From Chloroflexota bacterium (GTDB lineage: Bacteria > Chloroflexota > Limnocylindria > Limnocylindrales > CSP1-4): a stretch of 64,000 nucleotides of DNA. Location of the stretch: assembly GCA_003169735.1 (NCBI GenBank), contig PNAP01000007.1, forward strand, positions 43,738-107,737. Reading direction: 5' to 3'. Each line of letters starts with the position of its first letter. Position 1 is the first letter of the stretch. Both the position numbers and the translations under genes were made by a program. Under the pieces are notes generated by a model. The model was not told the origin of the DNA. It saw nothing but the letters and a program-made list of their open reading frames with translations, and made no database searches. Below are positions 1 to 64,000 of this stretch, one piece after another.

Positions 1-5
1 CTCGA

Positions 6-434
6 GTGAGCGCGGTTGGTATCAACAGCATGACAACGAACGGCCACGACGCGATTCGACGTCCGATGGCTATGATGACGTCCATGCCATCAACCCCAGC
101 GCCACGGACAAAGGCCGCGGCGCGGATCCTCACCTACGCGCGACGGCGGGCCGGCTTGACGCAGCGCGCCCTGGCCGAGAAGTCAGGTGTGCCGCAGGAG
201 ACGATCGCCCGCATCGAATCGACCCGCCAGTCGCCGCGCTTCGACACGCTCGTCCACCTGCTCAACGTCTGTGGCTTCGAACTCGAGGTAGAAGCGAAGA
301 AAGGCATCGGCGTGGACAAGAGCCTGATCGACTCGATGCTGAGCCGCGATCAGGTGACGCGGGCCCGTTCCGCATCCGCCTCGAATGACCTCAACATCCG
401 GATGATGCGCAGCGTTCGTCGGGTAGCGGAATGA
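6..434 (+). CDS. XRE-family helix-turn-helix transcriptional regulator (possible antitoxin)
   Basis: HTH_XRE signature 'LTQRALAEKSGVPQETIARIE'. Protein ~110-140 aa. Several in-frame ATGs, so the true start is uncertain. Stop overlaps the next gene's start (ATGA at 431-434). The window opens with a CTCGAG site, so upstream context is missing. Confidence 0.6.
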   Translation: MSAVGINSMTTNGHDAIRRPMAMMTSMPSTPAPRTKAAARILTYARRRAGLTQRALAEKSGVPQETIARIESTRQSPRFDTLVHLLNVCGFELEVEAKKGIGVDKSLIDSMLSRDQVTRARSASASNDLNIRMMRSVRRVAE

Positions 435-952
435 CGGAGCACCAGTCTGAGGGCCCGTTCCAGGCAGTTCCGCTGCTTGACGTGCTGATTCGCCACCATG
501 TTCGGTTCGTAGTTATCGGTGGGTTCGCGGCCCAGTTGATCGGCTCGCCGCTGGTCACGTTCGACCTGGACGTTTGCTATGCCCGCGATCGCGAGAACCT
601 GGATGCCATGGCCTTGGCCCTCCGTGAGCTGCGAGCGACCCTTCGGGGCGCGCCTGCCGACTTGCCCTTCAGGCTCGATTCCAAGACGCTCGCGAACGGG
701 GATTCGTTCACGTTCGATACGCGTCTGGGTTCGTTCGACATCCTTGGCACGCCAACGGGAACCGCGGGTTTCGACGAACTCAATGCAGCCGCCGATTGGG
801 TCGAGATCGGGGCCGCTCGAGTGCGTGTCGCGTCGATCGACGACTTGATCCGCATGAAGCGTGCCGCGGGCCGGGTGAAGGACCGCGTCCACCTCGAGGA
901 TCTCGGCGCGCTTCGGGATCAGCTCGACAGGATCGACCGGGCGAAGCCGTAG
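431..952 (+). CDS. nucleotidyltransferase-fold protein (minimal NTase, 173 aa)
   Basis: 'VIGGFAAQLIGSPLVTFDLDV' fits the hG[GS]...DxD NTase active-site pattern. The C-terminal 'SIDDLIRMKRAAGRVKDRVHLEDL' is typical of small NTase toxin/antitoxin-like proteins. 4-bp overlap with the upstream HTH gene. Confidence 0.55.
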   Translation: MTEHQSEGPFQAVPLLDVLIRHHVRFVVIGGFAAQLIGSPLVTFDLDVCYARDRENLDAMALALRELRATLRGAPADLPFRLDSKTLANGDSFTFDTRLGSFDILGTPTGTAGFDELNAAADWVEIGAARVRVASIDDLIRMKRAAGRVKDRVHLEDLGALRDQLDRIDRAKP

Positions 953-955
953 GAG

Positions 956-2053
956 TCAGGCGGTAGCGGGCGCCGCCGGTTCGGGGCTGACCTGGGCGTC
1001 GGCCAGCTGGGTCTGGAGGTTCGTCAGGCTGCCGCCGAACAGCTCGGCGACGATGCCCTTGGCGACGGCCCAGATGGCATCGGAGTCCTCCGACTTCAGT
1101 CCGGCGACGTAGAGGGTGACCTGTGTGCCTGCCGGGGTGGGCGCAAGGTCGAAGGTCGAGATCATCGGGCCCATCTGGGTCGTCGACATCAGCGTCACGC
1201 TCTCGAACGGGCGCCACTCGAGGACCTCTTCGATGACGGCGTCCTTCCCGTGGATGCAGTGGTTCGTGGTCCCGACACCAGCGCGGCCGTCGGCGTTCGA
1301 TTGGTCGACGCGGATGACGCCGACCTGCCATCTCGGGCGGAGGCGTGGCGACGTGATCCATTCCCAGACCACGGGCGGCGAGGCGGCCATGTCACGGTCC
1401 ATGCGCATCCAGGCAGAATCGTCATCGAGGTGGTGCTGAGCGCGCAATTCCTCGGCCACCCAGCGGGCGCCGAGATCCTCGACGAAGCCCTCGACGGTGC
1501 CGACGTCGTACTCCTCGGTGTGCGGGAGCATCCCGAGCCGCGGGCAGTCGAGCCCCAATGCCTCGACGGATTCCTTCGTGAGCAGCGCGTAGGCGCGGAG
1601 GCCACGCTGCTCGACGACGTGGTTCTTGAGCAGCCGATGGACGGCGATGACGTCGCTGCCGGCAAGGTTCTCCCGACCACCGACGGTCTGGCGGACGGCC
1701 TGCCCGGCGTGGACGACGAACTTCAAGTCGAGCTTCGGGATGAGGATGCACGCGTTGCACTGGCAACTCGTCGCCTGGGAGACATCGCGGAGGCGGCGGC
1801 GGAAGGCGAAGTAGCAGGCATCGATGGTGTCGAGGAGCTGCGGACCACTCATCGTGGGCGTCGGTGCGAAGACGAAGCACGCATCGCCTTCGACGGCGAC
1901 CAGGGTGAACGGGGGCGCCAGGCGGCCGATCACGGTCTCGATCAGGTCGGTCAGGACGTCCTGGGCGTGATCGAGCTCGGTGCCGGCGAGGTAGCTCGTG
2001 TAGCCGGAGATGTCGGCGATCAGCAGGACGACGGGTTCGGGGGCGCGGAGCAT
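956..2053 (-). CDS. class III adenylate/guanylate cyclase-like domain fused to an SRPBCC (polyketide cyclase-like) domain
   Basis: N-terminus 'VVLLIADISGYTSYL...VAVEGDACFVF' resembles the cyclase DIxGFT...GD..F pattern. The C-terminal half resembles SRPBCC ligand-binding domains. The 365-aa ORF is coherent; its plus-strand overlaps look like shadow ORFs. Confidence 0.55.
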   Translation of the reverse strand: MLRAPEPVVLLIADISGYTSYLAGTELDHAQDVLTDLIETVIGRLAPPFTLVAVEGDACFVFAPTPTMSGPQLLDTIDACYFAFRRRLRDVSQATSCQCNACILIPKLDLKFVVHAGQAVRQTVGGRENLAGSDVIAVHRLLKNHVVEQRGLRAYALLTKESVEALGLDCPRLGMLPHTEEYDVGTVEGFVEDLGARWVAEELRAQHHLDDDSAWMRMDRDMAASPPVVWEWITSPRLRPRWQVGVIRVDQSNADGRAGVGTTNHCIHGKDAVIEEVLEWRPFESVTLMSTTQMGPMISTFDLAPTPAGTQVTLYVAGLKSEDSDAIWAVAKGIVAELFGGSLTNLQTQLADAQVSPEPAAPATA

Positions 2054-2065
2054 TTCCCTCTGACT

Positions 2066-5000
2066 CTAGGCGAGGCCGACGGGCGTGGCAAGGTCGGACG
2101 GTCGGTCGACGTCCCGGAGTGATCGAGCCTCAGCATCGAATACGCGCCAATCGGCCTCCGGGATGACTCGGAGTGCCAGCACCTGCTGGAGAGCGCGGAG
2201 GCTCGATTCCCCGGACGCCGCCAGATCGGAGGCCGCGGCGACGGCGGCGCTGCGGTCAAGGACGATGGGGAGGCGCTGGATCTGGCCGGACGATTCGAGC
2301 ACGACGCCCTGATCGACGTCATAGCGGTAGCTCCCGTCGGGAGCGGCGAGCCGCTGGAGCATGGCGCGGATGACGGCGGTTTCCACCCACGGCATGTCGC
2401 CGGCGATGACGGCGAGGAGCGGCCCCGTCGCCCGCTCGGCACCGGCGGCGAGTCCGGCCAGTGGCCCGGCGAACGGCTGCGGATCGAGCACGACACGGAT
2501 CGGCACGGGCAGGTCGTCGGGGAGCGGCACGGACAGGCCGCCGGCCGGCCCGACGACGATGACCTCGCGGCAGACATTGGCAAGCGCGCGAATCGCATGG
2601 TGGAGGAGCGGCCGGCCATCGAGCGGCTCCGCCATCTTGTCGCGGCCGAAGCGTCGAGAGCGGCCGCCCGCCAGGACGATGCCGGACGAGGCCGGGGTCA
2701 GATGCCTCGGTGCCGGCGACGGCTCTGCGGAGCGGCGGCGACGGAGCGTCGCGGCGGCCGCGGCGGTCGCTGCGGGCGCGGTTGCGACGGGCACGACCTC
2801 GACCACCGCGTTGTAGTCCGGGACCAACGCGACCGGATCCCGCCGGCCGGGCGCGATGAGCGGATTCGCCTCCGGGAAGAACATCTGCACGTTGCCGGGC
2901 CGGATCTCGGCAAGGGTGATCCGCGCCGCGACCTCGCCCGTCTCGGACCGCACCACGACCCGGTCTCCCTCGGCCAGACCGAGCGCTCGGGCGTCCGAAT
3001 CGGCCATGAACAGCGCATCGCGCTCCCCGCCCGTCAGGGGATCGCGCGCCTTCCAGACCATCGAGTTGAACTGCTTGCCGCGGCGGGTAGCCAGCAGGAA
3101 GCGCCCGGGCTGGAGCTCGACCTCGCGGGGTCGGACGGTGGCGAAATGAGCCTTGCCATCGGCCGTCGGGAAGATCCAGCCGTCGCATAGCCGCTCGCCA
3201 CCCCACTGGATCGCGTCGCCGGTCTTGGCCAGGTGCTGGATGCCGTCGTAGAACGGCACGATGCGTGCGATCTCCTCGCGGATCGCCTGGGCCGATTCGA
3301 AATGGCAGAGGGTGGCCGCCCGCTCGGGATCCACCCGGTGCGCCAGCTCCAGCAGCGACTCCCACTCGCTGCGTGCCTCGCCGACCTGTGGGTGGGCAAG
3401 CTCCGGCGAGAACGCCACGCGGCGCTCGGTGGTCGTTTCGGTGCCGCCGCCGGGCTGCTCATAGCGGGTCGTGGCCGGCAGGAGCAGCACCTCCTCGCCC
3501 GGGTCGATGAGCATCTGCGAGCTGACCATGATGTCCTGGTGGACGCGCAGCGGGACGCGCTCCAGGGCCCTCGCGACGTCCGCCGGATCGGGCAGCGTCT
3601 CGAGGAAGTTGCCACCCACCGACCAGAGCACGTCCAGCTCGCCGCGGCCGGCGGCCTCGACCATCTCGGCGGCTGAGCGGCCGCGCTCGCCGCGGAGCGG
3701 GAACCCCCAGCGCGCGCCGAGGTCCGCGGCCGCGTCTTCGGTGATCGGCACACCGCCCGGGAAGACGGTCGCGTACGCGCCCATCTCGGCGCCGCCCTGC
3801 ACGCCGGAGTGGCCGCGAATGGGCATCAGTCCCGTGCCCGGCCGCCCGACATTGCCGCGCGCCAGTGCCAGGTTCATGATCGCCGACACGTTGTCCGTGC
3901 CGCAGACGTGCTGCGTGATGCCCATCGACCAGACGAAGACGGCCGTCTTCGCCGCCGCGTACATGGTCGCGAACCGGCGGATGTCGTCGACGGTGGCGCC
4001 ACTCCAGCGGGCCAGATCCGTGAGCGGGGTCCGCGCCAGCTCCTCGCGCAGATCCTGCCAGCCGTCGGTGTGGCGGGCGATGAAGTCCTCATCGACCGCG
4101 CCCGGGCCGCCATCCTCGATGAGCACCTTCAGCACGCCGTTCAGGAACGCGATGTCGCCGCCGATGTTGACCGGGAAGAACTCGTCGGTGATCTTCGTGC
4201 CGAAGATGGCGCTCTCCGGGTTCGATGGCACCCAGTAGTGCTCGAGGCCCGGCTCGCGGAACGGGTTGACGACGGCGACCTTGCCGCCGCGCTTCTTGGC
4301 CATGTAGAGGTACTTCATGAAGACGGGCTGCGCGTTGGCGACGTCCGAGCCGAAGAGGACGGTCAAGTCTGATTCGATGACGTCCCGGTAGGAGCAGGTG
4401 GTGGCAGCCACACCCAGCGCATGCTTGAGCGCCCCGGTCGACGGCGCGTGGCAGATGCGGGCCGCGTTGTCGATGCTGTTCGTGCCGAAGAAACGCGCGA
4501 CTTTCTGGGCGACGTAGTAGGTCTCGTTGGTGAGGCCGCGCGCGGTGAGGTAGAAGCCGAGGCGGTCGTCGCCGGGCATCGTGGCCGCGGCCGGGTCAGT
4601 CGGCGGGGTGCTCGCGGCCCTCGCCCGGACGATCCGGTCCGCCACCAGGTCGAGCGCCTCCGGCCAGGAGATGCGCCGAAACCCGAGTTCACCGCGCCGC
4701 CGGAGCATCGGGTACGGCAACCGCCCGAGCTTTCGCAGGCTTGCACTGTCGAGCTCGCGCAGGTTGTCGACCACGGCCAGCCGCTCGGGGTCGAGCGGGC
4801 CCATCGTGTTGACCTGGAGCAGGTTGAGGCGCGTCGTGCAGAGATGGACGCCGTCCATCGTCCAGTCCTTGAAGCCGGCCACGCCGAGCGCGCATCCGTC
4901 GCACACGCCCTTGCGCAGGATCCGCCACGCGTACGGCAGATGGCGCCAGTTCTCGCGGACGGTGCGCGCCATCTCCCAGTAGTGATTCGGCTTCTGCCGG

Positions 5001-5245
5001 TCGAGTCCGTTCGGCACGAGCCCGACCCACAGGCGCGGATCGATCCGGCGAGCCTTCTTGCGCGGCGGTCGCAGGGAGACGCGCGGATCCGCGTTGGGCA
5101 GGGCCTCGGCGGCGGGCGGGGGTTCGTGCGGATCGGGCCCGTGCTGCTCGGTGGTCATCGCCTCCGAGTATGCATGCGCGTATCGGGTCGCGGCCTCAGC
5201 GCCCGGCGCCTCGCCGCGAAGCGAAGAGCCGCGTTCCGGCGGCAT
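2066..5245 (-). CDS. FdhF/YdeP-family molybdopterin (bis-MGD) oxidoreductase fused at its C-terminus to a MobA-like molybdenum-cofactor guanylyltransferase domain
   Basis: N-terminal 4Fe-4S motif 'CDGCALGVAGFKDWTMDGVHLC' and the downstream molybdopterin-oxidoreductase body (~800 aa) match YdeP/FdhF-type enzymes. After an Ala-rich linker, the last ~230 aa ('IVLAGGRSRRFGRDKMAEPLDGRPLL...') match MobA (plus-strand coordinates ~2066-2760). It is a single uninterrupted ORF. Confidence 0.8.
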   Translation of the reverse strand: MPPERGSSLRGEAPGAEAATRYAHAYSEAMTTEQHGPDPHEPPPAAEALPNADPRVSLRPPRKKARRIDPRLWVGLVPNGLDRQKPNHYWEMARTVRENWRHLPYAWRILRKGVCDGCALGVAGFKDWTMDGVHLCTTRLNLLQVNTMGPLDPERLAVVDNLRELDSASLRKLGRLPYPMLRRRGELGFRRISWPEALDLVADRIVRARAASTPPTDPAAATMPGDDRLGFYLTARGLTNETYYVAQKVARFFGTNSIDNAARICHAPSTGALKHALGVAATTCSYRDVIESDLTVLFGSDVANAQPVFMKYLYMAKKRGGKVAVVNPFREPGLEHYWVPSNPESAIFGTKITDEFFPVNIGGDIAFLNGVLKVLIEDGGPGAVDEDFIARHTDGWQDLREELARTPLTDLARWSGATVDDIRRFATMYAAAKTAVFVWSMGITQHVCGTDNVSAIMNLALARGNVGRPGTGLMPIRGHSGVQGGAEMGAYATVFPGGVPITEDAAADLGARWGFPLRGERGRSAAEMVEAAGRGELDVLWSVGGNFLETLPDPADVARALERVPLRVHQDIMVSSQMLIDPGEEVLLLPATTRYEQPGGGTETTTERRVAFSPELAHPQVGEARSEWESLLELAHRVDPERAATLCHFESAQAIREEIARIVPFYDGIQHLAKTGDAIQWGGERLCDGWIFPTADGKAHFATVRPREVELQPGRFLLATRRGKQFNSMVWKARDPLTGGERDALFMADSDARALGLAEGDRVVVRSETGEVAARITLAEIRPGNVQMFFPEANPLIAPGRRDPVALVPDYNAVVEVVPVATAPAATAAAAATLRRRRSAEPSPAPRHLTPASSGIVLAGGRSRRFGRDKMAEPLDGRPLLHHAIRALANVCREVIVVGPAGGLSVPLPDDLPVPIRVVLDPQPFAGPLAGLAAGAERATGPLLAVIAGDMPWVETAVIRAMLQRLAAPDGSYRYDVDQGVVLESSGQIQRLPIVLDRSAAVAAASDLAASGESSLRALQQVLALRVIPEADWRVFDAEARSLRDVDRPSDLATPVGLA

Positions 5246-5600
5246 CGCACCAGATCAGGCGGGCCTCCTCGGGCATGGGCGCCGCCGCACCGGCTGCATG
5301 GGTGCCGGCAGACGCAGTCAGCGGCTTACGTCACCTCGACGCGAATCTGGCCAATCGGATGTCGTCCTTGTCGACCGATCTGGTTCACCTGACCCATGCA
5401 CCCGGTACGCCCAGCCACAAGCCTTGACTCCGCCCGTCCTTGAGCGAGCCGACCGGCGTAGAACCATTCGTTCACGCTGGCAGCACCCATGCAGGCGGTA
5501 CACCGCCGGTCAAACCGCGGCACGTGGTCAATCCGATCTCGGCCGACGGGCCGCGAAGAGTCGAGTTGATGCCGCGTCGCACCAGATCAGGCCCGGGTCG
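5215..5600. repeat. cluster of short dispersed/inverted repeats (left flank of the XRE gene)
   Basis: Direct repeat of ~50 bp ('gccgcgaagag...gcgtcgcaccagatcaggc') at ~5215-5265 and ~5549-5600. Motif 'cccatgca(g/c)(g/c)cggtac' at ~5393 and ~5484, and its reverse complement 'ccggctgcatgggtgccgg' at ~5290. Confidence 0.6.
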
Positions 5601-6319
5601 ATAGGTGGCTCGGTGCCGAGCGTCAGTGCACGCAGCCACCCGACCGAGGAGCCTGGGAAACGCGTGGCGAAGATTTCGGGGTAGCGCGCCAGGAGCGAGC
5701 GGTTTCGGGCGAGGTCTCGGACGACCCAGCAGACACCGACTCGAAATGGCTCGCCTGCCCCGACCCCGATGGCGAGCGCCCCTGCCTCGGCGCGCTTCCG
5801 TTCCGACGCGCGCGTGGCTCCGCCGACATTGACGAGCGTATTGATGCATTCGACAAGGACGAGCCAGCGGCTCCTGATGTTGATGAGGCCAACATCGGTC
5901 GATCTCGATGGGTCGTCTGGCTTGGTCGAAAGTTCGAAACGTCGAACGTAGCCGGCCGGCTTGGCAGTTCTCATCACCAGCTCCTGGATGCGGAGGTGGC
6001 CGGCATCGACGGGTTCCTCGTTCGGGTCGCGCGACAGATCGATGCGCAGAGCGATGCCCAGAGCGACGGCCATCCGTTGCCAGGTGTCCACAGTGTGTCC
6101 ACCGCCGCGGCCGAGTTCGAGGTCACTGATCGTGGTCTGCGAGAGGCCGGATCGCGCACCGAGTCGCGCCTGTGTCCAGCGCCGCCGCTGACGAGCGGCG
6201 CGGATGGCGCCACCGAGTCGTCCCAATTGCTCAGCATTGCGCCGACGGGCCTCGGCGGCGAGTTCGATAGGCTTGAGCTTGACCATACCGGCTGCATGGT
6301 TACCGACTGGCCTTACCAT
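5528..6319 (-). CDS. XRE-family HTH regulator with a ~150-aa C-terminal domain
   Basis: 'WTQARLGARSGLSQTTISDLELGRG' is an HTH_XRE motif. The last ~20 codons lie inside a ~50-bp sequence that is repeated upstream of the fdhF-like gene. Confidence 0.6.
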   Translation of the reverse strand: MVRPVGNHAAGMVKLKPIELAAEARRRNAEQLGRLGGAIRAARQRRRWTQARLGARSGLSQTTISDLELGRGGGHTVDTWQRMAVALGIALRIDLSRDPNEEPVDAGHLRIQELVMRTAKPAGYVRRFELSTKPDDPSRSTDVGLINIRSRWLVLVECINTLVNVGGATRASERKRAEAGALAIGVGAGEPFRVGVCWVVRDLARNRSLLARYPEIFATRFPGSSVGWLRALTLGTEPPIDPGLIWCDAASTRLFAARRPRSD

Positions 6320-6500
6320 CCGATTAGCTGCGGATCACCCCCGACTTGACCGGCTGCCCGGCGGGCTTACGGCTGATTTCTGGCGTCCTACCCGTGCAGT
6401 CGGTGCTGGGTCGCCGAAGGCGCTCGGTGGCCGACCGCGCAAGCCGCCTCGATCGGCTAGTGGCGGCGGTTCACGCTTGCAGCACCCATGCAGTCGGTAC
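6290..6500. repeat. same repeat family (right flank of the XRE gene)
   Basis: 'ccggctgcatggttaccg' at ~6291 and 'ttcacgcttgcagcacccatgcagtcggtac' at ~6467. The latter is a near-identical direct copy of 'ttcacgctggcagcacccatgcaggcggtac' at ~5470. Confidence 0.55.
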
Positions 6501-6587
6501 GACTCGGCCGAAGGATCGACTGGTACCGGCCGGAAAGTGGGAGAAGGTGGGCAGAGCTCCCGTCGCCGCTGTCGAGGGACCGCTTGG

Positions 6588-6688
6588 CAGCCGAGGATAG
6601 CCGGGGCAAGGCACCGCCGAGGGACTGCATCGTGGTCGGCCGCGGCCGAGGATCGCCGGGGCGGCGGCCAGGGATCGCCGGGGCGGCC
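6588..6688. repeat. three copies of a ~20-bp GC-rich motif (GCCGAGGATCGCCGGGGCGGC), two of them in tandem
   Basis: Copies at 6590-6607 ('gccgaggatagccggggc'), 6645-6665 and 6666-6687. The last two abut each other. Located 270-370 bp upstream of the XRE gene start and immediately 3' of the fdhD stop. Confidence 0.55.
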
Positions 6689-6703
6689 GAGAGCCACTCC
6701 GCG

Positions 6704-7576
6704 CTACCCGTTGAGGTCGATGCGCTCGCGGCCGGTGTAGATGTTGAAGCGGTCGGCGCGGAGGAAGCCGATCAGGGTCAGATTCAGACGAGCGGCGGTG
6801 GCGACGGCGAGTGCCGATGGGGCCGACACGGCCGCCAGGATCGGGATCCCGGCCATCGCGGCTTTCTGGACGATCTCGAACGAGACTCGGCCGGAGACGA
6901 GCAACACGTCGCCGCTGAGTGGCACGCGGCCGGCCAACGCCATCGCGCCGATCAACTTGTCCAGGGCGTTGTGGCGGCCGACATCTTCGTGCAGCGCGAC
7001 CAACTCACCCGCGGGCGTGAAAAGCGCCGACGCGTGGAGTCCACCGGTCGATTCGAACACCGACTGCGCCGCGCGCATCGACCCCGGGAGGCCGATGAGC
7101 ACGGATCGACCGACGACCAGACCCGGCCCGAGCGGCGAGCAGCGAGCGGCGATGTCGTCGATCGAGGCTTTGCCGCAGATCCCGCAACTCGCCGTCGCCA
7201 CGAAATTCCGCTCGGCCACGCGCGAGGCATCGAAGGCACCGGCAAGGCGGACCGTGATCTCGTTCTCGGGCTGAGCCATCCGCGCCGGGTCACCCGCCTC
7301 GAATCGGGCGCCGGCGAGGTCGGTCGGGCGAACCAGTCCCTCGGACACGAGGAAGCCGGCCGCCAGCTCCCGTTCCGCACCCGGGGTTCGCATCGTGACC
7401 GCGACATCGACCGGGTCGTGGCCCGGCCCGCAGGCGCGGATCTCGAGCGGCTCCTCTCCGACCAGGCGCTCGTCGCGTTCCACCGATATCTCGCCCGAGA
7501 CGGCCAGGACACGCGCGGTGCCGGTCGTCCGCAACCAGCCAGCAAGCGGATCGTCGGGCAGATGGGCGGCGGCCAT
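6704..7576 (-). CDS. fdhD: formate dehydrogenase accessory sulfurtransferase FdhD
   Basis: 'SCGICGK' catalytic-cysteine motif and 'GRHNALDK' are FdhD hallmarks. Length 290 aa. Confidence 0.9.
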   Translation of the reverse strand: MAAAHLPDDPLAGWLRTTGTARVLAVSGEISVERDERLVGEEPLEIRACGPGHDPVDVAVTMRTPGAERELAAGFLVSEGLVRPTDLAGARFEAGDPARMAQPENEITVRLAGAFDASRVAERNFVATASCGICGKASIDDIAARCSPLGPGLVVGRSVLIGLPGSMRAAQSVFESTGGLHASALFTPAGELVALHEDVGRHNALDKLIGAMALAGRVPLSGDVLLVSGRVSFEIVQKAAMAGIPILAAVSAPSALAVATAARLNLTLIGFLRADRFNIYTGRERIDLNG

Positions 7577-8655
7577 CAGCCCGGTGCGACGAACGGCCGA
7601 AGTACCTCGACGGCGGCGTCGATGGCCGCATCGGTCGTGTAGACGTGCGGCGCCAAGCGGATCGCGGTGCCGCGGACGGAAGCTCGGATACCGGCCGCCG
7701 CTAACGCCGCACGCACCGCATCGGGATCTCGGACCGGGACGCAGACGAGCGTGGAGGCCGGTTCGGGTTGGCCGAGGGCTCGCGTCAACCGCGAGGCAAG
7801 CTCCGGGACGCGTGCCAACTCACCGGTCGCCTGCCACTCCGCGATGAGGCGCAGCGATTCGCGCGCCCCGACCCACGGCAACCATGCGAGGGAAACGTCG
7901 AAGCGGGCAGCGCCCGAGCCGAGGGTGAGCGGGCCACCGAAGTACCGCCCGTACGGCTGGTCCGCCGCACGCCAGTTGGCCGCAAGCGGCGAGACGGTGT
8001 CTGCTGCGTCGGCCGAGATGGACATGAATGCCACGCCACGCGGCGAGAGGAGATGCTTGTACGCCGCACAGACCAGGTAGTCGGCCGCCGCGAGATCTTC
8101 ACCCGCCCGGAGGAACGGCAGCGCCTGGGTGATATCGACGAGCACCCTTGCCCCGACCGCGTGTGCCCGTTCCACGATCGATGCGAGATCGGCCCGCTTG
8201 CCGGTCTGCATCTGGACGAGGCTGAACGCGACGAGCGTGGTCGTGGGCCGGACAGCTTCGGCCAAGGTCGCGAACGGCACCTCCCGCACCGCCGTCCCGC
8301 GCTCAGCGGCGACCAGCAGCGGGAACAGCACGGACGTGAACTCGTCGGCCGGGACGACGACCTCGTCTCGTGCCGTCAGCGCGGCCGCCACCATCCCGAC
8401 GCCGACCGAGACCGCGGGCAGCAACGCCACGTCCGCAGCGGCCACGCCGCACAGTGCCGCGAATGGGGTACGCGTCTCATCGGCCGGCCGATCCCAATCA
8501 GCGATCCAGTCCGCGCGGCCACCCTGCCACGCATCCAGAGCGTGCCGCATGGCGGCGATCGTCGCCCGCGGCGGCAATCCGTAGCTGGCCGAATCGAGGT
8601 AGATCAGCCCGGTCGTGGGCTCGAAGGCTTCGGCCGGTGTAGTCGCGGTGCCCAT
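7576..8655 (-). CDS. aminotransferase class V-fold PLP-dependent enzyme (cysteine desulfurase-like)
   Basis: Class-V fold, with a putative PLP-lysine region 'LVCAAYKHLLSPRG'. Its stop abuts or overlaps the fdhD start at 7576. Confidence 0.75.
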   Translation of the reverse strand: MGTATTPAEAFEPTTGLIYLDSASYGLPPRATIAAMRHALDAWQGGRADWIADWDRPADETRTPFAALCGVAAADVALLPAVSVGVGMVAAALTARDEVVVPADEFTSVLFPLLVAAERGTAVREVPFATLAEAVRPTTTLVAFSLVQMQTGKRADLASIVERAHAVGARVLVDITQALPFLRAGEDLAAADYLVCAAYKHLLSPRGVAFMSISADAADTVSPLAANWRAADQPYGRYFGGPLTLGSGAARFDVSLAWLPWVGARESLRLIAEWQATGELARVPELASRLTRALGQPEPASTLVCVPVRDPDAVRAALAAAGIRASVRGTAIRLAPHVYTTDAAIDAAVEVLRPFVAPG

Positions 8656-8682
8656 CAGCGTCGATTATCGTGGACGGCGATG

Positions 8683-9189
8683 AACACGCGGACGGTCCGG
8701 CTCATCGCCCTGACAGGGGCGCTCGTCGTAGCGGCATGCACGCAGGGTGCCGCCCCCGCGCCTGCGACTCCCTCGCCGGCGGCGAGCGCGCACGCGCAGT
8801 CGTTCGAAGTCGACTACGACAGCGGCTCGATTCCGCCGCCGGCCAACGACCAGTACCTCCTGACCGGCTCCTTCAGCTCGGACGGAGCGACACTCGCCGT
8901 CCACTACCTGCTGACGTATTCGTCGAGCGCCAAAGACGACATCGACTGGTCTGGCACGCTCACGGGCGACTCGGCCGCGCGGTGGCAGACCCTGGTCGGC
9001 GGGACCGTCCTCGGGCCGATCCCGCCACTGCTGCCCGGCAGCCCCTCATTCACCGTGACCATCACGCCGTACCAGGGTGGCAGCAGCGGCGGCGGCGTCC
9101 CGACGAACCGCGACGCCTGGCAGGCGCTCATCGACGCGGTCGACCAACAGGCACGCGCCGAGCTGGGCAAACCGCGCTCAAGCCCGTGA
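8683..9189 (+). CDS. lipoprotein (signal peptide with lipobox), function unknown
   Basis: 'MNTRTVRLIALTGALVVAACTQG' is a lipoprotein signal peptide with Cys. Only this C-terminal part of track ORF 7768..9189 looks genuine; its stop overlaps the guaD start. Confidence 0.6.
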   Translation, partial: NTRTVRLIALTGALVVAACTQGAAPAPATPSPAASAHAQSFEVDYDSGSIPPPANDQYLLTGSFSSDGATLAVHYLLTYSSSAKDDIDWSGTLTGDSAARWQTLVGGTVLGPIPPLLPGSPSFTVTITPYQGGSSGGGVPTNRDAWQALIDAVDQQARAELGKPRSSP

Positions 9190-10574
9190 GCGCTTCAGCC
9201 GCGCCCGTCCTGCCGGCCACGCCACCGTTCGCGATCCGTGCCCGGCTCCTGACGCCGCTCAACGCGGACGGCGCCACGCGCTACGAACCGGACGCCGTCA
9301 TCGAGGTCGATGCGTCTGGCCGGATCACGTCGATCGAGCCTTGGGAAGCCTGGACGCGCGTTCAACACAGCTCCACTGGCCAGGCCGCCTCGACTGGTCA
9401 GCTCATCGACCTCCGTCCGTGGGTCCTCCTGCCCGGAATGGTCGACCTTCACGTCCACCTGCCGCAGGTCCCAGCGGCCGGCTTTGGCGCCGGGCTCGAC
9501 CTCCTGACCTGGCTTCGCCGGTACATCTTCCCGCTCGAACAGGCCTTCGACGAGGCGACCGCCGAGCGCGTTGCGCCGCGCGTCTTCCGCGCCATGGCTG
9601 CTGCCGGCACGACCACGGCCGTGATGTATGGCGCGATCTGGGCGCCGAGCCTGGACGCGTCCTTCCGAGCCGCCGAGGCCCACGGCATCCGCGCCGTCAT
9701 CGGCAAAGTGATGATGGACGAGCTGACGTACGACGACCGGCTGCCGCGCGACCGCATCCTGGAGACGAGCCTCCAGCAATCGGCGGACCTGTGCCAGCGC
9801 TGGCATGGCAGGGACAACGGGCGGCTCCGCTACGCGTTCACGCCGCGGTTCGCGGTCAGTTGCTCCGGCGACATGCTGCGCGAATCAGCGGCGCTGGCCC
9901 GCTCGACTGGCGCGTACTGGCAGACGCACATCGCCGAGGATCGCGGCGAGATCGCCGAGGTCGCCCGCCGCTTCCCCGATGCCCGCGACTATCTCGATGT
10001 CTACGACCGTGCCGGCGCCCTCGGGGAGCGGACCATCCTCGCCCACGCCATCTATCTCTCGGATCGCGAGTTGGATCGCCTGGTGGAAAGCGGCTCCCGC
10101 ATCGCCCATTGCCCGGAGTCCAACCTGTTCCTGGCAAGTGGCCTGATGCCGCTTGCCCGCTATCGGCGGCGTGGCGCGATGGTCGGTCTCGGCTCGGATG
10201 TCGCGGCGGGACCGGCGCTCTCGCTCTTCGAGCAGATGCGCATCGGCTTCTACGCGCAGAACGCGCTGCACGTCACGACCGACGACCCGAGCGCCATCCT
10301 CGATCCGCTGGACTGGTTGCGTATGGGCACGCTCGATGGCGCGCGGATGCTCGGCCTGGACGCGGAGATCGGCTCGCTGGAGGTCGGCAAGGAAGCCGAC
10401 CTCATCGCCGTCGACGCAGCACTGACCGAGCCGCTACCCGGCGTGGACGTGCACCACCCGGTCGAGTTCGAAGGCCCGGACCAGCCTTCCGACCTGATGA
10501 GCCGCCTGATGTTCCGAGCTCACCCCGAGATGGTGCGCGGTGCTTGGGTCCGAGGCCGCCTGCTGCAACGCTAG
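9186..10574 (+). CDS. guaD: guanine deaminase / amidohydrolase-family aminohydrolase
   Basis: 'MVDLHVHLPQ' metal-binding HxH, 'WQTHIAED', and an overall amidohydrolase fold typical of guanine deaminase. GTG start at 9186 in the frame of track ORF 8670..10574. The Arg-rich N-terminal extension of the track ORF is rejected. Confidence 0.8.
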   Translation: MSASAAPVLPATPPFAIRARLLTPLNADGATRYEPDAVIEVDASGRITSIEPWEAWTRVQHSSTGQAASTGQLIDLRPWVLLPGMVDLHVHLPQVPAAGFGAGLDLLTWLRRYIFPLEQAFDEATAERVAPRVFRAMAAAGTTTAVMYGAIWAPSLDASFRAAEAHGIRAVIGKVMMDELTYDDRLPRDRILETSLQQSADLCQRWHGRDNGRLRYAFTPRFAVSCSGDMLRESAALARSTGAYWQTHIAEDRGEIAEVARRFPDARDYLDVYDRAGALGERTILAHAIYLSDRELDRLVESGSRIAHCPESNLFLASGLMPLARYRRRGAMVGLGSDVAAGPALSLFEQMRIGFYAQNALHVTTDDPSAILDPLDWLRMGTLDGARMLGLDAEIGSLEVGKEADLIAVDAALTEPLPGVDVHHPVEFEGPDQPSDLMSRLMFRAHPEMVRGAWVRGRLLQR

Positions 10575-10581
10575 GCGAGGC

Positions 10582-11709
10582 TCAGCCCGCGGTCCCTCCG
10601 CAGAAGTCGTCGGTGGTGCCCTCGTCGCTGCCGAAGAACACGTCGTAGAGCTGGCCGACATGGACGGCCTTGCCGTCCTGGTGCGACGACGATGGCCAGT
10701 ACCAGAACATGTCGATGGCCACCCGATAGCTTTCGTGCGTGCCCGGGTCGGCGAACGTGTAGGTCCGACCGGACCACTGGGCGTTGTAACCGCCGGTTGC
10801 CGACGCCTTGACGATCGTGCTGGTCGAAAGATCGTGCCAATCCGCGCTCGAGTTGACGTCCCCATCGTTGTACTGGATCCGGTAGCGCCAGCCGACGGTC
10901 TGCGCGTGCGTCCCCGACACACGGCTGCTCGCATAGACGATCGGAGCACGGATCGTCAACGTCCTCAGCGTGTCTTCGCTGGTGGTGCTGTAGATGCAGC
11001 GCGCCTCCGGATACTCAGCCACATCGATCAGATCATGGGCGCCGTAATGGCCGCTGTGGCCGGGAAAACTGGCGGCGCTTGGCGCTGGCGCGGTCTGCAC
11101 GGCAGCCGGTCGGCCAGACTCGAAGCTTTCGCAATAGTCCGGGGTGATGAGCTGGACGCCCACCTCCCCGGACCCCTCGAGGACATGCTCGTAGTAGCCG
11201 TCAATTTGGCTGGCTGTGCCGACCGGGTTGGTGACGCCGGACGCGTACCAGAACGCCTCGACCACGACTTCGTAGCGAACCCCGGAGACCGGATCGACGG
11301 CGTGACTCCAGCGCGGGAACATCGCGTTGCGCTTGGCCGTGGCCGCCGACGTCTGGATGGCGCTCTCGTCGATCACCGTGTACACGTCGTCGCCGGAGGC
11401 GGCGTTCGACCAGATCTGGTACTGCACGCCGACGGTCTGGGTGCCCGCACCCTTCGTGCCGAAGATGATGGGACGGCGGATGGTGATCTTGTCGATAAGG
11501 TCCGTGCCCGCCTGGCTCTGGCAGATCGTGCCGGCGTACTCGGTGTTGTCGAGCAGGATGTGCACCCCATACGTGCCCGTCTCACCGCTGGTCTCGCCGG
11601 CCAGCACGGGGGCCGCGCCCAGCGCCATGGCCGCCAACGCGACGAGCAGGGTCGACAGGCCGGCGCGCCGCGTGATGGTTCGAACTCGGAGCCGTCGAAA
11701 CGCTGTCAT
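10582..11709 (-). CDS. secreted protein of unknown family with an internal two-domain duplication (paralog A)
   Basis: Signal peptide 'LLVALAAMALGAAPVLAGE'. Two ~140-aa repeats, each starting 'G(T/H)YG(V/A)H(I/D)L(L/I)D...EYP..C' and ending 'W(S/H)H...Y(R/E)VV(V/I)...FWY'. ATG at 11709 is preceded by a GAGGT Shine-Dalgarno-like sequence. Confidence 0.6.
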   Translation of the reverse strand: MTAFRRLRVRTITRRAGLSTLLVALAAMALGAAPVLAGETSGETGTYGVHILLDNTEYAGTICQSQAGTDLIDKITIRRPIIFGTKGAGTQTVGVQYQIWSNAASGDDVYTVIDESAIQTSAATAKRNAMFPRWSHAVDPVSGVRYEVVVEAFWYASGVTNPVGTASQIDGYYEHVLEGSGEVGVQLITPDYCESFESGRPAAVQTAPAPSAASFPGHSGHYGAHDLIDVAEYPEARCIYSTTSEDTLRTLTIRAPIVYASSRVSGTHAQTVGWRYRIQYNDGDVNSSADWHDLSTSTIVKASATGGYNAQWSGRTYTFADPGTHESYRVAIDMFWYWPSSSHQDGKAVHVGQLYDVFFGSDEGTTDDFCGGTAG

Positions 11710-11777
11710 CGGGACCTCGGGTGCGGCGTGGCCCACGAGGCTACAGCAGGATCGCATGAACGGTCAGCAGGTGAGGT

Positions 11778-12872
11778 TCAGCCGCCGGTCGCTCCGCAGT
11801 ACCCAGGGTTGTTGCCCAGGTCGGTCCCGAGGACCACGTCGGTGACCTGGCCGACGTGCACCGCCTTGCCGTCCTGGTGCGACGCCGATGGCCAGTACCA
11901 GAACATGTCGATCACGATGCGGTAGAAGACGTGCGCGGTCGCGTGGGTGAGCGAATAGGTCCGACCGGACCACTGCGCGTTGTAGCTGCCGGTCGCCGAG
12001 GCCTTGACGACCGAGCTCGTCGAGAGGTCGTGCCAATCCGCGCTGGAGTTGAAGCTCACATCGTTGTATTGGATGCGGTATCGCCAGCCAACGGTCTGTC
12101 GTCCCGAGGTACCGACGCGGTCGCTCGCGTAGACGATGGGCGCACGGATGGTCATCGTCTTGAGCGCAAGATGGCCGGTCGAGCTGTAGACGCAGCGCGT
12201 CTCCGGGTACTCCTGATCGTCGATCAGATCATGCGCGCCGTAGTGATCGCTGTGGCCTGGAGGGTCGCCGACCAGGCCGTCAGGGATCGAGACGCTTCGG
12301 ACGCCGCCAGCGCGTTCGCCTTCGGAGCTCTCGCAGTCGTTCGGGGTGATCGAATGCCCGCCGGCGTCGCCGGTCGCCGCGAGCTGGTGGTCGTAGTACG
12401 CCCCGATCTGGACCGCGGTGCCGACGGGTGTGGTTCCGTCCGGGCCGTACCAGTAGTCGGTGACGACCACGCGATAGGTCAATTCCGTCGGCACGATCGC
12501 GTGGCTCCAGCGCGGGAACATCGCGTTGTGGTTGGGCGTGGCGGTCGCCTTCCGCAGCGGGCTCGCGTCCAGCAGGGTGTAGGTATCGTCGCTCGCCGTG
12601 CTGACCTTCGACTCTATGGTCGTCACCTCGCCGACGCGCTGCGAGGCCACACCGCTCGTAGCGAAGATGATCGGTCGCCGGACGGTGATCTTGTCGATGA
12701 GATCCGTGCCCGTCTCGCTGGCGCAGATCGCGCCGGGATACTCGGGGTTGTCCAGCAGGATGTGTACGCCGTACGTGCCCGTCTCACTCGGAGTGCCGGC
12801 CACGACCGGCGCGACGCTGAGCGCGATCGATACGACCACGACCGCCAGGCCTGAAACGAGCGCACGCGACAT
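11778..12872 (-). CDS. secreted protein, paralog B of the upstream gene (same two-domain architecture)
   Basis: Signal peptide 'LAVVVVSIALSVAPVVAG'. About 60% identity to paralog A, including the conserved tail 'SHQDGKAVHVGQ...D...G...CG.TGG'. DNA-level similarity is visible at the 3' ends. Confidence 0.6.
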   Translation of the reverse strand: MSRALVSGLAVVVVSIALSVAPVVAGTPSETGTYGVHILLDNPEYPGAICASETGTDLIDKITVRRPIIFATSGVASQRVGEVTTIESKVSTASDDTYTLLDASPLRKATATPNHNAMFPRWSHAIVPTELTYRVVVTDYWYGPDGTTPVGTAVQIGAYYDHQLAATGDAGGHSITPNDCESSEGERAGGVRSVSIPDGLVGDPPGHSDHYGAHDLIDDQEYPETRCVYSSTGHLALKTMTIRAPIVYASDRVGTSGRQTVGWRYRIQYNDVSFNSSADWHDLSTSSVVKASATGSYNAQWSGRTYSLTHATAHVFYRIVIDMFWYWPSASHQDGKAVHVGQVTDVVLGTDLGNNPGYCGATGG

Positions 12873-12941
12873 GGTGACCTCTGGCTCCGATGCTAAGGGC
12901 GGAGGCTACATCACCGTTGGACCGTGGGCTAGCCTAAACAG

Positions 12942-14546
12942 GTGAACGACTGCGATGTGCTCATCGAGGGCGGCACGGTCATCGACGGGACCGGAAGCGC
13001 GGGTTTCGCGGGGGCGGTGGCGATCACCGGAGATCGATTGCGCATCATTCCCGCTGGCGCCGCCACGGAGATGCGGGCCGGCCGGCGCATCGACGCGACC
13101 GGCCTGGTGGTCGCGCCCGGCTTCATCGATCTGCATAGCCACTCCGGCTTGATGATCCTGGCCGACCCGCGCCACGAACCGAAGGTGCGGCAGGGCGTCA
13201 CGACCGAGGTCATCGGCGTCGACGGGAACTCGTACGCGCCATTCTGTCGCCGCGAGGACCTGGCCGCGTTCGTCAGGCTCAACGCCGGCCTGGATGGCAT
13301 CCCCGACATCGCCTACGACTGGGACACGGTCCTGAGCTACCTCTCGCGGTTCGACCGGAAGGTGAGCGTCAACCTCTGCTATCTCGTGGGCAATTCGGCG
13401 CTGCGAATCGATGCCGTCGGCTGGGACGACGTGCCGGCCGATGCGGCGGCGGTCGCCCGGATGCGCGCGCTGCTGCGCGTGGCGATGGAGGAAGGCGCCT
13501 TCGGCGTCTCGTCCGGCCTCGATTACCCGCCCGGCGCCTTCGCCTCGACCGACGAACTGGCCGCGCTTACGGCCGAAGCATCGGCGCTTGGCGGCATCTA
13601 CCACACCCATGTCCGGTACGCGCTGGGCGACCGATTCCTGGACCCGTTCCGCGAGGCGGTCGAGATCGGCCGGCGCGGGGGCGGGCCGGTCCACATCACG
13701 CACTTCTACCACCGCGCGACCTACCCGGGCACTCCGGAACAGATGCTCGGCCTGGTCGATGACGCGCGTGCCAACGGTGTTGATGTGACCTTCGACAGCT
13801 ACCCCTACGAGTGGGCAAGCACACGGCTGCTGATCATGTTGCCGCCGTGGGTCCAGGCCGGCGGCCCCGAGCCTTTGAAGGAGCGCCTCGCCGATCGCGC
13901 CGTCCGGGATCGGCTGCGCGACGAGATCGACGTCCGCGGCCGCAGCTATGCCGGCGCGAATCCGTGGGACGACCTGCGCCTCGGCTACTTTGCCCTTGCC
14001 GAGAACGCCCAGTGGGAGGGTCGGACGCTCGGGGAGTACATGGCCGCGACTGGCCTCGATGTCGTGGATGCCATCTGCGACCTGCTGCTGGCCGAGGATC
14101 TGCGCGTCAACGAGGTCACGCCCGGACCGTGGACGGGCGGGCTGCCGCCGTTCATCCGCCATCCGGTCGGCATGATCGGCACCGATTCGACGTTCATCGG
14201 CGCCAAGCCGAGTCCCCGCACCTACGGCTCGTTCCCGCGCGTGCTTGGCGAGTTCGTGCGCGACCTGCGCATCCTGCCGCTCGCAGAGGCGATCCGAAAG
14301 ATCACCTCGGCGCCGGCGGCGCGTCTCGGGCTCACCGACCGCGGCGTGATCCGCGACGGCATGAGGGCCGACCTGTGCCTCTTCGATCCACTGACGGTGC
14401 GGGCCACTGCCACCTACGATGATCCGCGCCAGTTCCCGGTCGGCATCCCCTATGTCATCGTCAACGGCCAGATCGTCGTGGATCGCGGCGAGCACACCGG
14501 CGCGCTGCCCGGCCGCGCCCTTCGACGAGGCCGCGCTGATGACTGA
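12942..14546 (+). CDS. N-acyl-D-amino-acid deacylase (D-aminoacylase)-family amidohydrolase
   Basis: 'GFIDLHSHS' metal-binding motif and a D-aminoacylase-like overall layout (534 aa). GTG start. Confidence 0.8.
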   Translation: MNDCDVLIEGGTVIDGTGSAGFAGAVAITGDRLRIIPAGAATEMRAGRRIDATGLVVAPGFIDLHSHSGLMILADPRHEPKVRQGVTTEVIGVDGNSYAPFCRREDLAAFVRLNAGLDGIPDIAYDWDTVLSYLSRFDRKVSVNLCYLVGNSALRIDAVGWDDVPADAAAVARMRALLRVAMEEGAFGVSSGLDYPPGAFASTDELAALTAEASALGGIYHTHVRYALGDRFLDPFREAVEIGRRGGGPVHITHFYHRATYPGTPEQMLGLVDDARANGVDVTFDSYPYEWASTRLLIMLPPWVQAGGPEPLKERLADRAVRDRLRDEIDVRGRSYAGANPWDDLRLGYFALAENAQWEGRTLGEYMAATGLDVVDAICDLLLAEDLRVNEVTPGPWTGGLPPFIRHPVGMIGTDSTFIGAKPSPRTYGSFPRVLGEFVRDLRILPLAEAIRKITSAPAARLGLTDRGVIRDGMRADLCLFDPLTVRATATYDDPRQFPVGIPYVIVNGQIVVDRGEHTGALPGRALRRGRADD

Positions 14547-15414
14547 AGCGGCGACTTCCACGCGGCGCTATGGCGCCCAGAGCATGACCGCGCCACTCCG
14601 CGAGGTGCTCGTCAAGCGGCCGGGCGAAGCGTTCGGCCGAGCCTTCGATCACCCAGCCCACGGCTTCCGCCACCCGGTTGACCTTGTGCGAGCCCAGCGT
14701 GAACACGACACGTTCGTCGATCTGCTGGTGCGACTCGGCGTGACGGTCCATGAACTCGGCACGGAGATGGGCTCGCCCGACCTGACCTACACGTTCGACC
14801 CGCTGCTGGTGACCGATTCGGGCGCCATCCCCCTCCGCTCGGGCAAGGCGAACCGCCTGGGCGAGGAGGAGGCGATCCAGGCCTGGACCTCGGCGCACGG
14901 CATCCCGACCAGGGGCCGGATCGAGAGCCCCGGCACGGTCGACGGCGGCGACACGTTCTGGCTGCGGCCGGAACTCTTCTGCATCGGCCGGTCACTGAGG
15001 ACGAATCGCCACGGCGCCGAGCAGCTGGCCGAGATCGTCGGCGGCGACGTGCGCATCTTCGACGTGCCGTACGGCGAGGGTCCGTCGGAGTGTCTCCACC
15101 TGCTGAGCCTGCTGTCGCCCATCGCCGACGACCTGGCGGTGGTCTACCTGCCACTCCTGCCGGCCGGCCTGCATGAGCTCCTCAGCGACGAGGGCATCCG
15201 CTACGTGCCGGTCCCGCCCGAGGAGTTCCCGACCCAGGCACCGAATATCCTCGCCGTTCGCCCGGGCGTGCTGATCATGATGTCCGGCAACCCGCACACC
15301 GAGCGTGCCCTGCGCGCCCACGGCTGCGAGGTCCACACCTATGAGGCGCTCGAACTCGGGATCAACGGCAGCGGCGGCCCGACCTGCCTGACGCGGCCGC
15401 TCCTGCGCGGCTGA
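14539..15414 (+). CDS. amidinotransferase-superfamily enzyme (dimethylarginine dimethylaminohydrolase / arginine deiminase-like)
   Basis: C-terminal catalytic Cys in 'GGPTCLTRPL' and a DDAH-like layout. Start taken at ATG 14539, overlapping the upstream stop by 8 bp; the alternative start is ATG ~14584. Confidence 0.7.
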   Translation: MTEAATSTRRYGAQSMTAPLREVLVKRPGEAFGRAFDHPAHGFRHPVDLVRAQREHDTFVDLLVRLGVTVHELGTEMGSPDLTYTFDPLLVTDSGAIPLRSGKANRLGEEEAIQAWTSAHGIPTRGRIESPGTVDGGDTFWLRPELFCIGRSLRTNRHGAEQLAEIVGGDVRIFDVPYGEGPSECLHLLSLLSPIADDLAVVYLPLLPAGLHELLSDEGIRYVPVPPEEFPTQAPNILAVRPGVLIMMSGNPHTERALRAHGCEVHTYEALELGINGSGGPTCLTRPLLRG

Positions 15415-15438
15415 ACTTCGGCCCAGGGGCCGAACCAG

Positions 15439-15945
15439 CTAGGTCGGCGCTCCCGGCTTGAACACCATCATGATCACGATCAGGACGATGAGGAGCGAGA
15501 CGACCATCCCGGCCATCTGCTGACGCTTGATCAGAGCGACAAGATGCGCTGGCGGCCCGGATGGCAGGGCTGATCCGGGAGCTGGCGTCGGCGGCGGCCC
15601 GCTCGTCGCCGCGATGAGCGCCCTTGCGTTGGGCAGCATCACGAAGAGGGAGATCGACAGGGCGATCACGTAGAAGAGGATCCCCAGCCCGAGCCACACC
15701 TCGGTGACGCTGTGGCCCGATCGCCAGATGAGGGCGATGCCGGTGAGGCCCACCCAGATGGCGACGGGCAACACCATCCGCTCTGAGAGCCGATACGTCA
15801 GGCGGATGGCGAAATTGACGTGCTGCGGCTCCTTGCCACCCATCGCCCCGATGATCGGGAATGCGAACGTCGGGCCGAACGCGACGATCGCTCCACCGAT
15901 GTGCAGGAACAGGAAGGTCAGGAGCACGAGGTCTGTCGAGTTCAC
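15439..15945 (-). CDS. integral membrane protein (DUF2269-like, 4 TM)
   Basis: Four hydrophobic helices and a Pro-rich loop. There is no competing ORF with features. Confidence 0.55.
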   Translation of the reverse strand: MNSTDLVLLTFLFLHIGGAIVAFGPTFAFPIIGAMGGKEPQHVNFAIRLTYRLSERMVLPVAIWVGLTGIALIWRSGHSVTEVWLGLGILFYVIALSISLFVMLPNARALIAATSGPPPTPAPGSALPSGPPAHLVALIKRQQMAGMVVSLLIVLIVIMMVFKPGAPT

Positions 15946-16046
15946 AAGATCCTCCGTGTGGCAGGGTCAGATCTGGACGGAACCGTCACTTCTACGGTAG
16001 CGCGGCGCGACGGGGCCTCGCTCGGCCATCGCGCAGGCTTGTACCA

Positions 16047-18362
16047 TCGGTCGGGATGACGGTCACGACACGTCCGATCCGGTCCGAGCCGACGGTCTCA
16101 CCCGCAGCTCCATCAGGGCTCGTGGCGCCAGTGTCGGGCGAGATCGGCGTCGGGCGAGCCGACGCCGACGCCACGCCGCGTCGGCGTGAAGGCCCGGAGA
16201 AACTGACCGGCGCCGCGAAATACGCTGATGACCTCGTCGTCCCGGGTGCCTGGTACGGCGCGACCATCCGCTCCACCGAGGCCCATGCCCGCCTGCTCGG
16301 CATCGACCTCGATCCGGACTTCGACTGGTCGAAGGTGGTCGTCGTGACCGCCGCCGACATCCCCGGCGAGAACGTGGTCAGTCTCATCTCGGACGATCAG
16401 CCGGCGCTCGTCTCGACCGAGATCCGCCACCACGCCGAACCGGTCGCGCTCATCGCCGCGCCCGATCGCGCCACGTTGCGCGGGGCCCGACGACGCATCC
16501 GCCTCCGCACGGAGCCGCTGCCGGCGGTCTTCGATCCGCTCGAATCGAGGCAGCAGTTCGCTCACTTCGAGCTTGCCGAGGGCGACATCGACGCCGGCTT
16601 CGCCGAGGCCGACCTGGTCATCGAGGGGACCTACCGTGTCGGCCACCAGGAACAGCTCTACATCGAGAACCAGGCCATGATCGCCATACCGCGCGACGAC
16701 GGCGGCGTCACGGTGCAGGGCTCGCTCCAGTGCCCGTACTACATCCACAAGGCACTCAAACGCGCTCTCGCGTTGTCCGGCGACCAGGCCGTGGTCGTCC
16801 AGACCGAGACCGGCGGCGGCTTCGGTGGCAAGGAGGAGTACCCCTCCATGATCGCCATCCACGCGGCGCTGTTGGCGCGGCGCTGCGGCAAACCGGTGCG
16901 CATGATCTACGAGCGCCACGAGGATCTGGCGGCGACCACCAAGCGGCACCCGGCCATCGTCCGGTACCGGAGCGGCGTCACGCATGACGGCCGGCTGGTC
17001 GCCCAGGACATCGAGGTCATCATGGACGGCGGCGCTTATTGCACGCTTACGCCGGTAGTCCTGTCGCGCGGCACCATCCACGCCGGCGGCCCCTATCGCT
17101 GCCCGAACGTGCGAATCCGTGGTCGGGCGATGGCCACCAACACGCCGCCGAACGGCGCCTTCCGCGGCTTCGGCGCGCCGCAGACCGAATTCGCGGCCGA
17201 GATGCAGGCCAATCGCGCGGCAGAAGCGCTGGGCATCTCACCGCTCGAGTTGCGGCGGCGTTGGGTCTATCGCGAGGGCGACACGACGCCGACCGGCCAG
17301 GTCCTGCGCGAGAGCGTCGGCGGCGAGGAGGTGCTCGAGCGGGCGGCCGAGGCGAGCGGCTTCGAGCGCGTCCGCGAGCTGACCCGCATCGGCCGGCATG
17401 CCCGGACGAGCCGCCAGCGCACGGCGTCTGGCATCGGCCTCGCGCTCGCCTGGCACGGCGCCGGGTTCACCGGCAGCGGCGAGGTCAAGCTGGCCAGCGT
17501 GGCCAGCATCGAGTTGACGCACGACGGCAGGATCCGCGTCCTGAGCGCCTCGACCGAGATGGGCCAGGGCACCAAGACGATCTTCCCGCAACTCGTCTCG
17601 CAGGAGCTTGGCGTGCCGTACGAGGCGGTCGAGATCGCGGTGCCGGACACCTCGGTCGTGCCGGACAGCGGCCCGACGGTCGCGTCGCGCACCGCGATGG
17701 TCGTCGGCGGGCTGCTCATCAAGGCCGCGCGTCGGCTGCGATCGCTGGTCGAGGACGCGACCGGGCGGACCTTCGCCGATTCGTACCGCGAGTACGCCGC
17801 GAGCCACGGCGGCGCGCGCGTCGACCAGCGCTTCGAGCCGTATCCGGATGTCTCGTTCGACGACGACACCTACCGCGGCGATGCGTATCCGTGCTACGGC
17901 TGGGCGGCCGCCGTGGCCGAGGTCGACGTCGATCTCGATACGGGCGAGGTCGCGGTGCGCCACGTGGTCGCCGTAGATGACGTTGGCAAGGTCATCCACC
18001 GCGTGCTGGCCGAGGGGCAGGTCGAGGGCGGCACGCTCCAGGCCGTTGGTTACGCGACGATCGAGGAGATCAAACTCCAGGACGGCCGCTACCTGAACGA
18101 CCGCCTCGCGACCTACCTGATCCCGACCGCGATGGACGCTCCCCACATCAGCACCATCCTCGTCGAGAAGCCGTTCAGCGGTTCGCCGCACGGGGCGAAG
18201 GGCGTCGGCGAGCTGCCCATGGACGTCGGGGCGCCGGCTGTGGTCGCCGCCATCCACGACGCGGTCGGCGTCTGGATCCACGATCTGCCCGCCTCGCCGG
18301 AGCGGATCCTTGCGGCGCTCGCCGCAAAGGGCGACGCCCGCGCGGGCACGCGTCCCGCATGA
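16047..18362 (+). CDS. xanthine dehydrogenase-family molybdopterin-binding large subunit
   Basis: Aldehyde-oxidase/xanthine-dehydrogenase a/b hammerhead and MoCo-binding domains ('GGGFGGKE', 'QVEGG'). ATG at 16047 is in the frame of track ORF 15861..18362. 4-bp overlap with the 2Fe-2S subunit gene. Confidence 0.85.
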   Translation, partial: SVGMTVTTRPIRSEPTVSPAAPSGLVAPVSGEIGVGRADADATPRRREGPEKLTGAAKYADDLVVPGAWYGATIRSTEAHARLLGIDLDPDFDWSKVVVVTAADIPGENVVSLISDDQPALVSTEIRHHAEPVALIAAPDRATLRGARRRIRLRTEPLPAVFDPLESRQQFAHFELAEGDIDAGFAEADLVIEGTYRVGHQEQLYIENQAMIAIPRDDGGVTVQGSLQCPYYIHKALKRALALSGDQAVVVQTETGGGFGGKEEYPSMIAIHAALLARRCGKPVRMIYERHEDLAATTKRHPAIVRYRSGVTHDGRLVAQDIEVIMDGGAYCTLTPVVLSRGTIHAGGPYRCPNVRIRGRAMATNTPPNGAFRGFGAPQTEFAAEMQANRAAEALGISPLELRRRWVYREGDTTPTGQVLRESVGGEEVLERAAEASGFERVRELTRIGRHARTSRQRTASGIGLALAWHGAGFTGSGEVKLASVASIELTHDGRIRVLSASTEMGQGTKTIFPQLVSQELGVPYEAVEIAVPDTSVVPDSGPTVASRTAMVVGGLLIKAARRLRSLVEDATGRTFADSYREYAASHGGARVDQRFEPYPDVSFDDDTYRGDAYPCYGWAAAVAEVDVDLDTGEVAVRHVVAVDDVGKVIHRVLAEGQVEGGTLQAVGYATIEEIKLQDGRYLNDRLATYLIPTAMDAPHISTILVEKPFSGSPHGAKGVGELPMDVGAPAVVAAIHDAVGVWIHDLPASPERILAALAAKGDARAGTRPA

Positions 18363-18826
18363 CCTACCACCTGACGGTCAACGGCGAGCCGGTCGAGCTG
18401 GCCGTACCCGGCATGCGTCGATTGCTCGATGCGCTGCGCGAGGACCTCGGGCTGACGGGCACAAAGGAGGGCTGCGGCGAGGGCGAGTGCGGCGCGTGCT
18501 CAGTGCTCGTGGACGGCGCCGTCGTCGACAGCTGCCTCGTCCCGGTCTGCCAGGTCGATGGGTCGACGGTTCGGACGGTCGAAAGCCTGGTAGGGCCCGC
18601 AGACGGTCGACTGAGCCCGCTCCAGGAGGCCTTCCTCGACGCCGGCGGCGCCCAGTGCGGCATCTGCACGCCGGGCATGCTGATGGCGGCGCGTGCATTC
18701 CTCGATGGCGGCGGCGAACCGACCGACGAAGCCATCCGCGAGGCCATCGCCGGCAACCTCTGCCGCTGCACGGGCTACACCAAGATCATCGAAGCCATCG
18801 CCCTCGCGGCGAAGCGTGAGCGTTGA
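18359..18826 (+). CDS. xanthine dehydrogenase (2Fe-2S)-binding small subunit
   Basis: 'CGEGECGACSV' plus 'CGICTPG...CRCTGY' are both [2Fe-2S] motifs of CoxS/XdhC-iron-sulfur subunits. Confidence 0.9.
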   Translation: MTYHLTVNGEPVELAVPGMRRLLDALREDLGLTGTKEGCGEGECGACSVLVDGAVVDSCLVPVCQVDGSTVRTVESLVGPADGRLSPLQEAFLDAGGAQCGICTPGMLMAARAFLDGGGEPTDEAIREAIAGNLCRCTGYTKIIEAIALAAKRER

Positions 18827-18884
18827 CAGCATACTGGACGCAGCATACCATTGTGGTACGTATCAACTGGTAGGGCACGCCGAT

Positions 18885-19124
18885 ATGAAAGCTACCGTCG
18901 GAGAGCGAGGTCAGGTGACCATCCCCAAGCCGCTGCGTGACCGTTTGGGCATCAGGCCGGGCGAACGACTCGAATTCACCGAGGAACCCGGCCGACTGGT
19001 GGTGCGAAAGGCCGACATCGAAGCACGGATGCGCAGCGTCTTCGGTACGCTCAAGCTGCCCGGCACGGTCGACGAGGCGATCGAAGAGATGCGTGGTCCA
19101 GTCGTATTGCCGCCGGAACCGTGA
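18885..19124 (+). CDS. vapB: AbrB/MazE/SpoVT-family antitoxin (VapB-like)
   Basis: 'GERGQVTIPKPLRDRLGIRPGERLEF' is a swapped-hairpin AbrB-type fold. 79 aa. Stop overlaps the PIN gene start (GTGA). Confidence 0.75.
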   Translation: MKATVGERGQVTIPKPLRDRLGIRPGERLEFTEEPGRLVVRKADIEARMRSVFGTLKLPGTVDEAIEEMRGPVVLPPEP

Positions 19125-19531
19125 TCACCGCGGTCGATACGAACGTGATCCTGGATGCTTTGACCGGCGAAGCTCCGTTCGCTGGGCCGTCACAGGAGGC
19201 GATGCTGACCTGTGCGGCCGACGGCTCGCTGATCGTCTGTGACGTCGTCTGGGCCGAGACGGTCGCATGGTTCCGGTCAGCGGACAGCATGGAAGCAACG
19301 ATGCAACGACTGGATCTGCGGTTCGTAGCGTCCTCGACTGCCACGGCTGAAGCCGCCGGACTGGCCTGGCGCCTGTACCGATCCGAGGGTGGACCGCGGG
19401 AACGGGTCCTACCCGACTTCCTGGTCGGAGCTCACGCCATGATCCAGGCGGATCGCCTCTTGACCCGCGATCGCGGATTCTTCCGGCGCTATTTTGACAG
19501 CCTCCGGATCGTCGATCTGGCGACCCCGTAG
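19121..19531 (+). CDS. vapC: PIN-domain ribonuclease toxin (VapC-like)
   Basis: 'ITAVDTNVILDAL' N-terminal acidic PIN motif, ~136 aa, GTG start. 4-bp overlap with the antitoxin gene. Confidence 0.75.
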   Translation: MITAVDTNVILDALTGEAPFAGPSQEAMLTCAADGSLIVCDVVWAETVAWFRSADSMEATMQRLDLRFVASSTATAEAAGLAWRLYRSEGGPRERVLPDFLVGAHAMIQADRLLTRDRGFFRRYFDSLRIVDLATP

Positions 19532-19540
19532 GCACCACTG

Positions 19541-20398
19541 ATGCCGGTCGAGCCACCCGTCGTGACGCCGCGGACTCTCGCGGATGCGTACGCGACCCTG
19601 GCCGGCGCGCCGCATCGGCCGATGGCCGGAGGCACGGATCTGATGGTGCAGATCACCGGCGAGATCGGCGAACCGCCAGAGCGCGTTCTGGACCTGTGGC
19701 GCCTGGATGAACTGCGCGGCATCGCTCTGTCCGCGACTGGCGACGAACTCGTCTTCGGCGCGCTGACGACGTACACGGAGATACGTCGCTCGGCGGTCGT
19801 CGCAGCGCGGCTACCGGCCCTGGTCGAGGCGGCCGCGACCATCGGCGCGGCGCAGATCCAGAACCGCGGCACGCTGGGCGGCAACATCGGCAATGCTTCA
19901 CCCGCTGGCGACACGCTGCCCATCCTGCTCGCGACCGACGCGGTCATCGTGCTCGGCAGCACGCGCGGCGAGCGCGGCGTCCCGGCAGCAGCGTTCTGGA
20001 CCGGGTACCGGAAGACGGCGCGAGCCGATGACGAGCTGGTCATCCGCGTCCGCATCCCGGTCCCGGCGCGGCGGGTGGTGCGCTTCCGAAAGGTAGGCAC
20101 GCGGCGAGCGCAGGCCATCTCCAAGGTCGTGTTGGCACTCGCCTATCGCGAAGACGGCGGCGTCTGGCGCGATGTCCGCGTCGCCCTGGGATCGGTCGCG
20201 GAACGCCCCATCCGGGTCCCGGAGACCGAGGCGGTCCTCGAAGGCGCCGCGGCCCGCGAGACGGTCGCCGATCACGCCGCGGCCGTCATCAGCCGCGAGA
20301 TCCACCCCATCGATGACGTCCGCTCCACCGCCGATTACCGCCGCATCGTCACCGCCAGGATCCTGCATCGCCTCCTGCGCGAGGAGGGCGGCTGGTGA
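19541..20398 (+). CDS. xanthine dehydrogenase FAD-binding subunit
   Basis: 'AGGTDLMV' and '[15 protein letters not shown]' are FAD-binding CoxM-type motifs. The gene starts 9 bp after the vapC stop and overlaps malate synthase by 4 bp. Confidence 0.85.
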
Positions 20399-21984
20399 CG
20401 TCGATCCCGGCCGGCGTCGAAGTCGGCGCCAGCGTGCCTACGGACCTCGAGAGCATCCTGTCGGCCGACGCGCTCGCCTTCGTCGCCGACCTCAATCGAA
20501 CGTTCGACCACCAGCGCATCGAGCTGCTGGAACGCCGCAGGGATCGCCAGGCCGAACTGGACGCCGGCGGCAAGCTCGATTTCCCGTTGGCCACCTGGGA
20601 GGTCCGGGAAGCCGCCTGGTCGGTCGCCCCCGCACCCTCCGATCTCGTCGACCGTCGCGTCGAGATCACCGGCCCGGTCGAGCGGAAGATGATGATCAAT
20701 GCGCTCAACAGCGGCGCTCGCGTCTTCATGGCGGATCTCGAGGACGCCCTCAGCCCGACCTGGTCGAACGTGCTCGAAGGCCAGGCCAACCTCCGCGACG
20801 CCGTCCGGCGAGAGCTCGACTTCACGAGCCCGGAGGGCAAGTTCTACGCGCTGGATGCCGAGACCGCCACGCTCGTGGTCCGGCCGCGCGGCTGGCATCT
20901 CGTCGAGCGGCACCTCCTCGTGGAGGGGCATCCAGTGTCCGCCTCGCTGTTCGACGCCGGCCTCTACCTCTTCCACAACGCGCGACAGATCCTGGAGCGC
21001 GACGAGGGCCCGTGCCGCGGCTCCTACTTCTACCTGCCCAAGCTGGAGAGCCGCTGGGAAGCGCGGCTCTGGAACGACGTCTTCATCCATACCCAGGAGC
21101 GACTCGGCATCCCGCGCGGGTCGATCCGCGCCACGGTCCTCATCGAGACCATCCCCGCCGCGTTCGAGATGGACGAGATCCTGCACGAGTTGCGCGAGCA
21201 CGCCGCGGGCCTGAACGCCGGTCGCTGGGACTACACCTTCAGCCTCATCAAGCGGTTCCAGGGCCGAGCGGACATGGTCCTGCCCGATCGCGCCCAGGTG
21301 ACCATGGCGGTGCCCTTCATGCGTGCCTACACGCAGCTCCTGGTCAAGACCTGCCATCGACGCGGCGCCCACGCCATCGGCGGCATGAGTGCCTTCATCC
21401 CCAACCGACGGAAGCCCGAGGTGACGGAGAACGCCCTGGCCAAGGTCCGAGAGGACAAGGAGCGCGAGGCGGGCGACGGATTCGATGGGACCTGGGTGGC
21501 CCACCCGGACCTGGTGCCGGTTGCGAAGGAGGTCTTCGACCGAGTCCTTGGCGACCGACCGAACCAGAAGGATCGACTGCGCCAGGACGTCCGAACGACG
21601 GCGGCCGAGCTCCTTGCGGTGGGCGTCCCGGGCGGGCGCGTGACCGAGGCCGGCGTGCGCACCAACATCTCGGTGGCGCTCCAGTACATCGATTCGTGGC
21701 TCGGCGGGAACGGCGCGGCCGCCATCAACGACCTGATGGAGGATGCCGCGACTGCGGAGATCAGCCGCACACAGCTGTGGCAATGGTTGCGCCACAAGGT
21801 CGCGCTGGACGACGGCGGGCGCATGACCGAGGAGTTGTACCGGGCGATCCGGGACGACGAGCTGGAGACGCTCGGCGCCGGGAACGGACATCTGGCCGCG
21901 GCCGCCGAGGTGCTCGATTCACTCGTCCTCGACGCGGAGTTCCATGAGTTCCTGACCTTGCTGGCGTACGGCCGCCTCGACTGA
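20395..21984 (+). CDS. aceB: malate synthase A
   Basis: 529 aa with malate synthase A signature regions ('[22 protein letters not shown]', 'GLNAGRWDY', 'HAIGGM'). Confidence 0.9.
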
Positions 21985-21995
21985 TCCGGGCGATC

Positions 21996-22421
21996 CTAGC
22001 GAGGATCAGCGAACGGGTTCTTGACCGTGACTGAACCGTACGTTGCGCCGTCCGCGAGGTCTTCGCTGAGGACGTGGGAACAACCCGCGACTTCGGCGGC
22101 GCGAAGGATCAAGGCATCCCAGATCGAGATCTGCCAATCTCGACTGCCGGCGATCGCCGCGGCGACGAGCGAGGCGTCGATGGCGACGACGGGCAGGACC
22201 GAGAGCTGACGAACCATCGCCTCGGCAACGTCGAGCGCCACGGGAACGGTGAGCTTCCGGGTGACCACCGCGTAGAACTCCGTCAGGACCTGTGTCGATA
22301 CGACCAGGTTGCGGCCGGGCAGTGGGGCGACGACCTCTTGGGCTCGGTCACGTTTCGTCTGGTCGGCGGTGTCGACCGCGTATACCCACACGTTCGTGTC
22401 AACGAAGATCAGATCGGTCAT
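21996..22421 (-). CDS. PIN-domain toxin (VapC-like), second TA module
   Basis: 'LIFVDTNVWVYAV' PIN N-terminal motif. Start taken at the internal ATG, overlapping the antitoxin gene. Confidence 0.7.
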   Translation of the reverse strand: MTDLIFVDTNVWVYAVDTADQTKRDRAQEVVAPLPGRNLVVSTQVLTEFYAVVTRKLTVPVALDVAEAMVRQLSVLPVVAIDASLVAAAIAGSRDWQISIWDALILRAAEVAGCSHVLSEDLADGATYGSVTVKNPFADPR

Positions 22422-22644
22422 GCAGTTCGTCTCGCGTCCACGCGCGGCCGCCGGGTCCACTGGTCGCCAGGCTCCGCGCGGCCAGATCCGCGAACGCCAT
22501 CAGGGCCACAGCCGAGTCAGTCACGCCCGCGTAGCGTTCGAGGTACGTTCGAAGCAGAGCGTTGACCGAGGTTCCGTCCTCCAGAGCGCGCATTCGGGCT
22601 TTCTTCAAGAGTCGGTCGTCGAGGGCGATCGTCAGATTGGCCAT
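22399..22644 (-). CDS. ribbon-helix-helix (CopG/Arc-like) antitoxin
   Basis: 'MANLTIALDDRLLKKARMRALEDGTSVNALLRTYLE' is a classic RHH N-terminus. 81 aa. Sits upstream of and overlapping the PIN gene. Confidence 0.65.
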   Translation of the reverse strand: MANLTIALDDRLLKKARMRALEDGTSVNALLRTYLERYAGVTDSAVALMAFADLAARSLATSGPGGRAWTRDELHDRSDLR

Positions 22645-22726
22645 GTCAGAGCTCCCGTGCTACACGGGTTCAGTGTAACACGGGTATCTAATCGCGCCTA
22701 CTCGAGCCGTTTGCGGTGCGAGTCGC

Positions 22727-24118
22727 CTAGCGGCTGACGATGGATCGCTCCTGATAGCGGCCGAAACCGCGGCGCCCGACGAACTCCCCGCTGCGGATCA
22801 CATCCTGGCCGCGCAGCAGGACGTGGCGCACGGCGCCGCGCACGGCCATACCCTCATATGGCGTGTAGTCGCTGGTGTGATGGAGGTCGGCGGCGCGGAT
22901 GATGCGCGCGGCCGAGGGATCGAAAAGAACCAGATCGGCGTCCTTGCCGACCTCGATGACGCCCTTCGACGGCATACCGAAGAGTCGGGCCGGCGTCGTC
23001 GAGAGGACATCGACCATGCGCTCGAGCGTGATGCGGCCCTTGGCGACGCCCTCCGAGTAGACGATCGCGAGGAGCGTCTCGATGCCCGGTGCCCCGTTGC
23101 TGATCTCGGTGAACGGCTGGCCCGTGTAGCGCTTCTCAACGGCCAGCCGGTCCGGCACGTGGTCCGTGGCGACCACATCAAGCGTGCCATCGGCGAGGCC
23201 GGTCCAGAGTGCATCGACGTCGTGGCGCGAGCGGAGCGGCGGCGAGATGACGTAGCGCATCGCCTCATCATCCGTGCCTTCGTAAACGCGCGAATCCAGC
23301 GCCAGGAAGTGCGGGCACGTCTCGGCGAAGACCGCTTCGCCGCGCACTTTCGCGGCGCGGATCGTCGCGACGGCATCGCCGCACGACACGTGGACCGCAT
23401 ACATCGGCGCGCGGGCCCTGGCCGCCAGCGCGATCGCCCGCTCGGTTCCGGATGCCTCGACCTCTGGCGGCCGCGAATCGGCGTGGTGGCGCGGCGCCGT
23501 GCGACGCGCCGCCATCTGGGCGGCGATGCCCCGCTCGAGCATCGCCCGGTCCTCGCAATGGATCTCGAGCAGGGCGCCCAGGCTCGCCGTCCCGGCCAGG
23601 AGTCGGCCCAACGCCGCCTCATCGACCCCGAAGTCAAAGACCATGAACGCCTTGAAGGTCGAGACTCCTTGCTCGACCGCCCAGGCCAGATCGGCCTCGG
23701 GCGACGCCTGCTGCGCCGTGATCACGGCCGACAGCCCGTAATCGATCGCCGAATCGCCGACGGTCCGATCCAGCCACTCGGCCACGCCGTCGCGCAGCCG
23801 CCCTTGGGCCGCGACGGAGATGCCCGTCCCTGGGTTGTTGAACGAGAGGAACGTGGTCGTGCCGCCGTACGCGGCCGCCACGGAGTCCTGGAAGAACCGA
23901 TCGGGCTCCGCGTCGCTGGCGATCCGCGTGTGCGTGTGGACGTCGATGACGCCTGGCAGAACGAGAAGACCCGTGGCGTCGACGACTCGACCGGCCGACT
24001 CGACCGGGATGGCGGCCTCGACCGCGGCGATGCGCGAACCCTGGACGGCCACGTCGGCTTGACGGGATCCGCTCGGCGTGACCACCGTGCCGCCACGGAT
24101 CAGCACATCGAAGCTCAT
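22727..24118 (-). CDS. cyclic amidohydrolase (allantoinase / dihydropyrimidinase / hydantoinase family)
   Basis: 'DVHTHT' metal-binding motif and a dihydroorotase-like TIM-barrel layout. Start at ATG ~24118 ('MSFDVLIRGG'). The context of urate-pathway genes favours allantoinase. Confidence 0.8.
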   Translation of the reverse strand: MSFDVLIRGGTVVTPSGSRQADVAVQGSRIAAVEAAIPVESAGRVVDATGLLVLPGVIDVHTHTRIASDAEPDRFFQDSVAAAYGGTTTFLSFNNPGTGISVAAQGRLRDGVAEWLDRTVGDSAIDYGLSAVITAQQASPEADLAWAVEQGVSTFKAFMVFDFGVDEAALGRLLAGTASLGALLEIHCEDRAMLERGIAAQMAARRTAPRHHADSRPPEVEASGTERAIALAARARAPMYAVHVSCGDAVATIRAAKVRGEAVFAETCPHFLALDSRVYEGTDDEAMRYVISPPLRSRHDVDALWTGLADGTLDVVATDHVPDRLAVEKRYTGQPFTEISNGAPGIETLLAIVYSEGVAKGRITLERMVDVLSTTPARLFGMPSKGVIEVGKDADLVLFDPSAARIIRAADLHHTSDYTPYEGMAVRGAVRHVLLRGQDVIRSGEFVGRRGFGRYQERSIVSR

Positions 24119-24131
24119 CGCGAGCCCCGGT

Positions 24132-24542
24132 TCATCGCTCCTCGATGGTGATGTGCTGCGCACCCTCCCAGAGGGCGCGGCGGCCCATCTCGCGGAGCTG
24201 CTCGCCCCCCTCGAAGATGGTCGCGAAGTGGTTGCCGGCGAGCTGACCGACCTTGGACGAGAAATCGACGGCGCCATACGCGACCAGGATCTCCGCCTCG
24301 GAGATGCCGCCGGGATAGACGATCAGCTCGCCCGGTGCCGGGTGGCTGGTGGGATTCTCGAAGCCGACCCCGAAATCCATGTCGCCGAAGGGGATCCAGC
24401 ATCCCTCGCCGCTCCACCGGCAGTGGATGAGCTTGGCGCGCAACGGCAGCATCTCGCGGACCCGGGCACTCGTGTGGGGCGCTTCGGCCACCCAGCGAGC
24501 GGTAAAGTGGAGGTCGCCGACGGTGATCGCGAGGTCGCCCAT
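24132..24542 (-). CDS. DUF3830-like small protein
   Basis: 'MGDLAITVGDLHFTARW...' is 136 aa from an internal ATG. The long N-terminal extension of the track ORF is low-complexity and is rejected. Confidence 0.5.
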   Translation of the reverse strand: MGDLAITVGDLHFTARWVAEAPHTSARVREMLPLRAKLIHCRWSGEGCWIPFGDMDFGVGFENPTSHPAPGELIVYPGGISEAEILVAYGAVDFSSKVGQLAGNHFATIFEGGEQLREMGRRALWEGAQHITIEER

Positions 24543-24582
24543 GGCCGCAGGATAGCGGCTGGCCAACGGTGTCAGGAGATGG

Positions 24583-24918
24583 ATGAACGACGGACGGCCG
24601 ACCATCTCGACCCACGTGCTCGACACGGCGACGGGTGCACCAGCGGTCGGCATCCCCGTGCGATTGGTGCGCGTGGTCGACGATGGCGCCGAGGTCGATG
24701 CCGGCGCGGGGGTGACCGATGCGGATGGGCGGATCCGCCAGCTCCTGCGCGGCGAGCTGACGGCCGGGGCATATCGGTTGCACTTCGACCTGACCGAGGC
24801 CGGCGGCGGGTTCTTCACTGGCCTGGCGCTCGACCTGCTGGTCCGGGACGCCGACCGCAGCTACCACGTGCCTCTGCTCATCGCGCCGTTCGGATTGACG
24901 ACCTACCGCGGCAGCTGA
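24583..24918 (+). CDS. uraH: 5-hydroxyisourate hydrolase (transthyretin-like)
   Basis: Transthyretin-like fold with 'STHVLDT' and the C-terminal 'YRGS' signature. 111 aa. Confidence 0.9.
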   Translation: MNDGRPTISTHVLDTATGAPAVGIPVRLVRVVDDGAEVDAGAGVTDADGRIRQLLRGELTAGAYRLHFDLTEAGGGFFTGLALDLLVRDADRSYHVPLLIAPFGLTTYRGS

Positions 24919-25388
24919 TGAACGCCGCGGAGTCAGTGGTCGAGGCGATCTTCGAGGGAGCGCCGTGGTTCGTGGCGCGACTGATGGCGGACGGCCCATT
25001 CGAGTCCGACGCGGCGCTGCTCTGGCACGCCGGGGAACTGGCGCGGGCGATGCCCGAGGCTGACCAGGTCGCGCTGCTCGCGGCCCATCCGCGGATCGGT
25101 GCGCCGCCCGCGTCCGTGTCCGCTATGTCGTTCCACGAGCAGGGCTACGACCGACCCATCGACTCGGGCGCCCTGCCGGCGCAGCTCGATCGCCTCAACG
25201 ATGCCTACGAATCGCGCTTCGGCTTCCGGTTCGTCATCTTCGTCAACGGTCGGTCGCGCGCCGAAATCGCGCGCGTCATGGAGCGGGCACTGACGAGCGA
25301 CCGCGCGACCGAGAAGCAGCGCGGGCTGACCGACGTGGTTGCCATCGCCGCGGATCGGCTGCGCACCATCCGGGAGGGTGGCCAGTGA
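24918..25388 (+). CDS. uraD: OHCU (2-oxo-4-hydroxy-4-carboxy-5-ureidoimidazoline) decarboxylase
   Basis: C-terminal 157 aa of track ORF 24078..25388 ('AHPRIGAP...FRFVIFVNGRS'). Its ATG overlaps the uraH stop (TGATG). Confidence 0.8.
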   Translation: MNAAESVVEAIFEGAPWFVARLMADGPFESDAALLWHAGELARAMPEADQVALLAAHPRIGAPPASVSAMSFHEQGYDRPIDSGALPAQLDRLNDAYESRFGFRFVIFVNGRSRAEIARVMERALTSDRATEKQRGLTDVVAIAADRLRTIREGGQ

Positions 25389-26311
25389 AGACCGAGATCC
25401 ACTACGGCAAGGCCGCCGTCTCGACCTATCGCACGTACGCCACGCCGCTGCGCGTGACGCCCATCCCGGAATCGCCGTTCACGGGCCGCGAGAACATCAT
25501 CATGGGTGCCGCGATCGACGTCCGCGTGCTCGGCGAATCGTTCCTCGCCGCCTACACCGGAGGCGATAACCGCCTCGTCGTCGCCACCGACACGATGAAG
25601 AACTTCATCCATCGTGAATCGCTGGCCTTCGACGGGCCGACTTTGGAGGGCTGGCTCTTCTTCATCGGGCGTCGTTTCCTCGAGACCTACCCGCACATGG
25701 AGCGCCTGGAGATGAGCGGGCGCGAGGCGCCGTTCCTCGCCGCGCGCGTGCCGGACGGCGACTCCGGCGGCTGGCGCGACAGCGCCGTCCTGTTCGACCG
25801 TGGGCATGGCGACCACGGCACGGCAGTGGTCGCGCTCGACCGGACCGGCGACGGCGCGATCGTTGCGACCGAGGTCCATTCGGGACGGGCCGACCTGGAG
25901 ATGATCAAAGTCTCTGGCAGCAGCTTCGCGCAGTTCGCGCGCGACGCGTATACGACGCTGCCGGAGCGAACCGATCGGCCGCTCTACGTCCACCTGGATA
26001 TCGGCTGGCGCTACGCCGACCCGATGATCGCGATCACGCCGGATGCCGCGCGCTACGTCGCGTCGGAGCAGGTCGCGGATCTCGCGGCGACCGTCTTCGA
26101 CGGCTTCGTCAGCCTCTCCATCCAGCACCTCGTCCATGAGATCGGCCAGCGCGCGCTGGCTCGATGGCCGCAACTCACCGAGATCTCGTTCGAGGCGCAG
26201 AACCGGCTCTGGGATCTGTCGCACACGTCCGATTCGGACGAGCGGGTCAAGGTCTATACGGACCCGCGGCCGCCGTTCGGGCGTATCGGGCTGGTGCTGC
26301 GCCGCGACTGA
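25385..26311 (+). CDS. factor-independent urate oxidase (uricase)
   Basis: 'VVATDTMKNFIH' uricase signature region and tandem T-fold layout. 4-bp overlap with uraD. Confidence 0.85.
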   Translation: MKTEIHYGKAAVSTYRTYATPLRVTPIPESPFTGRENIIMGAAIDVRVLGESFLAAYTGGDNRLVVATDTMKNFIHRESLAFDGPTLEGWLFFIGRRFLETYPHMERLEMSGREAPFLAARVPDGDSGGWRDSAVLFDRGHGDHGTAVVALDRTGDGAIVATEVHSGRADLEMIKVSGSSFAQFARDAYTTLPERTDRPLYVHLDIGWRYADPMIAITPDAARYVASEQVADLAATVFDGFVSLSIQHLVHEIGQRALARWPQLTEISFEAQNRLWDLSHTSDSDERVKVYTDPRPPFGRIGLVLRRD

Positions 26312-26889
26312 AGATCGGCCGGCGTATCGATGTCGGGGTTGTCCCCTTCGACCGCGACCTCGGCGACAAGTTCGGGGTGCGCGGCGATGAGCGGCCCGAA
26401 GCCGCGGTCGCCACTCAGCGCGGCGGCCAGTGGCCACGCGGCATGGCGCAGTAGTACCGGGTTGCGGCCGCCGTCGCTGGCATAGAGCGGCACGACGATG
26501 GGCCGTTCCGGCTGCGCCCGAGCCTCGGCCAGCAGGGCTCCCATGACCGCGACCGACACCTGCGGCTGGTCGCCGAGGACGATGAGCGCGGCAGCGGCGC
26601 GGCTCCCGGCCAGCGCCTCGAGCCCGACCCGCACCGAGCTGGACAGGCCTCGTCCCGGATCGGGGTTGGTCACGCGGCGCTCGGCTCGCCACGTGACGCC
26701 GGCCTCGATGCGATCCGCCGCATGGCCGAGGACGACGACCGTCTCCGCGGGCGTGAACGCGTCGACCGCATCGAGCACGTGCTGGAGCACGGGACGCCCG
26801 TCCAGATCTGCGAGCAACTTGGGCTCCTCGCCGAACCGCGACCCGGCGCCGGCCGCCAGGATGATCGCCGCGACATCACGGGGCTCCAT
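26254..26889 (-). CDS. MobA-like NTP transferase (likely molybdenum cofactor cytidylyltransferase MocA)
   Basis: 'AIILAAGAGSRFG' NTP-transferase P-loop-like motif, 211 aa. Lies next to XDH-family enzymes that use the cytosine-dinucleotide cofactor. Its 3' end converges on and overlaps the uricase 3' end by ~57 bp. Confidence 0.75.
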   Translation of the reverse strand: MEPRDVAAIILAAGAGSRFGEEPKLLADLDGRPVLQHVLDAVDAFTPAETVVVLGHAADRIEAGVTWRAERRVTNPDPGRGLSSSVRVGLEALAGSRAAAALIVLGDQPQVSVAVMGALLAEARAQPERPIVVPLYASDGGRNPVLLRHAAWPLAAALSGDRGFGPLIAAHPELVAEVAVEGDNPDIDTPADLQSRRSTSPIRPNGGRGSV

Positions 26890-26970
26890 GTCGGCACTGT
26901 ATCGGGACGCTGCGTCGCCCGCCGTATCATTCGGGCGTCACCTGCATCCCGTTCGAGGAGAGCCGAGCCG

Positions 26971-27723
26971 ATGACCCCCAGCCGCATGCCCCGCTACTAC
27001 GTCTCGAACGACGGGATGGGGCCGTACGCGATCTTCTATTGCGATCGGTGCAACCGCGAGTACCGCAGCAACCCGAACATCAGCACGACCGTGACCGAGG
27101 GAGTCAAGCGCGGCGCGTTCGGCGGCTTTTTGCGCAACGTGCCCATCGTCGGCAACGCGGCGGCCAACCAGATCGAGAACGATCGCTACCGCTCGAGCAT
27201 GTCGAACGAGGAGCTGGCAAGCGCCTGGGGCCAGACGCAGCAGTACTTCCGCGAATGCCCGACCTGCCACCAGATCGTGTGCATCCCCGACTTCGATGAG
27301 CCGACCGGCTTCTGCGCCGAGCATTCCCCGAATGCGGCCGCCAACGCCCAGGCGCAGGCCGAGCAGGCCGGGGCGGCGCTGAAGGGCATCGCCAGTGCCT
27401 TTGGCATCGGCGCGGCCGTGCAGGCATCAGCGGCGCGCGCTGCGGCGGCCACGGTCGTCTGTCCGAAGGACGGCACGCACGCTCCGGCCGGTACCGGCTT
27501 CTGCCCGATGTGTGGCACCGCGATGCAGCCAGTCGCCGCGGCCGCCGGCACGCCGGCGCTCCAGCAGTGCGCCAAGTGCGGCGCGGGGATGCTGGCCGGG
27601 GCCAAGTTCTGTCCGAACTGCGGCACGCCGACAGTTCAGCCGGCAGCCTGCACGAAGTGCGGAACGACCATCGCCTCGGGCGTCAAGTTCTGCCCCAACT
27701 GCGGCACCGCCGCCGCCGTGTGA
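26971..27723 (+). CDS. multi-zinc-ribbon protein (N-terminal CxxC...CxxC domain plus three C-terminal 'FCPNCGT' double zinc ribbons)
   Basis: Strong Shine-Dalgarno sequence (GAGGAGAG) 8 nt upstream of ATG 26971. Repeated 'C(A/T)KCG...KFCPNCGT' units. Confidence 0.6.
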   Translation: MTPSRMPRYYVSNDGMGPYAIFYCDRCNREYRSNPNISTTVTEGVKRGAFGGFLRNVPIVGNAAANQIENDRYRSSMSNEELASAWGQTQQYFRECPTCHQIVCIPDFDEPTGFCAEHSPNAAANAQAQAEQAGAALKGIASAFGIGAAVQASAARAAAATVVCPKDGTHAPAGTGFCPMCGTAMQPVAAAAGTPALQQCAKCGAGMLAGAKFCPNCGTPTVQPAACTKCGTTIASGVKFCPNCGTAAAV

Positions 27724-27759
27724 TCGCGGCCGGTCGATCGGCGGCCACCGCGTCGCCAC

Positions 27760-28191
27760 TCACCGCGGAGTGGCGCGCAGCCTCACCGGGATGACCAGCC
27801 GTAACGCCGTGTGCGTCTCCGAGAAGCTGACCACCTTGTTGTCGACCAGCCCCTGATCGATCGCAGCCGCGATCACCTCCGTATCCCGCAGCGTGGCCGC
27901 GCGGCCCTTGCGGGACACGACCCAGATGGCGCCGTTCGGGACGAGGCGAGCCCGCAGATCCGTCAACGCGCCGAGCGCCTCGACCGAATCGGCCGCCAGG
28001 AAGATCAGGTCGGTCGAACCCTTCGGCCAGCCGTCGGTCAGGTCGGTCGTGCGCGTCGCCAGCAGTCGTCGGAACGCTGCATCGTCGAGGTCGACCAGCG
28101 CCACGCGTGCCCCCGGCCGGACGCCGAGCTTGTCCAGCAGCGGACGGGTCGAGACGCGATCGAGCTGGCTCACGGTCGTTGACCCTACCAT
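27760..28191 (-). CDS. DUF3052-like small protein
   Basis: C-terminal 143 aa of track ORF 27760..29145 ('[13 protein letters not shown]...'). The remainder of that ORF is antisense to the thioredoxin-domain gene. Confidence 0.5.
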
Positions 28192-28197
28192 TCCGGC

Positions 28198-30273
<2,076 letters not shown>

Positions 30274-30318
30274 CGGCTTCGTTCCTCCGTCGCCTGAAAG
30301 ACCCGCTACCCTTCGCCG

Positions 30319-31059
30319 GTGACTGATCCGACCGCCGATCCCGGGCCGCCGGAACCCGAGGATCTGCCCGACCTGCCCGAGCCGGGCGGCCTCATCTTCG
30401 ACCTCGACGGCACGCTTGTCGATACCGTGCCGGCACGGATCGAGGCGTGGCTCGACACGTTTCGCGAGGTCGGGTTCCCGGCCGACCGCGCCCATCTTGC
30501 CGGCCTCATCGGCGCCGACGGAAAGCGGCTCGCGCGCGAAGTTGCGGAGGTCGGCGGACGGCGTCTCTCGGAGGATCGCGCCGAGGCCATCGATCGGCGC
30601 GCTGGTGAACGCTTCGACGAGATCAGCCTCGATCCGCAGCCGTTGCCCGACGCCATCCTGCTTCTGAGCGCGCTCGGTGCGTCAACCTTGCCGTGGGCCA
30701 TCGCCACGTCGAGCCGAGCGGAGCAGGTGACGGTCTCGATCAAGGCGCTCGGGTTGGCCAACGGACCGCACATCGTCGATGGCAGCCAGGTCACGCAAGC
30801 GAAGCCGGCGCCCGACCTGCTGCTCCACGCGGCCGAGCAGATCGGCGTCGCCAGCCACCGATGCTGGTACGTGGGCGACTCGACCTGGGACATGCGCGCC
30901 GCACGCGCGGCCGGGATGACCGCGCTGGGCGTCTCGACGGGCGCGGCGTCGGCGGATCAGCTGCGCGGCGCCGGCGCCCGCGTGGCGATCAGTTCGCTCG
31001 AAAGGCTGCGGCAGGAATTGCGGCGCCGGGGGCTGGTGGCGGGAAGCGGTTCGGAGTGA
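30319..31059 (+). CDS. HAD-superfamily hydrolase (phosphatase / beta-phosphoglucomutase-like)
   Basis: 'LIFDLDGTLVDT' (DxDGT motif I) and 'VGDSTWDMRAARAAG' (motif IV). Confidence 0.75.
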   Translation: MTDPTADPGPPEPEDLPDLPEPGGLIFDLDGTLVDTVPARIEAWLDTFREVGFPADRAHLAGLIGADGKRLAREVAEVGGRRLSEDRAEAIDRRAGERFDEISLDPQPLPDAILLLSALGASTLPWAIATSSRAEQVTVSIKALGLANGPHIVDGSQVTQAKPAPDLLLHAAEQIGVASHRCWYVGDSTWDMRAARAAGMTALGVSTGAASADQLRGAGARVAISSLERLRQELRRRGLVAGSGSE

Positions 31060-32911
31060 TGCCGGGCAGCGGCTGAACGACGCTCCGTGGCGTCCACAGC
31101 CGGGCCGGAGCGGTCGGCGATTCAGCCGGCATCGGCGCATTCTGGGCGGTCGACATGCCGTGCACGAACGCAGCCACGAGGGTCGGATCGAGTTGGCTGT
31201 CGGACGCATCCTCGAGGCGCACCAGCGCCTCCTTGACCGAGAGTGCCTTGCGGTACGGACGCGTCGTGGTCATCGCCGAGAATGCGTCGGCGACGGCCAG
31301 GATCCGAGCGATGAGTGGGATCTCAGTGCCGGCCAGGCCATCGAGATAGCCGGTTCCGTTCCATTGCTCGTGGTGATGGCGGATGCCGAGGCGGACCTGG
31401 TCGAGATCGGGCAGGTCGCGCACGATCATGTAGCCGAGCGCGACGTGTTGCTTGACCACGCTGTACTCGTCGGGCGTGAGTTTGCCGGGCTTGCGCAGGA
31501 TCTGGTCGGGGATACCGATCTTGCCGACGTCGTGCAGGCGTCCCGCCACGTGGAGCGTGCGCCGCACCGCCGCCGGCAGCCCGAGCCGATCGGCCAGGAA
31601 GACGGCATACCGCGCGACGTCATCGGAGTGGCGCTTGGTGTAGTTGTCCTTGGTGTCGACGGCGATGACCAGGCCCTGGAGGATGTCGAAGCTCTTGCGC
31701 ACGTCGCTCGCCTCGGGCATCGGCTCGGCGAGGCGGACCTTGTCCCCGCCGCCCTGCTTGGCCTGTTGGAGCGCCTGTGTCGCGAGGGAGAGCAACTCGG
31801 TCGCCGCGCGGCCATGTCGCGGATACGCAGCCAGGCCGACGCTGACCGTGACCGGCAGATGCTCCGAGTCACCGAAACGCGGCCCGAAGGCGACGAGCCG
31901 CGTCCGGAGCCGCTCGACCGCCGGCCCGAGATCATGGATGCACGATGCCGGCGTCACGACCAGGAACTCGTCGGGGCCATACCGGCCGATCGCCGTCTCC
32001 TCGGACATCTCGGAGCGCAGCGTACGCGCCACTTCGCGCAGCACCTGGTCGCCGGGATCGTGGCCGTGCGTGTCGTTGAGGCCGCGGAAGTTGTCGACGT
32101 CGATGAGCGCCAGTCCGACGCTCTCGCCAGGAGCGGCGCGCTCCATCTCGGCGTTCAGCCGGGCCACGATGGCGCCGTGGGTGAAGAGCCCGGTCAGGGC
32201 ATCGCGGCGCGTCGACTCGAGCAGTTCGGCGGTCTGGCGCTTGAGCCGCCGATCGGCGCCGCGGAACAGGAAGTACAGGAGGAAGGCCAGGATCGCCCCG
32301 GCGGCGCCGGTCATGAGCAGCACTTCGCGGGTCGTCTTGTCGATCTGGGCGATGATCGCGCCGGCGTCGCGGTAGACCTCGAAGACAGCGACCACGGGAC
32401 CGTCACCGAAGGAGACGGGCAGGTACTCCTCGATGGCCGGACCGTGGCCGATGAGGTCGGGCTCCTCGTCGCTGAAGTCGGTCTTCAGGTCCGAGTGCGG
32501 GATGCCCGCCAGCGCATCCTGAAGGTCGTCTTCGAGTCCGAAGTTGTCGCCGCGCAACTGGGCCTTGTCGGCGAGCAGGACCGTGCCGCTCTTGTCGAAG
32601 ACCTTGATGCGAAAGAGACCGTTTCGGACGAGGACCTGCATCTGCCCTTCGACCTGGGCGATCCGATCCGGTGTCAAGGCATTCGGCTGCAACAGCTCGG
32701 CGGGCGTGAGGTTGGCCTCGGCGAACGCCAGGACCAGCGAGCGGTCGGCCTGGACGGATGAGCCGATGGCGGTATCGCGGACATCGTTCGAGACGACCGT
32801 GGTCAGGGCCACAGCCGTGAAGGCGACGAGCACGAGGCTCACGACGTAGACGACCGCGAGCAACCGGGGCGCCCGGCGCCGAGGGTCGAGCGACGGCATC
32901 CTCATGTGCAC
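30989..32911 (-). CDS. membrane sensor protein with GGDEF (variant 'GPDEF') and HD-GYP domains
   Basis: N-terminal TM plus a periplasmic-like domain, a second TM, a GGDEF domain ('RYGPDEFLVV'), then an HD-GYP domain ('HDVGK...HHEQWNGTGYLDGL'). Confidence 0.8.
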   Translation of the reverse strand: MHMRMPSLDPRRRAPRLLAVVYVVSLVLVAFTAVALTTVVSNDVRDTAIGSSVQADRSLVLAFAEANLTPAELLQPNALTPDRIAQVEGQMQVLVRNGLFRIKVFDKSGTVLLADKAQLRGDNFGLEDDLQDALAGIPHSDLKTDFSDEEPDLIGHGPAIEEYLPVSFGDGPVVAVFEVYRDAGAIIAQIDKTTREVLLMTGAAGAILAFLLYFLFRGADRRLKRQTAELLESTRRDALTGLFTHGAIVARLNAEMERAAPGESVGLALIDVDNFRGLNDTHGHDPGDQVLREVARTLRSEMSEETAIGRYGPDEFLVVTPASCIHDLGPAVERLRTRLVAFGPRFGDSEHLPVTVSVGLAAYPRHGRAATELLSLATQALQQAKQGGGDKVRLAEPMPEASDVRKSFDILQGLVIAVDTKDNYTKRHSDDVARYAVFLADRLGLPAAVRRTLHVAGRLHDVGKIGIPDQILRKPGKLTPDEYSVVKQHVALGYMIVRDLPDLDQVRLGIRHHHEQWNGTGYLDGLAGTEIPLIARILAVADAFSAMTTTRPYRKALSVKEALVRLEDASDSQLDPTLVAAFVHGMSTAQNAPMPAESPTAPARLWTPRSVVQPLPGITPNRFPPPAPGAAIPAAAFRAN

Positions 32912-33003
32912 GGCAGGGTGCGATCCACGCGGCGGAACCTAGCCCGAGGGGTACCGGATTGTCGATAGCCCCTTTGGGCCACCGAGACAAGCCCGCGGAT
33001 CGG

Positions 33004-34134
33004 TCAGGCGCCGGCCTTGGCGTCCTCCGTCGCCGGCGTGGCATGGACGATCGGGTGGCGCCGATGCCGATCGATCTTGAGCGGCAGCAGCGATCCGAGC
33101 GACTCGGCCACGACGAGGGCGTCGTCACCGGGTTGGAGGGCGAAGTCGGTGGGCGGATTGATGTGCGTCTCGGTGCCGCGGCTGATGGCCAGCAGGGTCG
33201 CGCGATGCTCCGTCCGGAGCTTCATGCTCACCTCGTCCACGGACAGGCCGAGGAACTTGTCCGGAAGCGTCACCCGGTACAGCTCGGATCCGAATCCTCC
33301 CGAAACGATGTCGGTAACGAGGCTCGTCAGGCCCGGATAGATGGCGGAGCGGGCCAGCAGGTGCGCCGACAGCCGGGACGTGACGAGGACCTCATCGGCA
33401 TGCGCTCGCTCGAAGTGCTCGACGTGACGTGGGTTGTTGCACTCGACCACGATGCGCACGTCGGGCGCCACGGCGTCGATGGCGAGGACGGTCAGGATCG
33501 AGGTCATGTCCGCCTCGTTGCTTGCCGAGGAAGGGAAGACGACGGCCGCATGTGCGGCCTTGATATCGGCCCGCTCCAGGGCCTCCGCCTCGGTCGGGTC
33601 GCCGCGCACGAAGTAGACCGCATCTCCGGCCGGGTTCCGTTCCGAGTCGTGGATGAGCACGACCTTGAGCGGGTACTCGTCGCCGCGCAATTCCTCGACA
33701 AGATCACGAGCGGTCGAGTTCCAGCCACAGACGACGATGTGGTTGCGGTAGCCCGATGCCCCCATTCCCTGTCCCTCCTTGAGCAAGAAGTCGATGATGA
33801 CGGCGATGAGCACACCGGTGATGAGGCCAAGCATGAGCACGCCGACGATGATCAGCACGACATAGACCAGCCAGCCACCCGGTGTCGTGACGAACCCGGA
33901 GTCGCCGTTGCCGAGGATCGAGGTGATGGCCCAGTAGAACGATGCGCCGTACCGATCGAGGTTCAATCCTCCCTCGAGGATGGACACGATCAACGCCGAC
34001 ACCGCGACGATGGCGAGGAGCGCCTCGATCACGAGCAGGACGAGCCGCGCATTCAACTGCCGTCCGACCTGGCGTCCGTACCACGCCAGTCTTCGGACTA
34101 CGGGATGGTGGACGAAGGGAACCGAGCGGAACAT
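33004..34134 (-). CDS. potassium-channel family protein with TrkA-N/TrkA-C (RCK) domains
   Basis: Two TM helices plus a pore-like loop ('[11 protein letters not shown]'), then a Rossmann RCK domain ('[17 protein letters not shown]'). Confidence 0.7.
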
Positions 34135-34137
34135 CGG

Positions 34138-34902
34138 TCAGACCGATCGAGCGGGTGCTCGTCGAAAGACCTCGAGCCAGACCTGGGCCCCGAATTGGTC
34201 CTCGGTCGACTCCCGCACCTCAAGATCACGCTTGGCGCCAGCTTGCTTCAGCCAGTCGAGGTCATGCGCGATCATGCCGCCCGGTCCGCCATCAGGTCCC
34301 TGCCCGACCCAGCTCGCACCGAGGTAGTCGGGTCGCCGCTCGCTGACCGGGACGTACGACGCGAACAGCAGGCCGTCCGTGGCCGCATGCTCGGCGAAGG
34401 AATCGAGCAGTTGCTCGATCTGCGGCTTCGCAGCGTGACTCCACACGCTGCGTGCCAGCACGAAATCGGGTCTGCCTCCGAAGACGCCGACGTTGAACGA
34501 TCGATCATCAGAGAACCGCGGACTCTTGGCTTCCTCCAGACCAGGCTCCAGGATCTCCTTCCGCCCGCCACTGAGGAACTCCTGGCTGGGCTCGATCCCG
34601 TGATAGCCGCCTGGATCGAGGAAGTGGATCAGCCAGTAGCCGGCGCGCAACGTGCCACAACCGACATCGACGACCATCGAGTCCGGCCTCAGGCCGCGCC
34701 GCAGGAGGGCGATGAGTTGCGACCGCCCGTCCTGCTCGAAATGCTCGACCGGGCCACCGAGGAACAGGTGCCCACTGACCGCCTCGGCCCGACGTTGCAG
34801 CGGGCCGTCGAGGGTCCGCACAACGGACGCGGTCGTGGGGCGCGGTCCGTGTCCAGCTCGTCCGGGCGCGAGCATTGTTCGCAGCCTCCGAGTCACGTGC
34901 AC
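34138..34902 (-). CDS. class I SAM-dependent methyltransferase
   Basis: 'VVDVGCGTLRAG' is SAM-binding motif I. The start may be the internal ATG ~34875. Confidence 0.7.
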   Translation of the reverse strand: MHVTRRLRTMLAPGRAGHGPRPTTASVVRTLDGPLQRRAEAVSGHLFLGGPVEHFEQDGRSQLIALLRRGLRPDSMVVDVGCGTLRAGYWLIHFLDPGGYHGIEPSQEFLSGGRKEILEPGLEEAKSPRFSDDRSFNVGVFGGRPDFVLARSVWSHAAKPQIEQLLDSFAEHAATDGLLFASYVPVSERRPDYLGASWVGQGPDGGPGGMIAHDLDWLKQAGAKRDLEVRESTEDQFGAQVWLEVFRRAPARSV

Positions 34903-35008
34903 GATCTAGCCCCCTCTCGGGTGCCGCCGCGGGAGATCACCTGGGCAGGCCCTCCCGGTGCGACACCATCACCGTACACGACAGGGATGGCGCGGCGCGA
35001 CATCCCGC

Positions 35009-35785
35009 TCACGCGTCGACCACCTCCATCCGGATGCGCTTGTTGATGCGGCCCTTGGATTCGTAGCCGGTGACGTGGATCCGCCCGACCTCGGAGGTAT
35101 TCGCAACGTGCGTGCCACCGTCGGCCTGAAGGTCGAGCCCCTCGATGTCGATGACGCGGATCTCCGAGATGCCCGGCGGCAGCAGGTTGATCTTGGTGCG
35201 GATGAGATCGGGGATGGCGAACGCCTCGTCGCGCGGCAGGACGCGGACGTGGATGGGATGCGCGGCGGCCAGCTCGGCGTTGACACGCGCCTCGATGCTG
35301 CTCACGAGATCGCCCGACATCGACTCGAACTCGAAATCCATCCGGCCACGACCCGGCTCCATGTTGCCGCCCGTGACGAGCGCGCCGTGGTCGCGCCAGA
35401 CGACGCCGCACAGGGCATGCAGCGCGGTATGGGTGCGCATCAACAGGTGACGGCGCGGCCAGTCGATCTCCGCCACGACCGCATCGCCGGCCTGGAGCGC
35501 GGCCGCCGACCCACGTTCCGCCACAGAGGCCGCGATTCGATGGACGATGGCCGGGCCGGCCTTCGCCGCCGATTCGACCGGCCACGAGGGGCTGCCATCG
35601 GCGTCCGCGCGCTGCAACCATCCGTTGTCGGCCGGCTGGCCGCCGCCACCGGGATAGAAGACGGTTCGGTCGAGGATCACCTCAAGGACGCCGTCGTCTG
35701 CCCGGTGCACCGCCTCGACCGTGGCTCGAGTGGAGCGCGCGTACGCGTCTCGATAGCAGATGGCGTCGGTGACCTGATCGCCCAT
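35009..35785 (-). CDS. alanyl-tRNA editing protein AlaX-M (Ser/Gly-tRNA(Ala) deacylase)
   Basis: 'HTALHAL' and 'GGTHV' zinc-binding motifs of the AlaRS editing domain. 258 aa. Confidence 0.8.
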   Translation of the reverse strand: MGDQVTDAICYRDAYARSTRATVEAVHRADDGVLEVILDRTVFYPGGGGQPADNGWLQRADADGSPSWPVESAAKAGPAIVHRIAASVAERGSAAALQAGDAVVAEIDWPRRHLLMRTHTALHALCGVVWRDHGALVTGGNMEPGRGRMDFEFESMSGDLVSSIEARVNAELAAAHPIHVRVLPRDEAFAIPDLIRTKINLLPPGISEIRVIDIEGLDLQADGGTHVANTSEVGRIHVTGYESKGRINKRIRMEVVDA

Positions 35786-36357
35786 CAGGTCTCGATGGTA
35801 AACGAGCCGTGCATCGTCGCGTAGTGGGTCGGGACGGTGCGCGCGAACTGGAGCGAAGCGCTTTCGGCGGTGGCCGTGTACTGGAACTCCTGCACCCCGG
35901 ATTCCCTTGCCGGCACGCCGGGCAGACCGGTCGTGTCGCCCTTCTTGAGGTCGGCGGCCACCCCGTCATGCGTGATCTCGAGCGAGATGGTCTCGGTCAG
36001 GTCGATGACGTTGGCCGCCGGGCTGGGGCTTGGGCTGGGGCTTGGGCTCGGGCTCGGGCTCGGGGTCGGCGAGGTCGATGGGCTGGGCGATGCGGTGGCC
36101 GATGGAGCTGGGCTCGGGCTCGGGGTCGGCGACGGCGATGAGCTGGCCGACGCGGGAGCCGAGGTGGCCGACGGCGACGGGCCGGGACTGGTCGACGAGC
36201 CCGGGCTCGCACCTGCTGAGGCGGTAGCGGCCGGCGTGCCGGTGGGTAACGGGGCGAACGTCCACGTCACTCCAGCCGAGCGGTCCGCGCAGGCGGTCGC
36301 GGCCAGGCAGATCGCGGCGAGGAACGCGAGGCGGATCGGTCGGGTCATCGTGCGCAT
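35785..36357 (-). CDS. Ser/Pro-rich lipoprotein, function unknown
   Basis: Internal start 'MRTMTRPIRLAFLAAICLAATACA' gives a lipoprotein signal peptide. It is followed by a long (SP)n low-complexity linker and an ~80-aa C-terminal domain. Start coordinate is uncertain by about 1 nt. Confidence 0.5.
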   Translation of the reverse strand: MRTMTRPIRLAFLAAICLAATACADRSAGVTWTFAPLPTGTPAATASAGASPGSSTSPGPSPSATSAPASASSSPSPTPSPSPAPSATASPSPSTSPTPSPSPSPSPSPSPSPAANVIDLTETISLEITHDGVAADLKKGDTTGLPGVPARESGVQEFQYTATAESASLQFARTVPTHYATMHGSFTIET

Positions 36358-36412
36358 CCGCGGATATTGCGGCATCCGGCGGGCATGTGATGGCGCGGTC
36401 GCTACGCCTGAC

Positions 36413-39400
36413 TCAGCCGCGGCCCGAACGAAGGGCATCGGCGGCGACCGGCTCATCCGGGACGAGGCCCAGGCGGATGGCCTTGCCGGTGGCCTCGGTG
36501 CGTCCGGCGACGCCGAGTTTGGCGAGGATGCGGCGGACATGGACGCCGACCGTGCGGTCGCTGATGAAGAGACGATCGGCAATCTCGCGATTGGTGCGTC
36601 CTTCGGTCAGTACCTGCAGCACTTCCATCTCGCGTGGGCTCAGCCCGAAAGGGGCGGCGGCGACACGCGTCCCGTCGCTCCCGAACCGCTCCGCGATGGA
36701 GGGCACGCCATCGTCCGCACCCGGACCAACCGGTACGCGTCCGCCCCCGGCTCGCGTCAACGCCGGCCCGCCGAGTGGACGCCGCGCTTCGCGTGCCACC
36801 GGCACGATCACCTTGGGCCTCGCATCCGCGAGCGCCGCCGCCTCGGCGGCGCCGGGCAGGACGATGCGGGCACGACGCGCGAGATCGGCAAGCGCCCAGC
36901 GGAGCGGCGCCGAGGGTAATTCACCGCTGATCTGCCACGCCTCCCGAAGCGGCGCCTGCGCGGCATGCCTGCCGTCGCCCGCCTGCAGGAGTGCCCGCGC
37001 CTGCCACCATCTGGCCTTGGCCTGCTGGTACGGGACCGGTACCGCGGCCCATGCCTCGGCCAGGCGGGCCCACGCCGTTGCGGAGGGCTTGCCTCGAAGT
37101 CTGGCCAGATGTGCGCGTGCCATGTCGAGGTGCAGCTCAGCTTCCCGCCGGGCGCCGAGCGTCGGCGAAAGCGGACTGTCGGCCACGCTGCGCTCGGCGT
37201 CGGCCAGGGTGCGGGCGGCCAGTTCGCCGGCCGTGGCGACGGCGCTGTAATCGCGGCGTTGCCGGCCAGCCTCGGCGAGCGCGACGGCCGCCTCGAGCGC
37301 GGTCGATGACGCCATGGCGATCTGGACGGCTTCGCCCGTCTCGAGCACGCGATCCCACTCCCGGCTTGCGACGGCCACGGCATCGGCGGCTTCGCCGCGC
37401 CACAGCAGCAGGCTGACCGCGGCTCGCAGGACGAGTGCCGTCCACTGGCCGGCCGGGACCTGCTCGAGCTGCAGCAGCGTCTGGCCGACGAGCCGCGTGG
37501 CTTCCTCATCAGCCCGGGATTCGACGAGCACCAGCCCGAGATAGAGGATCGGGCTGAACCAGGGCACGCCGGCCGGCCGGTACGCCATGCCGGCCCGACA
37601 CTCGACCTCCGACTCCGCCCAGCGCCCGAGGTTGAACAGGATGTCTGCCGCGTTGCCGCGCAGGAAGGCGCCGTAGGTATCGCCCGTGCCGGCGGCCCGG
37701 GCATCGCGGATGCCGTCTTTGACGACGCTCAGCGCCTGTTCGCGGCGCGAGTCGAGGTCGAGCAACGTCGTCCGGTTGGCGTACGCGCGCATCAGGTCGT
37801 CGAGGCTGCCGGTCCGGCGCGCGATGTCGGTCGCCTCCTCGAGGAGCGCCAGACCGCGGTCGAGTTGGCCAAGGTAGGCCATGTCCACGCCGAGCGTGCA
37901 CGTCGCGTGCCCGAGTTCGTCGAGCGCGATCGGTTCGGTCGCGCGCGCCACGTCGCACGCCTGGTTGGCGATGCCGGCACTCTCGGCGAAGCTGCCGTCG
38001 AGCATCAGGTGCTGCGCGAGGACGGCCAGGGCGCCGGCGCGAGCCTGACTCGGCGCCTCGTCGATGAGCGCCAGCGCTTCGTGCATGTTCTGGAGCCCAC
38101 CGACGAGATCGCCGCTCGCCCAGCGATACCGACCGAGTCGTTCGTGGAGCACGCCCTGGCGCGTCCGCTCGAGCCGCCGCGTCTCCAGGCGGTCAGCGCG
38201 TTCCTCCGGCGTCCAGGGGCGCTCTCCGGTGGCGGTCCCGACGCGGCGCGGGCGAGCGTCGATGGCCCGCTTGACCAGCGCGGCGGCGCGTCGGAACGAG
38301 CCCGCTGCCGCAGCCGCGGCGCCCGCCGCCACCAGGGTCGCGGTCACATCGGCGAGCGGGTCGGTGCTGTCTGGCGTCGACTCTCCGAGGTCGAGCGCGG
38401 CCTGGTACGAGAAGAGCGCTGTCTCTCCGGGATCGAGTCGCTGCGCTGCGGCAGCCGCGGCAAGGTGCGCGGATCGAGCATCGACCGGTTGGAGTGCCGC
38501 CGTCAGGTGCCACGCCGCTTCGGCGGGCGAAACCTCTCTCGAGAGCGCCACCGCACCGTGCACCGCCTGCCGCTCGGGCGGAAGGCAGAGCGCCTCGATG
38601 GCTTCGGCATACAGCTCATGCGCGATGGCGATGGCATCGCCAGGGCGCTCGACCGCCAGACCGCTCGCCAGCGCGTCATCGAGTGCCTGGCGGTCGAGCC
38701 GGCCTTCGCGCATCGGCAGCGACGTGCAGGCGTGGCGCGGCAATGGACGCCGTACGGCGGCCAGCAGGCGGACCGCGCGCAGTCCGCCAGGCGACAGCGC
38801 ATCGAGACGGGCGGCGAGCACTTCCTCGAACGGGTCGGACAGGCGCATCCCGGCCAGCCGTGCGTGGGCGGTGATGAGCTGCGTGGCCCGCAATGGGTTG
38901 CCGCCCGATCCCTCCATCAGCGCCGCCATGAAACTCCCTGTAGGCCGATCACCGCCCATCTCGAGCGAGATCCTCTGCAACTCGTCGCTGCTGAGCGGCC
39001 CGAGCTCGATGGGATCGAAGCCATCGGCGTTCGCCAGAGCCGCGATGAAGCCGTGCGCCGGGTGGCGGCGATGGAGCGCGTCGGGCTCATAGGTCAGGAT
39101 CAGGCAGATGGGTGATCGCCGACCCATGCCCAGCATCGCATCGATGAAGCGGCGCGTCGCAGGGTCGCTCCAGTGGAGGTCCTCCAGCGCCAGGACCACG
39201 ATGCCGGTCGCGGCGAGGCGCTCCATCGCGCCGAGGATGCTCTCGACGACTCGGTTGCCGAGCTGCGCGACCGAGCTGAGGGCGGGCGGGTCGCGCGGAA
39301 CGGCGAGGTCGTCGAGACGCGGCACGAGGTCCGGCAAGAGGGCGCAGAGATCATGCCCGGCCGGCCCCACGACCGTCGCCAGGCGTTCGTCGGGGAGCGT

Positions 39401-39727
39401 CGCGAGCGCCGTGCGCAGCGCCTGAGCCACCGCGGCGTACGGCTGGCCAGCCTGTGGTTCGTAACCCTGGCCACGTGCCACGAGGACATCGGGCACATCG
39501 GCCAGCCGCGTCTCGAGTTCGTCGAGCAGACTGGAGGCGCCGATGCCCGCCTGTCCCGCAACCAGCACCCGAGTGGCCTCGCCGTCGGACGCCCGTTGGA
39601 TGGCCCGCGCGAGATGGGCCAACTCACGCTCGCGGCCCATGAACGCCATGCGCGCAAGCATACCTGCGGCGGTGCTCGATACTGGAGCCGTGACCCCACC
39701 CTCGGTGCACCCCGACAACGCGCTCAA
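36413..39727 (-). CDS. LuxR-family transcriptional regulator with N-terminal AAA/STAND ATPase (LAL-type)
   Basis: C-terminal 'LTEGRTNREIADRLFISDRTVGVHVRRILAKLG' is a LuxR HTH. N-terminal Walker A 'VLVAGQAGIGASSL'. ~1100 aa with a helical repeat region. The start is possibly at an internal ATG (~39661). Confidence 0.8.
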   Translation of the reverse strand: MSALSGCTEGGVTAPVSSTAAGMLARMAFMGRERELAHLARAIQRASDGEATRVLVAGQAGIGASSLLDELETRLADVPDVLVARGQGYEPQAGQPYAAVAQALRTALATLPDERLATVVGPAGHDLCALLPDLVPRLDDLAVPRDPPALSSVAQLGNRVVESILGAMERLAATGIVVLALEDLHWSDPATRRFIDAMLGMGRRSPICLILTYEPDALHRRHPAHGFIAALANADGFDPIELGPLSSDELQRISLEMGGDRPTGSFMAALMEGSGGNPLRATQLITAHARLAGMRLSDPFEEVLAARLDALSPGGLRAVRLLAAVRRPLPRHACTSLPMREGRLDRQALDDALASGLAVERPGDAIAIAHELYAEAIEALCLPPERQAVHGAVALSREVSPAEAAWHLTAALQPVDARSAHLAAAAAAQRLDPGETALFSYQAALDLGESTPDSTDPLADVTATLVAAGAAAAAAGSFRRAAALVKRAIDARPRRVGTATGERPWTPEERADRLETRRLERTRQGVLHERLGRYRWASGDLVGGLQNMHEALALIDEAPSQARAGALAVLAQHLMLDGSFAESAGIANQACDVARATEPIALDELGHATCTLGVDMAYLGQLDRGLALLEEATDIARRTGSLDDLMRAYANRTTLLDLDSRREQALSVVKDGIRDARAAGTGDTYGAFLRGNAADILFNLGRWAESEVECRAGMAYRPAGVPWFSPILYLGLVLVESRADEEATRLVGQTLLQLEQVPAGQWTALVLRAAVSLLLWRGEAADAVAVASREWDRVLETGEAVQIAMASSTALEAAVALAEAGRQRRDYSAVATAGELAARTLADAERSVADSPLSPTLGARREAELHLDMARAHLARLRGKPSATAWARLAEAWAAVPVPYQQAKARWWQARALLQAGDGRHAAQAPLREAWQISGELPSAPLRWALADLARRARIVLPGAAEAAALADARPKVIVPVAREARRPLGGPALTRAGGGRVPVGPGADDGVPSIAERFGSDGTRVAAAPFGLSPREMEVLQVLTEGRTNREIADRLFISDRTVGVHVRRILAKLGVAGRTEATGKAIRLGLVPDEPVAADALRSGRG

Positions 39728-40607
39728 CGAGCTGCCCGGCGGGGAGTGGCTCTACTTCACCAAGTCGCTCTGGACGACGGCCTACCCGTCCGAATTGGGC
39801 CATGCCGTCCGAAAGGCTCACGGCGCGAACAAGCCGCCGCGGCTGATGGCGCGCCTGATCGAGTTCTTCACGGTGCGGGACGAGCTGGTGCTCGATCCGT
39901 TCGCCGGGGTGGGTGGGACGCTGCTCGGCGCGGCGATCTGCCGGGCTCCGCGACGGTCGCTGGGCATCGAACTCGAGCCGCGCTGGGCCGAGGTCTACGA
40001 GTCCGTCGTGCGCGACGCGTGTGCCGAGCGGGACGGCGCTGGAGCGTTGCTGGCCGACCTGGGCCCGAGCGATCCCGGCGGCACGCGGTCATTCGACCCG
40101 AGTGGCTGCCGGATGGAGGTCGGCGATGCGGTCGAGTCGCTGGCTGCCCTGGCCACCGGGTCGGTCGACTTCGTGGCCACCGACCCGCCCTACAACCCCC
40201 AGCTGCGAATGACGATGTCGGGCGGGAAGCTCTCTGACGCCTTCGCCAATCGGCGGACCGATTACGCGATGGTCACCGACCAGCCGGCCGACCTCGCCAA
40301 CAGCGCCAGCTACGACGAGTATCTCGATCGGATGGAGGCGATCCTGGGCCAGCTGCGGCGGGTCTTGCGCGACGGCCGCTACGCCACGGTCATCGTCCGA
40401 GACGCGTACCAGGACGGCCGCTACCGCTTCACCGGCTCGGATCTTGCCGCGCGCGCCGAACGGCAAGGTTTCGTCACCAAGGGCGACCTCATCTGGTACC
40501 AGGCCGGCACCCGGCTACGACCCTACGGCTACCCTCGCAGTTTCGTGCCCAACATCGTCCACCAGCACATCCTGGTCTTGCGCGCCCATAGCCTCCGGCG
40601 CGGCTAG
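39648..40607 (+). CDS. amino-methyltransferase (N6-A/N4-C DNA methylase-like) with motif I before the DPPY motif IV
   Basis: 'KPPRLMARLIEFFTVRDELVLDPFAGVGGT' is the helper plus motif I region of PF01555-like enzymes. 'SVDFVATDPPYNPQ' is motif IV. The order is permuted relative to beta-class methyltransferases. Start uncertain (ATG 39648 or GTG ~39692). It overlaps divergently with the LAL gene's 5' end. No restriction-enzyme-like gene is nearby. Confidence 0.65.
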   Translation: MRASIPAAVLDTGAVTPPSVHPDNALNELPGGEWLYFTKSLWTTAYPSELGHAVRKAHGANKPPRLMARLIEFFTVRDELVLDPFAGVGGTLLGAAICRAPRRSLGIELEPRWAEVYESVVRDACAERDGAGALLADLGPSDPGGTRSFDPSGCRMEVGDAVESLAALATGSVDFVATDPPYNPQLRMTMSGGKLSDAFANRRTDYAMVTDQPADLANSASYDEYLDRMEAILGQLRRVLRDGRYATVIVRDAYQDGRYRFTGSDLAARAERQGFVTKGDLIWYQAGTRLRPYGYPRSFVPNIVHQHILVLRAHSLRRG

Positions 40608-40642
40608 CCGGAGGCGTGCGCTGATCTGGCGCGGCTAGCCAG

Positions 40643-41842
40643 TCAGCGCAACAGGCTCCGTGGTGCAGGGGAAACCATCAGCCGTTGGCGGAGTGCCGGG
40701 TCGGTCGCCAGGTCGATCGCCGTCCAGGCCATCGCCAGCGCGCCATCGTGGATGGCCTGATCGGCCGCCGCGGAAGCCGCCGCGATGGTGAAGCCACGCT
40801 GGTGGTTGACCGCGGGCAGCGAATCGATGCCGATCATGGGATGGATCGACGGGATGACCTGCGAGATGTCGCCCATGTCGGTCGAGACCGGCCCGAGACC
40901 GGATTCCGCTCCGGGCACGATGGTCCGCCCGAGCGTCTCGGCGTGGACGCGGTAGCGCTCCATGATCCCGGCGTCCTGGACGACGTTGGCGTAACGGACC
41001 CGCGGCTTGACCGCGAGCTGGGCGCCCGTGGCGAGAGACCCGGCCTCGAAACAGTGCATGACGCGCGCCTTGAGTTCGTCCAGCCCTTCCACGTCCGGGG
41101 CACGGACCATGAACAGGCCTTCGGTGTGGGCGGGCACGACATTGGCCGCGTCGCCCCCGTGCGTCACGATACCGTGCACGCGCGTCCCGGCTGGCATGTG
41201 CTGCCGCAGCAGGCCGATGGCAACCTGAGCGACCACGAACGCGTCGGCAGCGTTGATGCCGAGTTCCGGCGCCCCCGCCGCGTGCGCCTCGCGTCCTTCG
41301 AAGCTGACCTCCAGCGTCTGCGCCGCGATGAGTTGCTGATCGATGGTGTCCCGCGGTGCGGGGTGGACCATCATCGCCGCGTGGACGCCGTCGAAGGCGC
41401 CGGCATCCAGCAATCGGATCTTGCCGCCGCCGCCTTCCTCAGCCGGAGTGCCGATGACGGTCACCCGAAGGCCGACGTCGTCCGCGACCGCGGCCAGCGC
41501 CAGCCCGGCCCCGACAGCGGCCGCGGCGATGACGTTATGTCCGCATGCGTGACCGATGACCGGCAACGCGTCGTACTCGGCGACGACCGCGACATGCAGG
41601 GGCCCTGGCCCGAAGCTACCCGCGACGGAGGTCGGCATCTCACCCATCCCGCGCGTGACCTCGAAGCCGGCGCTGGTCAGCCAATCGGCGATCCAACCGG
41701 CGGCCAGCTCCTCCTCGAAGGCGACCTCCGGGTTGGCGTGGATCCAGTGGCTGAGCCCGACGAGCGACGGGTAGGCGGCCTCGACCACGCTTCGCGCCCG
41801 CGCCTGATGGTCGGTCTCCGGTATCGGGTCGGTCTCCGGCAT
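40643..41842 (-). CDS. M20-family amidohydrolase/peptidase (M20D)
   Basis: 'GHACGHN' metal-binding region and an M20 dimerisation-domain layout. ATG at 41842 ('MPETDPIPETD'). Confidence 0.8.
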   Translation of the reverse strand: MPETDPIPETDHQARARSVVEAAYPSLVGLSHWIHANPEVAFEEELAAGWIADWLTSAGFEVTRGMGEMPTSVAGSFGPGPLHVAVVAEYDALPVIGHACGHNVIAAAAVGAGLALAAVADDVGLRVTVIGTPAEEGGGGKIRLLDAGAFDGVHAAMMVHPAPRDTIDQQLIAAQTLEVSFEGREAHAAGAPELGINAADAFVVAQVAIGLLRQHMPAGTRVHGIVTHGGDAANVVPAHTEGLFMVRAPDVEGLDELKARVMHCFEAGSLATGAQLAVKPRVRYANVVQDAGIMERYRVHAETLGRTIVPGAESGLGPVSTDMGDISQVIPSIHPMIGIDSLPAVNHQRGFTIAAASAAADQAIHDGALAMAWTAIDLATDPALRQRLMVSPAPRSLLR

Positions 41843-42091
41843 CGTCCCCCTCGCTATCGGTTCGGCAGGCGCCAAGTATGGGCGTGGCCTGTTGACCGAG
41901 CCGAACACGACGTCGCAAGGCGTCACCGACGCGTGCGAATCACCCCTTGCGCGATGAGATCCATCCGTTACCATGCATGTAGCCATAGTGCCCGAAGCGT
42001 TCGGGCCAAAGACCCGTCCGGCGTCACGACTCACTCCTCTCACGGATCCCGCGAGAACAGTCGCGGGAGCCGGCATGAGAAGGAGTGTTCT

Positions 42092-42541
42092 TTGTTTACG
42101 GATCGCACCCTGACCTGCGCCGACTGCGGGCAGGAATTCACGTTCACGTCGAGTGAACAGCAGTTCTACAGCGATCGTGGGTTCAGTGACCCGCGACGTT
42201 GCAGTTCCTGTCGCGCAAGCCGCAAGGCAGCCCGTGGTGACTCGGGCGGCGGCTTCAGCGGTCGCTCAGGCGGCAGCAGTTACGGCGGCAGCAGCAGCGG
42301 CGGCTACAGCTCGGGCAGTGGCATCGGCGGCGGGTACTCCGCGTCCGGTGGCTACTCGGCCGGCGGTGGCGGTGGCGGCGGCTACGGCGGCGGCAGCGGC
42401 GGTGGGTACCGCGAGCGCGGCCCCCGCGAGATGTTCGAGGCGACCTGCTCCGAGTGCGGCAACACGGCCATGGTGCCGTTCCGCCCGACGAGCGGCAAGC
42501 CGGTCTACTGCAACGATTGCTTCGCCAAGCGTCGCGCGTAG
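42092..42541 (+). CDS. zinc-ribbon (zf-trcl-like CxxC-x17-CxxC) protein with Gly/Ser/Tyr-rich low-complexity centre
   Basis: 'CADCGQEFTFTSSEQQFYSDRGFSDPRRCSSC' and 'CSECGNTAMVPFRPTSGKPVYCNDC' separated by a (GGYS)n tract. TTG start at 42092 with AGGAG 7 nt upstream. Confidence 0.6.
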   Translation: MFTDRTLTCADCGQEFTFTSSEQQFYSDRGFSDPRRCSSCRASRKAARGDSGGGFSGRSGGSSYGGSSSGGYSSGSGIGGGYSASGGYSAGGGGGGGYGGGSGGGYRERGPREMFEATCSECGNTAMVPFRPTSGKPVYCNDCFAKRRA

Positions 42542-42566
42542 GCTTCCTCTCGACCTAGCAGCAAGA

Positions 42567-42597
42567 GACCCGGGACTTCGGTCCCGGGTCTTTTCAT
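42567..42597. terminator. bidirectional intrinsic terminator
   Basis: 10-bp perfect stem 'gacccgggac'/'gtcccgggtc' with a UUCG tetraloop followed by TTTTCAT. Lies between two convergent genes. Confidence 0.75.
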
Positions 42598-42623
42598 GTC
42601 GTTTCGCGGGTGTCCCGGCAGGC

Positions 42624-43229
42624 CTACTCGGCGTTGATGCCGCCTTCGGGCGCGGGACTCGGCGCATTCGTCACGCCGCCCGCCGGTTGGCGGATGCTCG
42701 GTTCGACGGTCGACCGGATCGCGCCCACCGGGCGGAACGCGGGCTCCGCGGAGCGGGGCGCCTCGGCCATCGCCTGGGTGGCCTTCTGCATGTGCAGCTC
42801 GCCATCGACGTAGCCGCCTTCGTGCAGCATCAGCTTGACGGTCTCGATTGTGCCGCTGACCCGCCCGGTCGGCATGACCTCGAGGCGCTGCCGGCAGACG
42901 AGCTTGCCGGTGTACTGCCCGGCGATGATGACCTCCTCGGCGGTCACATCGGCTGAGACCTTGGCGCTCTGCTCGATGAGCACGTGGCTGGCCGATTCGA
43001 TCGAGCCGTCGACGCTGCCGAGGATGCGGACGCCGCGTGCCGTGCGGAGCTTGCCTTCGATGCGATCGTCCGCGGCGAGCACGCTCTCCTCACCGGATCG
43101 CGCGATGGACGCGGGGCCGCCCGCGCCCCCGGGAACGCTCGACGCCTCCCTGGTGCCGGCGGGTGACGTGATCGGACGGACCGCGCGCTGGTCCTCGTTG
43201 GCTGGTCGCTCGTTGTTTCGGCCGAACAT
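42624..43229 (-). CDS. bactofilin-family cytoskeletal protein
   Basis: Central beta-helical DUF583-like repeats ('ILGSVDGSIESASHVLIEQSAKVSADVTAEEVIIAGQYTGKL') with disordered termini. Confidence 0.75.
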   Translation of the reverse strand: MFGRNNERPANEDQRAVRPITSPAGTREASSVPGGAGGPASIARSGEESVLAADDRIEGKLRTARGVRILGSVDGSIESASHVLIEQSAKVSADVTAEEVIIAGQYTGKLVCRQRLEVMPTGRVSGTIETVKLMLHEGGYVDGELHMQKATQAMAEAPRSAEPAFRPVGAIRSTVEPSIRQPAGGVTNAPSPAPEGGINAE

Positions 43230-43272
43230 GTGATCTCCCCCGGGTGATCAGGTGGCGCGAGTGGACGGTCAG

Positions 43273-43348
43273 TCTAGGCGAATTGGTAGGGGAGCCTGGA
43301 TTCGAACCAGGAACCAGCCGGATATAAGCCGACCGCTCTAACCGTTGA
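43273..43348 (-). tRNA. tRNA-Ile, anticodon UAU (tRNA-Ile2-like)
   Basis: Reverse complement gives a 76-nt cloverleaf: GGGGGAG|TA|GCTC-AACGGTTA-GAGC|G|GTCGG-CTTATAT-CCGGC|TGGTT|CCTGG-TTCGAAT-CCAGG|CTCCCCT|A|CCA. The anticodon loop CU-UAU-AU places TAT at positions 34-36. Architecture resembles E. coli tRNA-Ile2. Confidence 0.8.
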
Positions 43349-43400
43349 GCTACTCCCCCGCCGAGATGCTACACCGGCCGTTGCCGACGAAGCTCGGCGG

Positions 43401-43790
43401 TCAGCTGATGAGCGGCCGGATGACCTGGAAGATGACCACCAGGACGAGATAGACGATGGGCAGCGAGGCGATCAGCCCGAGGAACCCCGACCACCACGAG
43501 CGGCGCCGCACGCCGGATGCCCCGGTCGGCAGCTCGACCCAGAGGTAGGTCACGACGCTGCCGACGACCATCACGACCAGCACGTAGAGAGCGCCGAGCG
43601 CGGTCCGGAGGTCACCGCCCGGCAGCGCCGTGCCATGCGAGAGCAACACGTCATAGGCGAGCAGCGCCAGGCCACCGACGACAGCTACGCTCAGGTTCGC
43701 GACCACCGCCCGGAAGATCGGCGGCGGCGGGTTGCGCGCCTGCCGCAGCCGGACCTTGAGCCAGGAACGCGGCCGTGGCTCGGTCACGCG
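43401..43790 (-). CDS. small membrane protein (3 TM), hypothetical
   Basis: GTG start overlaps the upstream stop (GTGA). Hydrophobic segments 'LSVAVVGGLALLAY', 'LGALYVLVVMVVGSVVTYLWV' and 'FLGLIASLPIVYLVLVVIF'. Confidence 0.4.
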   Translation of the reverse strand, partial: RVTEPRPRSWLKVRLRQARNPPPPIFRAVVANLSVAVVGGLALLAYDVLLSHGTALPGGDLRTALGALYVLVVMVVGSVVTYLWVELPTGASGVRRRSWWSGFLGLIASLPIVYLVLVVIFQVIRPLIS

Positions 43791-44686
43791 CGATCGTCCG
43801 ATGGAGTGAGGATGGCCAAACCCGGCCGGCGGGGCAGCGAATCGGGCGTGTGACCGGCGAGCACGGCGACCACCTCGGCGAACCGCGTGAGTTCGGCCTC
43901 GGTGTTCCAGAACCCTACGCTGGCTCGGACAGCATCCCGTTCGCCAGCCGATCCCAGGATGGCGAAGACCCTCCGCGACAGCTCCTCCCCGGTCTGTTCG
44001 GCCGTCCAACCGCCGATGGTGAAGGTGACCACCGCAGGCCCGGGTGAGGGCAGAAGGTCGACCCCGTGGACCGCCGCCAGCTCCTCCGAGAGGAGGGCGC
44101 TCAGTCGAGCCGTCCGTTCGTACGCCCACGGCAGCCCGACGAACATCTCGAGCCAGCCGAGGGAGCGGGCGAGACCTAGCAGCGACCGCCGAGGCAGGGT
44201 CGGCGAGTTCGGCCGCTTCGCGTGCCGGCCACGTGCGCCCGGCCGAAGCCACAGAGCGCCGGACCCCTCAGGTCCGAGCAGCCAGCGGTGGCCGTCGAGC
44301 ACCGCCGCATCCACGCTGAGTGCCGTGACGTCGATCGCCTCGACGCCCGCGACATAGCGCAGATCAGCGACCGCGGCACCATCGGGGAGCCAGCGGACCG
44401 CGTCATCCGCGCCGAACATGAGCACGATGTCGTCCGCATCCGCCCCGAGCAGCGCGGCGACGACCGCCCGCGCCTCGGCATCGCGTTGTGCCACGTCCGC
44501 GTCGCGATCCGGTCCGCCGCGGCCGACCTTGAGTTCCCATTCGTCGGCTTCGGCCAGGGCGCGGGCCGTCTCGGCCGGGAACGGGCCGGCCGTGGCCGTG
44601 TCGAGATAGATGCCAGCGCCAGTGGCCGGCAACATCTCGCGGATGTCGGCGACCTTCTCGTCGTCGGTGTGGAGCGGCTCGACCAT
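43784..44686 (-). CDS. aminotransferase class V-like protein (short, possibly degenerate)
   Basis: Recognisable class-V fold segments ('IYLDTATAGP', 'DIVLMFGA'), but only 300 aa and no clear PLP-lysine motif. Confidence 0.5.
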   Translation of the reverse strand: MVEPLHTDDEKVADIREMLPATGAGIYLDTATAGPFPAETARALAEADEWELKVGRGGPDRDADVAQRDAEARAVVAALLGADADDIVLMFGADDAVRWLPDGAAVADLRYVAGVEAIDVTALSVDAAVLDGHRWLLGPEGSGALWLRPGARGRHAKRPNSPTLPRRSLLGLARSLGWLEMFVGLPWAYERTARLSALLSEELAAVHGVDLLPSPGPAVVTFTIGGWTAEQTGEELSRRVFAILGSAGERDAVRASVGFWNTEAELTRFAEVVAVLAGHTPDSLPRRPGLAILTPSDDRA

Positions 44687-44717
44687 GTCGGCCGGAGCTT
44701 ACGCGGTCGCGCGGCCT

Positions 44718-46409
44718 CTACGTTCCGGCCGTCAGAACGCGGTATCGGCCGCCTTCCTGAAGTTGGTCGTGGAGCGTCGCGACCGTCGAGAGGACATCGA
44801 TCTCGTCGGGGCCCTTGTCGGTACGGATCTGGACGATGCGCGGGAACCGCATCGCGTAGCCCGACGCGTGACGGTTGGAGCGGTGGATGACGTCGAAGGC
44901 GATCTCCACCACGACGCTCGGCTCGACCAGCCGGTAGCGCCCGAACTGGCGGATGGTGTGCGCCTCGAACCAGCGCGTCATCTCGGCGATCTCGGCGTCG
45001 GTCAGCCCGCTGTACGCCTTGCCGATGGTCACGAGCTTGCCGTCCGCGCCGGGTCGATCGTCGCGCACCGCGAACGTGTAGTCGGAGAGAACGCCGTGGC
45101 GCTTGCCGTGGCCGAGTTCCACGCCGACGACCACGCAATCGAGCGTCGTGAGCGGCCGCTTCAGCTTCAGCCACCCGTAGCCGCGGCGACCGGGCGAGTA
45201 GATCGAGTCTGGGTCCTTGACCATCAGCCCCTCGTTGCCCCGTTGCTGGGAGGCAGCGAAAACGGCGCGCAACACCTCCTCGTCCGGGGCGCTGTCCAGT
45301 TGTGCGATGCCGAATCCCGGCGTCGCCGCCAAGTCGAGCGCCTCCAGGCTGGAGCGGCGTTCGCGGAGCGGGAGCCGGAGCAGCGGCTCGATCGGCGCGC
45401 CGTTGCCGGCGCCCAGTGCCAGGACATCGAACGCGACATAGATGACCGGCACCGCGGCCTGGATCTCGGCGCTCGGTTCCTTGCGGCCGAGCCGCGACTG
45501 GAGTCGCAGGAACGGGATCGCCGTGCCATCGCGCCACCCGAGCACCTCGCCGTCGAGGATGCCGTCCCAGCTGAGTGGCGCCGCCGCCCGGATGACCTCC
45601 GGGAACTGGTCGCTGACGTCGTTGAGATCGCGGCTGTACAGGCGGACGGTGCCCCCGGCGCGATGCAATTGCGCGCGGATGCCGTCGTACTTGTCCTCCA
45701 CCCAGACGGGCGTGCCGAGGCGCTCGATGACCTCCGCCTCATCAGCGGCCGGGTGGGCAAGCATCGACTTGAGCGGCCGGAAGAGCGTCAACTCGGCGTC
45801 GGCGAGCGCATCGTCGCGAGCCAGCTCGGCGGTGTGGCCGAGGTCGCCGGTAAGCATCCCCGCCCACTGGACATCCTCTGTCTGGCGACCGAACGCCGCC
45901 GCGATGGCCGCTTCGAGGTGGCCCTCTCGAAGCCCGATGCGCAGCTCTCCGGACAGGATCTTGGCCACGTACCGCGCGGTCAACGGATCGCACCGCGCGA
46001 GCAGTTCGCGCAGGACGGCCGACTTGGCAGCGGGTCCACGGGCCTCGGCGATGGCGGTGAAGGCGGCGGCGACCTCGGGCACCGTCGGCGGCGTTCCCGC
46101 CGGTTCGTGGCCGGCCTCCGCCAGCAGGTCGCCGACCGCCTGGCCGAGGTCGGACGATCGATCGTAGGCGGCACCGAGCGCGCCATCGGGAGCGTTCGCG
46201 ATCTCCTCGGCGACCCGGCCAAGGGCGGACCAGCCGAGACCGGTCGTGCGCTGGTCTCGCTCGGGAAACGCGCGACCCGTCATGAACGTTGCGGCCGGCG
46301 GCAGCACGTCCCGGTCAAGCGTGGCGAGATACGCCGCGAGCGTCGTGACCTTGACCGAGGTCCTGCTCGTGGCGCCGATGGCTTCGGCGGTCTCGCTCCA
46401 GCGTCGCAT
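44718..46409 (-). CDS. ATP-dependent DNA ligase
   Basis: 'VEDKYDGIRAQ' is the adenylation KxDG motif, with downstream OB-fold motifs. Start taken at 'MRRWSETAEAIG'. Confidence 0.85.
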   Translation of the reverse strand: MRRWSETAEAIGATSRTSVKVTTLAAYLATLDRDVLPPAATFMTGRAFPERDQRTTGLGWSALGRVAEEIANAPDGALGAAYDRSSDLGQAVGDLLAEAGHEPAGTPPTVPEVAAAFTAIAEARGPAAKSAVLRELLARCDPLTARYVAKILSGELRIGLREGHLEAAIAAAFGRQTEDVQWAGMLTGDLGHTAELARDDALADAELTLFRPLKSMLAHPAADEAEVIERLGTPVWVEDKYDGIRAQLHRAGGTVRLYSRDLNDVSDQFPEVIRAAAPLSWDGILDGEVLGWRDGTAIPFLRLQSRLGRKEPSAEIQAAVPVIYVAFDVLALGAGNGAPIEPLLRLPLRERRSSLEALDLAATPGFGIAQLDSAPDEEVLRAVFAASQQRGNEGLMVKDPDSIYSPGRRGYGWLKLKRPLTTLDCVVVGVELGHGKRHGVLSDYTFAVRDDRPGADGKLVTIGKAYSGLTDAEIAEMTRWFEAHTIRQFGRYRLVEPSVVVEIAFDVIHRSNRHASGYAMRFPRIVQIRTDKGPDEIDVLSTVATLHDQLQEGGRYRVLTAGT

Positions 46410-46474
46410 CGTCGGATGGTAGTCGCGGGCGGCGGGGCGGCGGGGTAGCATCCGAGGCACATGCCCAGCACGCC

Positions 46475-47086
46475 GTGATGGCCCGCGACTTCTGGCAACC
46501 GACCCTCATCGAGGGCCGGCGAGTCCGCCTGCGCCGCCACCGCAAGGAGAACCTGCCGAGCGTCCTGCGCTGGTACCGCGATGCCGAAGTGGCTCGGCTG
46601 ACCCGCTACCAGACGCGACCGATGACCAAGGACGAGGTCGAGCGGTTCTTCGAAGCTCGGCTCATCTCGCCCGATTCGGTCGCCTACGCCATCCACATCG
46701 CCGCCACCGACCGGCTCATCGGCCTGACCACGTTCAGTTCGCTCGACGCGGACAACGGTTCAGCGCTCTTCCACATCACCATCGGCGAGCGCGACGGCTG
46801 GGGCCAGGGCTACGGGACGGAGAGCGCGGAGCTGATGCTCGCCCATGCCTTCGAGCGGCTCGGCCTGCACCGCGTGGCGCTGAGCGTCTTCTCGTTCAAC
46901 GAACGCGCCATCCGCTCGTACCAGAAGGCAGGTTTCCACATCGAAGGGCGGCTGCGCGAAGCGATCATGCGGGACGGCCGCTACTGGGACGAGATCCAGA
47001 TGGGCGCGCTGCGCGAAGAGTGGCTGGCGCGCGCGGCTGGCGCAGCCGGCAACGCTGTCGATCCACTCTCTGTCTCGAGTCGCTGA
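46475..47086 (+). CDS. GNAT-family N-acetyltransferase (RimJ/RimL-like)
   Basis: GNAT motif A region 'GWGQGYGTES', 203 aa. Confidence 0.8.
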   Translation: MMARDFWQPTLIEGRRVRLRRHRKENLPSVLRWYRDAEVARLTRYQTRPMTKDEVERFFEARLISPDSVAYAIHIAATDRLIGLTTFSSLDADNGSALFHITIGERDGWGQGYGTESAELMLAHAFERLGLHRVALSVFSFNERAIRSYQKAGFHIEGRLREAIMRDGRYWDEIQMGALREEWLARAAGAAGNAVDPLSVSSR

Positions 47087-47095
47087 AGGAGGGCG

Positions 47096-47377
47096 GTGAT
47101 GGCCAGCCAGGGGCCGATGGCCGACGAGGCGCGCGCCGACCTTCGCAGCATCATCGAGGAGAAGGGCCACGCCGTCGACGTGGCGCGCAAGGCCGTGGCG
47201 CGCCTGGACGACGCGTTCGCCATGGGGGCGCTGCAACGCACGCCGTTCATCGACCAGGCGCTGCGCGACCTCGAGGTCGCTCTGGAGCAGGACGACGGCC
47301 AGAAACTGGGCGGCAAGAGCTCCGAAGCGTCCCGCTTCATCCTGCACGCCATCGAGCGCATGCTCGACGACGCGTAG
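47096..47377 (+). CDS. hypothetical small protein (93 aa)
   Basis: Strong Shine-Dalgarno sequence (AAGGAGGG) upstream of the ATG. No recognisable domain. Confidence 0.45.
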   Translation: MMASQGPMADEARADLRSIIEEKGHAVDVARKAVARLDDAFAMGALQRTPFIDQALRDLEVALEQDDGQKLGGKSSEASRFILHAIERMLDDA

Positions 47378-47384
47378 GGCTGAG

Positions 47385-47774
47385 GTGCCACACGGCGGAG
47401 AGTATCGGGTGTTGACTGGCTGGGAGAACCGCGCCATCGCGCGGTTGCTGGAACCCGAGTTCCCCGGTCGATCCGAGTTGTGTCTCCAGCTCGATCGCGC
47501 CAGTGCAAAGACGATCGACGATCACGGCAACGGTCACGGGTGCATCGACATCCGTTCACATTCCCCGGCCATCGCTGAGGTGCTGCAGCGAGTCCCCTCG
47601 GAAGGTCAGGCAGCAGATGCGGACGGGGTCGACATCCACGTGCTCCTCCACGTGGTCGGTGGGCGGATGTCGGAACTCGAGATCTTCAAGGACGACGGAT
47701 CCGACGTCGTTCGGTTACCAGATCCCGACGACATCGACGTCTTCGTGTTCGATCCGGCTTGGAATGGGGAATAG
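47385..47774 (+). CDS. hypothetical protein
   Basis: ORF with a possible GTG start at ~47408 after a GGAGAG sequence. No recognisable motif. Confidence 0.35.
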   Translation: MPHGGEYRVLTGWENRAIARLLEPEFPGRSELCLQLDRASAKTIDDHGNGHGCIDIRSHSPAIAEVLQRVPSEGQAADADGVDIHVLLHVVGGRMSELEIFKDDGSDVVRLPDPDDIDVFVFDPAWNGE

Positions 47775-48027
47775 CCGACCCGTTTTCGTCTAACGCCAAC
47801 CCGAGTAGCGCTACAACGGGTCGCGGCCCACTCGGACACTCACAAGTGCCGGATTCGCGCCATCCGTAGCGTGGGCGTGCTCAAGGAGCTGTTCTTGTCG
47901 CTGGTCTCGACGGTTCGGAAGCTCTTCGCGTCGTCCAACGCTCCCGGGGTTCGCATTCGACGAAAAGCCGCCGGGGTCGACGGTGAGCGTCACGAAACGA
48001 TCACGGGGCGGCCGGTACACTCCGACG

Positions 48028-48633
48028 ATGCTCGACCGCCTCATCTCCCGCCCGAAGCTGACCGACGCCCAGAAGAGGCGCGTGCCTCCCGGCCAGTACG
48101 TGACCGAGAAGTGGCCGGTCCTCCATTACGGATCCGTGCCGCGGACCGACCTCGCGACGTGGGACTTCAAGGTCTGGGGCGAGGTCGAGAACCCGTACAC
48201 GTTCACGTGGGCCGAGTTCCAGGCGATGCCGCGCAAGACGGTCCACACCGATATCCACTGCGTGACCCGCTGGACGCGCCTCGATGCCGAGTTCGAGGGC
48301 GTGCCCATCCAGCACATCCTCGGGCGCGCCAAGCTCAAACCGACCGCGAAGTTCGTGCTCGAGCATGCCGAACAGGGCTATACGACCAACCTGCCTCTTG
48401 ACGTCCTCGACGATGACGATGTCCTTCTCTGCGACAAGGCCGACGGCGAGCCGCTCACGCCCGAGCACGGCTACCCGCTTCGACTCGTCGCCCCCCAGCG
48501 CTACTTCTGGAAGAGCGCCAAGTGGATCCGCGGCCTCCAGTTCCTCGCCGACGACCAGCCCGGTTTCTGGGAGCGCTACGGTTACAACAACAACGCCGAC
48601 TTCTGGAAAGAAGAGCGCTTCACCGACGACTAG
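48028..48633 (+). CDS. sulfite-oxidase-like molybdopterin-dependent oxidoreductase (YedY/MsrP-like fold)
   Basis: 'TDIHCVTRWTRLDAEFEGVP' contains the conserved Mo-ligand Cys region, and 'GYPLRLVAPQRYFWKSAKW' is typical of the Oxidored_molyb domain. Start taken at 'MLDRLISRP'. Confidence 0.8.
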   Translation: MLDRLISRPKLTDAQKRRVPPGQYVTEKWPVLHYGSVPRTDLATWDFKVWGEVENPYTFTWAEFQAMPRKTVHTDIHCVTRWTRLDAEFEGVPIQHILGRAKLKPTAKFVLEHAEQGYTTNLPLDVLDDDDVLLCDKADGEPLTPEHGYPLRLVAPQRYFWKSAKWIRGLQFLADDQPGFWERYGYNNNADFWKEERFTDD

Positions 48634-48691
48634 TAGGCGCCGATGGTCGGGCGCCAACACCTGGCGATTCGCGGCCTATCGGGCACGCGAT

Positions 48692-49525
48692 CTAGTTGCG
48701 GCGAAGCTCCAATTGCCGCGCGTCCACGGCCAGCGGGCGCAGATGGCGCGACAGGTGGCGGATCTCGCGTTTCAGCACCGCGTCCAGGCCGCACAGCCGG
48801 CCGACCGTGTCGGGCGCCTCCAGCAGGTCCTGCCGCGTGGCCAACTCCACCTGGATGAGCGCGGTCAGCAGGAACGAGAGGGCGGTCGGGTCGTCCGAGG
48901 CGGCCAGCCGATGGGCTGCCGCCATCAGCAGGTCACGCCGCTGTTCCTCGGACAGGAGCTTCGTGTCGAGGACCGGTTCCAGCGGCGGCGGCTCCTCGAC
49001 CTCAGCCATCATGCCGCCGATGTCCAGCGGCTCTGGTGTACCGGACGTGTCGTCGGGGGCCTCGATCTCGACTTCGATCTCGATCTCCGGCCCGTTGTCG
49101 GCAAGGGCAGGCTGGAGGAGCTCGAGGTAACGGATGAACCGACGCCCGACCTGATCGGCCAGGCCCTTGGCCTCGGCATCGCCGCCTGATTCCTCGGTGA
49201 TGAGCGTCACATCGCCGACGAGGTACGGCTCGCGGTCGGCTGACACGCTCGTCACGCGGAACCGCCGCGGACCGATGGTCACGATGTCCAAGCGGCCATC
49301 CGGGTAGCGGCCGGCACGCCGGATGACCGCCGTCGTGCCGATCTCAGCCAGGCGCTCGGGCGGCGCGCCTGCCTCCCGACCCTCGCGGATGAGGACGACC
49401 CCGAACGGCTCGCCACGCTCGATGCAGCGGGCGATCATCAACCGATAGCGCTCCTCGAAGATGTGGAGCGGCAGGGCGACGCCCGGACAGAGGACGGAAT
49501 GGAGGGGGAAGAGCGGGATCTCCAT
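48692..49525 (-). CDS. LON N-terminal (substrate-binding) domain-containing protein
   Basis: 'LFPLHSVLCPGVALPLHIFEERYRLMI' is a Lon N-terminal domain signature. 277 aa with an acidic linker. Confidence 0.75.
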   Translation of the reverse strand: MEIPLFPLHSVLCPGVALPLHIFEERYRLMIARCIERGEPFGVVLIREGREAGAPPERLAEIGTTAVIRRAGRYPDGRLDIVTIGPRRFRVTSVSADREPYLVGDVTLITEESGGDAEAKGLADQVGRRFIRYLELLQPALADNGPEIEIEVEIEAPDDTSGTPEPLDIGGMMAEVEEPPPLEPVLDTKLLSEEQRRDLLMAAAHRLAASDDPTALSFLLTALIQVELATRQDLLEAPDTVGRLCGLDAVLKREIRHLSRHLRPLAVDARQLELRRN

Positions 49526-49605
49526 CTTCTCGGTGATCTCGACCGGGCCGAAAAAGGAACGAGCGAGCCGCGAAGGGCTCGCCCGTAGATCAGCCGAAGG
49601 TCAGG

Positions 49606-50028
49606 TCAGTGGTGGCAGCCGCCCGGGCTGCCGGCCGAATCGGCCGTCCGGAAGCTGCTGCCGCAACCGCACGCTGAAACGGCGTTGGGATTGTTGACCG
49701 TGAAGCCGGCGCCCATGAGGGTGTCGAGATAGTCGATCTCGGAACCGGTCAGATGCTGGGTGCTCTGCTGATCAACGTAGACATTGATGCCCTTGCTCTC
49801 GACCGTGATGTCCTCAGACGTTGGCTGGTCCTCGAGCATCATGCCGTAGCGGAATCCCGAGCAGCCGCCGCTGTAGACGTAGACCCGAAGACCGACCGCG
49901 GTATTCGGATCGTCGGCGGTGAGCTCATGAAGCTTGGCGGCCGCTGCGTCGCTCAGGACGACGAGCGGCGGCGCCTGGACGTCGATGAGGCGCTCCGGCT
50001 TCGGGGCGATGGGCTGGGTTTCGATCAT
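49606..50028 (-). CDS. iron-sulfur cluster insertion protein (ErpA/IscA/HesB family)
   Basis: HesB signature 'SACGCGSSF' at the C-terminus and 'SGGCSGFRYG'. Confidence 0.85.
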   Translation of the reverse strand: MIETQPIAPKPERLIDVQAPPLVVLSDAAAAKLHELTADDPNTAVGLRVYVYSGGCSGFRYGMMLEDQPTSEDITVESKGINVYVDQQSTQHLTGSEIDYLDTLMGAGFTVNNPNAVSACGCGSSFRTADSAGSPGGCHH

Positions 50029-50152
50029 GTTGGAAGGTGCCTCCTGGCCCTTGAGTCGTTTCCATGGCCGTCTCTCGACGCCAGTCGGTGCATGGTACGG
50101 GCGGAGGCGGGTTTCGGCAAGCGTGACGTTCGTCGGCGCGGTGCCGACGGCG

Positions 50153-52549
50153 TCAATGCGTCGCGAATACCTGGGTGCCGACCAACAGGATCCCGAAGAC
50201 GATGAACACGACGACGATGATGGCGACGATCGTGAGCAGGATGTTCAGGGCACGCGACCGCGTTCCCTGGTCGCTGCTCGGCACGGAACGATCCGGCTCG
50301 CCGGTCAGCAGCCAGAGCGCGCCAGGGGCTGGCGAGTCGCCCGGTGCCGACGCCGCAGCGGCGGCACGTTGACGGAACTGGGCGCGCAACTGAGCCTCAG
50401 GGGTCATCGCTCCGGTCAACGCGGCCTGCGAGCTGGCGCCGACCGACTCGAGCGATCGGCCTGGCGCCGCGCTCGGTACCAGACTCTGCAGATCCCGCGG
50501 CGCGTTGCCGGTCTCGGAGCCACGTTCCGGCGAGAGAGCCCCCGGCCCCGATGTCTCGGTATCCGGAGCTGGGCTGAGCACCGAGAAGGTCCGCCCGCCC
50601 GACGGAGACTGTCGGTCCATGATCCCCTGCTGCGACCAGCGGGGCAGCGCGGCGTCGTGGCCGCCGTCCGGGAACGGCTCGCTCAACACCGCCAGTTGTG
50701 GCGTAGGCGGCCATGCCTCTTCAGCGAGCTTGCCATCGCTGGGTGATCCGTCGAGGAACGAGGATCCTACGGGCGCAGGATCCTCTGACACCGGAGCGAG
50801 TTGAGCGGGCGCGTCGGCTTCGGGCGGGGTCGCGGCAACCCACGGCGCAGGACCCGTCGTCGAGCTCATCGGTTCCGCCGCTGGCGCTTCCGCATGCACC
50901 GTATCGACGAATGGGTCGGCGACAAGGAGTGGTTCGGCGGCTGGCGCCGCCGCGAGCGGTGGCTCGGCGACGTGCGGCTCGGACGCCGGCGCCCGGTCGA
51001 ACAGGGACGAAAGGAACGCCCGGTCGGGAGTCGGGCCGAGCGGCATCCCCTGGGGCGGCACGGCGACATGCCCATGACTGGCTGCGGCAAGATCCGCGGC
51101 CTCGGGCGCCACGGTTTCCGGGTCTGCGCCGCTGTCCTCGGGTGCGGCTTCCGAGTCGGCCTCGGTGACCTCTGCCTCAGCCGCGGGCAGCCCAAGCGCC
51201 TCGAGCCGTTGGGCGATGCGTCGCTCGGAGGAATCGGTGGTTGGCGGTCGAAGCGAACGGAAGGCGAATCCCAGGTCGGTCGGATCCGCGGCATCGAAAT
51301 CGGTCAGCGCCGTGGCTCCATCCGGCATGGGCGCATCGGCACTCGTCCCGGGCTCGGTCATGGCAACCGAGACAGGAGTCTCAGCGGAGACGGGAGTCTC
51401 AGCCGACGCAGCAGCGTCGGCAGGGGCGGGCATCTCGGCCGGTTCGATCCACCAATGGTCATCAAGAGGGGTGGGTGGCGACACGGCGTCAAAACCGTCC
51501 TCCGTGTCGTGGCCGTCGTCGAGGTGCTCCACCGATGGAGCCTCTGTCGGCACATCCGGAGTTCCGTCCACCGGCCCGGCATCCGCCGCCGTGTCCTGAG
51601 ACATAGGCTCGGTGCTGGGCGGCTCGTCCGGCTCGGCGTCAGGCGCGGTCGTGGCCGCCGCCGCTGTCGTCGGAGGTGCCACGGCGGATCGCCATGCCGG
51701 GTGAACCGGTAGTGATGAGGGCGTCTCTGGGGCCGTCGGATGGGTCCAGTCGTCGGCGTCGAAGGTTCGATGGGCGTCGGCCGTCGTGTACGGCTGGACC
51801 TCGAACGGCTCGTGCGCATCTGGGCCAGTGTCGAGCAGCTCGACATCGACCGGCAGCGCGGCGTCCCTACCCGCCGCGTATCCCGCGACCGCATCGTGAG
51901 GCACCTCTACCTCATGCGGGACATCCACGTCTTCGGCCTCGGGCACCGCGATGGTTTCATGGTCGAACCCGGTCGATTCCATCGGCGCGGTCCAGGCTGA
52001 TGCCGATCCAGGCTCGGCGGCTGCCTGCGCGGGCATCGATGGCATTCGGGTCGGCGCTCCGAAGACAGACGCCGGATGCGGCGTGATCGCCGGCGTGGAG
52101 GCGCGCGGGATCCACGCCGAAGCCAGAGATCGCGCCAGCGACGGAGCGGTTGCCGGCGGTTGACCGACCGACGGATCGGTCGCGATCTGCGGACTCAAGA
52201 CTGCCGCGGCGATGACCGGGGCATCGGCATCGGGGTCCCAGGGTTCGGCAGCAGGATCGCCGGCCTCGGGCTCAGCCGGCGCCATCGGATGGTCCCAGGC
52301 ATCTTCGGGCGGCACGATCGGCGCCGATGCGGACGGTGCGAGCGGCTGGAGATAGGGCGGCGCCAGCGGCGCGAAGTCGCGCGGCGGCGCGAAGTCGGGC
52401 GGCGGGGCGAGATCGGGCGGCGGCCCGACCGAGAACCCGGCGTGTTCGGCGGCCGAGGCCACGTCAGGGAGTCGCCACGGATCGTCTCCGCGCGCCGTGT
52501 CGTCATCCGGTTCCGGTGTCGTCCAGGGCGTGCCGCTCATCTCATTCAT
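50153..52549 (-). CDS. large acidic Pro/Ala/Asp/Glu-rich disordered protein with a single C-terminal transmembrane anchor
   Basis: ~800-aa low-complexity ORF ending in the hydrophobic helix '[26 protein letters not shown]'. Start ATG overlaps the thiolase stop (ATGA at 52546-52549). Plus-strand alternatives are Arg-rich shadow ORFs. Confidence 0.55.
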
Positions 52550-53796
52550 GTGGAAGCTCCCGTTGGATCGAGGCGCTCGACGACGGTGGCGATCCCCTGC
52601 CCCACGCCGATGCACATCGTGGCGAGCCCGTAACGGCCATTGCGTCGTTCGAGTTCATGGACCAGCATCGTGATCAACCGGGCGCCGCTCATGCCGAGCG
52701 GATGCCCGATGGCGATCGCGCCGCCGTTGACATTGACCTTGTCGCCGTCCAGGCCGAGCTCGCGGATGCAAGCGATCGACTGGCTGGCAAAGGCTTCATT
52801 GAGTTCGATCAGGTCCAGATCACCGACCGACAGACCAGCCCGACCGAGCGCTTTACGGGTGGCCGGGATGGGCCCGAGGCCCATGACCGATGGGTCGACG
52901 CCGGCCACAGCGGTCGAGACGATCCGCGCCAGCGGGCGCAAGCCTCGTGATCGGGCGAACTCGGCGTCGACGATGACGACCGCGCTCGCGCCATCGTTGA
53001 TGCCGGAACTATTCCCAGCCGTGACCGTGCCCGTCCCGTCGGTTCGAAAGGCGGGCTTGAGCCGAGCCAGCGCGTCGATGCTGGTGTCAGGCCGCGGATG
53101 CTCGTCGCGGTCGACGACGATCGGCTCGCCCTTCGGCTGTGGCACCGTCACCGGCACGATCTGGTCGGCGAAGCGACCTGCCTCGATGGCGGCGATCGTC
53201 CGCTGGTGACTCATCAATGCGAACGCGTCCTGGTCCTCGCGGCTGACGCGGCACTGGGCCGCGACGTTGTCTGCCGTCTCGCCCATCGAGTAGGGGTGGT
53301 ACTGCTCGGTGAGCTTCGGGTTCACGAAACGCCAGCCGAGCGTCGTGTCGACGGCCTTGCGGTCGCCGCGCTCGAACGGGCCCTCGGACTTCAGCGTGAC
53401 GTACGGTGCCCGAGTCATCGATTCGACGCCGCCGGCGACGAAGGCATCACCGTCGCCGACCATGATGGCGTGGGCTGCGCTGTTGATCGCCTGCAGACCC
53501 GAGCCGCAGAGCCGGTTCACAGTCTGGCCGCCGGTCTCGATCGAGAGGCCCGCCATCAGCCCGGCCATGCGAGCCACATTGCGATTGTCCTCGCCGGCCT
53601 GGTTCGCGGCGCCGAGGATGACATCCTCGACAAGGGACGGTTCAAGGCCGGAGCGCTCCACCGCAGCGCGGATCACGAGTGCCGCCAGATCGTCCGGGCG
53701 CACGCCGCGCAGGGCTCCGCCGTACCGCCCAACGGGGGTACGTACGGCGCTGATGATCCACGCTTCGCGGAGCGGGCGCGCGAGATCTCGGGTCAC
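52546..53796 (-). CDS. acetyl-CoA C-acyltransferase (thiolase)
   Basis: '[11 protein letters not shown]' active-site Cys and the C-terminal '[17 protein letters not shown]' / '[10 protein letters not shown]' thiolase signatures. Confidence 0.9.
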
Positions 53797-53860
53797 GGCG
53801 TGATTGTAGGCTCCGCTCCGAACCGCCCCAGCATGACCCGAAGGTCACCTGACCGAACCG

Positions 53861-55045
53861 TCAGATGGTGGCGATGCGCCACAGTCCCTCCGCCGGAGTG
53901 AAGCGCCCCGCGGCGTCCGGTTCGTGGCTGCGGGCGAGGCGAGCGAGGCCCTCGACGACGACGCGCAGACCGAGGTCGCCGGCACGCTCGAACGGCCCCT
54001 TGGGATGACCGGCGCCGAGTCGCATGGCACGGTCGATGTCCGGCGGCTCCGCGACCTGTTCGTCAACGGCGTGGTACGCCTCGTTGATGATGGCGAGCTC
54101 GATGCGGGCGGTGATCCTGGCGGCCGGCGCGGCGCCGCCCGACTTCGGGTGAGCGGGCGCGTACGTCGTCGGCAGGTCGGCGATACCAAGGGCGCCGTCC
54201 GCCGCGTAGCGGTAGAAGCCGATACCCGTCTTGCGGCCGAGCCGCCCAGCCTCGACCATCGCCGACTGGAGCGGCGACGGACGGAACCTCGGCGCTTCGT
54301 CGAACGCCGCGTAGAGCGACCGCGCCACGGCGAGATTGACGTCGATGCCGACAAGGTCCATCAGCCGGAAGGGACCCATCGGGTAACCCGCGGCCTCCAT
54401 CGCTTCGTCGACATCCTCGATGGCGGCCTCGCCCGCATCGACGAAACGGAGCGCCTCCAGCGTGAACGGGCGAATGACCCGGTTGACGATGAAGCCCGGC
54501 GAATCGGCGCAGACCACCGGCGTCTTGCCCAGGCCGCGGCAGAACGCGACGGCGCGATCGACCGTCTCCGCAGCGGTCGCGTCGGCCGCGACGACCTCGA
54601 CGAGCGCCATGGCCGGCGCGGGATTGAAGAAGTGCAGGCCGACGACACGGCCCGGCCGCGAGGTGACAGCGGCGATCTCGCCGACCGAGAGGGCACTCGT
54701 GTTGGTGGCCAGGATGGCGTCGGGTCGGGCCAGCCCATCGAGCGCCCGGAAGATGGTCCGCTTGAGCTCGATGTCCTCGAGCGCAGCCTCGATGACCAGG
54801 TCGGCTTCCGCCGCTACTGCATCGAGCGTGTGCGCGTTGCGCAGACGAGCTCTGGCAGCCGCCGCGTCGTCGGCCGGCACCCGCCCCCGGGCGACCCCGC
54901 GCTCGAGGCCGGCCTCGACACGTTCGCGCCCGCGGCCGATGGCCGCGTCATCGATGTCGTAGAGCAGCACCTCGTGGCCTGCCTGGAGGCAGACCTGGGC
55001 GATGCCGGCGCCCATCGTGCCCGCCCCGACGACGCCGACGATCAC
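53861..55045 (-). CDS. 3-hydroxyacyl-CoA dehydrogenase family protein
   Basis: 'VIVGVVGAGTMGAGIAQV' NAD-binding Rossmann motif, GTG start. The C-terminal domain is duplicated, as in 3-hydroxybutyryl-CoA dehydrogenase-like enzymes. Confidence 0.8.
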   Translation of the reverse strand: MIVGVVGAGTMGAGIAQVCLQAGHEVLLYDIDDAAIGRGRERVEAGLERGVARGRVPADDAAAARARLRNAHTLDAVAAEADLVIEAALEDIELKRTIFRALDGLARPDAILATNTSALSVGEIAAVTSRPGRVVGLHFFNPAPAMALVEVVAADATAAETVDRAVAFCRGLGKTPVVCADSPGFIVNRVIRPFTLEALRFVDAGEAAIEDVDEAMEAAGYPMGPFRLMDLVGIDVNLAVARSLYAAFDEAPRFRPSPLQSAMVEAGRLGRKTGIGFYRYAADGALGIADLPTTYAPAHPKSGGAAPAARITARIELAIINEAYHAVDEQVAEPPDIDRAMRLGAGHPKGPFERAGDLGLRVVVEGLARLARSHEPDAAGRFTPAEGLWRIATI

Positions 55046-55049
55046 TTCG

Positions 55050-55844
55050 TTACTCGCCGGAGAATCGGGCCGGGCGCTTCTCGATGAACGCCGCGATGCC
55101 CTCGGCGTGGTCGCGCGATCGGCCGGCGACCGCCTGGAGCTGTGCCTCCAGCTCAAGCTGCGAAGCCAGGTCGGATTCGAACGCGTGGTTAAGGGCTCGC
55201 TTGGTGAGGGCGAGGGCGAGTGGCGCGGCAGCCGCCAGCCGGAGGGCCAGGGCGCGTGCCTCCTCCCCCAGGCGCGCTGCCGGCACGACGCGGTTGACCA
55301 GGCCGACGCGCTCAGCCGTGGCGGCGTCCATGGGCTCGGCCAGGAAGGTCATCTCGGCCGCCCGGGCGTAGCCGATCAGCCGCGGCAGGAACCAGGTCGA
55401 GCCGGTGTCCGGGACCAGCCCGATGCGCGCGAACGCCTCCAGGAAGCGCGCGTCCTCGCTGGCGATGACGAGGTCGCAGGCGAGCACGAGCGAACAACCC
55501 GCGCCCGCCGCGACCCCGTTGACCGCTGCAACGACTGGTTTGTCGAGCTGACGGATGGCCAGGATGATCGGGTTGAAGCGCTCGCGAAGTTCAGTGCCCA
55601 GGTCGGCCGCGGCTCCGGCGCCCGCTCCGTCGGCCGCAACGCGCTCCTTGAGATCCTGGCCCGCGTTGAAGGCGCGGCCCGCTCCGGTGATGATGACGAC
55701 GCGAACGTCACGATTCCGCGCGGCCGACTTGAGCGCGGCCAGCAGCTCTTCCTTCATCGCTCGGTCGAACGCGTTGAGGGCGTCGGGCCGGTCGAGGGTG
55801 ATGGTCAGGATGTTCTCGGCAGTCTCCGTGCGGATGGCGGGCAC
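55050..55844 (-). CDS. enoyl-CoA hydratase/isomerase (crotonase) 1
   Basis: 'VVIITGAGRAFNAGQDLKE' crotonase signature. Confidence 0.85.
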   Translation of the reverse strand: MPAIRTETAENILTITLDRPDALNAFDRAMKEELLAALKSAARNRDVRVVIITGAGRAFNAGQDLKERVAADGAGAGAAADLGTELRERFNPIILAIRQLDKPVVAAVNGVAAGAGCSLVLACDLVIASEDARFLEAFARIGLVPDTGSTWFLPRLIGYARAAEMTFLAEPMDAATAERVGLVNRVVPAARLGEEARALALRLAAAAPLALALTKRALNHAFESDLASQLELEAQLQAVAGRSRDHAEGIAAFIEKRPARFSGE

Positions 55845-55848
55845 GACG

Positions 55849-56646
55849 CTAGCGGCCCTTCCACTCGGGGCGGCGCTTCTCGATGAAGGCGCGCATCCCT
55901 TCCTTCTGGTCGTCGGAGGCGAAGAGCAGGAAGAAGTTGCGACGCTCGAATTCGAGGCCGGCCTCGAGCGACAGCTCGTATGCCCGATTCACGGCCTCCT
56001 TCGCGGCGCGGACCGCCAGGGGCGGCAGAGCGGCGATCTCGCCGGCAAGCGCAAGTGCGGCCGAGAGTGTCTCCTCGCGGGCGACCACGCGCGTCACCAG
56101 GCCGCGCGCCTCGGCCTCGCGCGCCGAGAGGTTGCTCCCCGTCAGGATCATCTCCATCGCCTTGGCTTTGCCGAGGGCGCGAGTCAGGCGTTGCGTGCCG
56201 CCAGCACCGGGCATGACGCCGATCTTGATCTCGGGCTGGCCGAAGACCGCGTCGTCCGAGGCGATGATCATGTCGCACGCCATGGCCAGTTCGCAGCCGC
56301 CACCGAGCGCGAAGCCGCGCACGGCGGCGATGATCGGCACGCGTACGCTCCGGATGCGCTCCCAGCGCGCGAAGCTGTTGGCGATGCCAAGCGTGACCGG
56401 CGTCGCCTCGGCCATCTCCTTGATGTCCGCGCCGGCAGCGAATGCTCGGTCGCCCGCGCCGGTGATGACAACGCACCGGCAGTCGGCGTCCGAGTCCAGG
56501 CGCTCCAGCCCTTCGACGAGCTCCTGCATCGTCTGGACGTCGAGCGCGTTGAGCGCCTCGGGCCGATCCAACGTCAGGAGCGCGACGCCATCGACCGCCG
56601 CGCCCGAGTGAAAATGCGTCGCCGGGAAGTCGACCTTGACCGTCAT
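55849..56646 (-). CDS. enoyl-CoA hydratase/isomerase (crotonase) 2
   Basis: 'VVITGAGDRAFAAGADIKEM' crotonase signature. Confidence 0.85.
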   Translation of the reverse strand: MTVKVDFPATHFHSGAAVDGVALLTLDRPEALNALDVQTMQELVEGLERLDSDADCRCVVITGAGDRAFAAGADIKEMAEATPVTLGIANSFARWERIRSVRVPIIAAVRGFALGGGCELAMACDMIIASDDAVFGQPEIKIGVMPGAGGTQRLTRALGKAKAMEMILTGSNLSAREAEARGLVTRVVAREETLSAALALAGEIAALPPLAVRAAKEAVNRAYELSLEAGLEFERRNFFLLFASDDQKEGMRAFIEKRRPEWKGR

Positions 56647-57449
56647 CAGCCGGCCTCCTCGGTGGCCCTGCGCAGCGCCTCGTAGTCGACGCCGCGTTTG
56701 GCCGCGAAACTCTCGAGGCCCTCAGCGACTTCGGCCGAGCCAGCATGGATGGTCAGCCACTCGCGCGCCATGCGGATGGTCATCGACCACGAAAGGTCCT
56801 TCCAGAAATCGAGGCTGACCTTGGTGGCACGGACGATCTCGGGCATCTTGGCGAGCAACTCGTCGCAGTAGTCGTCCACGGCCAAGTCCAGCTCCGCGCG
56901 CGGGACGACGCGGTTGACCCAGCCCCAATCGAGCGCCTGCGCGGCCGACACGGGTCGGTTGAGGAGCAGGATCTCCCGTGCCCGCCGATCACCGACGAGC
57001 AACGCCATCCACTGCGTGGCGCCGCCGGCAGGAAGACTGCCGCGGGACGGACCGACGTGACGGAACACGACGTCATCCGCGGCGATGGCGAGGTCGCACG
57101 CCAGGTTCAGTTCGTTGCCGCCGCCGACGGTCATGCCATTCAGCCGTGCGATGGTCGGCTTGGCGCAGCCCTTGACCGCCTCGATGGCCTCGATGAAGCG
57201 CGACATCCAGTCCCAGTAGTCGTTGGGACGCGCCAGGAACGCCTTCTGCTCGGCCAGGTCGGCGCCGGTGCAGAACGCTCGGTCGCCGGTCCCGGTGAGG
57301 ACGACGACACCGATGCCATGATCGGCCGAAGCCTCGCGGAAGTGGTCGCGGATGGCCTCGAGCGTCGGGCGGTCGAGCGCGTTGAGGACGGCCGGGCGAT
57401 CGAGGCGCACCGTTGCCCGGCGGCCCACGACCGTGTAGTGGACCATCAC
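56646..57449 (-). CDS. enoyl-CoA hydratase/isomerase (crotonase) 3
   Basis: 'VVVLTGTGDRAFCTGADLAEQ' crotonase signature. Confidence 0.85.
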   Translation of the reverse strand: MMVHYTVVGRRATVRLDRPAVLNALDRPTLEAIRDHFREASADHGIGVVVLTGTGDRAFCTGADLAEQKAFLARPNDYWDWMSRFIEAIEAVKGCAKPTIARLNGMTVGGGNELNLACDLAIAADDVVFRHVGPSRGSLPAGGATQWMALLVGDRRAREILLLNRPVSAAQALDWGWVNRVVPRAELDLAVDDYCDELLAKMPEIVRATKVSLDFWKDLSWSMTIRMAREWLTIHAGSAEVAEGLESFAAKRGVDYEALRRATEEAG

Positions 57450-57787
57450 GCGGCGGGACCCGTGCCGGGACCCGCATCCGGCTCCAGCGTCAGCAGGGTG
57501 AGCATCCCGCCGGGCGCGATCTCGCGGAGGTTCCGCCCCGCCGCGCGCATCTCGTCGCTGACCATCGCCGCGTCGAGGGCCGCGCGGTCATCGAAAAGCA
57601 TCTCCGTGACGATGACCAGATCCGTCTGGCCGTACGCCGCCGAGGCACGGTTGGCGGTCATCCCCCGCAGGCCGGGCACTCGCGCCATGAGCGGCAGATG
57701 CTCAGCGTAGTAGCGGGCGCGGAACGTCTCGAGTGCCTCGTCGCCGCCCTCGGGTCGGCGAAAGAGCGCCATCAGTGTCACCGACAT
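57446..57787 (-). CDS. EthD-domain (Dabb-like) protein
   Basis: Internal ATG 'MSVTLMALFRRPEG...FRARYYAEHLPLMARVPGLRG' fits the EthD pattern. The upstream part of the track ORF is Arg-rich junk. 4-bp overlap with the crotonase 3 start. Confidence 0.55.
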   Translation of the reverse strand: MSVTLMALFRRPEGGDEALETFRARYYAEHLPLMARVPGLRGMTANRASAAYGQTDLVIVTEMLFDDRAALDAAMVSDEMRAAGRNLREIAPGGMLTLLTLEPDAGPGTGPAA

Positions 57788-57821
57788 GCTGCCTGCCCTC
57801 CGCTTCCCACGCCACGAGTAT

Positions 57822-58754
57822 CTACCACGCGTCCCACCATTCGGGCTCCCGCGCGACGGCCAAGCCCTCGCCCATGCCCTCGCCGTCGATGCCGCCCGCG
57901 ATAGACGGCCGCGCGATGGCCGGGTCGAGATCGGCGGCGCCGGACGTCGGAAGCCGATGCGCCGTCTTCGGAGCGACACCGGCGCGCTCACGGGCGAGGT
58001 GCTCGGTCGACCGATAGAAGGCGCCGGCGGCTTGGTTGAACAGCGCCGGCTGGCTGACCATCACCTGGTGCGGGCAATCCGGGGCGACCAGCAGCCGCGC
58101 ATCCGGCAACTGGCGGTGGAGCGCCGCGGCGTGGTCGATCGGCACGAAGATGTCGCGATCCCCATAAGCGAGAAGGATCGGCACGCGGGCGTTGCGCAGC
58201 TCGGCCGGGGTGAGCAGCGGCTGGGCGGCGACATCCGCGGCGATTGCGGGGAGCAGCCGCTTCCACGCCCCGGCGCCCTGCACCGGTCCGTGGCGCCGCT
58301 CCAGTTGCGCGGCCCACGCGGGCTCGTCCCGCTCGATGCGAATCGGATCCATCAGCCGCGCGGCGACCCGGGTGCGTGGCTCGCGCTGATTGTCGATGCC
58401 GCAGATGATGGCGGTGCGCAACCGTTCGGCATGGTGCGTCGCGTACGTCAGCGCCGTCATCGCGCCCATCGAGAACGCGGCGATGTGGAACGTCTCCAGG
58501 TTCATGGCATCCACGAACGCGGCGAGATCCGCGACGAGCACCTCCTTGTCGAAACCGTTGGCGGCGTCCCAGCGCGTTCCGCCGTGGCCGCGCGCATCGA
58601 CCAGGTAAAGGCGGAAGGCGCGGCGGAAGAGGGGCCGTTGCGCCGACCAGTCCTCCAGCGCCGTCGACGATGCCCCGTGGAGCATGACCAGCGGCGGACC
58701 CGCGCCCTCCGCGCTGTACGAGATGTCGATGCCGTTGGCGTGGACGAGCGGCAC
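57822..58754 (-). CDS. alpha/beta-fold hydrolase
   Basis: 'GPPLVMLHGASS' (HG oxyanion motif) and 'AAFSMGAM' (nucleophile elbow GxSxG). GTG start one nt after the upstream TGA. Confidence 0.75.
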   Translation of the reverse strand: MPLVHANGIDISYSAEGAGPPLVMLHGASSTALEDWSAQRPLFRRAFRLYLVDARGHGGTRWDAANGFDKEVLVADLAAFVDAMNLETFHIAAFSMGAMTALTYATHHAERLRTAIICGIDNQREPRTRVAARLMDPIRIERDEPAWAAQLERRHGPVQGAGAWKRLLPAIAADVAAQPLLTPAELRNARVPILLAYGDRDIFVPIDHAAALHRQLPDARLLVAPDCPHQVMVSQPALFNQAAGAFYRSTEHLARERAGVAPKTAHRLPTSGAADLDPAIARPSIAGGIDGEGMGEGLAVAREPEWWDAW

Positions 58755-58755
58755 G

Positions 58756-59325
58756 TCAGGTCGCGTCCGGCTTGCCGAGCAGCTCGGCTGTCTCGGCGTG
58801 CTCGATGTGCAGGTAGCGGCCGCGGAAATAGAGCAGCGGCCACGCGTCGGATTCGCGTGCCCCGAGGTCGACGATGCGTCCGAGGTAGAGCGTGTGGTCA
58901 CCGGCTTCGATGACCCGCTCGAGATCGCAGATGACGTATGCCAGCGCCGCATCGAGGATGGGCAGGCCGCCCGCGCCCTCGGCGTAGGCAGCGTTGCAGA
59001 AGGCGGTCCGCGGTAGGCGCGACGGGGCACCCGCGAAACAGTCGGACAAGTCGGTGCTTTCCTCGTCGAGGATGTTGACGGCGAAACGGCCGCCCGCGGC
59101 GATGACCGGGTGGATGGTCCGCTCTCCACCGACGGCGATGAGCACCAGCGGCGGATCGAGCGAGATCGATGTGAAGCTGTTGACGGTCGTGCCGATGGGC
59201 TGACGGGTGACCGTTCCGTCGGCGGCGGACTGCTCGTCGATGGCCGTGACCACGGTCACCCCGGTCGGGTATCGGCCCAGCACGGCGCGGTATCGGAACG
59301 GATCGATGGTGGGCGGTGCGGCCAT
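58756..59325 (-). CDS. flavin reductase-family protein (NAD(P)H:flavin oxidoreductase, HpaC-like)
   Basis: '[19 protein letters not shown]...[17 protein letters not shown]' is the split-barrel flavin reductase domain. Confidence 0.8.
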
Positions 59326-59507
59326 CGGCAGAGTCTAGTCAAAGCCACGATTTGTTCCCGAGGCTCCGCGTGAAGGTGCCTTTCGGCACTTGTCGAAGAG
59401 CCGCGCCGACTGCTTTTATTCAGGGGGATTCCGTGCGGCACCGTGGCTCAGCAGCCGCTGGGGCGGCTGGAGTGTTCGATGCCCCGGACGTTGGGGAGGA
59501 CCATCGA

Positions 59508-62500
59508 ATGCGTTGCCTGGATCGTTTCGTTTGGCGTCGGCGCGTGGGACTCGCCGCTGCGCTCGGGCTCTTCGGCCTTCTGTCGGTCGGGCTGGCTGGC
59601 GCGTCCGGCTCGGACCCGTGCGACACGGCTTGGAAAGCTCCCGTCTCCGGCGACTGGTCCGACGGGTCGAAATGGACAGGCGGCGTGCCCGATGCGTCGA
59701 AGCGGGCATGCTTCACCGAAGCCGGTTCGTACGTCGTATCGAAGACGACAAGCGCCGGTATCAGTGCGGGGAGCGTGTACGTGGGTCCGTTGGCCTCCGT
59801 GGCGCTCAGCGATGTGTCCGGCTACGGGTTGGGCCTCACCGTCGCCGATGACTTCACCAACGCCGGCACGCTCGATCTGCCGCACGGCATCAGCATCACG
59901 CTCCCGCCTGGCGGCACGGTCCACAACACCGGCACGCTGCACCTGCCGGCAAGTGGGACGATCAACGCCAACCTCGACAACAGCGGCATCGTCCAGCTGG
60001 TCGGCGGCGACCTCCAAGTCAACGGCACGACCTCCAACTCGGACTCGATCAGCGTGGCCGGCGGGTCGACCCTCTGGACGGCTGGCTTCAGCCAGACCGC
60101 CGGAACGGTCGACAACGCGGGCGCCTTCCAGAGCTCTGGCCCGGTGACCTACAACGGAGGCACGTTGTCGGGCCACGACGTCGTGCTCTACCACACCTCG
60201 CTGACCCTCTCACCCGATCTGTCCGGCACGGTCGCTTTCGGGTGTGCCCGTTACACCGATACCTGCCCGCTGCTGAGCAACATCCCGGCCGGGCTCTCGC
60301 TGACATTCCATGACTCACTCGGCTACGGCGTTGCCCTGACCGTCGCCGATGGCTTCACCAACGCCGGCACGCTCAGCCTGCCCGCCCCGACAGGTGTCAG
60401 CATCACCCTCCCCCCTGGCGGCACGTTCCACAACACCGGCACGCTGCACCTGCCGGCGGGCGGGACGATCAACGGCAACCTCGACAACAGCGGCACCATC
60501 CAGCTGGTCGGCGGCGAACTCCAAGTCAACGGCACGACGACCAACTCGGACTCGATCAGCGTGGCCGGCGGGTCGACCCTCTCGACGGCCGGCTTCACCC
60601 AGACCGCCGGAGCGGTCGACAACGCGGGCGCCTTCGTGAGCTCTGGCCCGGTGACCTACAACGGGGGGACCCTGTCGGGCCACGACGTCGTGCTCTACCA
60701 CACCTCGCTGACCCTCTCACCCGATCTGTCCGGCACGGTCGCTTTCGGGTGTGTGCGGTCAACCGATACCTGCCCGCTACTGAGCAACATCCCGCACGGG
60801 CTCTCGCTGACCATCAATGATGCGTCCGGCTACGGTGTCGTGGTGAGCGCCAGCGATGGCCTGACCGTCGCCGGAACGTTCCATCTGCCGGCCGGCATCA
60901 CCCTCACCCTCCCGCCCGGTGGCACGGTCCACATCACCGGCACGTTGCACCTGCCGGCAGGCGGGACGATCAACGCCAACCTCGACAACAGTGGCACCAT
61001 CCAGCTGGTCGGCGGCGACCTCCAAGTCAACGGCACGACGACCAACTCGGGCTCGATCAGCGTGGCCGGTGGCTCGACGCTCTCGACGGTCGGCTTCAGC
61101 CAGACCGCCGGAACCACGATCCTTCAAGGCTCAGCGTCCAACCTTGCCGGCGGCGGGCTCGTCGACATCAAGGGCGGGACGCTCGGCGGCATCGGCACCG
61201 TCAGTGGCACGGTGCACAACGGCGGCACCGTCAGCCCCGGCACCTCGCCGGGCCGGCTCACCATCGCCGGCACATACACCCAACTCGCCTCGGGCCACCT
61301 CGCCATCGAGGTCACCGGCACGGCCGCCTCATCCTTCGACCGCCTGGCCGTGACCGAGACGGCGACCCTTGACGGGACGCTCGCGATCACCACGAGCGGC
61401 TTCACGCCGGGCCCGGCCGACACGTTCGCGTTCCTGACCGCCGACTCCCGCAGCGGCACCTTTGCGGCTGTGACCGGGACGACCATCAGCCCGAGTCGCA
61501 CGTATGCCATCGAGTATTCGGCGGTCGGAGCTGGCCTGCACGTCGTGGTCCTTCCGCCGACAGTCTCGCTCACGCTGCCTCCCTTCACCAACTCTCGGAC
61601 CGTGACCGCGACCTTTGCCACGACCGATCTCGACGACGCCGGCATCGTCGGCTGGTGTCTCTCGGAATCGGAATCCAATCCTCCGCCCGATGCGTGGAAG
61701 GACACGAAGCCTCTCTCGTTCACCCTAACCGCTGGTGACGGCACCAGGAGCATCTACGCCTGGGTGAGGGACGGCAATGGCACCGTCTCGGCGTCGGACG
61801 AGGCGACCACCGTCCTCGACACCGTGAAGCCCACGGCTTCGCTCACGGCTCCCGCCACGAGTTCCACTCGTGCCATCGCGGTCACCGTCGGAGGATCCGA
61901 TGCCGGCGGTTCGGGTGTCTCCGCGTATGCCATCGTCGAGGGAACGACAGCTCCCGGCAGCGGCAACTCGGCATGGAAGGCGACCGCGCCGACCCAGTTC
62001 ACCCTGTCCACCGGAAACGGGGACAAGACAGTCAGCGCCTTTACGCGAGATGCCGCGGGCAACGTGTCCGACTGCGACACGAAGACCGTGACGCTCACCG
62101 TCGCAAGCGTTCCGGACGCCTCGACGGGTGTCACCGCCGAGGCGGGCAACGCCCAGGTCACCGTCAGCTGGTCCGCGCCCGCGCACGACGGCGGCAGCGC
62201 CATCACGGGATACACGGCCACGTCGTCACCGGGTAACCGGACCTGCACGACTGCAAGCGCCCTCTCCTGTGCCGTGATCGGCCTCACGAACGGGACCGCG
62301 TACACCTTCACTGTCACGGCTGCCAACGGAGTTGGCACTGGTCCGGCGTCAGCGGCCAGTCCTGCCGTGGTGCCCACGACCGGATCGCTCACGGCGACCC
62401 TTGCCGCGACCTCGATGGGTGCCGCGAAGAACTCGCCGATTCCGGTCGACCTTGGCTGGGCGAGCGGCCTCGCGGCCCCGTCGATCGGCAGCTGGACCCT

Positions 62501-63050
62501 CCAGGAGCGGGTCGGCACCGGGGCATGGACGTCGGTCGGTCTTCCATCGTCGACCGCGACCAAGATCACCGTGTCGCTCACCCCGAAGATCGCCGTGTCG
62601 TTCCGGGTCCGCCCGACGACCACGGCCGGAGCCGTCGGCCCATGGTTCACCGTCGCCACCTTCACTCCGAGCTCGCGCCAGGAATCGGCCAAGACGGTCA
62701 GCTGGAAGGGAACGGGCTGGAAGAAGGTCTCGAGCTCGGCGGCCTATGGGGGCACGCTCAGGGACGCGACCGCCAAGAACCGCACCGCCACGACCTCGTT
62801 CACCGGCATGTCGGTGGCCTGGGTCAGCACCCTGGGCAAGGACCGGGGACAAGCCGAGATCTGGCTCGACGGCGCCAAGGTCGCGACCGTCTCCCTCTAC
62901 AAGACGACCGCGGCCGCGCGTCAGATCGTCTGGTCGGCCAGCCTCGCCTCGGGCGGGAACCACACCCTGATGATCAAGGTGCTGGGCACGCACGCCACGG
63001 GCTCCAAGGGAAGCCGCGTCGACGTCGACGGGTTCCTGCTGTTGCAGTAG
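59508..63050 (+). CDS. large secreted surface protein with three tandem ~167-aa repeats, an FN3 domain and Ig-like domains
   Basis: ATG 59508 preceded by GGGGAGGA. Signal peptide '[22 protein letters not shown]'. Three near-identical repeats ('[18 protein letters not shown]...[54 protein letters not shown]'). The FN3-like segment is '[41 protein letters not shown]'. Confidence 0.75.
59820..61100 (+). repeat. intragenic tandem DNA repeats (period ~501-507 bp, 2 full + 1 partial copy, >85% identical)
   Basis: Unit starts at 'ggctacgg' at ~59820, ~60321 and ~60828. Long runs are identical between copies. Confidence 0.8.
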
Positions 63051-63066
63051 GCGCCTGGCCGAATCG

Positions 63067-64000
63067 TCACAGCGCGGGGTCGGACATGCCCGGCGTGCCG
63101 AAGATCCGCTCATGGGTGGAGAGGGCAAAACGGTCGGTCATGCCGGCCACGTAGTCGGCCACCTGGGTCACCCGGTCGGCGTCGTTGTCGCGATAGCTGG
63201 CCGGGATGTCCTCGGGATGGACGAGGTGGTAGTCGACGAGACGGCGGATGACATCGATGGCTTCGACCTGGTGCGCCCGGTGGGCCGGCGCGAGGTAGAC
63301 CCGTTCGAACATGAACTCGCGAAGCTCGTTCATGACCGCGAGCGTCTCGGGGTCCATGCGGACCGCTCCCGTCTTCAGGGAGTAGTCGGTCACGGCGTCG
63401 ATCATCTCGCCGACCCACATCCGGCCGGGCGTGCCGAAGCGCTCCCGAACCGCGGCGGGGAAGTCGTCCTCAGTCAGGATGCCGGCGCGCTGAGCGTCCA
63501 GGGCATCGTGCGTGAGATACGCGATGCGGTCGGCGAAGCGGATGCAGTAGGCCTCCTGCGTCGCCGGCGGCGGATCGATCTTCCACGAATGGGCGCGGAT
63601 GCCGTCGCGCACCTCCCAGGTCAGGTTGAGGTCCTCCAGCACCTCCCAGATGCGGACGCTCTGGGCCGCGTGGTGCCACTCGCGGTCGGGGAAGTACGGG
63701 CTGAGCGCCTCTTCGCCGGTGTGCCCGAACGGCGAGTGACCGACGTCGTGCCCAAGCGCGATCGCTGCGGCGAGTGGCTCGTTGAGCGAGAGAGCGGCGG
63801 CCAGGGCGCGCCCGATCTGGTTGACCTGGAGGGTGTGGGTGAGGCGCGTCAGGTAGTGGTCGCCATCGGGGTTGATGAAAACCTGCGTCTTGTGCATGAG
63901 GCGGCGGAACGCCTTGGAATGGAGGATGCGGTCGCGGTCACGCTCGAACGCGGTGCGGTACTCGTCCGGCGGTTCTGGGCGGGCACGGCCGCGCGAGTCA
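63067..64000 (-). CDS. deoxyguanosinetriphosphate triphosphohydrolase-like HD-domain protein (partial; the 5' end runs off the window)
   Basis: 'HDVGHSPFGH' HD motif. Translation continues in frame upstream of the track's internal ATG ('...ERDRDRILHSKAFRRLMHKTQVF', a typical dGTPase N-terminus) to the window edge. Confidence 0.8.
   Translation of the reverse strand, partial: DSRGRARPEPPDEYRTAFERDRDRILHSKAFRRLMHKTQVFINPDGDHYLTRLTHTLQVNQIGRALAAALSLNEPLAAAIALGHDVGHSPFGHTGEEALSPYFPDREWHHAAQSVRIWEVLEDLNLTWEVRDGIRAHSWKIDPPPATQEAYCIRFADRIAYLTHDALDAQRAGILTEDDFPAAVRERFGTPGRMWVGEMIDAVTDYSLKTGAVRMDPETLAVMNELREFMFERVYLAPAHRAHQVEAIDVIRRLVDYHLVHPEDIPASYRDNDADRVTQVADYVAGMTDRFALSTHERIFGTPGMSDPAL

Follow-up and report, generated by a model that had tools for sequence, protein, structure and literature searches.

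The 64,000-nt stretch of Chloroflexota DNA analysed here (the window; GCA_003169735.1, PNAP01000007.1:43738-107737) carries a single tRNA gene, reported by ARAGORN as a tRNA-Ile with anticodon tat at position 34. The gene and its neighbours are all on the minus strand:

43284..43359, minus strand: tRNA-Ile(UAU) gene, 76 nt with the 3' CCA encoded (ARAGORN and Rfam)
43284-43286, minus strand: encoded CCA, preceded by A73 at 43287
43359 and 43288, minus strand: G1 and U72, which form a wobble pair
43324..43326, minus strand: anticodon U34-A35-U36 (the plus strand reads ATA), placed by the sequence, the Infernal alignment to the tRNA consensus and ARAGORN
43322-43328, minus strand: 7-nt anticodon loop CUUAUAU
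43401..43787, minus strand: predicted multi-pass membrane protein of 128 aa, with 41 nt between its stop codon and the tRNA 5' end
43784..44686, minus strand: shortened class-V aminotransferase/cysteine-desulfurase-like protein of 300 aa (partial match to Pfam PF00266, E=5.7e-12)
42624..43229, minus strand: bactofilin gene (Pfam PF04519, E=2e-23), which starts 54 nt past the tRNA 3' end

The tRNA sequence (GGGGGAGUAGCUCAACGGUUAGAGCGGUCGGCUUAUAUCCGGCUGGUUCCUGGUUCGAAUCCAGGCUCCCCUACCA) divides on the minus strand into GGGGGAG-UA-GCUC-AACGGUUA-GAGC-G-GUCGG-CUUAUAU-CCGGC-UGGUU, the last element being the variable loop, followed by CCUGG-UUCGAAU-CCAGG-CUCCCCU-A-CCA. Rfam model RF00005 matches it over model positions 1-71 of 71 with 67.3 bits (gathering score 29; E=1.7e-12), and the model flags no non-canonical pairs. 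The register of the anticodon is unambiguous: a 5-bp stem closes a 7-nt loop in which U33 precedes and A37 follows the anticodon. Position 38 is a U. All 76 nt are unchanged in four independent public assemblies of one population, from Stordalen Mire (GCA_003131865.1, GCA_003131785.1, ENA 'WOOD18-1' and a Logan run, with 99.9-100% DNA identity to the window), so T34 is not a sequencing or assembly error. Exact matches to the bactofilin and enoyl-CoA hydratase proteins of the window led to these assemblies. The first-pass annotation of this DNA had described a canonical cloverleaf with T-A-T at positions 34-36 and a G1-U72 wobble. The cloverleaf is borne out by ARAGORN, by the Rfam score and by compensatory changes in homologues (see below), the anticodon by ARAGORN, the Infernal alignment and the four identical assemblies, and the wobble by the positions of G1 and U72. 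It had also named two ways in which it could be wrong, a different anticodon-loop register and a pseudogene with a poor covariance score. ARAGORN and Rfam agree on tat, and the full-length score is far over the gathering score. The interval it had proposed, 43273..43348, includes 65 of the 76 nt and the whole anticodon but is shifted by 11 nt, and no strand was named.

Homologues were sought in one genome per species with a pattern made of the D-arm, an anticodon loop flanked by the G30-G31/C39-C40 pairs, and the T-loop. This narrow pattern also fixes U38 and T34, and so it undercounts carriers. It matched 107 loci in species-level genomes. Ninety-four of them, hereafter the core loci, have the acceptor stem GGGGGAG/CUCCCCU and are all found in Chloroflexota MAGs, representing approximately 93 species-representative assemblies. 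Going by record titles and not by phylogeny, 23 of the core loci belong to Ca. Limnocylindria, Limnocylindrales or Limnocylindrus, and the others are labelled Chloroflexota, Chloroflexi or Chloroflexia bacterium, or Anaerolineaceae. A large group of uncultured Chloroflexota, Ca. Limnocylindria among them, has thus conserved a tRNA-Ile(UAU). Carriers include the complete MAG chromosomes OY969885.1, OY970149.1 and OY970185.1. One MAG, DATKBB01 (Ca. Limnocylindria SMAG_U14409), has a copy of the gene on each of two contigs (L157 and L200), which could be a gene duplication or strain mixing in the bin.

The other 13 loci have different acceptor stems and come mostly from Patescibacteria (Saccharibacteria, Berkelbacteria, Spechtbacteria), together with one Dehalococcoidia MAG and two MAGs labelled Gammaproteobacteria; there are no actinobacteria among the 107 loci. 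The anticodon arm GG-CUUAUAU-CC is present in nine CPR loci (L130, L132, L155, L161, L171, L181, L198, L214, L215) whose acceptor stems are different. L164 (Dehalococcoidia) and L176 likewise share this arm with the Chloroflexota clade and differ in the acceptor stem. G1·U72 is found also in two of the other-stem loci, L171 and L176. At L198 (Saccharimonadales) two CAU tRNAs lie a few kb from the UAU tRNA. A lysidine-free reader of AUA may therefore be scattered through the CPR too.

The core loci hold 36 distinct tRNA sequences of the GGGGGAG/CUCCCCU acceptor class, whose alignment was used to analyse covariation. Standard pairs occupy 99.5% of the stem cells, both partners change in 7 of the 21 pairs, and all four stems keep their pairing. 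None of 500 shuffles reached the observed pairing and covariation values, and the signal collapses when the partners are slid by 1-3 columns. The pair 28-42 occurs as C-G, U-A, A-U and G-C, the pair 29-41 as C-G in 28 sequences and G-C in six, and the pair 51-63 as A-U or U-A; these covarying stem positions were free in the search pattern. Tertiary contacts covary too. For the Levitt pair 15-48, 23 sequences have A·U and the other 13 have G·C, with no exception, and the pair 26-44 alternates between G·U and A·C; without folding of the RNA into the L-shape this behaviour would be difficult to account for. G1·U72 is invariant in the 36 sequences, and all 93 complete core copies have the CCA in the gene itself. 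The conservation of the loops and of the 30-31/39-40 pairs is in part ascertainment, because the search pattern fixed those positions, and since the pattern required T34, its occurrence in all 94 core loci adds no independent support.

These data bear on the possibility that the locus is a pseudogene, or that it resembles a tRNA but serves the operon in some way other than decoding, for instance as a regulatory or processing signal. The position of the tRNA between protein genes of the same strand, with no match for a promoter or terminator of its own, would fit such a role, and the minimum-free-energy fold of the single window sequence is not significantly better than that of shuffles (z = -1.8). 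The latter is usual for tRNAs. The high covariance score, the compensatory changes in secondary and tertiary pairs, the encoded CCA and canonical anticodon loop, and the presence in conserved genes of AUA codons that need a reader (see below) make this explanation very improbable. The comparison of sequences shows instead that the gene is under purifying selection and vertically inherited. We estimate at about 90% the probability that it is a functional, vertically inherited tRNA-Ile(UAU) gene of this uncultured Chloroflexota lineage.

Vertical inheritance is also shown by the gene neighbourhood. The 128-aa membrane protein, which has no Pfam or NCBIfam match, is matched by a homologue at an equal distance from the tRNA in 74 of the 94 core loci, and public assemblies also call a 128-aa gene. 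A homologue of the desulfurase-like gene is found at the window's offset in 62 of these loci, and one of the DNA ligase gene in 37. The 5' side of the tRNA is thus conserved and its 3' side varies across the clade, where bactofilin adjoins the tRNA in only 16 of the 94 core loci. The protein identities of the syntenic neighbours between the window and the clade are only 45-67%, which shows that the arrangement outlived a long divergence. No promoter-like or terminator-like site was found flanking the tRNA on its strand. Together with the short gaps of 41 nt and 54 nt on its two sides, this makes co-transcription followed by processing likely: the tRNA is probably transcribed in a same-strand array with the desulfurase-like gene, the membrane-protein gene and bactofilin.

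The desulfurase-like protein scores far below the cut-offs of the NCBIfam cysteine-desulfurase families. Its PLP-binding lysine is replaced by arginine (GHRW) in the window and in most homologues, a minority of which keep the lysine (QKW, DKW), and it is probably a catalytically inactive derivative. A link between this neighbour and thiolation of U34 was considered and set aside for the same reasons, namely that the protein is shortened, falls below the family cut-offs and mostly has Arg in place of the PLP Lys. Clustering of the neighbours within ±2.5 kb of the tRNA at the 94 loci revealed no synthetase or tRNA-modification genes.

Acquisition from a phage or genomic island, or a role of the tRNA as an integration site, would place the gene outside the core translation apparatus. 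UAU tRNA-Ile genes are indeed very common on viral contigs, where a generic UAU pattern found at least 120 loci. Among the listed IMG/VR viral loci L001-L120, ARAGORN assigns 116 of 408 tRNAs to tRNA-Ile(tat), and U38 is present in 39 of these 116. A targeted scan found four viral contigs that share the anticodon arm of the clade; however, none of the four has a GGGGGAG-type acceptor stem. The viral genes thus resemble the Chloroflexota one in their anticodon and in the frequent U38 among the matches listed, but their acceptor stems differ and their setting is a viral contig, often with several tRNA genes in an array, whereas the gene studied here is chromosomal and syntenic across species. 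The composition around it is native and without anomaly in a window of 66-73% GC, there are no integrase, phage or mobile-element genes nearby, and the 3' end of the tRNA is not repeated elsewhere in the window as an att site would be. Since the 5' neighbourhood is kept in up to 74 of the 94 species-level genomes, import by a phage, like decay to a pseudogene, is very unlikely.

Several other regions of the window were noted. A purine-catabolism neighbourhood at 16122-26311 encodes xanthine-dehydrogenase-type molybdoenzyme subunits (MoCoBD, 2Fe-2S and FAD), malate synthase, amidohydrolases, OHCU decarboxylase and uricase. Other genes code for a large LuxR/AAA regulator, an ATP-dependent DNA ligase and beta-oxidation proteins. 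Such a gene content, bactofilin included, and the high GC at first pointed to an actinobacterium; this origin was rejected, as the close tRNA matches and the loci with syntenic flanks are all from Chloroflexota MAGs and the window matches the Stordalen Mire assemblies. Pfam does not match the 798-aa ORF at 50153-52549 (minus strand), whose coding signal is weak, with a GC3 of 0.76 compared to approximately 0.87 elsewhere; the public assemblies also call a gene of 798 aa, again without Pfam matches. Two adjacent minus-strand ORFs of 391 and 364 aa (10582-11757 and 11778-12872) have no Pfam match and a low first-position GC (0.60), and they may be paralogues of an uncharacterised family. The segment 36413-40607, next to an M20 peptidase gene, encodes a DNA methylase and the large LuxR/AAA regulator in the window and in two ENA assemblies. 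Polyketide-type genes replace it in L265 (GCA_003131865.1), where the ligase gene is split, a difference due to strain-level variation or mis-assembly. Of the other genes in the window, only that for a free-standing AlaX-type alanyl-tRNA editing protein (35009-35785, minus strand; NCBIfam AlaXM, E=3e-73) serves translation fidelity.

The origin of the tRNA body was approached with a metagenome scan for a C34 version having the same 5' acceptor strand, which found 30 CAU tRNAs, nine of them with U72. Four of the U72 tRNAs (L249, L256, L261, L262) lie on metagenomic contigs of 57-66% GC and have the GGGGGAG acceptor strand, G1·U72, the AAUGGUUA D-loop and the UGGUU variable loop; they are identical to the window tRNA at 61 of 76 positions. 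No synteny or shared genes were found between the high-GC CAU contigs and the window or the clade loci. These four tRNAs are candidate Ile2-type relatives from high-GC organisms. The best match of the window tRNA on the E. coli chromosome is an accessory CAU tRNA annotated as tRNA-Ile (51-55 of 76 positions identical), and the L249-type analogue matches only tRNA-Ile among the annotated E. coli tRNAs. Another CAU analogue matches E. coli tRNA-Lys at 80-81%, and the remaining BLAST matches among annotated E. coli tRNAs were to tRNA-Asn on plasmids and to a truncated 'tRNA-Met'. Position 38 is U in the window tRNA and A in the CAU analogues. Like the canonical tRNA-Ile2(CAU), the window tRNA would have AUA as its only task, and it has an 8-nt D-loop with GG, a 5-nt variable loop (UGGUU/UGGUC) and A73; unlike it, the window and the four assemblies have T34 where the canonical tRNA has the C34 that receives lysidine. 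The earlier description of the body as tRNA-Ile2-like is therefore weakly favoured by the E. coli CAU tRNA-Ile match and by the CAU analogues, one of which is nevertheless equally tRNA-Lys-like. The gene may plausibly have arisen from one of Ile2 type through a C34-to-U change, and the candidate origins comprise Ile2 with C34U, Ile1 with G34U and Lys with U35A.

The identity elements of E. coli IleRS, reportedly described by Nureki et al. in 1994, are A73, U12-A23, C29-G41, A37 (as t6A), A38 and C4-G69. The window tRNA has A73, U12-A23, C29-G41 and A37, and departs from this set by G4-C69 in place of C4-G69 and by U38 in place of A38. Such a mismatch is not surprising for a distant IleRS.

The first-pass annotation had expected AUA to be very rare in this high-GC genome, and so it is. 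Among the 18,375 codons of the window genes that were called by third-position GC, 7 are AUA and 762 are AUC. Codon-level alignments of the neighbouring genes of the window with their clade homologues (114,792 aligned codons) contain 78 AUA, or 0.68 per 1000, and the overall frequency is 0.4–0.7 per 1000. We analysed 55 alignment columns that together hold 69 AUA codons, with at least 8 sequences each. At these columns, Ile represents 33% of the residues of the other species (background 4%), Ile, Val, Leu and Met together 81% (background 25%), Met 2.5%, and Lys 4 of approximately 2,000 residues. Because relatives have Ile, Val and Leu at the AUA columns, AUA means isoleucine. By this indirect evidence it is a true, if rare, codon for isoleucine, and the lineage must have a tRNA to read it.

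The same columns argue against a tRNA of another identity that would reassign AUA, be it a former tRNA-Lys(UUU) with U35A still charged with lysine or a methionine acceptor as in mitochondria. The tRNA-Lys-like CAU analogue and the lack of the E. coli elements C4-G69 and A38 would agree with such an origin. However, the columns are dominated by Ile, Val and Leu, with the marginal Lys and Met contents given above; moreover, LysRS depends strongly on U35 and MetRS on C34. We regard reassignment as very unlikely.

The view that a dedicated AUA decoder would be notable in a GC-rich genome does not stand. Burkholderia cenocepacia, with 67% GC and 0.6 AUA per 1000 codons, retains TilS and tRNA-Ile2 (PMC12514573), and a dedicated decoder at such base composition is consequently ordinary.

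Reading of AUA by the tRNA-Ile(UAU) could proceed as follows. The tRNA would be cut from the co-transcript by RNase P and 3' processing, with no need of CCA addition since the CCA is encoded. IleRS would charge this minor tRNA through A35, U36, A37 and A73, and the charged tRNA would read AUA by direct pairing of U34 with A. As U34 pairs directly with the A of AUA, the tRNA itself would need no lysidine at C34, and as position 34 is T and not C, TilS has no substrate in it. Misreading of AUG may be limited by an unmodified or restrictively modified U34, and by competition from tRNA-Met together with the very low AUA usage, as in Mycoplasma mobile; with AUA so rare, some misreading would cost little. 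A restrictive modification is known in eukaryote-type tRNA-Ile(UAU), which has pseudouridine at 34 and 36 formed in an intron-dependent manner. The Chloroflexota gene has no intron beside the anticodon, being continuous over its 76 nt with a 7-nt loop.

The closest functional precedent is M. mobile, in which tilS is absent and an unmodified UAU tRNA-Ile decodes AUA (Taniguchi et al. 2013, PMC3575796). In the model proposed there, IleRS has adapted to U34, the ribosome rejects pairing of the tRNA with AUG, and tRNA-Met competes (PMC3575796). Both tRNAs are bacterial, genomically encoded UAU isoleucine tRNAs that read, or here would read, AUA without lysidine. The M. mobile genome, however, is tiny, AT-rich and parasitic, whereas the host here is a free-living Chloroflexota of roughly 69% GC; the loss of tilS and the unmodified U34 are demonstrated in M. 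mobile. G1·U72 and U38 are lineage features of the Chloroflexota tRNA relative to that of M. mobile. In Bacillus subtilis, a single anticodon mutation of tRNA-Ile1 (GAU to UAU) makes TilS dispensable (PMC3919564; PMC3575796). That suppressor is a laboratory derivative of tRNA-Ile1, whereas the Chloroflexota gene is natural and long-fixed.

The first-pass annotation had also stated that a genomically encoded UAU tRNA-Ile has been reported in only a few lineages. Published lists are indeed short: nine species in three clades without tilS carry the tRNA and a few species carry it together with tilS (2013, PMC3575796), 17 genomes of Bifidobacterium, Mycoplasma and Neorickettsia are listed with it (2021, PMC8450103), and a 2021 survey that included Chloroflexi described UAU as lost in prokaryotes (PMC8007984). 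The 107 species-level genomes and the at least 120 viral loci reported here do not agree with so restricted a distribution. In Bifidobacterium and Neorickettsia, as in the Chloroflexota, the UAU tRNA-Ile is kept clade-wide and not sporadically, and Bifidobacterium is fairly GC-rich too. Loss of tilS and a eukaryote-type IleRS are documented for those two groups (PMC3575796, PMC8450103), and the Chloroflexota clade is much larger, with approximately 93 species-level genomes detected by one narrow pattern.

Whether the UAU tRNA replaces or supplements the lysidine pathway depends on tilS. Systems of the M. mobile or Bifidobacterium type are marked by the lack of both tilS and a CAU tRNA-Ile2 and by an IleRS adapted to U34, either of eukaryote type or with Arg or Lys at the position of E. 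coli W905. The window, a 64-kb part of the genome, has no tilS, ileS, mnmA, mnmE or mnmG, and no ileS lies in any clade locus retrieved. A PP-loop motif scan for TilS in approximately 1.9 Mb of clade loci found only PAPS-reductase-like and GuaA-like proteins. The lineage may keep TilS and a CAU tRNA-Ile2 and use the UAU tRNA as a second reader of AUA, possibly minor or conditional. This alternative is compatible with a functional tRNA and competes only with the TilS-independent role of the UAU tRNA as sole AUA decoder. Some bacteria do have both tilS and a gene for a TAT tRNA-Ile (PMC3575796), and such a second reader has been proposed for Lactobacillus casei and L. plantarum, Cyanothece and Ferrimonas; tilS is reported in approximately 98% of annotated bacterial genomes (PMC12514573); and the high-GC metagenomic CAU tRNAs L249, L256 and L262 have the same acceptor 5' strand and G1·U72. 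On the other side, published clade-wide retention of a UAU tRNA-Ile is found only where tilS is absent (Bifidobacterium, Neorickettsia, some mycoplasmas), and published carriers of both systems are sporadic. By analogy with these cases, the syntenic site and clear purifying selection across approximately 93 species-level genomes would speak against a redundant tRNA. We give a redundant decoder a chance that falls only slightly short of even. By analogy with the published clades, the possibility that the UAU tRNA is the sole AUA decoder and independent of TilS may likewise be put at nearly one in two. The broader proposal, that a class-level, free-living and high-GC lineage has dispensed with TilS, lysidine and the CAU tRNA-Ile2, with G1·U72 and U38 serving as identity or fidelity features, is more tentative, and we would bet modestly against it.

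A genomically encoded UAU tRNA-Ile, at times termed Ile3, is already known as a kind of gene, and the Chloroflexota are a new and unusually large lineage of carriers. No report of tRNA-Ile(UAU) in Chloroflexota or Patescibacteria was found within the literature searched. The clade-wide UAU solution is the moderately interesting part of these observations, the presence of a dedicated AUA decoder at high GC being ordinary.

Telling AUA from AUG is the classic difficulty of the genetic code. In bacteria, the making of lysidine by TilS is regarded as an essential and nearly universal function, and the enzyme is a discussed antibacterial target and is used as a universal marker. Exceptions have been documented in only a handful of genomes, which are reduced or host-associated. 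If tilS is present in the Chloroflexota lineage, the finding shrinks to a conserved redundant isoacceptor. If AUA is read there without TilS, the lineage would be the fourth independent one to do so; it would greatly exceed the other three in size and would be the first whose genomes are neither reduced nor host-associated. A GC-rich clade of this size, free-living and with strong selection for a UAU tRNA-Ile, would widen the known natural solutions to AUA decoding, and its approximately 36 natural variants could show which features, such as G1·U72 and U38, accompany lysidine-free reading of this codon.

Follow-up and report, generated by a model that had tools for sequence, protein, structure and literature searches.

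The 64,000-nt stretch of Limnocylindria (Chloroflexota) DNA analyzed here (the window) includes a long minus-strand gene for an acidic protein, at the end of a beta-oxidation-type operon. The sequence-only reading had placed a flavin reductase, hydrolase, EthD protein, three crotonases, 3-hydroxyacyl-CoA dehydrogenase, and thiolase in this operon and an Fe-S insertion protein (erpA) gene downstream, and all of them are present. The features around the gene are:

52546–53796, minus strand: thiolase, last enzyme gene of the upstream operon (PF00108 and PF02803, E = 1.7e-82 and 2.6e-51)
52557–52561, minus strand: Shine-Dalgarno-like GGGAG inside the 3′ end of the thiolase gene, 7 nt 5′ of the ATG
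52546–52549, minus strand: ATGA overlap, with the gene start (ATG, 52549–52547) on the thiolase stop (TGA, 52548–52546)
50153–52549, minus strand: coding sequence of the acidic, predicted disordered and tail-anchored protein, 798 aa
49606–50028, minus strand: Fe-S cluster A-type carrier (erpA/HesB-like) gene (PF01521, E = 2.1e-19), with its own AGGAGG, 124 nt downstream of the acidic-protein gene
49559–49586, minus strand: terminator-like hairpin after the Fe-S carrier gene, a weak candidate (1 site vs. 1.3 expected by chance)

The gene has 798 codons plus a TGA stop (50153–50155); its product had been given as 800 aa. The overlap with the thiolase stop is as first described. The ATG was taken as the start because the N-termini of homologs fall at the equivalent position and because of the thiolase overlap; an alternative GTG at 52615 adds merely an other-frame reading of the thiolase C-terminus. 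No promoter-like sites were found around the locus, no terminator-like hairpin between the gene and the Fe-S carrier gene, and no Rfam RNA family over 49000–53500. In relatives without the acidic-protein gene the thiolase is often directly beside erpA, at a spacing of about 70–350 nt, and in other lineages unrelated genes are inserted at this junction; the association with erpA looks like inherited gene order, not specific coupling. A link to a downstream LON N-domain gene was considered and rejected, this gene being adjacent in three of 15 gene-bearing loci vs. 32 of 62 others.

The predicted product (81.6 kDa, pI 4.05) is acidic and Pro/Ala-rich, as the sequence-only reading had it. It contains 148 Ala (18.5%), 126 Pro (15.8%), 69 Asp, and 54 Glu, with 28 Arg, a single Lys, and no Cys, for a net charge of about -96. 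Nearly all of this (-94) is carried by residues 1–700, beyond which the chain is about neutral. An almost complete lack of globular structure had also been proposed, and AlphaFold agrees: 596 of the 798 residues have pLDDT <50 and there is no globular domain, only three short helices besides the C-terminal one, although the underlying alignment is shallow (11 sequences, mostly C-terminal fragments). The mean on a disorder composition scale is 0.235, against 0.09–0.13 for folded neighbors, and the charge-hydropathy value is borderline (0.457 vs. a boundary of 0.458). By its composition and the absence of a modeled domain, the protein is thus predicted to be disordered. The description of such proteins as uncharacterized holds as well, with no match to Pfam, NCBIfam, or PDB sequences at E up to 1. 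The full-length protein is absent from a collection of 5.8 billion proteins, and the protein databases hold only fragments of its family. A search with the C-terminal 199 aa returned a single match, a fragment of the same protein; a scan of metagenome contigs with the protein found no relatives; and the literature searched contains no account of a protein of this kind or of the cell biology of Limnocylindria. Matches of homologs to PARP, YdhT, and DUF7160 are compositional and far under the cut-offs. No paralog was found in the window.

Genes of the same architecture were found in 16 other loci of related Limnocylindria, making 17 in all, in the same slot and orientation: each begins at the thiolase stop and is followed by the Fe-S carrier gene. 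The thiolase and acidic-protein genes meet as ATGA, as TGATG, or across a gap of at most 12 nt in 16 of 16 homologous loci, with GGAG-type sites at the equivalent place, and the thiolase C-terminal tail is longer where the gene follows (median 7.5 vs. 3 residues). Whereas the flanking genes are 69–86% identical, the highest value for the acidic-protein gene is 46% over 169 aa, and BLAST usually fails to detect it; apart from short motifs in the same order, a juxtamembrane LW.L, and the anchor, it is nearly unalignable. Lengths run from 225 to about 990 aa and net charges from -24 to -187, negative in every member, and spacers in homologs are freely replaced by acidic repeats (EP, AETAETEAV, or AEPEPEM). 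In a neighbor-joining tree of thiolase and erpA, built without bootstrap, 14 of the 15 genomes with the gene group in a single clade of their own, with L010 outside it, and no genome within the clade lacks the gene. Another 54 related genomes have the same thiolase without it, and in most relatives the operon stands without the gene. When 80 syntenic loci were searched in six-frame translation with a C-terminal profile, no remnants turned up in the 67 that lack the gene, and among the loci examined it was never found in another genomic context. This is an undescribed, fast-evolving family restricted to one clade of uncultivated Limnocylindria soil bacteria.

What has been kept within the protein is a small number of elements, listed here from the N-terminus with the stretches between them (all minus strand):

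50450–52549: predicted polyanionic disordered body (residues 1–700), containing 13 of the 14 Trp, mostly in [PA]-W-x-x-P contexts
52409–52549: N-terminal module (residues 1–47, TPW..PE ...), common to homologs P0002 and L020
52366–52428: short in-frame tandem repeat, 18-nt period, 3.5 copies
52055–52123: motif AWIPR...SVFG (residues 143–165), in the same order in P0002, L011, and L012
51440–51463: motif DDHWWIEP (residues 363–370), with WW.EP at colinear positions in P0002, L012, and L020
51369–51403: short in-frame tandem repeat, 18-nt period, 1.9 copies
50693–50722: 10-residue motif (residues 610–619), common to P0002
50351–50401: predicted basic helix (residues 717–733; AlphaFold helix, block pLDDT 72–86), its core identical in P0002 and near-identical in P0003
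50294–50320: juxtamembrane motif ALWLLTGEP (residues 744–752), the family's most conserved element, with L, W, and L invariant in both alignments (A1 and A2)
50174–50251: predicted transmembrane anchor (hydrophobic core residues 767–792, AlphaFold helix 762–797), from hydropathy, AlphaFold, and family comparison

A motif related to the N-terminal module, A(L/E)xxxGFxxxPP, is found in L009, L010, and L012; SVFG recurs in L013, L019, and L027, and WPP-type motifs across the family. The motifs are colinear among homologs and strongly enriched over six-frame background; the LW.L-type juxtamembrane motif, for example, occurs nine times in 7,778 family residues vs. four times in 1.9 million background residues. 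In 15 of 16 members, 1.3–3.05% (mean 2.2%) of the residues in the disordered part are Trp, vs. 0–0.5% in neighboring folded proteins; Pro is preferred at both -1 and +3 and Asp at +1, often as [PA]-W-x-x-P. Two more specific designs were considered and found unsupported. Evenly spaced aromatic "stickers" of the condensate type would require a regularity that is not seen (z from -2.0 to +2.7, with no trend), and the helix at 717–733, though of net charge +2, has a hydrophobic moment of only 0.03 and does not qualify as a membrane-surface amphipathic helix. With spacing no more even than random and no amphipathic helix, nothing points specifically to a condensate-type scaffold or to a membrane-surface helix.

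On balance, the reading we favor, with somewhat more confidence than doubt, is that these genes encode tail-anchored, intrinsically disordered membrane proteins that serve as cytoplasm-facing docking strands. The gene would be co-transcribed with the operon, and ribosomes finishing the thiolase would reinitiate on it, as the ATGA overlap and GGGAG site, conserved in all homologs, suggest. The product would be inserted post-translationally by its terminal helix, leaving 4–9 residues outside and the N-terminal 760 in the cytoplasm, a topology suggested by three things: no signal is present, basic residues precede the helix, and export of a chain with a charge of -96 is implausible. The unfolded chain would then extend from the inner membrane face as a long, tethered polyanion, along which ordered motifs centered on Trp, Phe, and Pro (the N-terminal module, AWIPR..SVFG, WW.EP, WPP.P, [PA]WxxP, and LW.L) may dock a folded partner, or several, and keep them at the membrane. 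Between the motifs the spacers vary freely, through tandem duplication and indels, and this accounts for both the range in length and the near-background codon bias described below.

The partners might be the enzymes of the operon itself, as the sequence-only reading had suggested: the strand would recruit the thiolase and others (crotonases, hydroxyacyl-CoA dehydrogenase) to the membrane as a metabolon, in an amount that translational coupling would adjust to that of the thiolase. At all 16 homologous junctions the start has stayed coupled to the thiolase stop despite near-total sequence turnover, the gene was found in this one context only, and the chain has multiple repeated motifs of a docking type. 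However, the same thiolase does without the gene in the 54 related genomes noted above, and since it abuts erpA directly in many of these, the pathway does not need the gene. That unrelated genes fill the same junction elsewhere makes position alone weak evidence, and inside a single clade vertical inheritance suffices to conserve it. The position, given these gene-less thiolases and unrelated insertions, may be just where the gene arose and stayed, and a dedicated metabolon appears unlikely.

It is also unlikely, to a similar degree, that the protein acts as a bulk polyanion, by its physical chemistry instead of specific binding by motifs. It would then form a dense brush of negative charge along the inside of the membrane, whose role would be to buffer cations, protons, or polyamines, to keep macromolecules away, or to imitate nucleic acid. 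This would suit the strong negative charge of all members regardless of sequence or length, the free exchange of spacers for acidic repeats, and the unconstrained length. It leaves unexplained the colinear motifs, the conserved N-terminal module, and the Trp enrichment, all of which indicate sequence-specific constraint. A fuller version of the docking strand can be drawn, in which a multivalent Trp-motif strand, peculiar to the clade and tethered to the membrane, brings together at the cytoplasmic membrane the operon's enzymes or some other defined set of partners, having arisen in a variable intergenic slot and growing by repeat expansion while docking motifs and anchor stay constant. In all this detail it should be regarded as rather improbable.

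The orientation of the chain bears on the docking strand and on an alternative in which the topology is opposite. An extended, acidic, Pro/Ala-rich region ahead of a membrane helix at the C-terminus is typical of surface proteins that span the cell wall, and the chain could by analogy be exported and anchored from outside, like Gram-positive surface proteins or Tat-inserted tail-anchored ones. There is a lone hydrophobic segment, with a Kyte-Doolittle 19-residue maximum of 3.46 in residues 762–798 vs. 1.07 for the next best elsewhere, and the helix at 762–797 is modeled with pLDDT 91–97. About 6–8 residues (GTQVFATH) follow it, so that the tail-anchored architecture first proposed stands while its tail of three residues does not; the post-helix tail is 4–9 residues in 32 of 32 members examined. 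Pooled over members, there are 40 Lys or Arg before the helix vs. 16 after it, and in the subgroup of the protein described here basic residues occur solely before it. In subgroup B the positive-inside signal is ambiguous, with about one basic residue per side, and this subgroup has one basic residue at the extreme C-terminus and an RR at position 8, which would favor export, as does the existence of Tat-dependent tail-anchored proteins (PMC10924467). However, hydropathy after this RR is only -0.8 to 0.5, which is not that of a Tat signal, and an N-terminal hydrophobic stretch of the Sec or Tat type is absent from all members. The 10-residue hydropathy maximum over residues 1–70 is 0.63 in the target and at most 1.3 in members (except for the internal SVFG motif in L011), where a real signal peptide scores 2.94; no RR occurs in this part of the target, whose first 30 residues have a net charge of -6. 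No sorting signal (LPXTG, PEP-CTERM, GlyGly-CTERM, etc.) was matched in NCBIfam at E up to 1, and at most one basic residue, never a cluster, follows the helix, with LW.L about 20 residues before it. A single C-terminal transmembrane helix and no N-terminal signal, with the start codon checked, are the features by which bacterial tail-anchored proteins have been recognized (PMC3087755). An exported, wall-spanning chain is accordingly quite improbable.

All of these readings suppose a functional gene. The sequence-only reading had allowed for a chance or shadow ORF, to be judged in part by GC3 against non-coding DNA. Of the six frames this one alone has no stops, against 6–16 in the others, and it scores best; none of 20,000 composition-preserving shuffles of the ORF stayed open. 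Its GC3 is 0.761, above the GC of pooled intergenic DNA (0.655) and below the GC3 of neighboring genes (0.83–0.89), and its synonymous codon bias is near background (-0.003 vs. 0.22–0.31 bits/codon for neighbors). The gene is present on six contigs whose DNA is 100% identical and so says nothing about selection; codon-position identity was measured on distant pairs in place of close-range dN/dS. In aligned family blocks nucleotide identity is 0.61, 0.70, and 0.41 at codon positions 1, 2, and 3, a pattern resembling that of the thiolase control (0.86, 0.91, and 0.53); the measure is partly circular, the blocks having been picked on a protein alignment; the two remaining frames of this DNA served as a control, and there identity is flat (0.33–0.41). 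Half (50%) of the conserved residues in these blocks are encoded by differing codons. This codon-position pattern and conservation over 17 loci exclude a chance or shadow ORF: 50153–52549 is a real gene. A single apparent frameshift is present in each of homologs L012, L026, and L090 and may reflect decay or an error of assembly. A broader non-functional reading would make the sequence a long ORF that is open by chance in high-GC DNA, or one that is newly born or in decay and translated only as a by-product of the thiolase, with expression of the Fe-S carrier gene downstream perhaps the one thing it affects. This reading could draw on the background codon bias and lower GC3, these frameshifts, the frequent skipping or truncation of the gene by gene callers, and the lack of database homologs beyond one clade, but it is largely refuted by the conservation data and highly improbable. 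The frame stays open in 14 of 17 loci, at lengths of 225 to about 990 codons; motifs and anchor are kept in frame; the codon-position signature is confined to that frame; the acidic product is opposite to the Arg-rich basic ones of surrounding random high-GC frames; and the gene is retained across the whole clade, within which thiolase identity falls to about 76%.

The family can be compared with several known systems. In architecture it resembles bacterial tail-anchored proteins such as Streptomyces coelicolor TAMPs and SecE (PMC3087755), E. coli DjlC/Flk (PMC6794478), and TssL (PMC3426401), which share the lone C-terminal helix, lack of an N-terminal signal, and a bulk predicted to be cytoplasmic, with 4–9 residues after the helix in the present family. 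There is no sequence relationship, and the known examples have a folded cytoplasmic domain where this protein has, by its predicted topology, a 760-residue polyanionic disordered chain. Listeria ActA is largely disordered, has a C-terminal membrane helix, and acts through the display of several FPPPP-type aromatic/proline motifs flanked by acidic residues, and the WPP[VIT]P sites of the present family are similar to these in style. ActA has a Sec signal peptide, however, and faces outward to bind host EVH1 domains; there is no homology, and the hosts of the present family are free-living soil or peat bacteria. ZipA, TonB, and TolA likewise join a membrane anchor to an extended charged region, long, rich in Pro, and variable in length, which bridges a distance and presents a binding element, but their anchors are N-terminal, they end in a folded binding domain, and TonB and TolA face the periplasm, whereas here the anchor is C-terminal and no folded domain is predicted. 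MamJ and PopZ are strongly acidic, Ala/Pro/Glu-rich, repeat-containing disordered proteins that organize partners (MamK for MamJ, ParB and others for PopZ) through short interaction regions. The present protein is also strongly acidic, repeat-containing, and predicted disordered, but it is unrelated in sequence and has a predicted membrane helix, while neither of these spans the membrane. The Glu-Pro repeats of one homolog resemble procyclic acidic repetitive protein (PF05887; E = 0.014, 15.8 bits vs. a cut-off of 100), but this match is compositional only and far below threshold, and the protein described here has none.

Large, fully disordered bacterial proteins are rare and poorly understood, and tail-anchored ones have hardly been studied. 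This family is a clean natural example, with 17 orthologs sharing position, anchor, and ordered short motifs while everything between has been rewritten; since only these are constant, the residues that matter are easy to tell. Such proteins are probably under-counted in metagenomes, because gene callers and word-indexed searches largely miss genes of this kind and the databases hold only fragments of the family. If the motifs do recruit enzymes or other partners to the membrane, motif-based disordered scaffolding, familiar in eukaryotes, would also organize bacterial cytoplasm, and if the multivalent strand is real the family would be a bacterial counterpart of eukaryotic disordered scaffold proteins.

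The target gene follows genes for a flavin reductase, a hydrolase, an EthD-like protein, three crotonases, a 3-hydroxyacyl-CoA dehydrogenase and a thiolase. An Fe-S A-type carrier gene (PF01521, with its own AGGAGG) lies 124 nt downstream, and beyond it come a terminator-like hairpin and a LON N-domain gene.

50153-52549, minus strand: target ORF, 798 codons
49606-50028, minus strand: Fe-S carrier gene, 140 aa, PF01521 match to residues 25-123 only

The thiolase TGA is overlapped by the target ATG (ATGA), with GGGAG 7 nt 5' of it, within the thiolase 3' end. A longer GTG start (820 aa) was rejected, the extra part being an alternative-frame reading of the conserved thiolase C-terminus; the ATG is preferred because homologues begin at the equivalent position. 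The product (81.6 kDa, pI 4.05) contains 148 Ala, 126 Pro, 69 Asp, 54 Glu, one Lys and no Cys, with a net charge of -94 over residues 1-700 and near neutrality over the last 100. Hydrophobicity is confined to one segment at the extreme C-terminus (core residues 767-792), with R-S-R before it and about six residues after it. The sequence-only reading had described the ORF, its coupling, acidic composition, anchor and neighbours accurately, except that the minus strand was left unstated for 50153-52549 and the tail after the terminal helix, put at 3 residues, is about 6-8. There is no paralogue within the window. About 24 residues extend the carrier protein N-terminally of its PF01521 match, and the C-terminal tail beyond the match ends in GGCHH.

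The sequence-internal evidence that the ORF is a gene is mixed. Its frame is the only one of six that is stop-free (the others have 6-16 stops) and the top-scoring one, and none of 20,000 composition-preserving shuffles remained open. GC3 (0.761) is above intergenic GC (0.655), contrary to the chance-ORF case framed earlier as GC3 no higher than non-coding DNA, and below that of the neighbours (0.83-0.89); synonymous codon bias is at background (-0.003 vs 0.22-0.31 bits per codon). The window is matched by the MAG GCA_003131785.1, and an identical gene occurs on several metagenome contigs.

Eighty syntenic loci were fetched via the adjacent carrier gene, almost all of them assigned by label to Limnocylindria or other Chloroflexota. 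Of these, 13 have a same-strand ORF directly upstream of it encoding an acidic (pI 4.05-4.7), Ala/Pro-rich protein with a terminal hydrophobic helix; three more (L089, L090, L091) came from protein searches. In all 16 homologous loci the gene starts at the thiolase stop (ATGA/TGATG overlap, or no more than 12 nt between the two), and a GGAG-type site precedes the start. An exhaustive HMMER scan of 1.84 billion representatives gave three matches: the target's own fragment, one other fragment, and P0002, a full-length relative encoded by L091 (37% identity over aligned columns). A C-terminal-module profile added 15, all short "hypothetical" fragments without Pfam domains, and the target had no match in Pfam, NCBIfam, PDB sequences or Rfam. 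A word-indexed search with it was empty, low-complexity words crowding out candidates; a 15-billion protein collection holds a 155-aa fragment and lacks the full-length sequence; and an intact 813-codon ORF at L089:4853-7294 is annotated only as its last 97 aa. The family is a reminder that such genes are under-called by gene callers and poorly held in databases.

Codon-aligned blocks from five homologue pairs are more alike at codon positions 1 and 2 than at 3 (e.g., identity 0.61/0.70/0.41), and different codons are used for 41-56% of the conserved amino acids. The thiolase behaves alike in the same genome pair (0.86/0.91/0.53), while the other two frames of the same DNA give flat identity (0.33-0.41). 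The codon-position pattern and the flat other frames indicate selection on the protein in the target frame, and that pattern together with homologue conservation rules out a chance or shadow ORF. Three homologous loci have one apparent frameshift each, past which the acidic, motif-bearing reading goes on in another frame:

L012, about 4880-5300, within a tandem repeat
L026, about 6480-6730
L090, about 6490-6790

L012 and L026 at least are "MFD" MAG assemblies, and the frameshifts could be assembly error or real decay.

By these comparisons the family is very narrow and very fast-evolving. For the same genome pairs, identity is 73-84% in the thiolase and 69-86% in the carrier, whereas the target-family protein reaches at most 46% over 169 residues and is mostly undetected by BLAST; lengths run from 225 to about 990 residues. 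Conservation lies in a series of short motifs in fixed order at variable spacing:

N-terminal module: TPW..PE...AExAGFSxGPP in the target's subgroup, MDNDLMARRLRPPSEP in the other
Further ordered motifs: AWIPR...SVFG; WW.EP; WPP.P
Additional motifs of the second subgroup: VPWDRP, APVLxD, GPTPP, LRIELAIVD, PRHPEFEPR, DPLxxLPAA
Juxtamembrane motif: [DE]LW.L..EP, about 20 residues before the helix, with L, W and L invariant
Terminal helix: conserved L-T at its start

The motifs are strongly enriched over six-frame background, with two confined to family ORFs; LW.L occurs nine times in 7,778 family residues, vs four in 1.9 million background residues. The spacers hold lineage-specific tandem repeats, including EP runs (long in L012), about twenty AETAETEAV/ADTAETEAV units in L014:5213-7921 (around residues 230-370), AEPEPEM units in P0002 (AEPEPEMAAEPE, around residues 140-250), and two short repeats in the target. 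Repeats of such size suggest growth of the chain through repeat expansion. In 15 of 16 members Trp is unusually abundant, at 1.3-3.05% of the disordered part (mean 2.2%; 0.53% in L011), vs 0-0.5% of neighbouring folded proteins, and its favoured neighbours are Pro at -1, Asp at +1 and Pro at +3. Evenly spaced aromatic stickers were tested for and unsupported, as was an amphipathic juxtamembrane helix.

AlphaFold2, run with a shallow alignment of 11 homologues, placed 596 of 798 residues below pLDDT 50 and predicted no globular domain and just four helices:

441-451
717-733
742-748 (ALWLLT)
762-797, terminal, confident

This agrees with the disordered, tail-anchored architecture first read from the sequence. 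The tail after the helix is 4-9 residues long in 32 members, and basic residues number 40 in the N-terminal flank of the helix vs 16 in the C-terminal one overall, a bias evident for the target's subgroup and ambiguous for the second. A Sec- or Tat-like hydrophobic region is absent from the N-terminus of every member examined, and in the second subgroup no such region follows the RR. Of the testable features that define bacterial tail-anchored membrane proteins (PMC3087755), the target has the C-terminal helix, the short tail and the lack of an N-terminal signal, and can be classed among them by these features. The family does not show the features of the Tat-dependent variant (PMC10924467), nor sortase/exosortase-type C-terminal signals (NCBIfam, helix flanks, N-termini). 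This combination makes a cytoplasmic N-terminus likely.

Of the 15 gene-bearing genomes, 14 group as a single exclusive clade in a neighbour-joining tree built from thiolase plus carrier (no bootstrap). The clade's internal split matches the two motif subgroups, and L010 is an outlier on a long branch. Since no gene-lacking genome falls within the clade, the gene probably arose once and was kept throughout. Outside it, 54 genomes have the same thiolase without the target gene. Thiolase and carrier genes abut in many of the genomes lacking it (spacing about 70-350 nt); in others unrelated genes lie between, often on the opposite strand. No remnants were found in loci lacking the gene, and there is no co-occurrence with the downstream LON N-domain gene. 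Genomes with the target gene have a longer thiolase C-terminal tail (median 7.5 vs 3 residues), and the longer tail carries the ribosome-binding site and overlapping start.

The junction (window 50029-52545; L009-L088) is a variable slot across Limnocylindria; where unrelated genes occupy it, for instance minus-strand ones for secreted proteins with signal peptides or ones for membrane proteins, thiolase and carrier genes are 750-1100 nt or more apart. In one genome the carrier gene has upstream of it a gene for another acidic, Ala-rich protein, of 1024 aa (L083:4793-7867), whose C-terminal helix is followed by a basic cluster (RRVRRR), an arrangement typical of sorting-signal surface proteins; this protein is outside the target family. 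Elsewhere in the window, a 1244-aa ORF divergent from the operon (59316-63050, plus strand) is a genuine gene, whose product has a fibronectin type III domain (E 6.5e-12) and otherwise matches no Pfam family. At 47096-47774 (plus strand), a 93-aa ORF without Pfam match is followed 8 nt on by a DUF6984 gene, a pair recurring at that position in related contigs.

The best-supported reading, toward which we lean with modest confidence, is a cytoplasm-facing, tail-anchored docking strand. Translational coupling would link the protein's expression to that of the operon, and the terminal helix would insert it post-translationally; a long polyanionic chain, presumably unfolded in vivo, would project from the anchor and display ordered Trp/Phe/Pro-centred motifs that folded partners may bind, while spacer length and sequence drift freely. 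A tether for the operon's own enzymes, as initially proposed, would fit the invariant coupling to the thiolase, but the operon exists elsewhere without the gene, and the idea seems unlikely. A bulk polyanion role is similarly doubtful and leaves the conserved motifs unaccounted for. An outward-facing, wall-spanning surface protein is less probable again, the family having no export signal, and a non-functional ORF is very improbable.

The target protein has no sequence relation to any described bacterial tail-anchored protein, and those have a folded cytoplasmic domain, which it lacks. ActA combines a C-terminal anchor with a disordered chain of aromatic/proline motifs, ZipA, TonB and TolA an anchor with a long Pro-rich linker, and MamJ and PopZ are acidic disordered hubs. 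The target resembles each in these respects, but differs by anchor position, topology or the missing folded domain; these are analogies rather than memberships. The family is an undescribed, clade-restricted group of tail-anchored disordered proteins, the target's host being an uncultivated lineage. It does not overturn current understanding, and offers a neat natural system in which to study how bacterial disordered proteins work through motifs.
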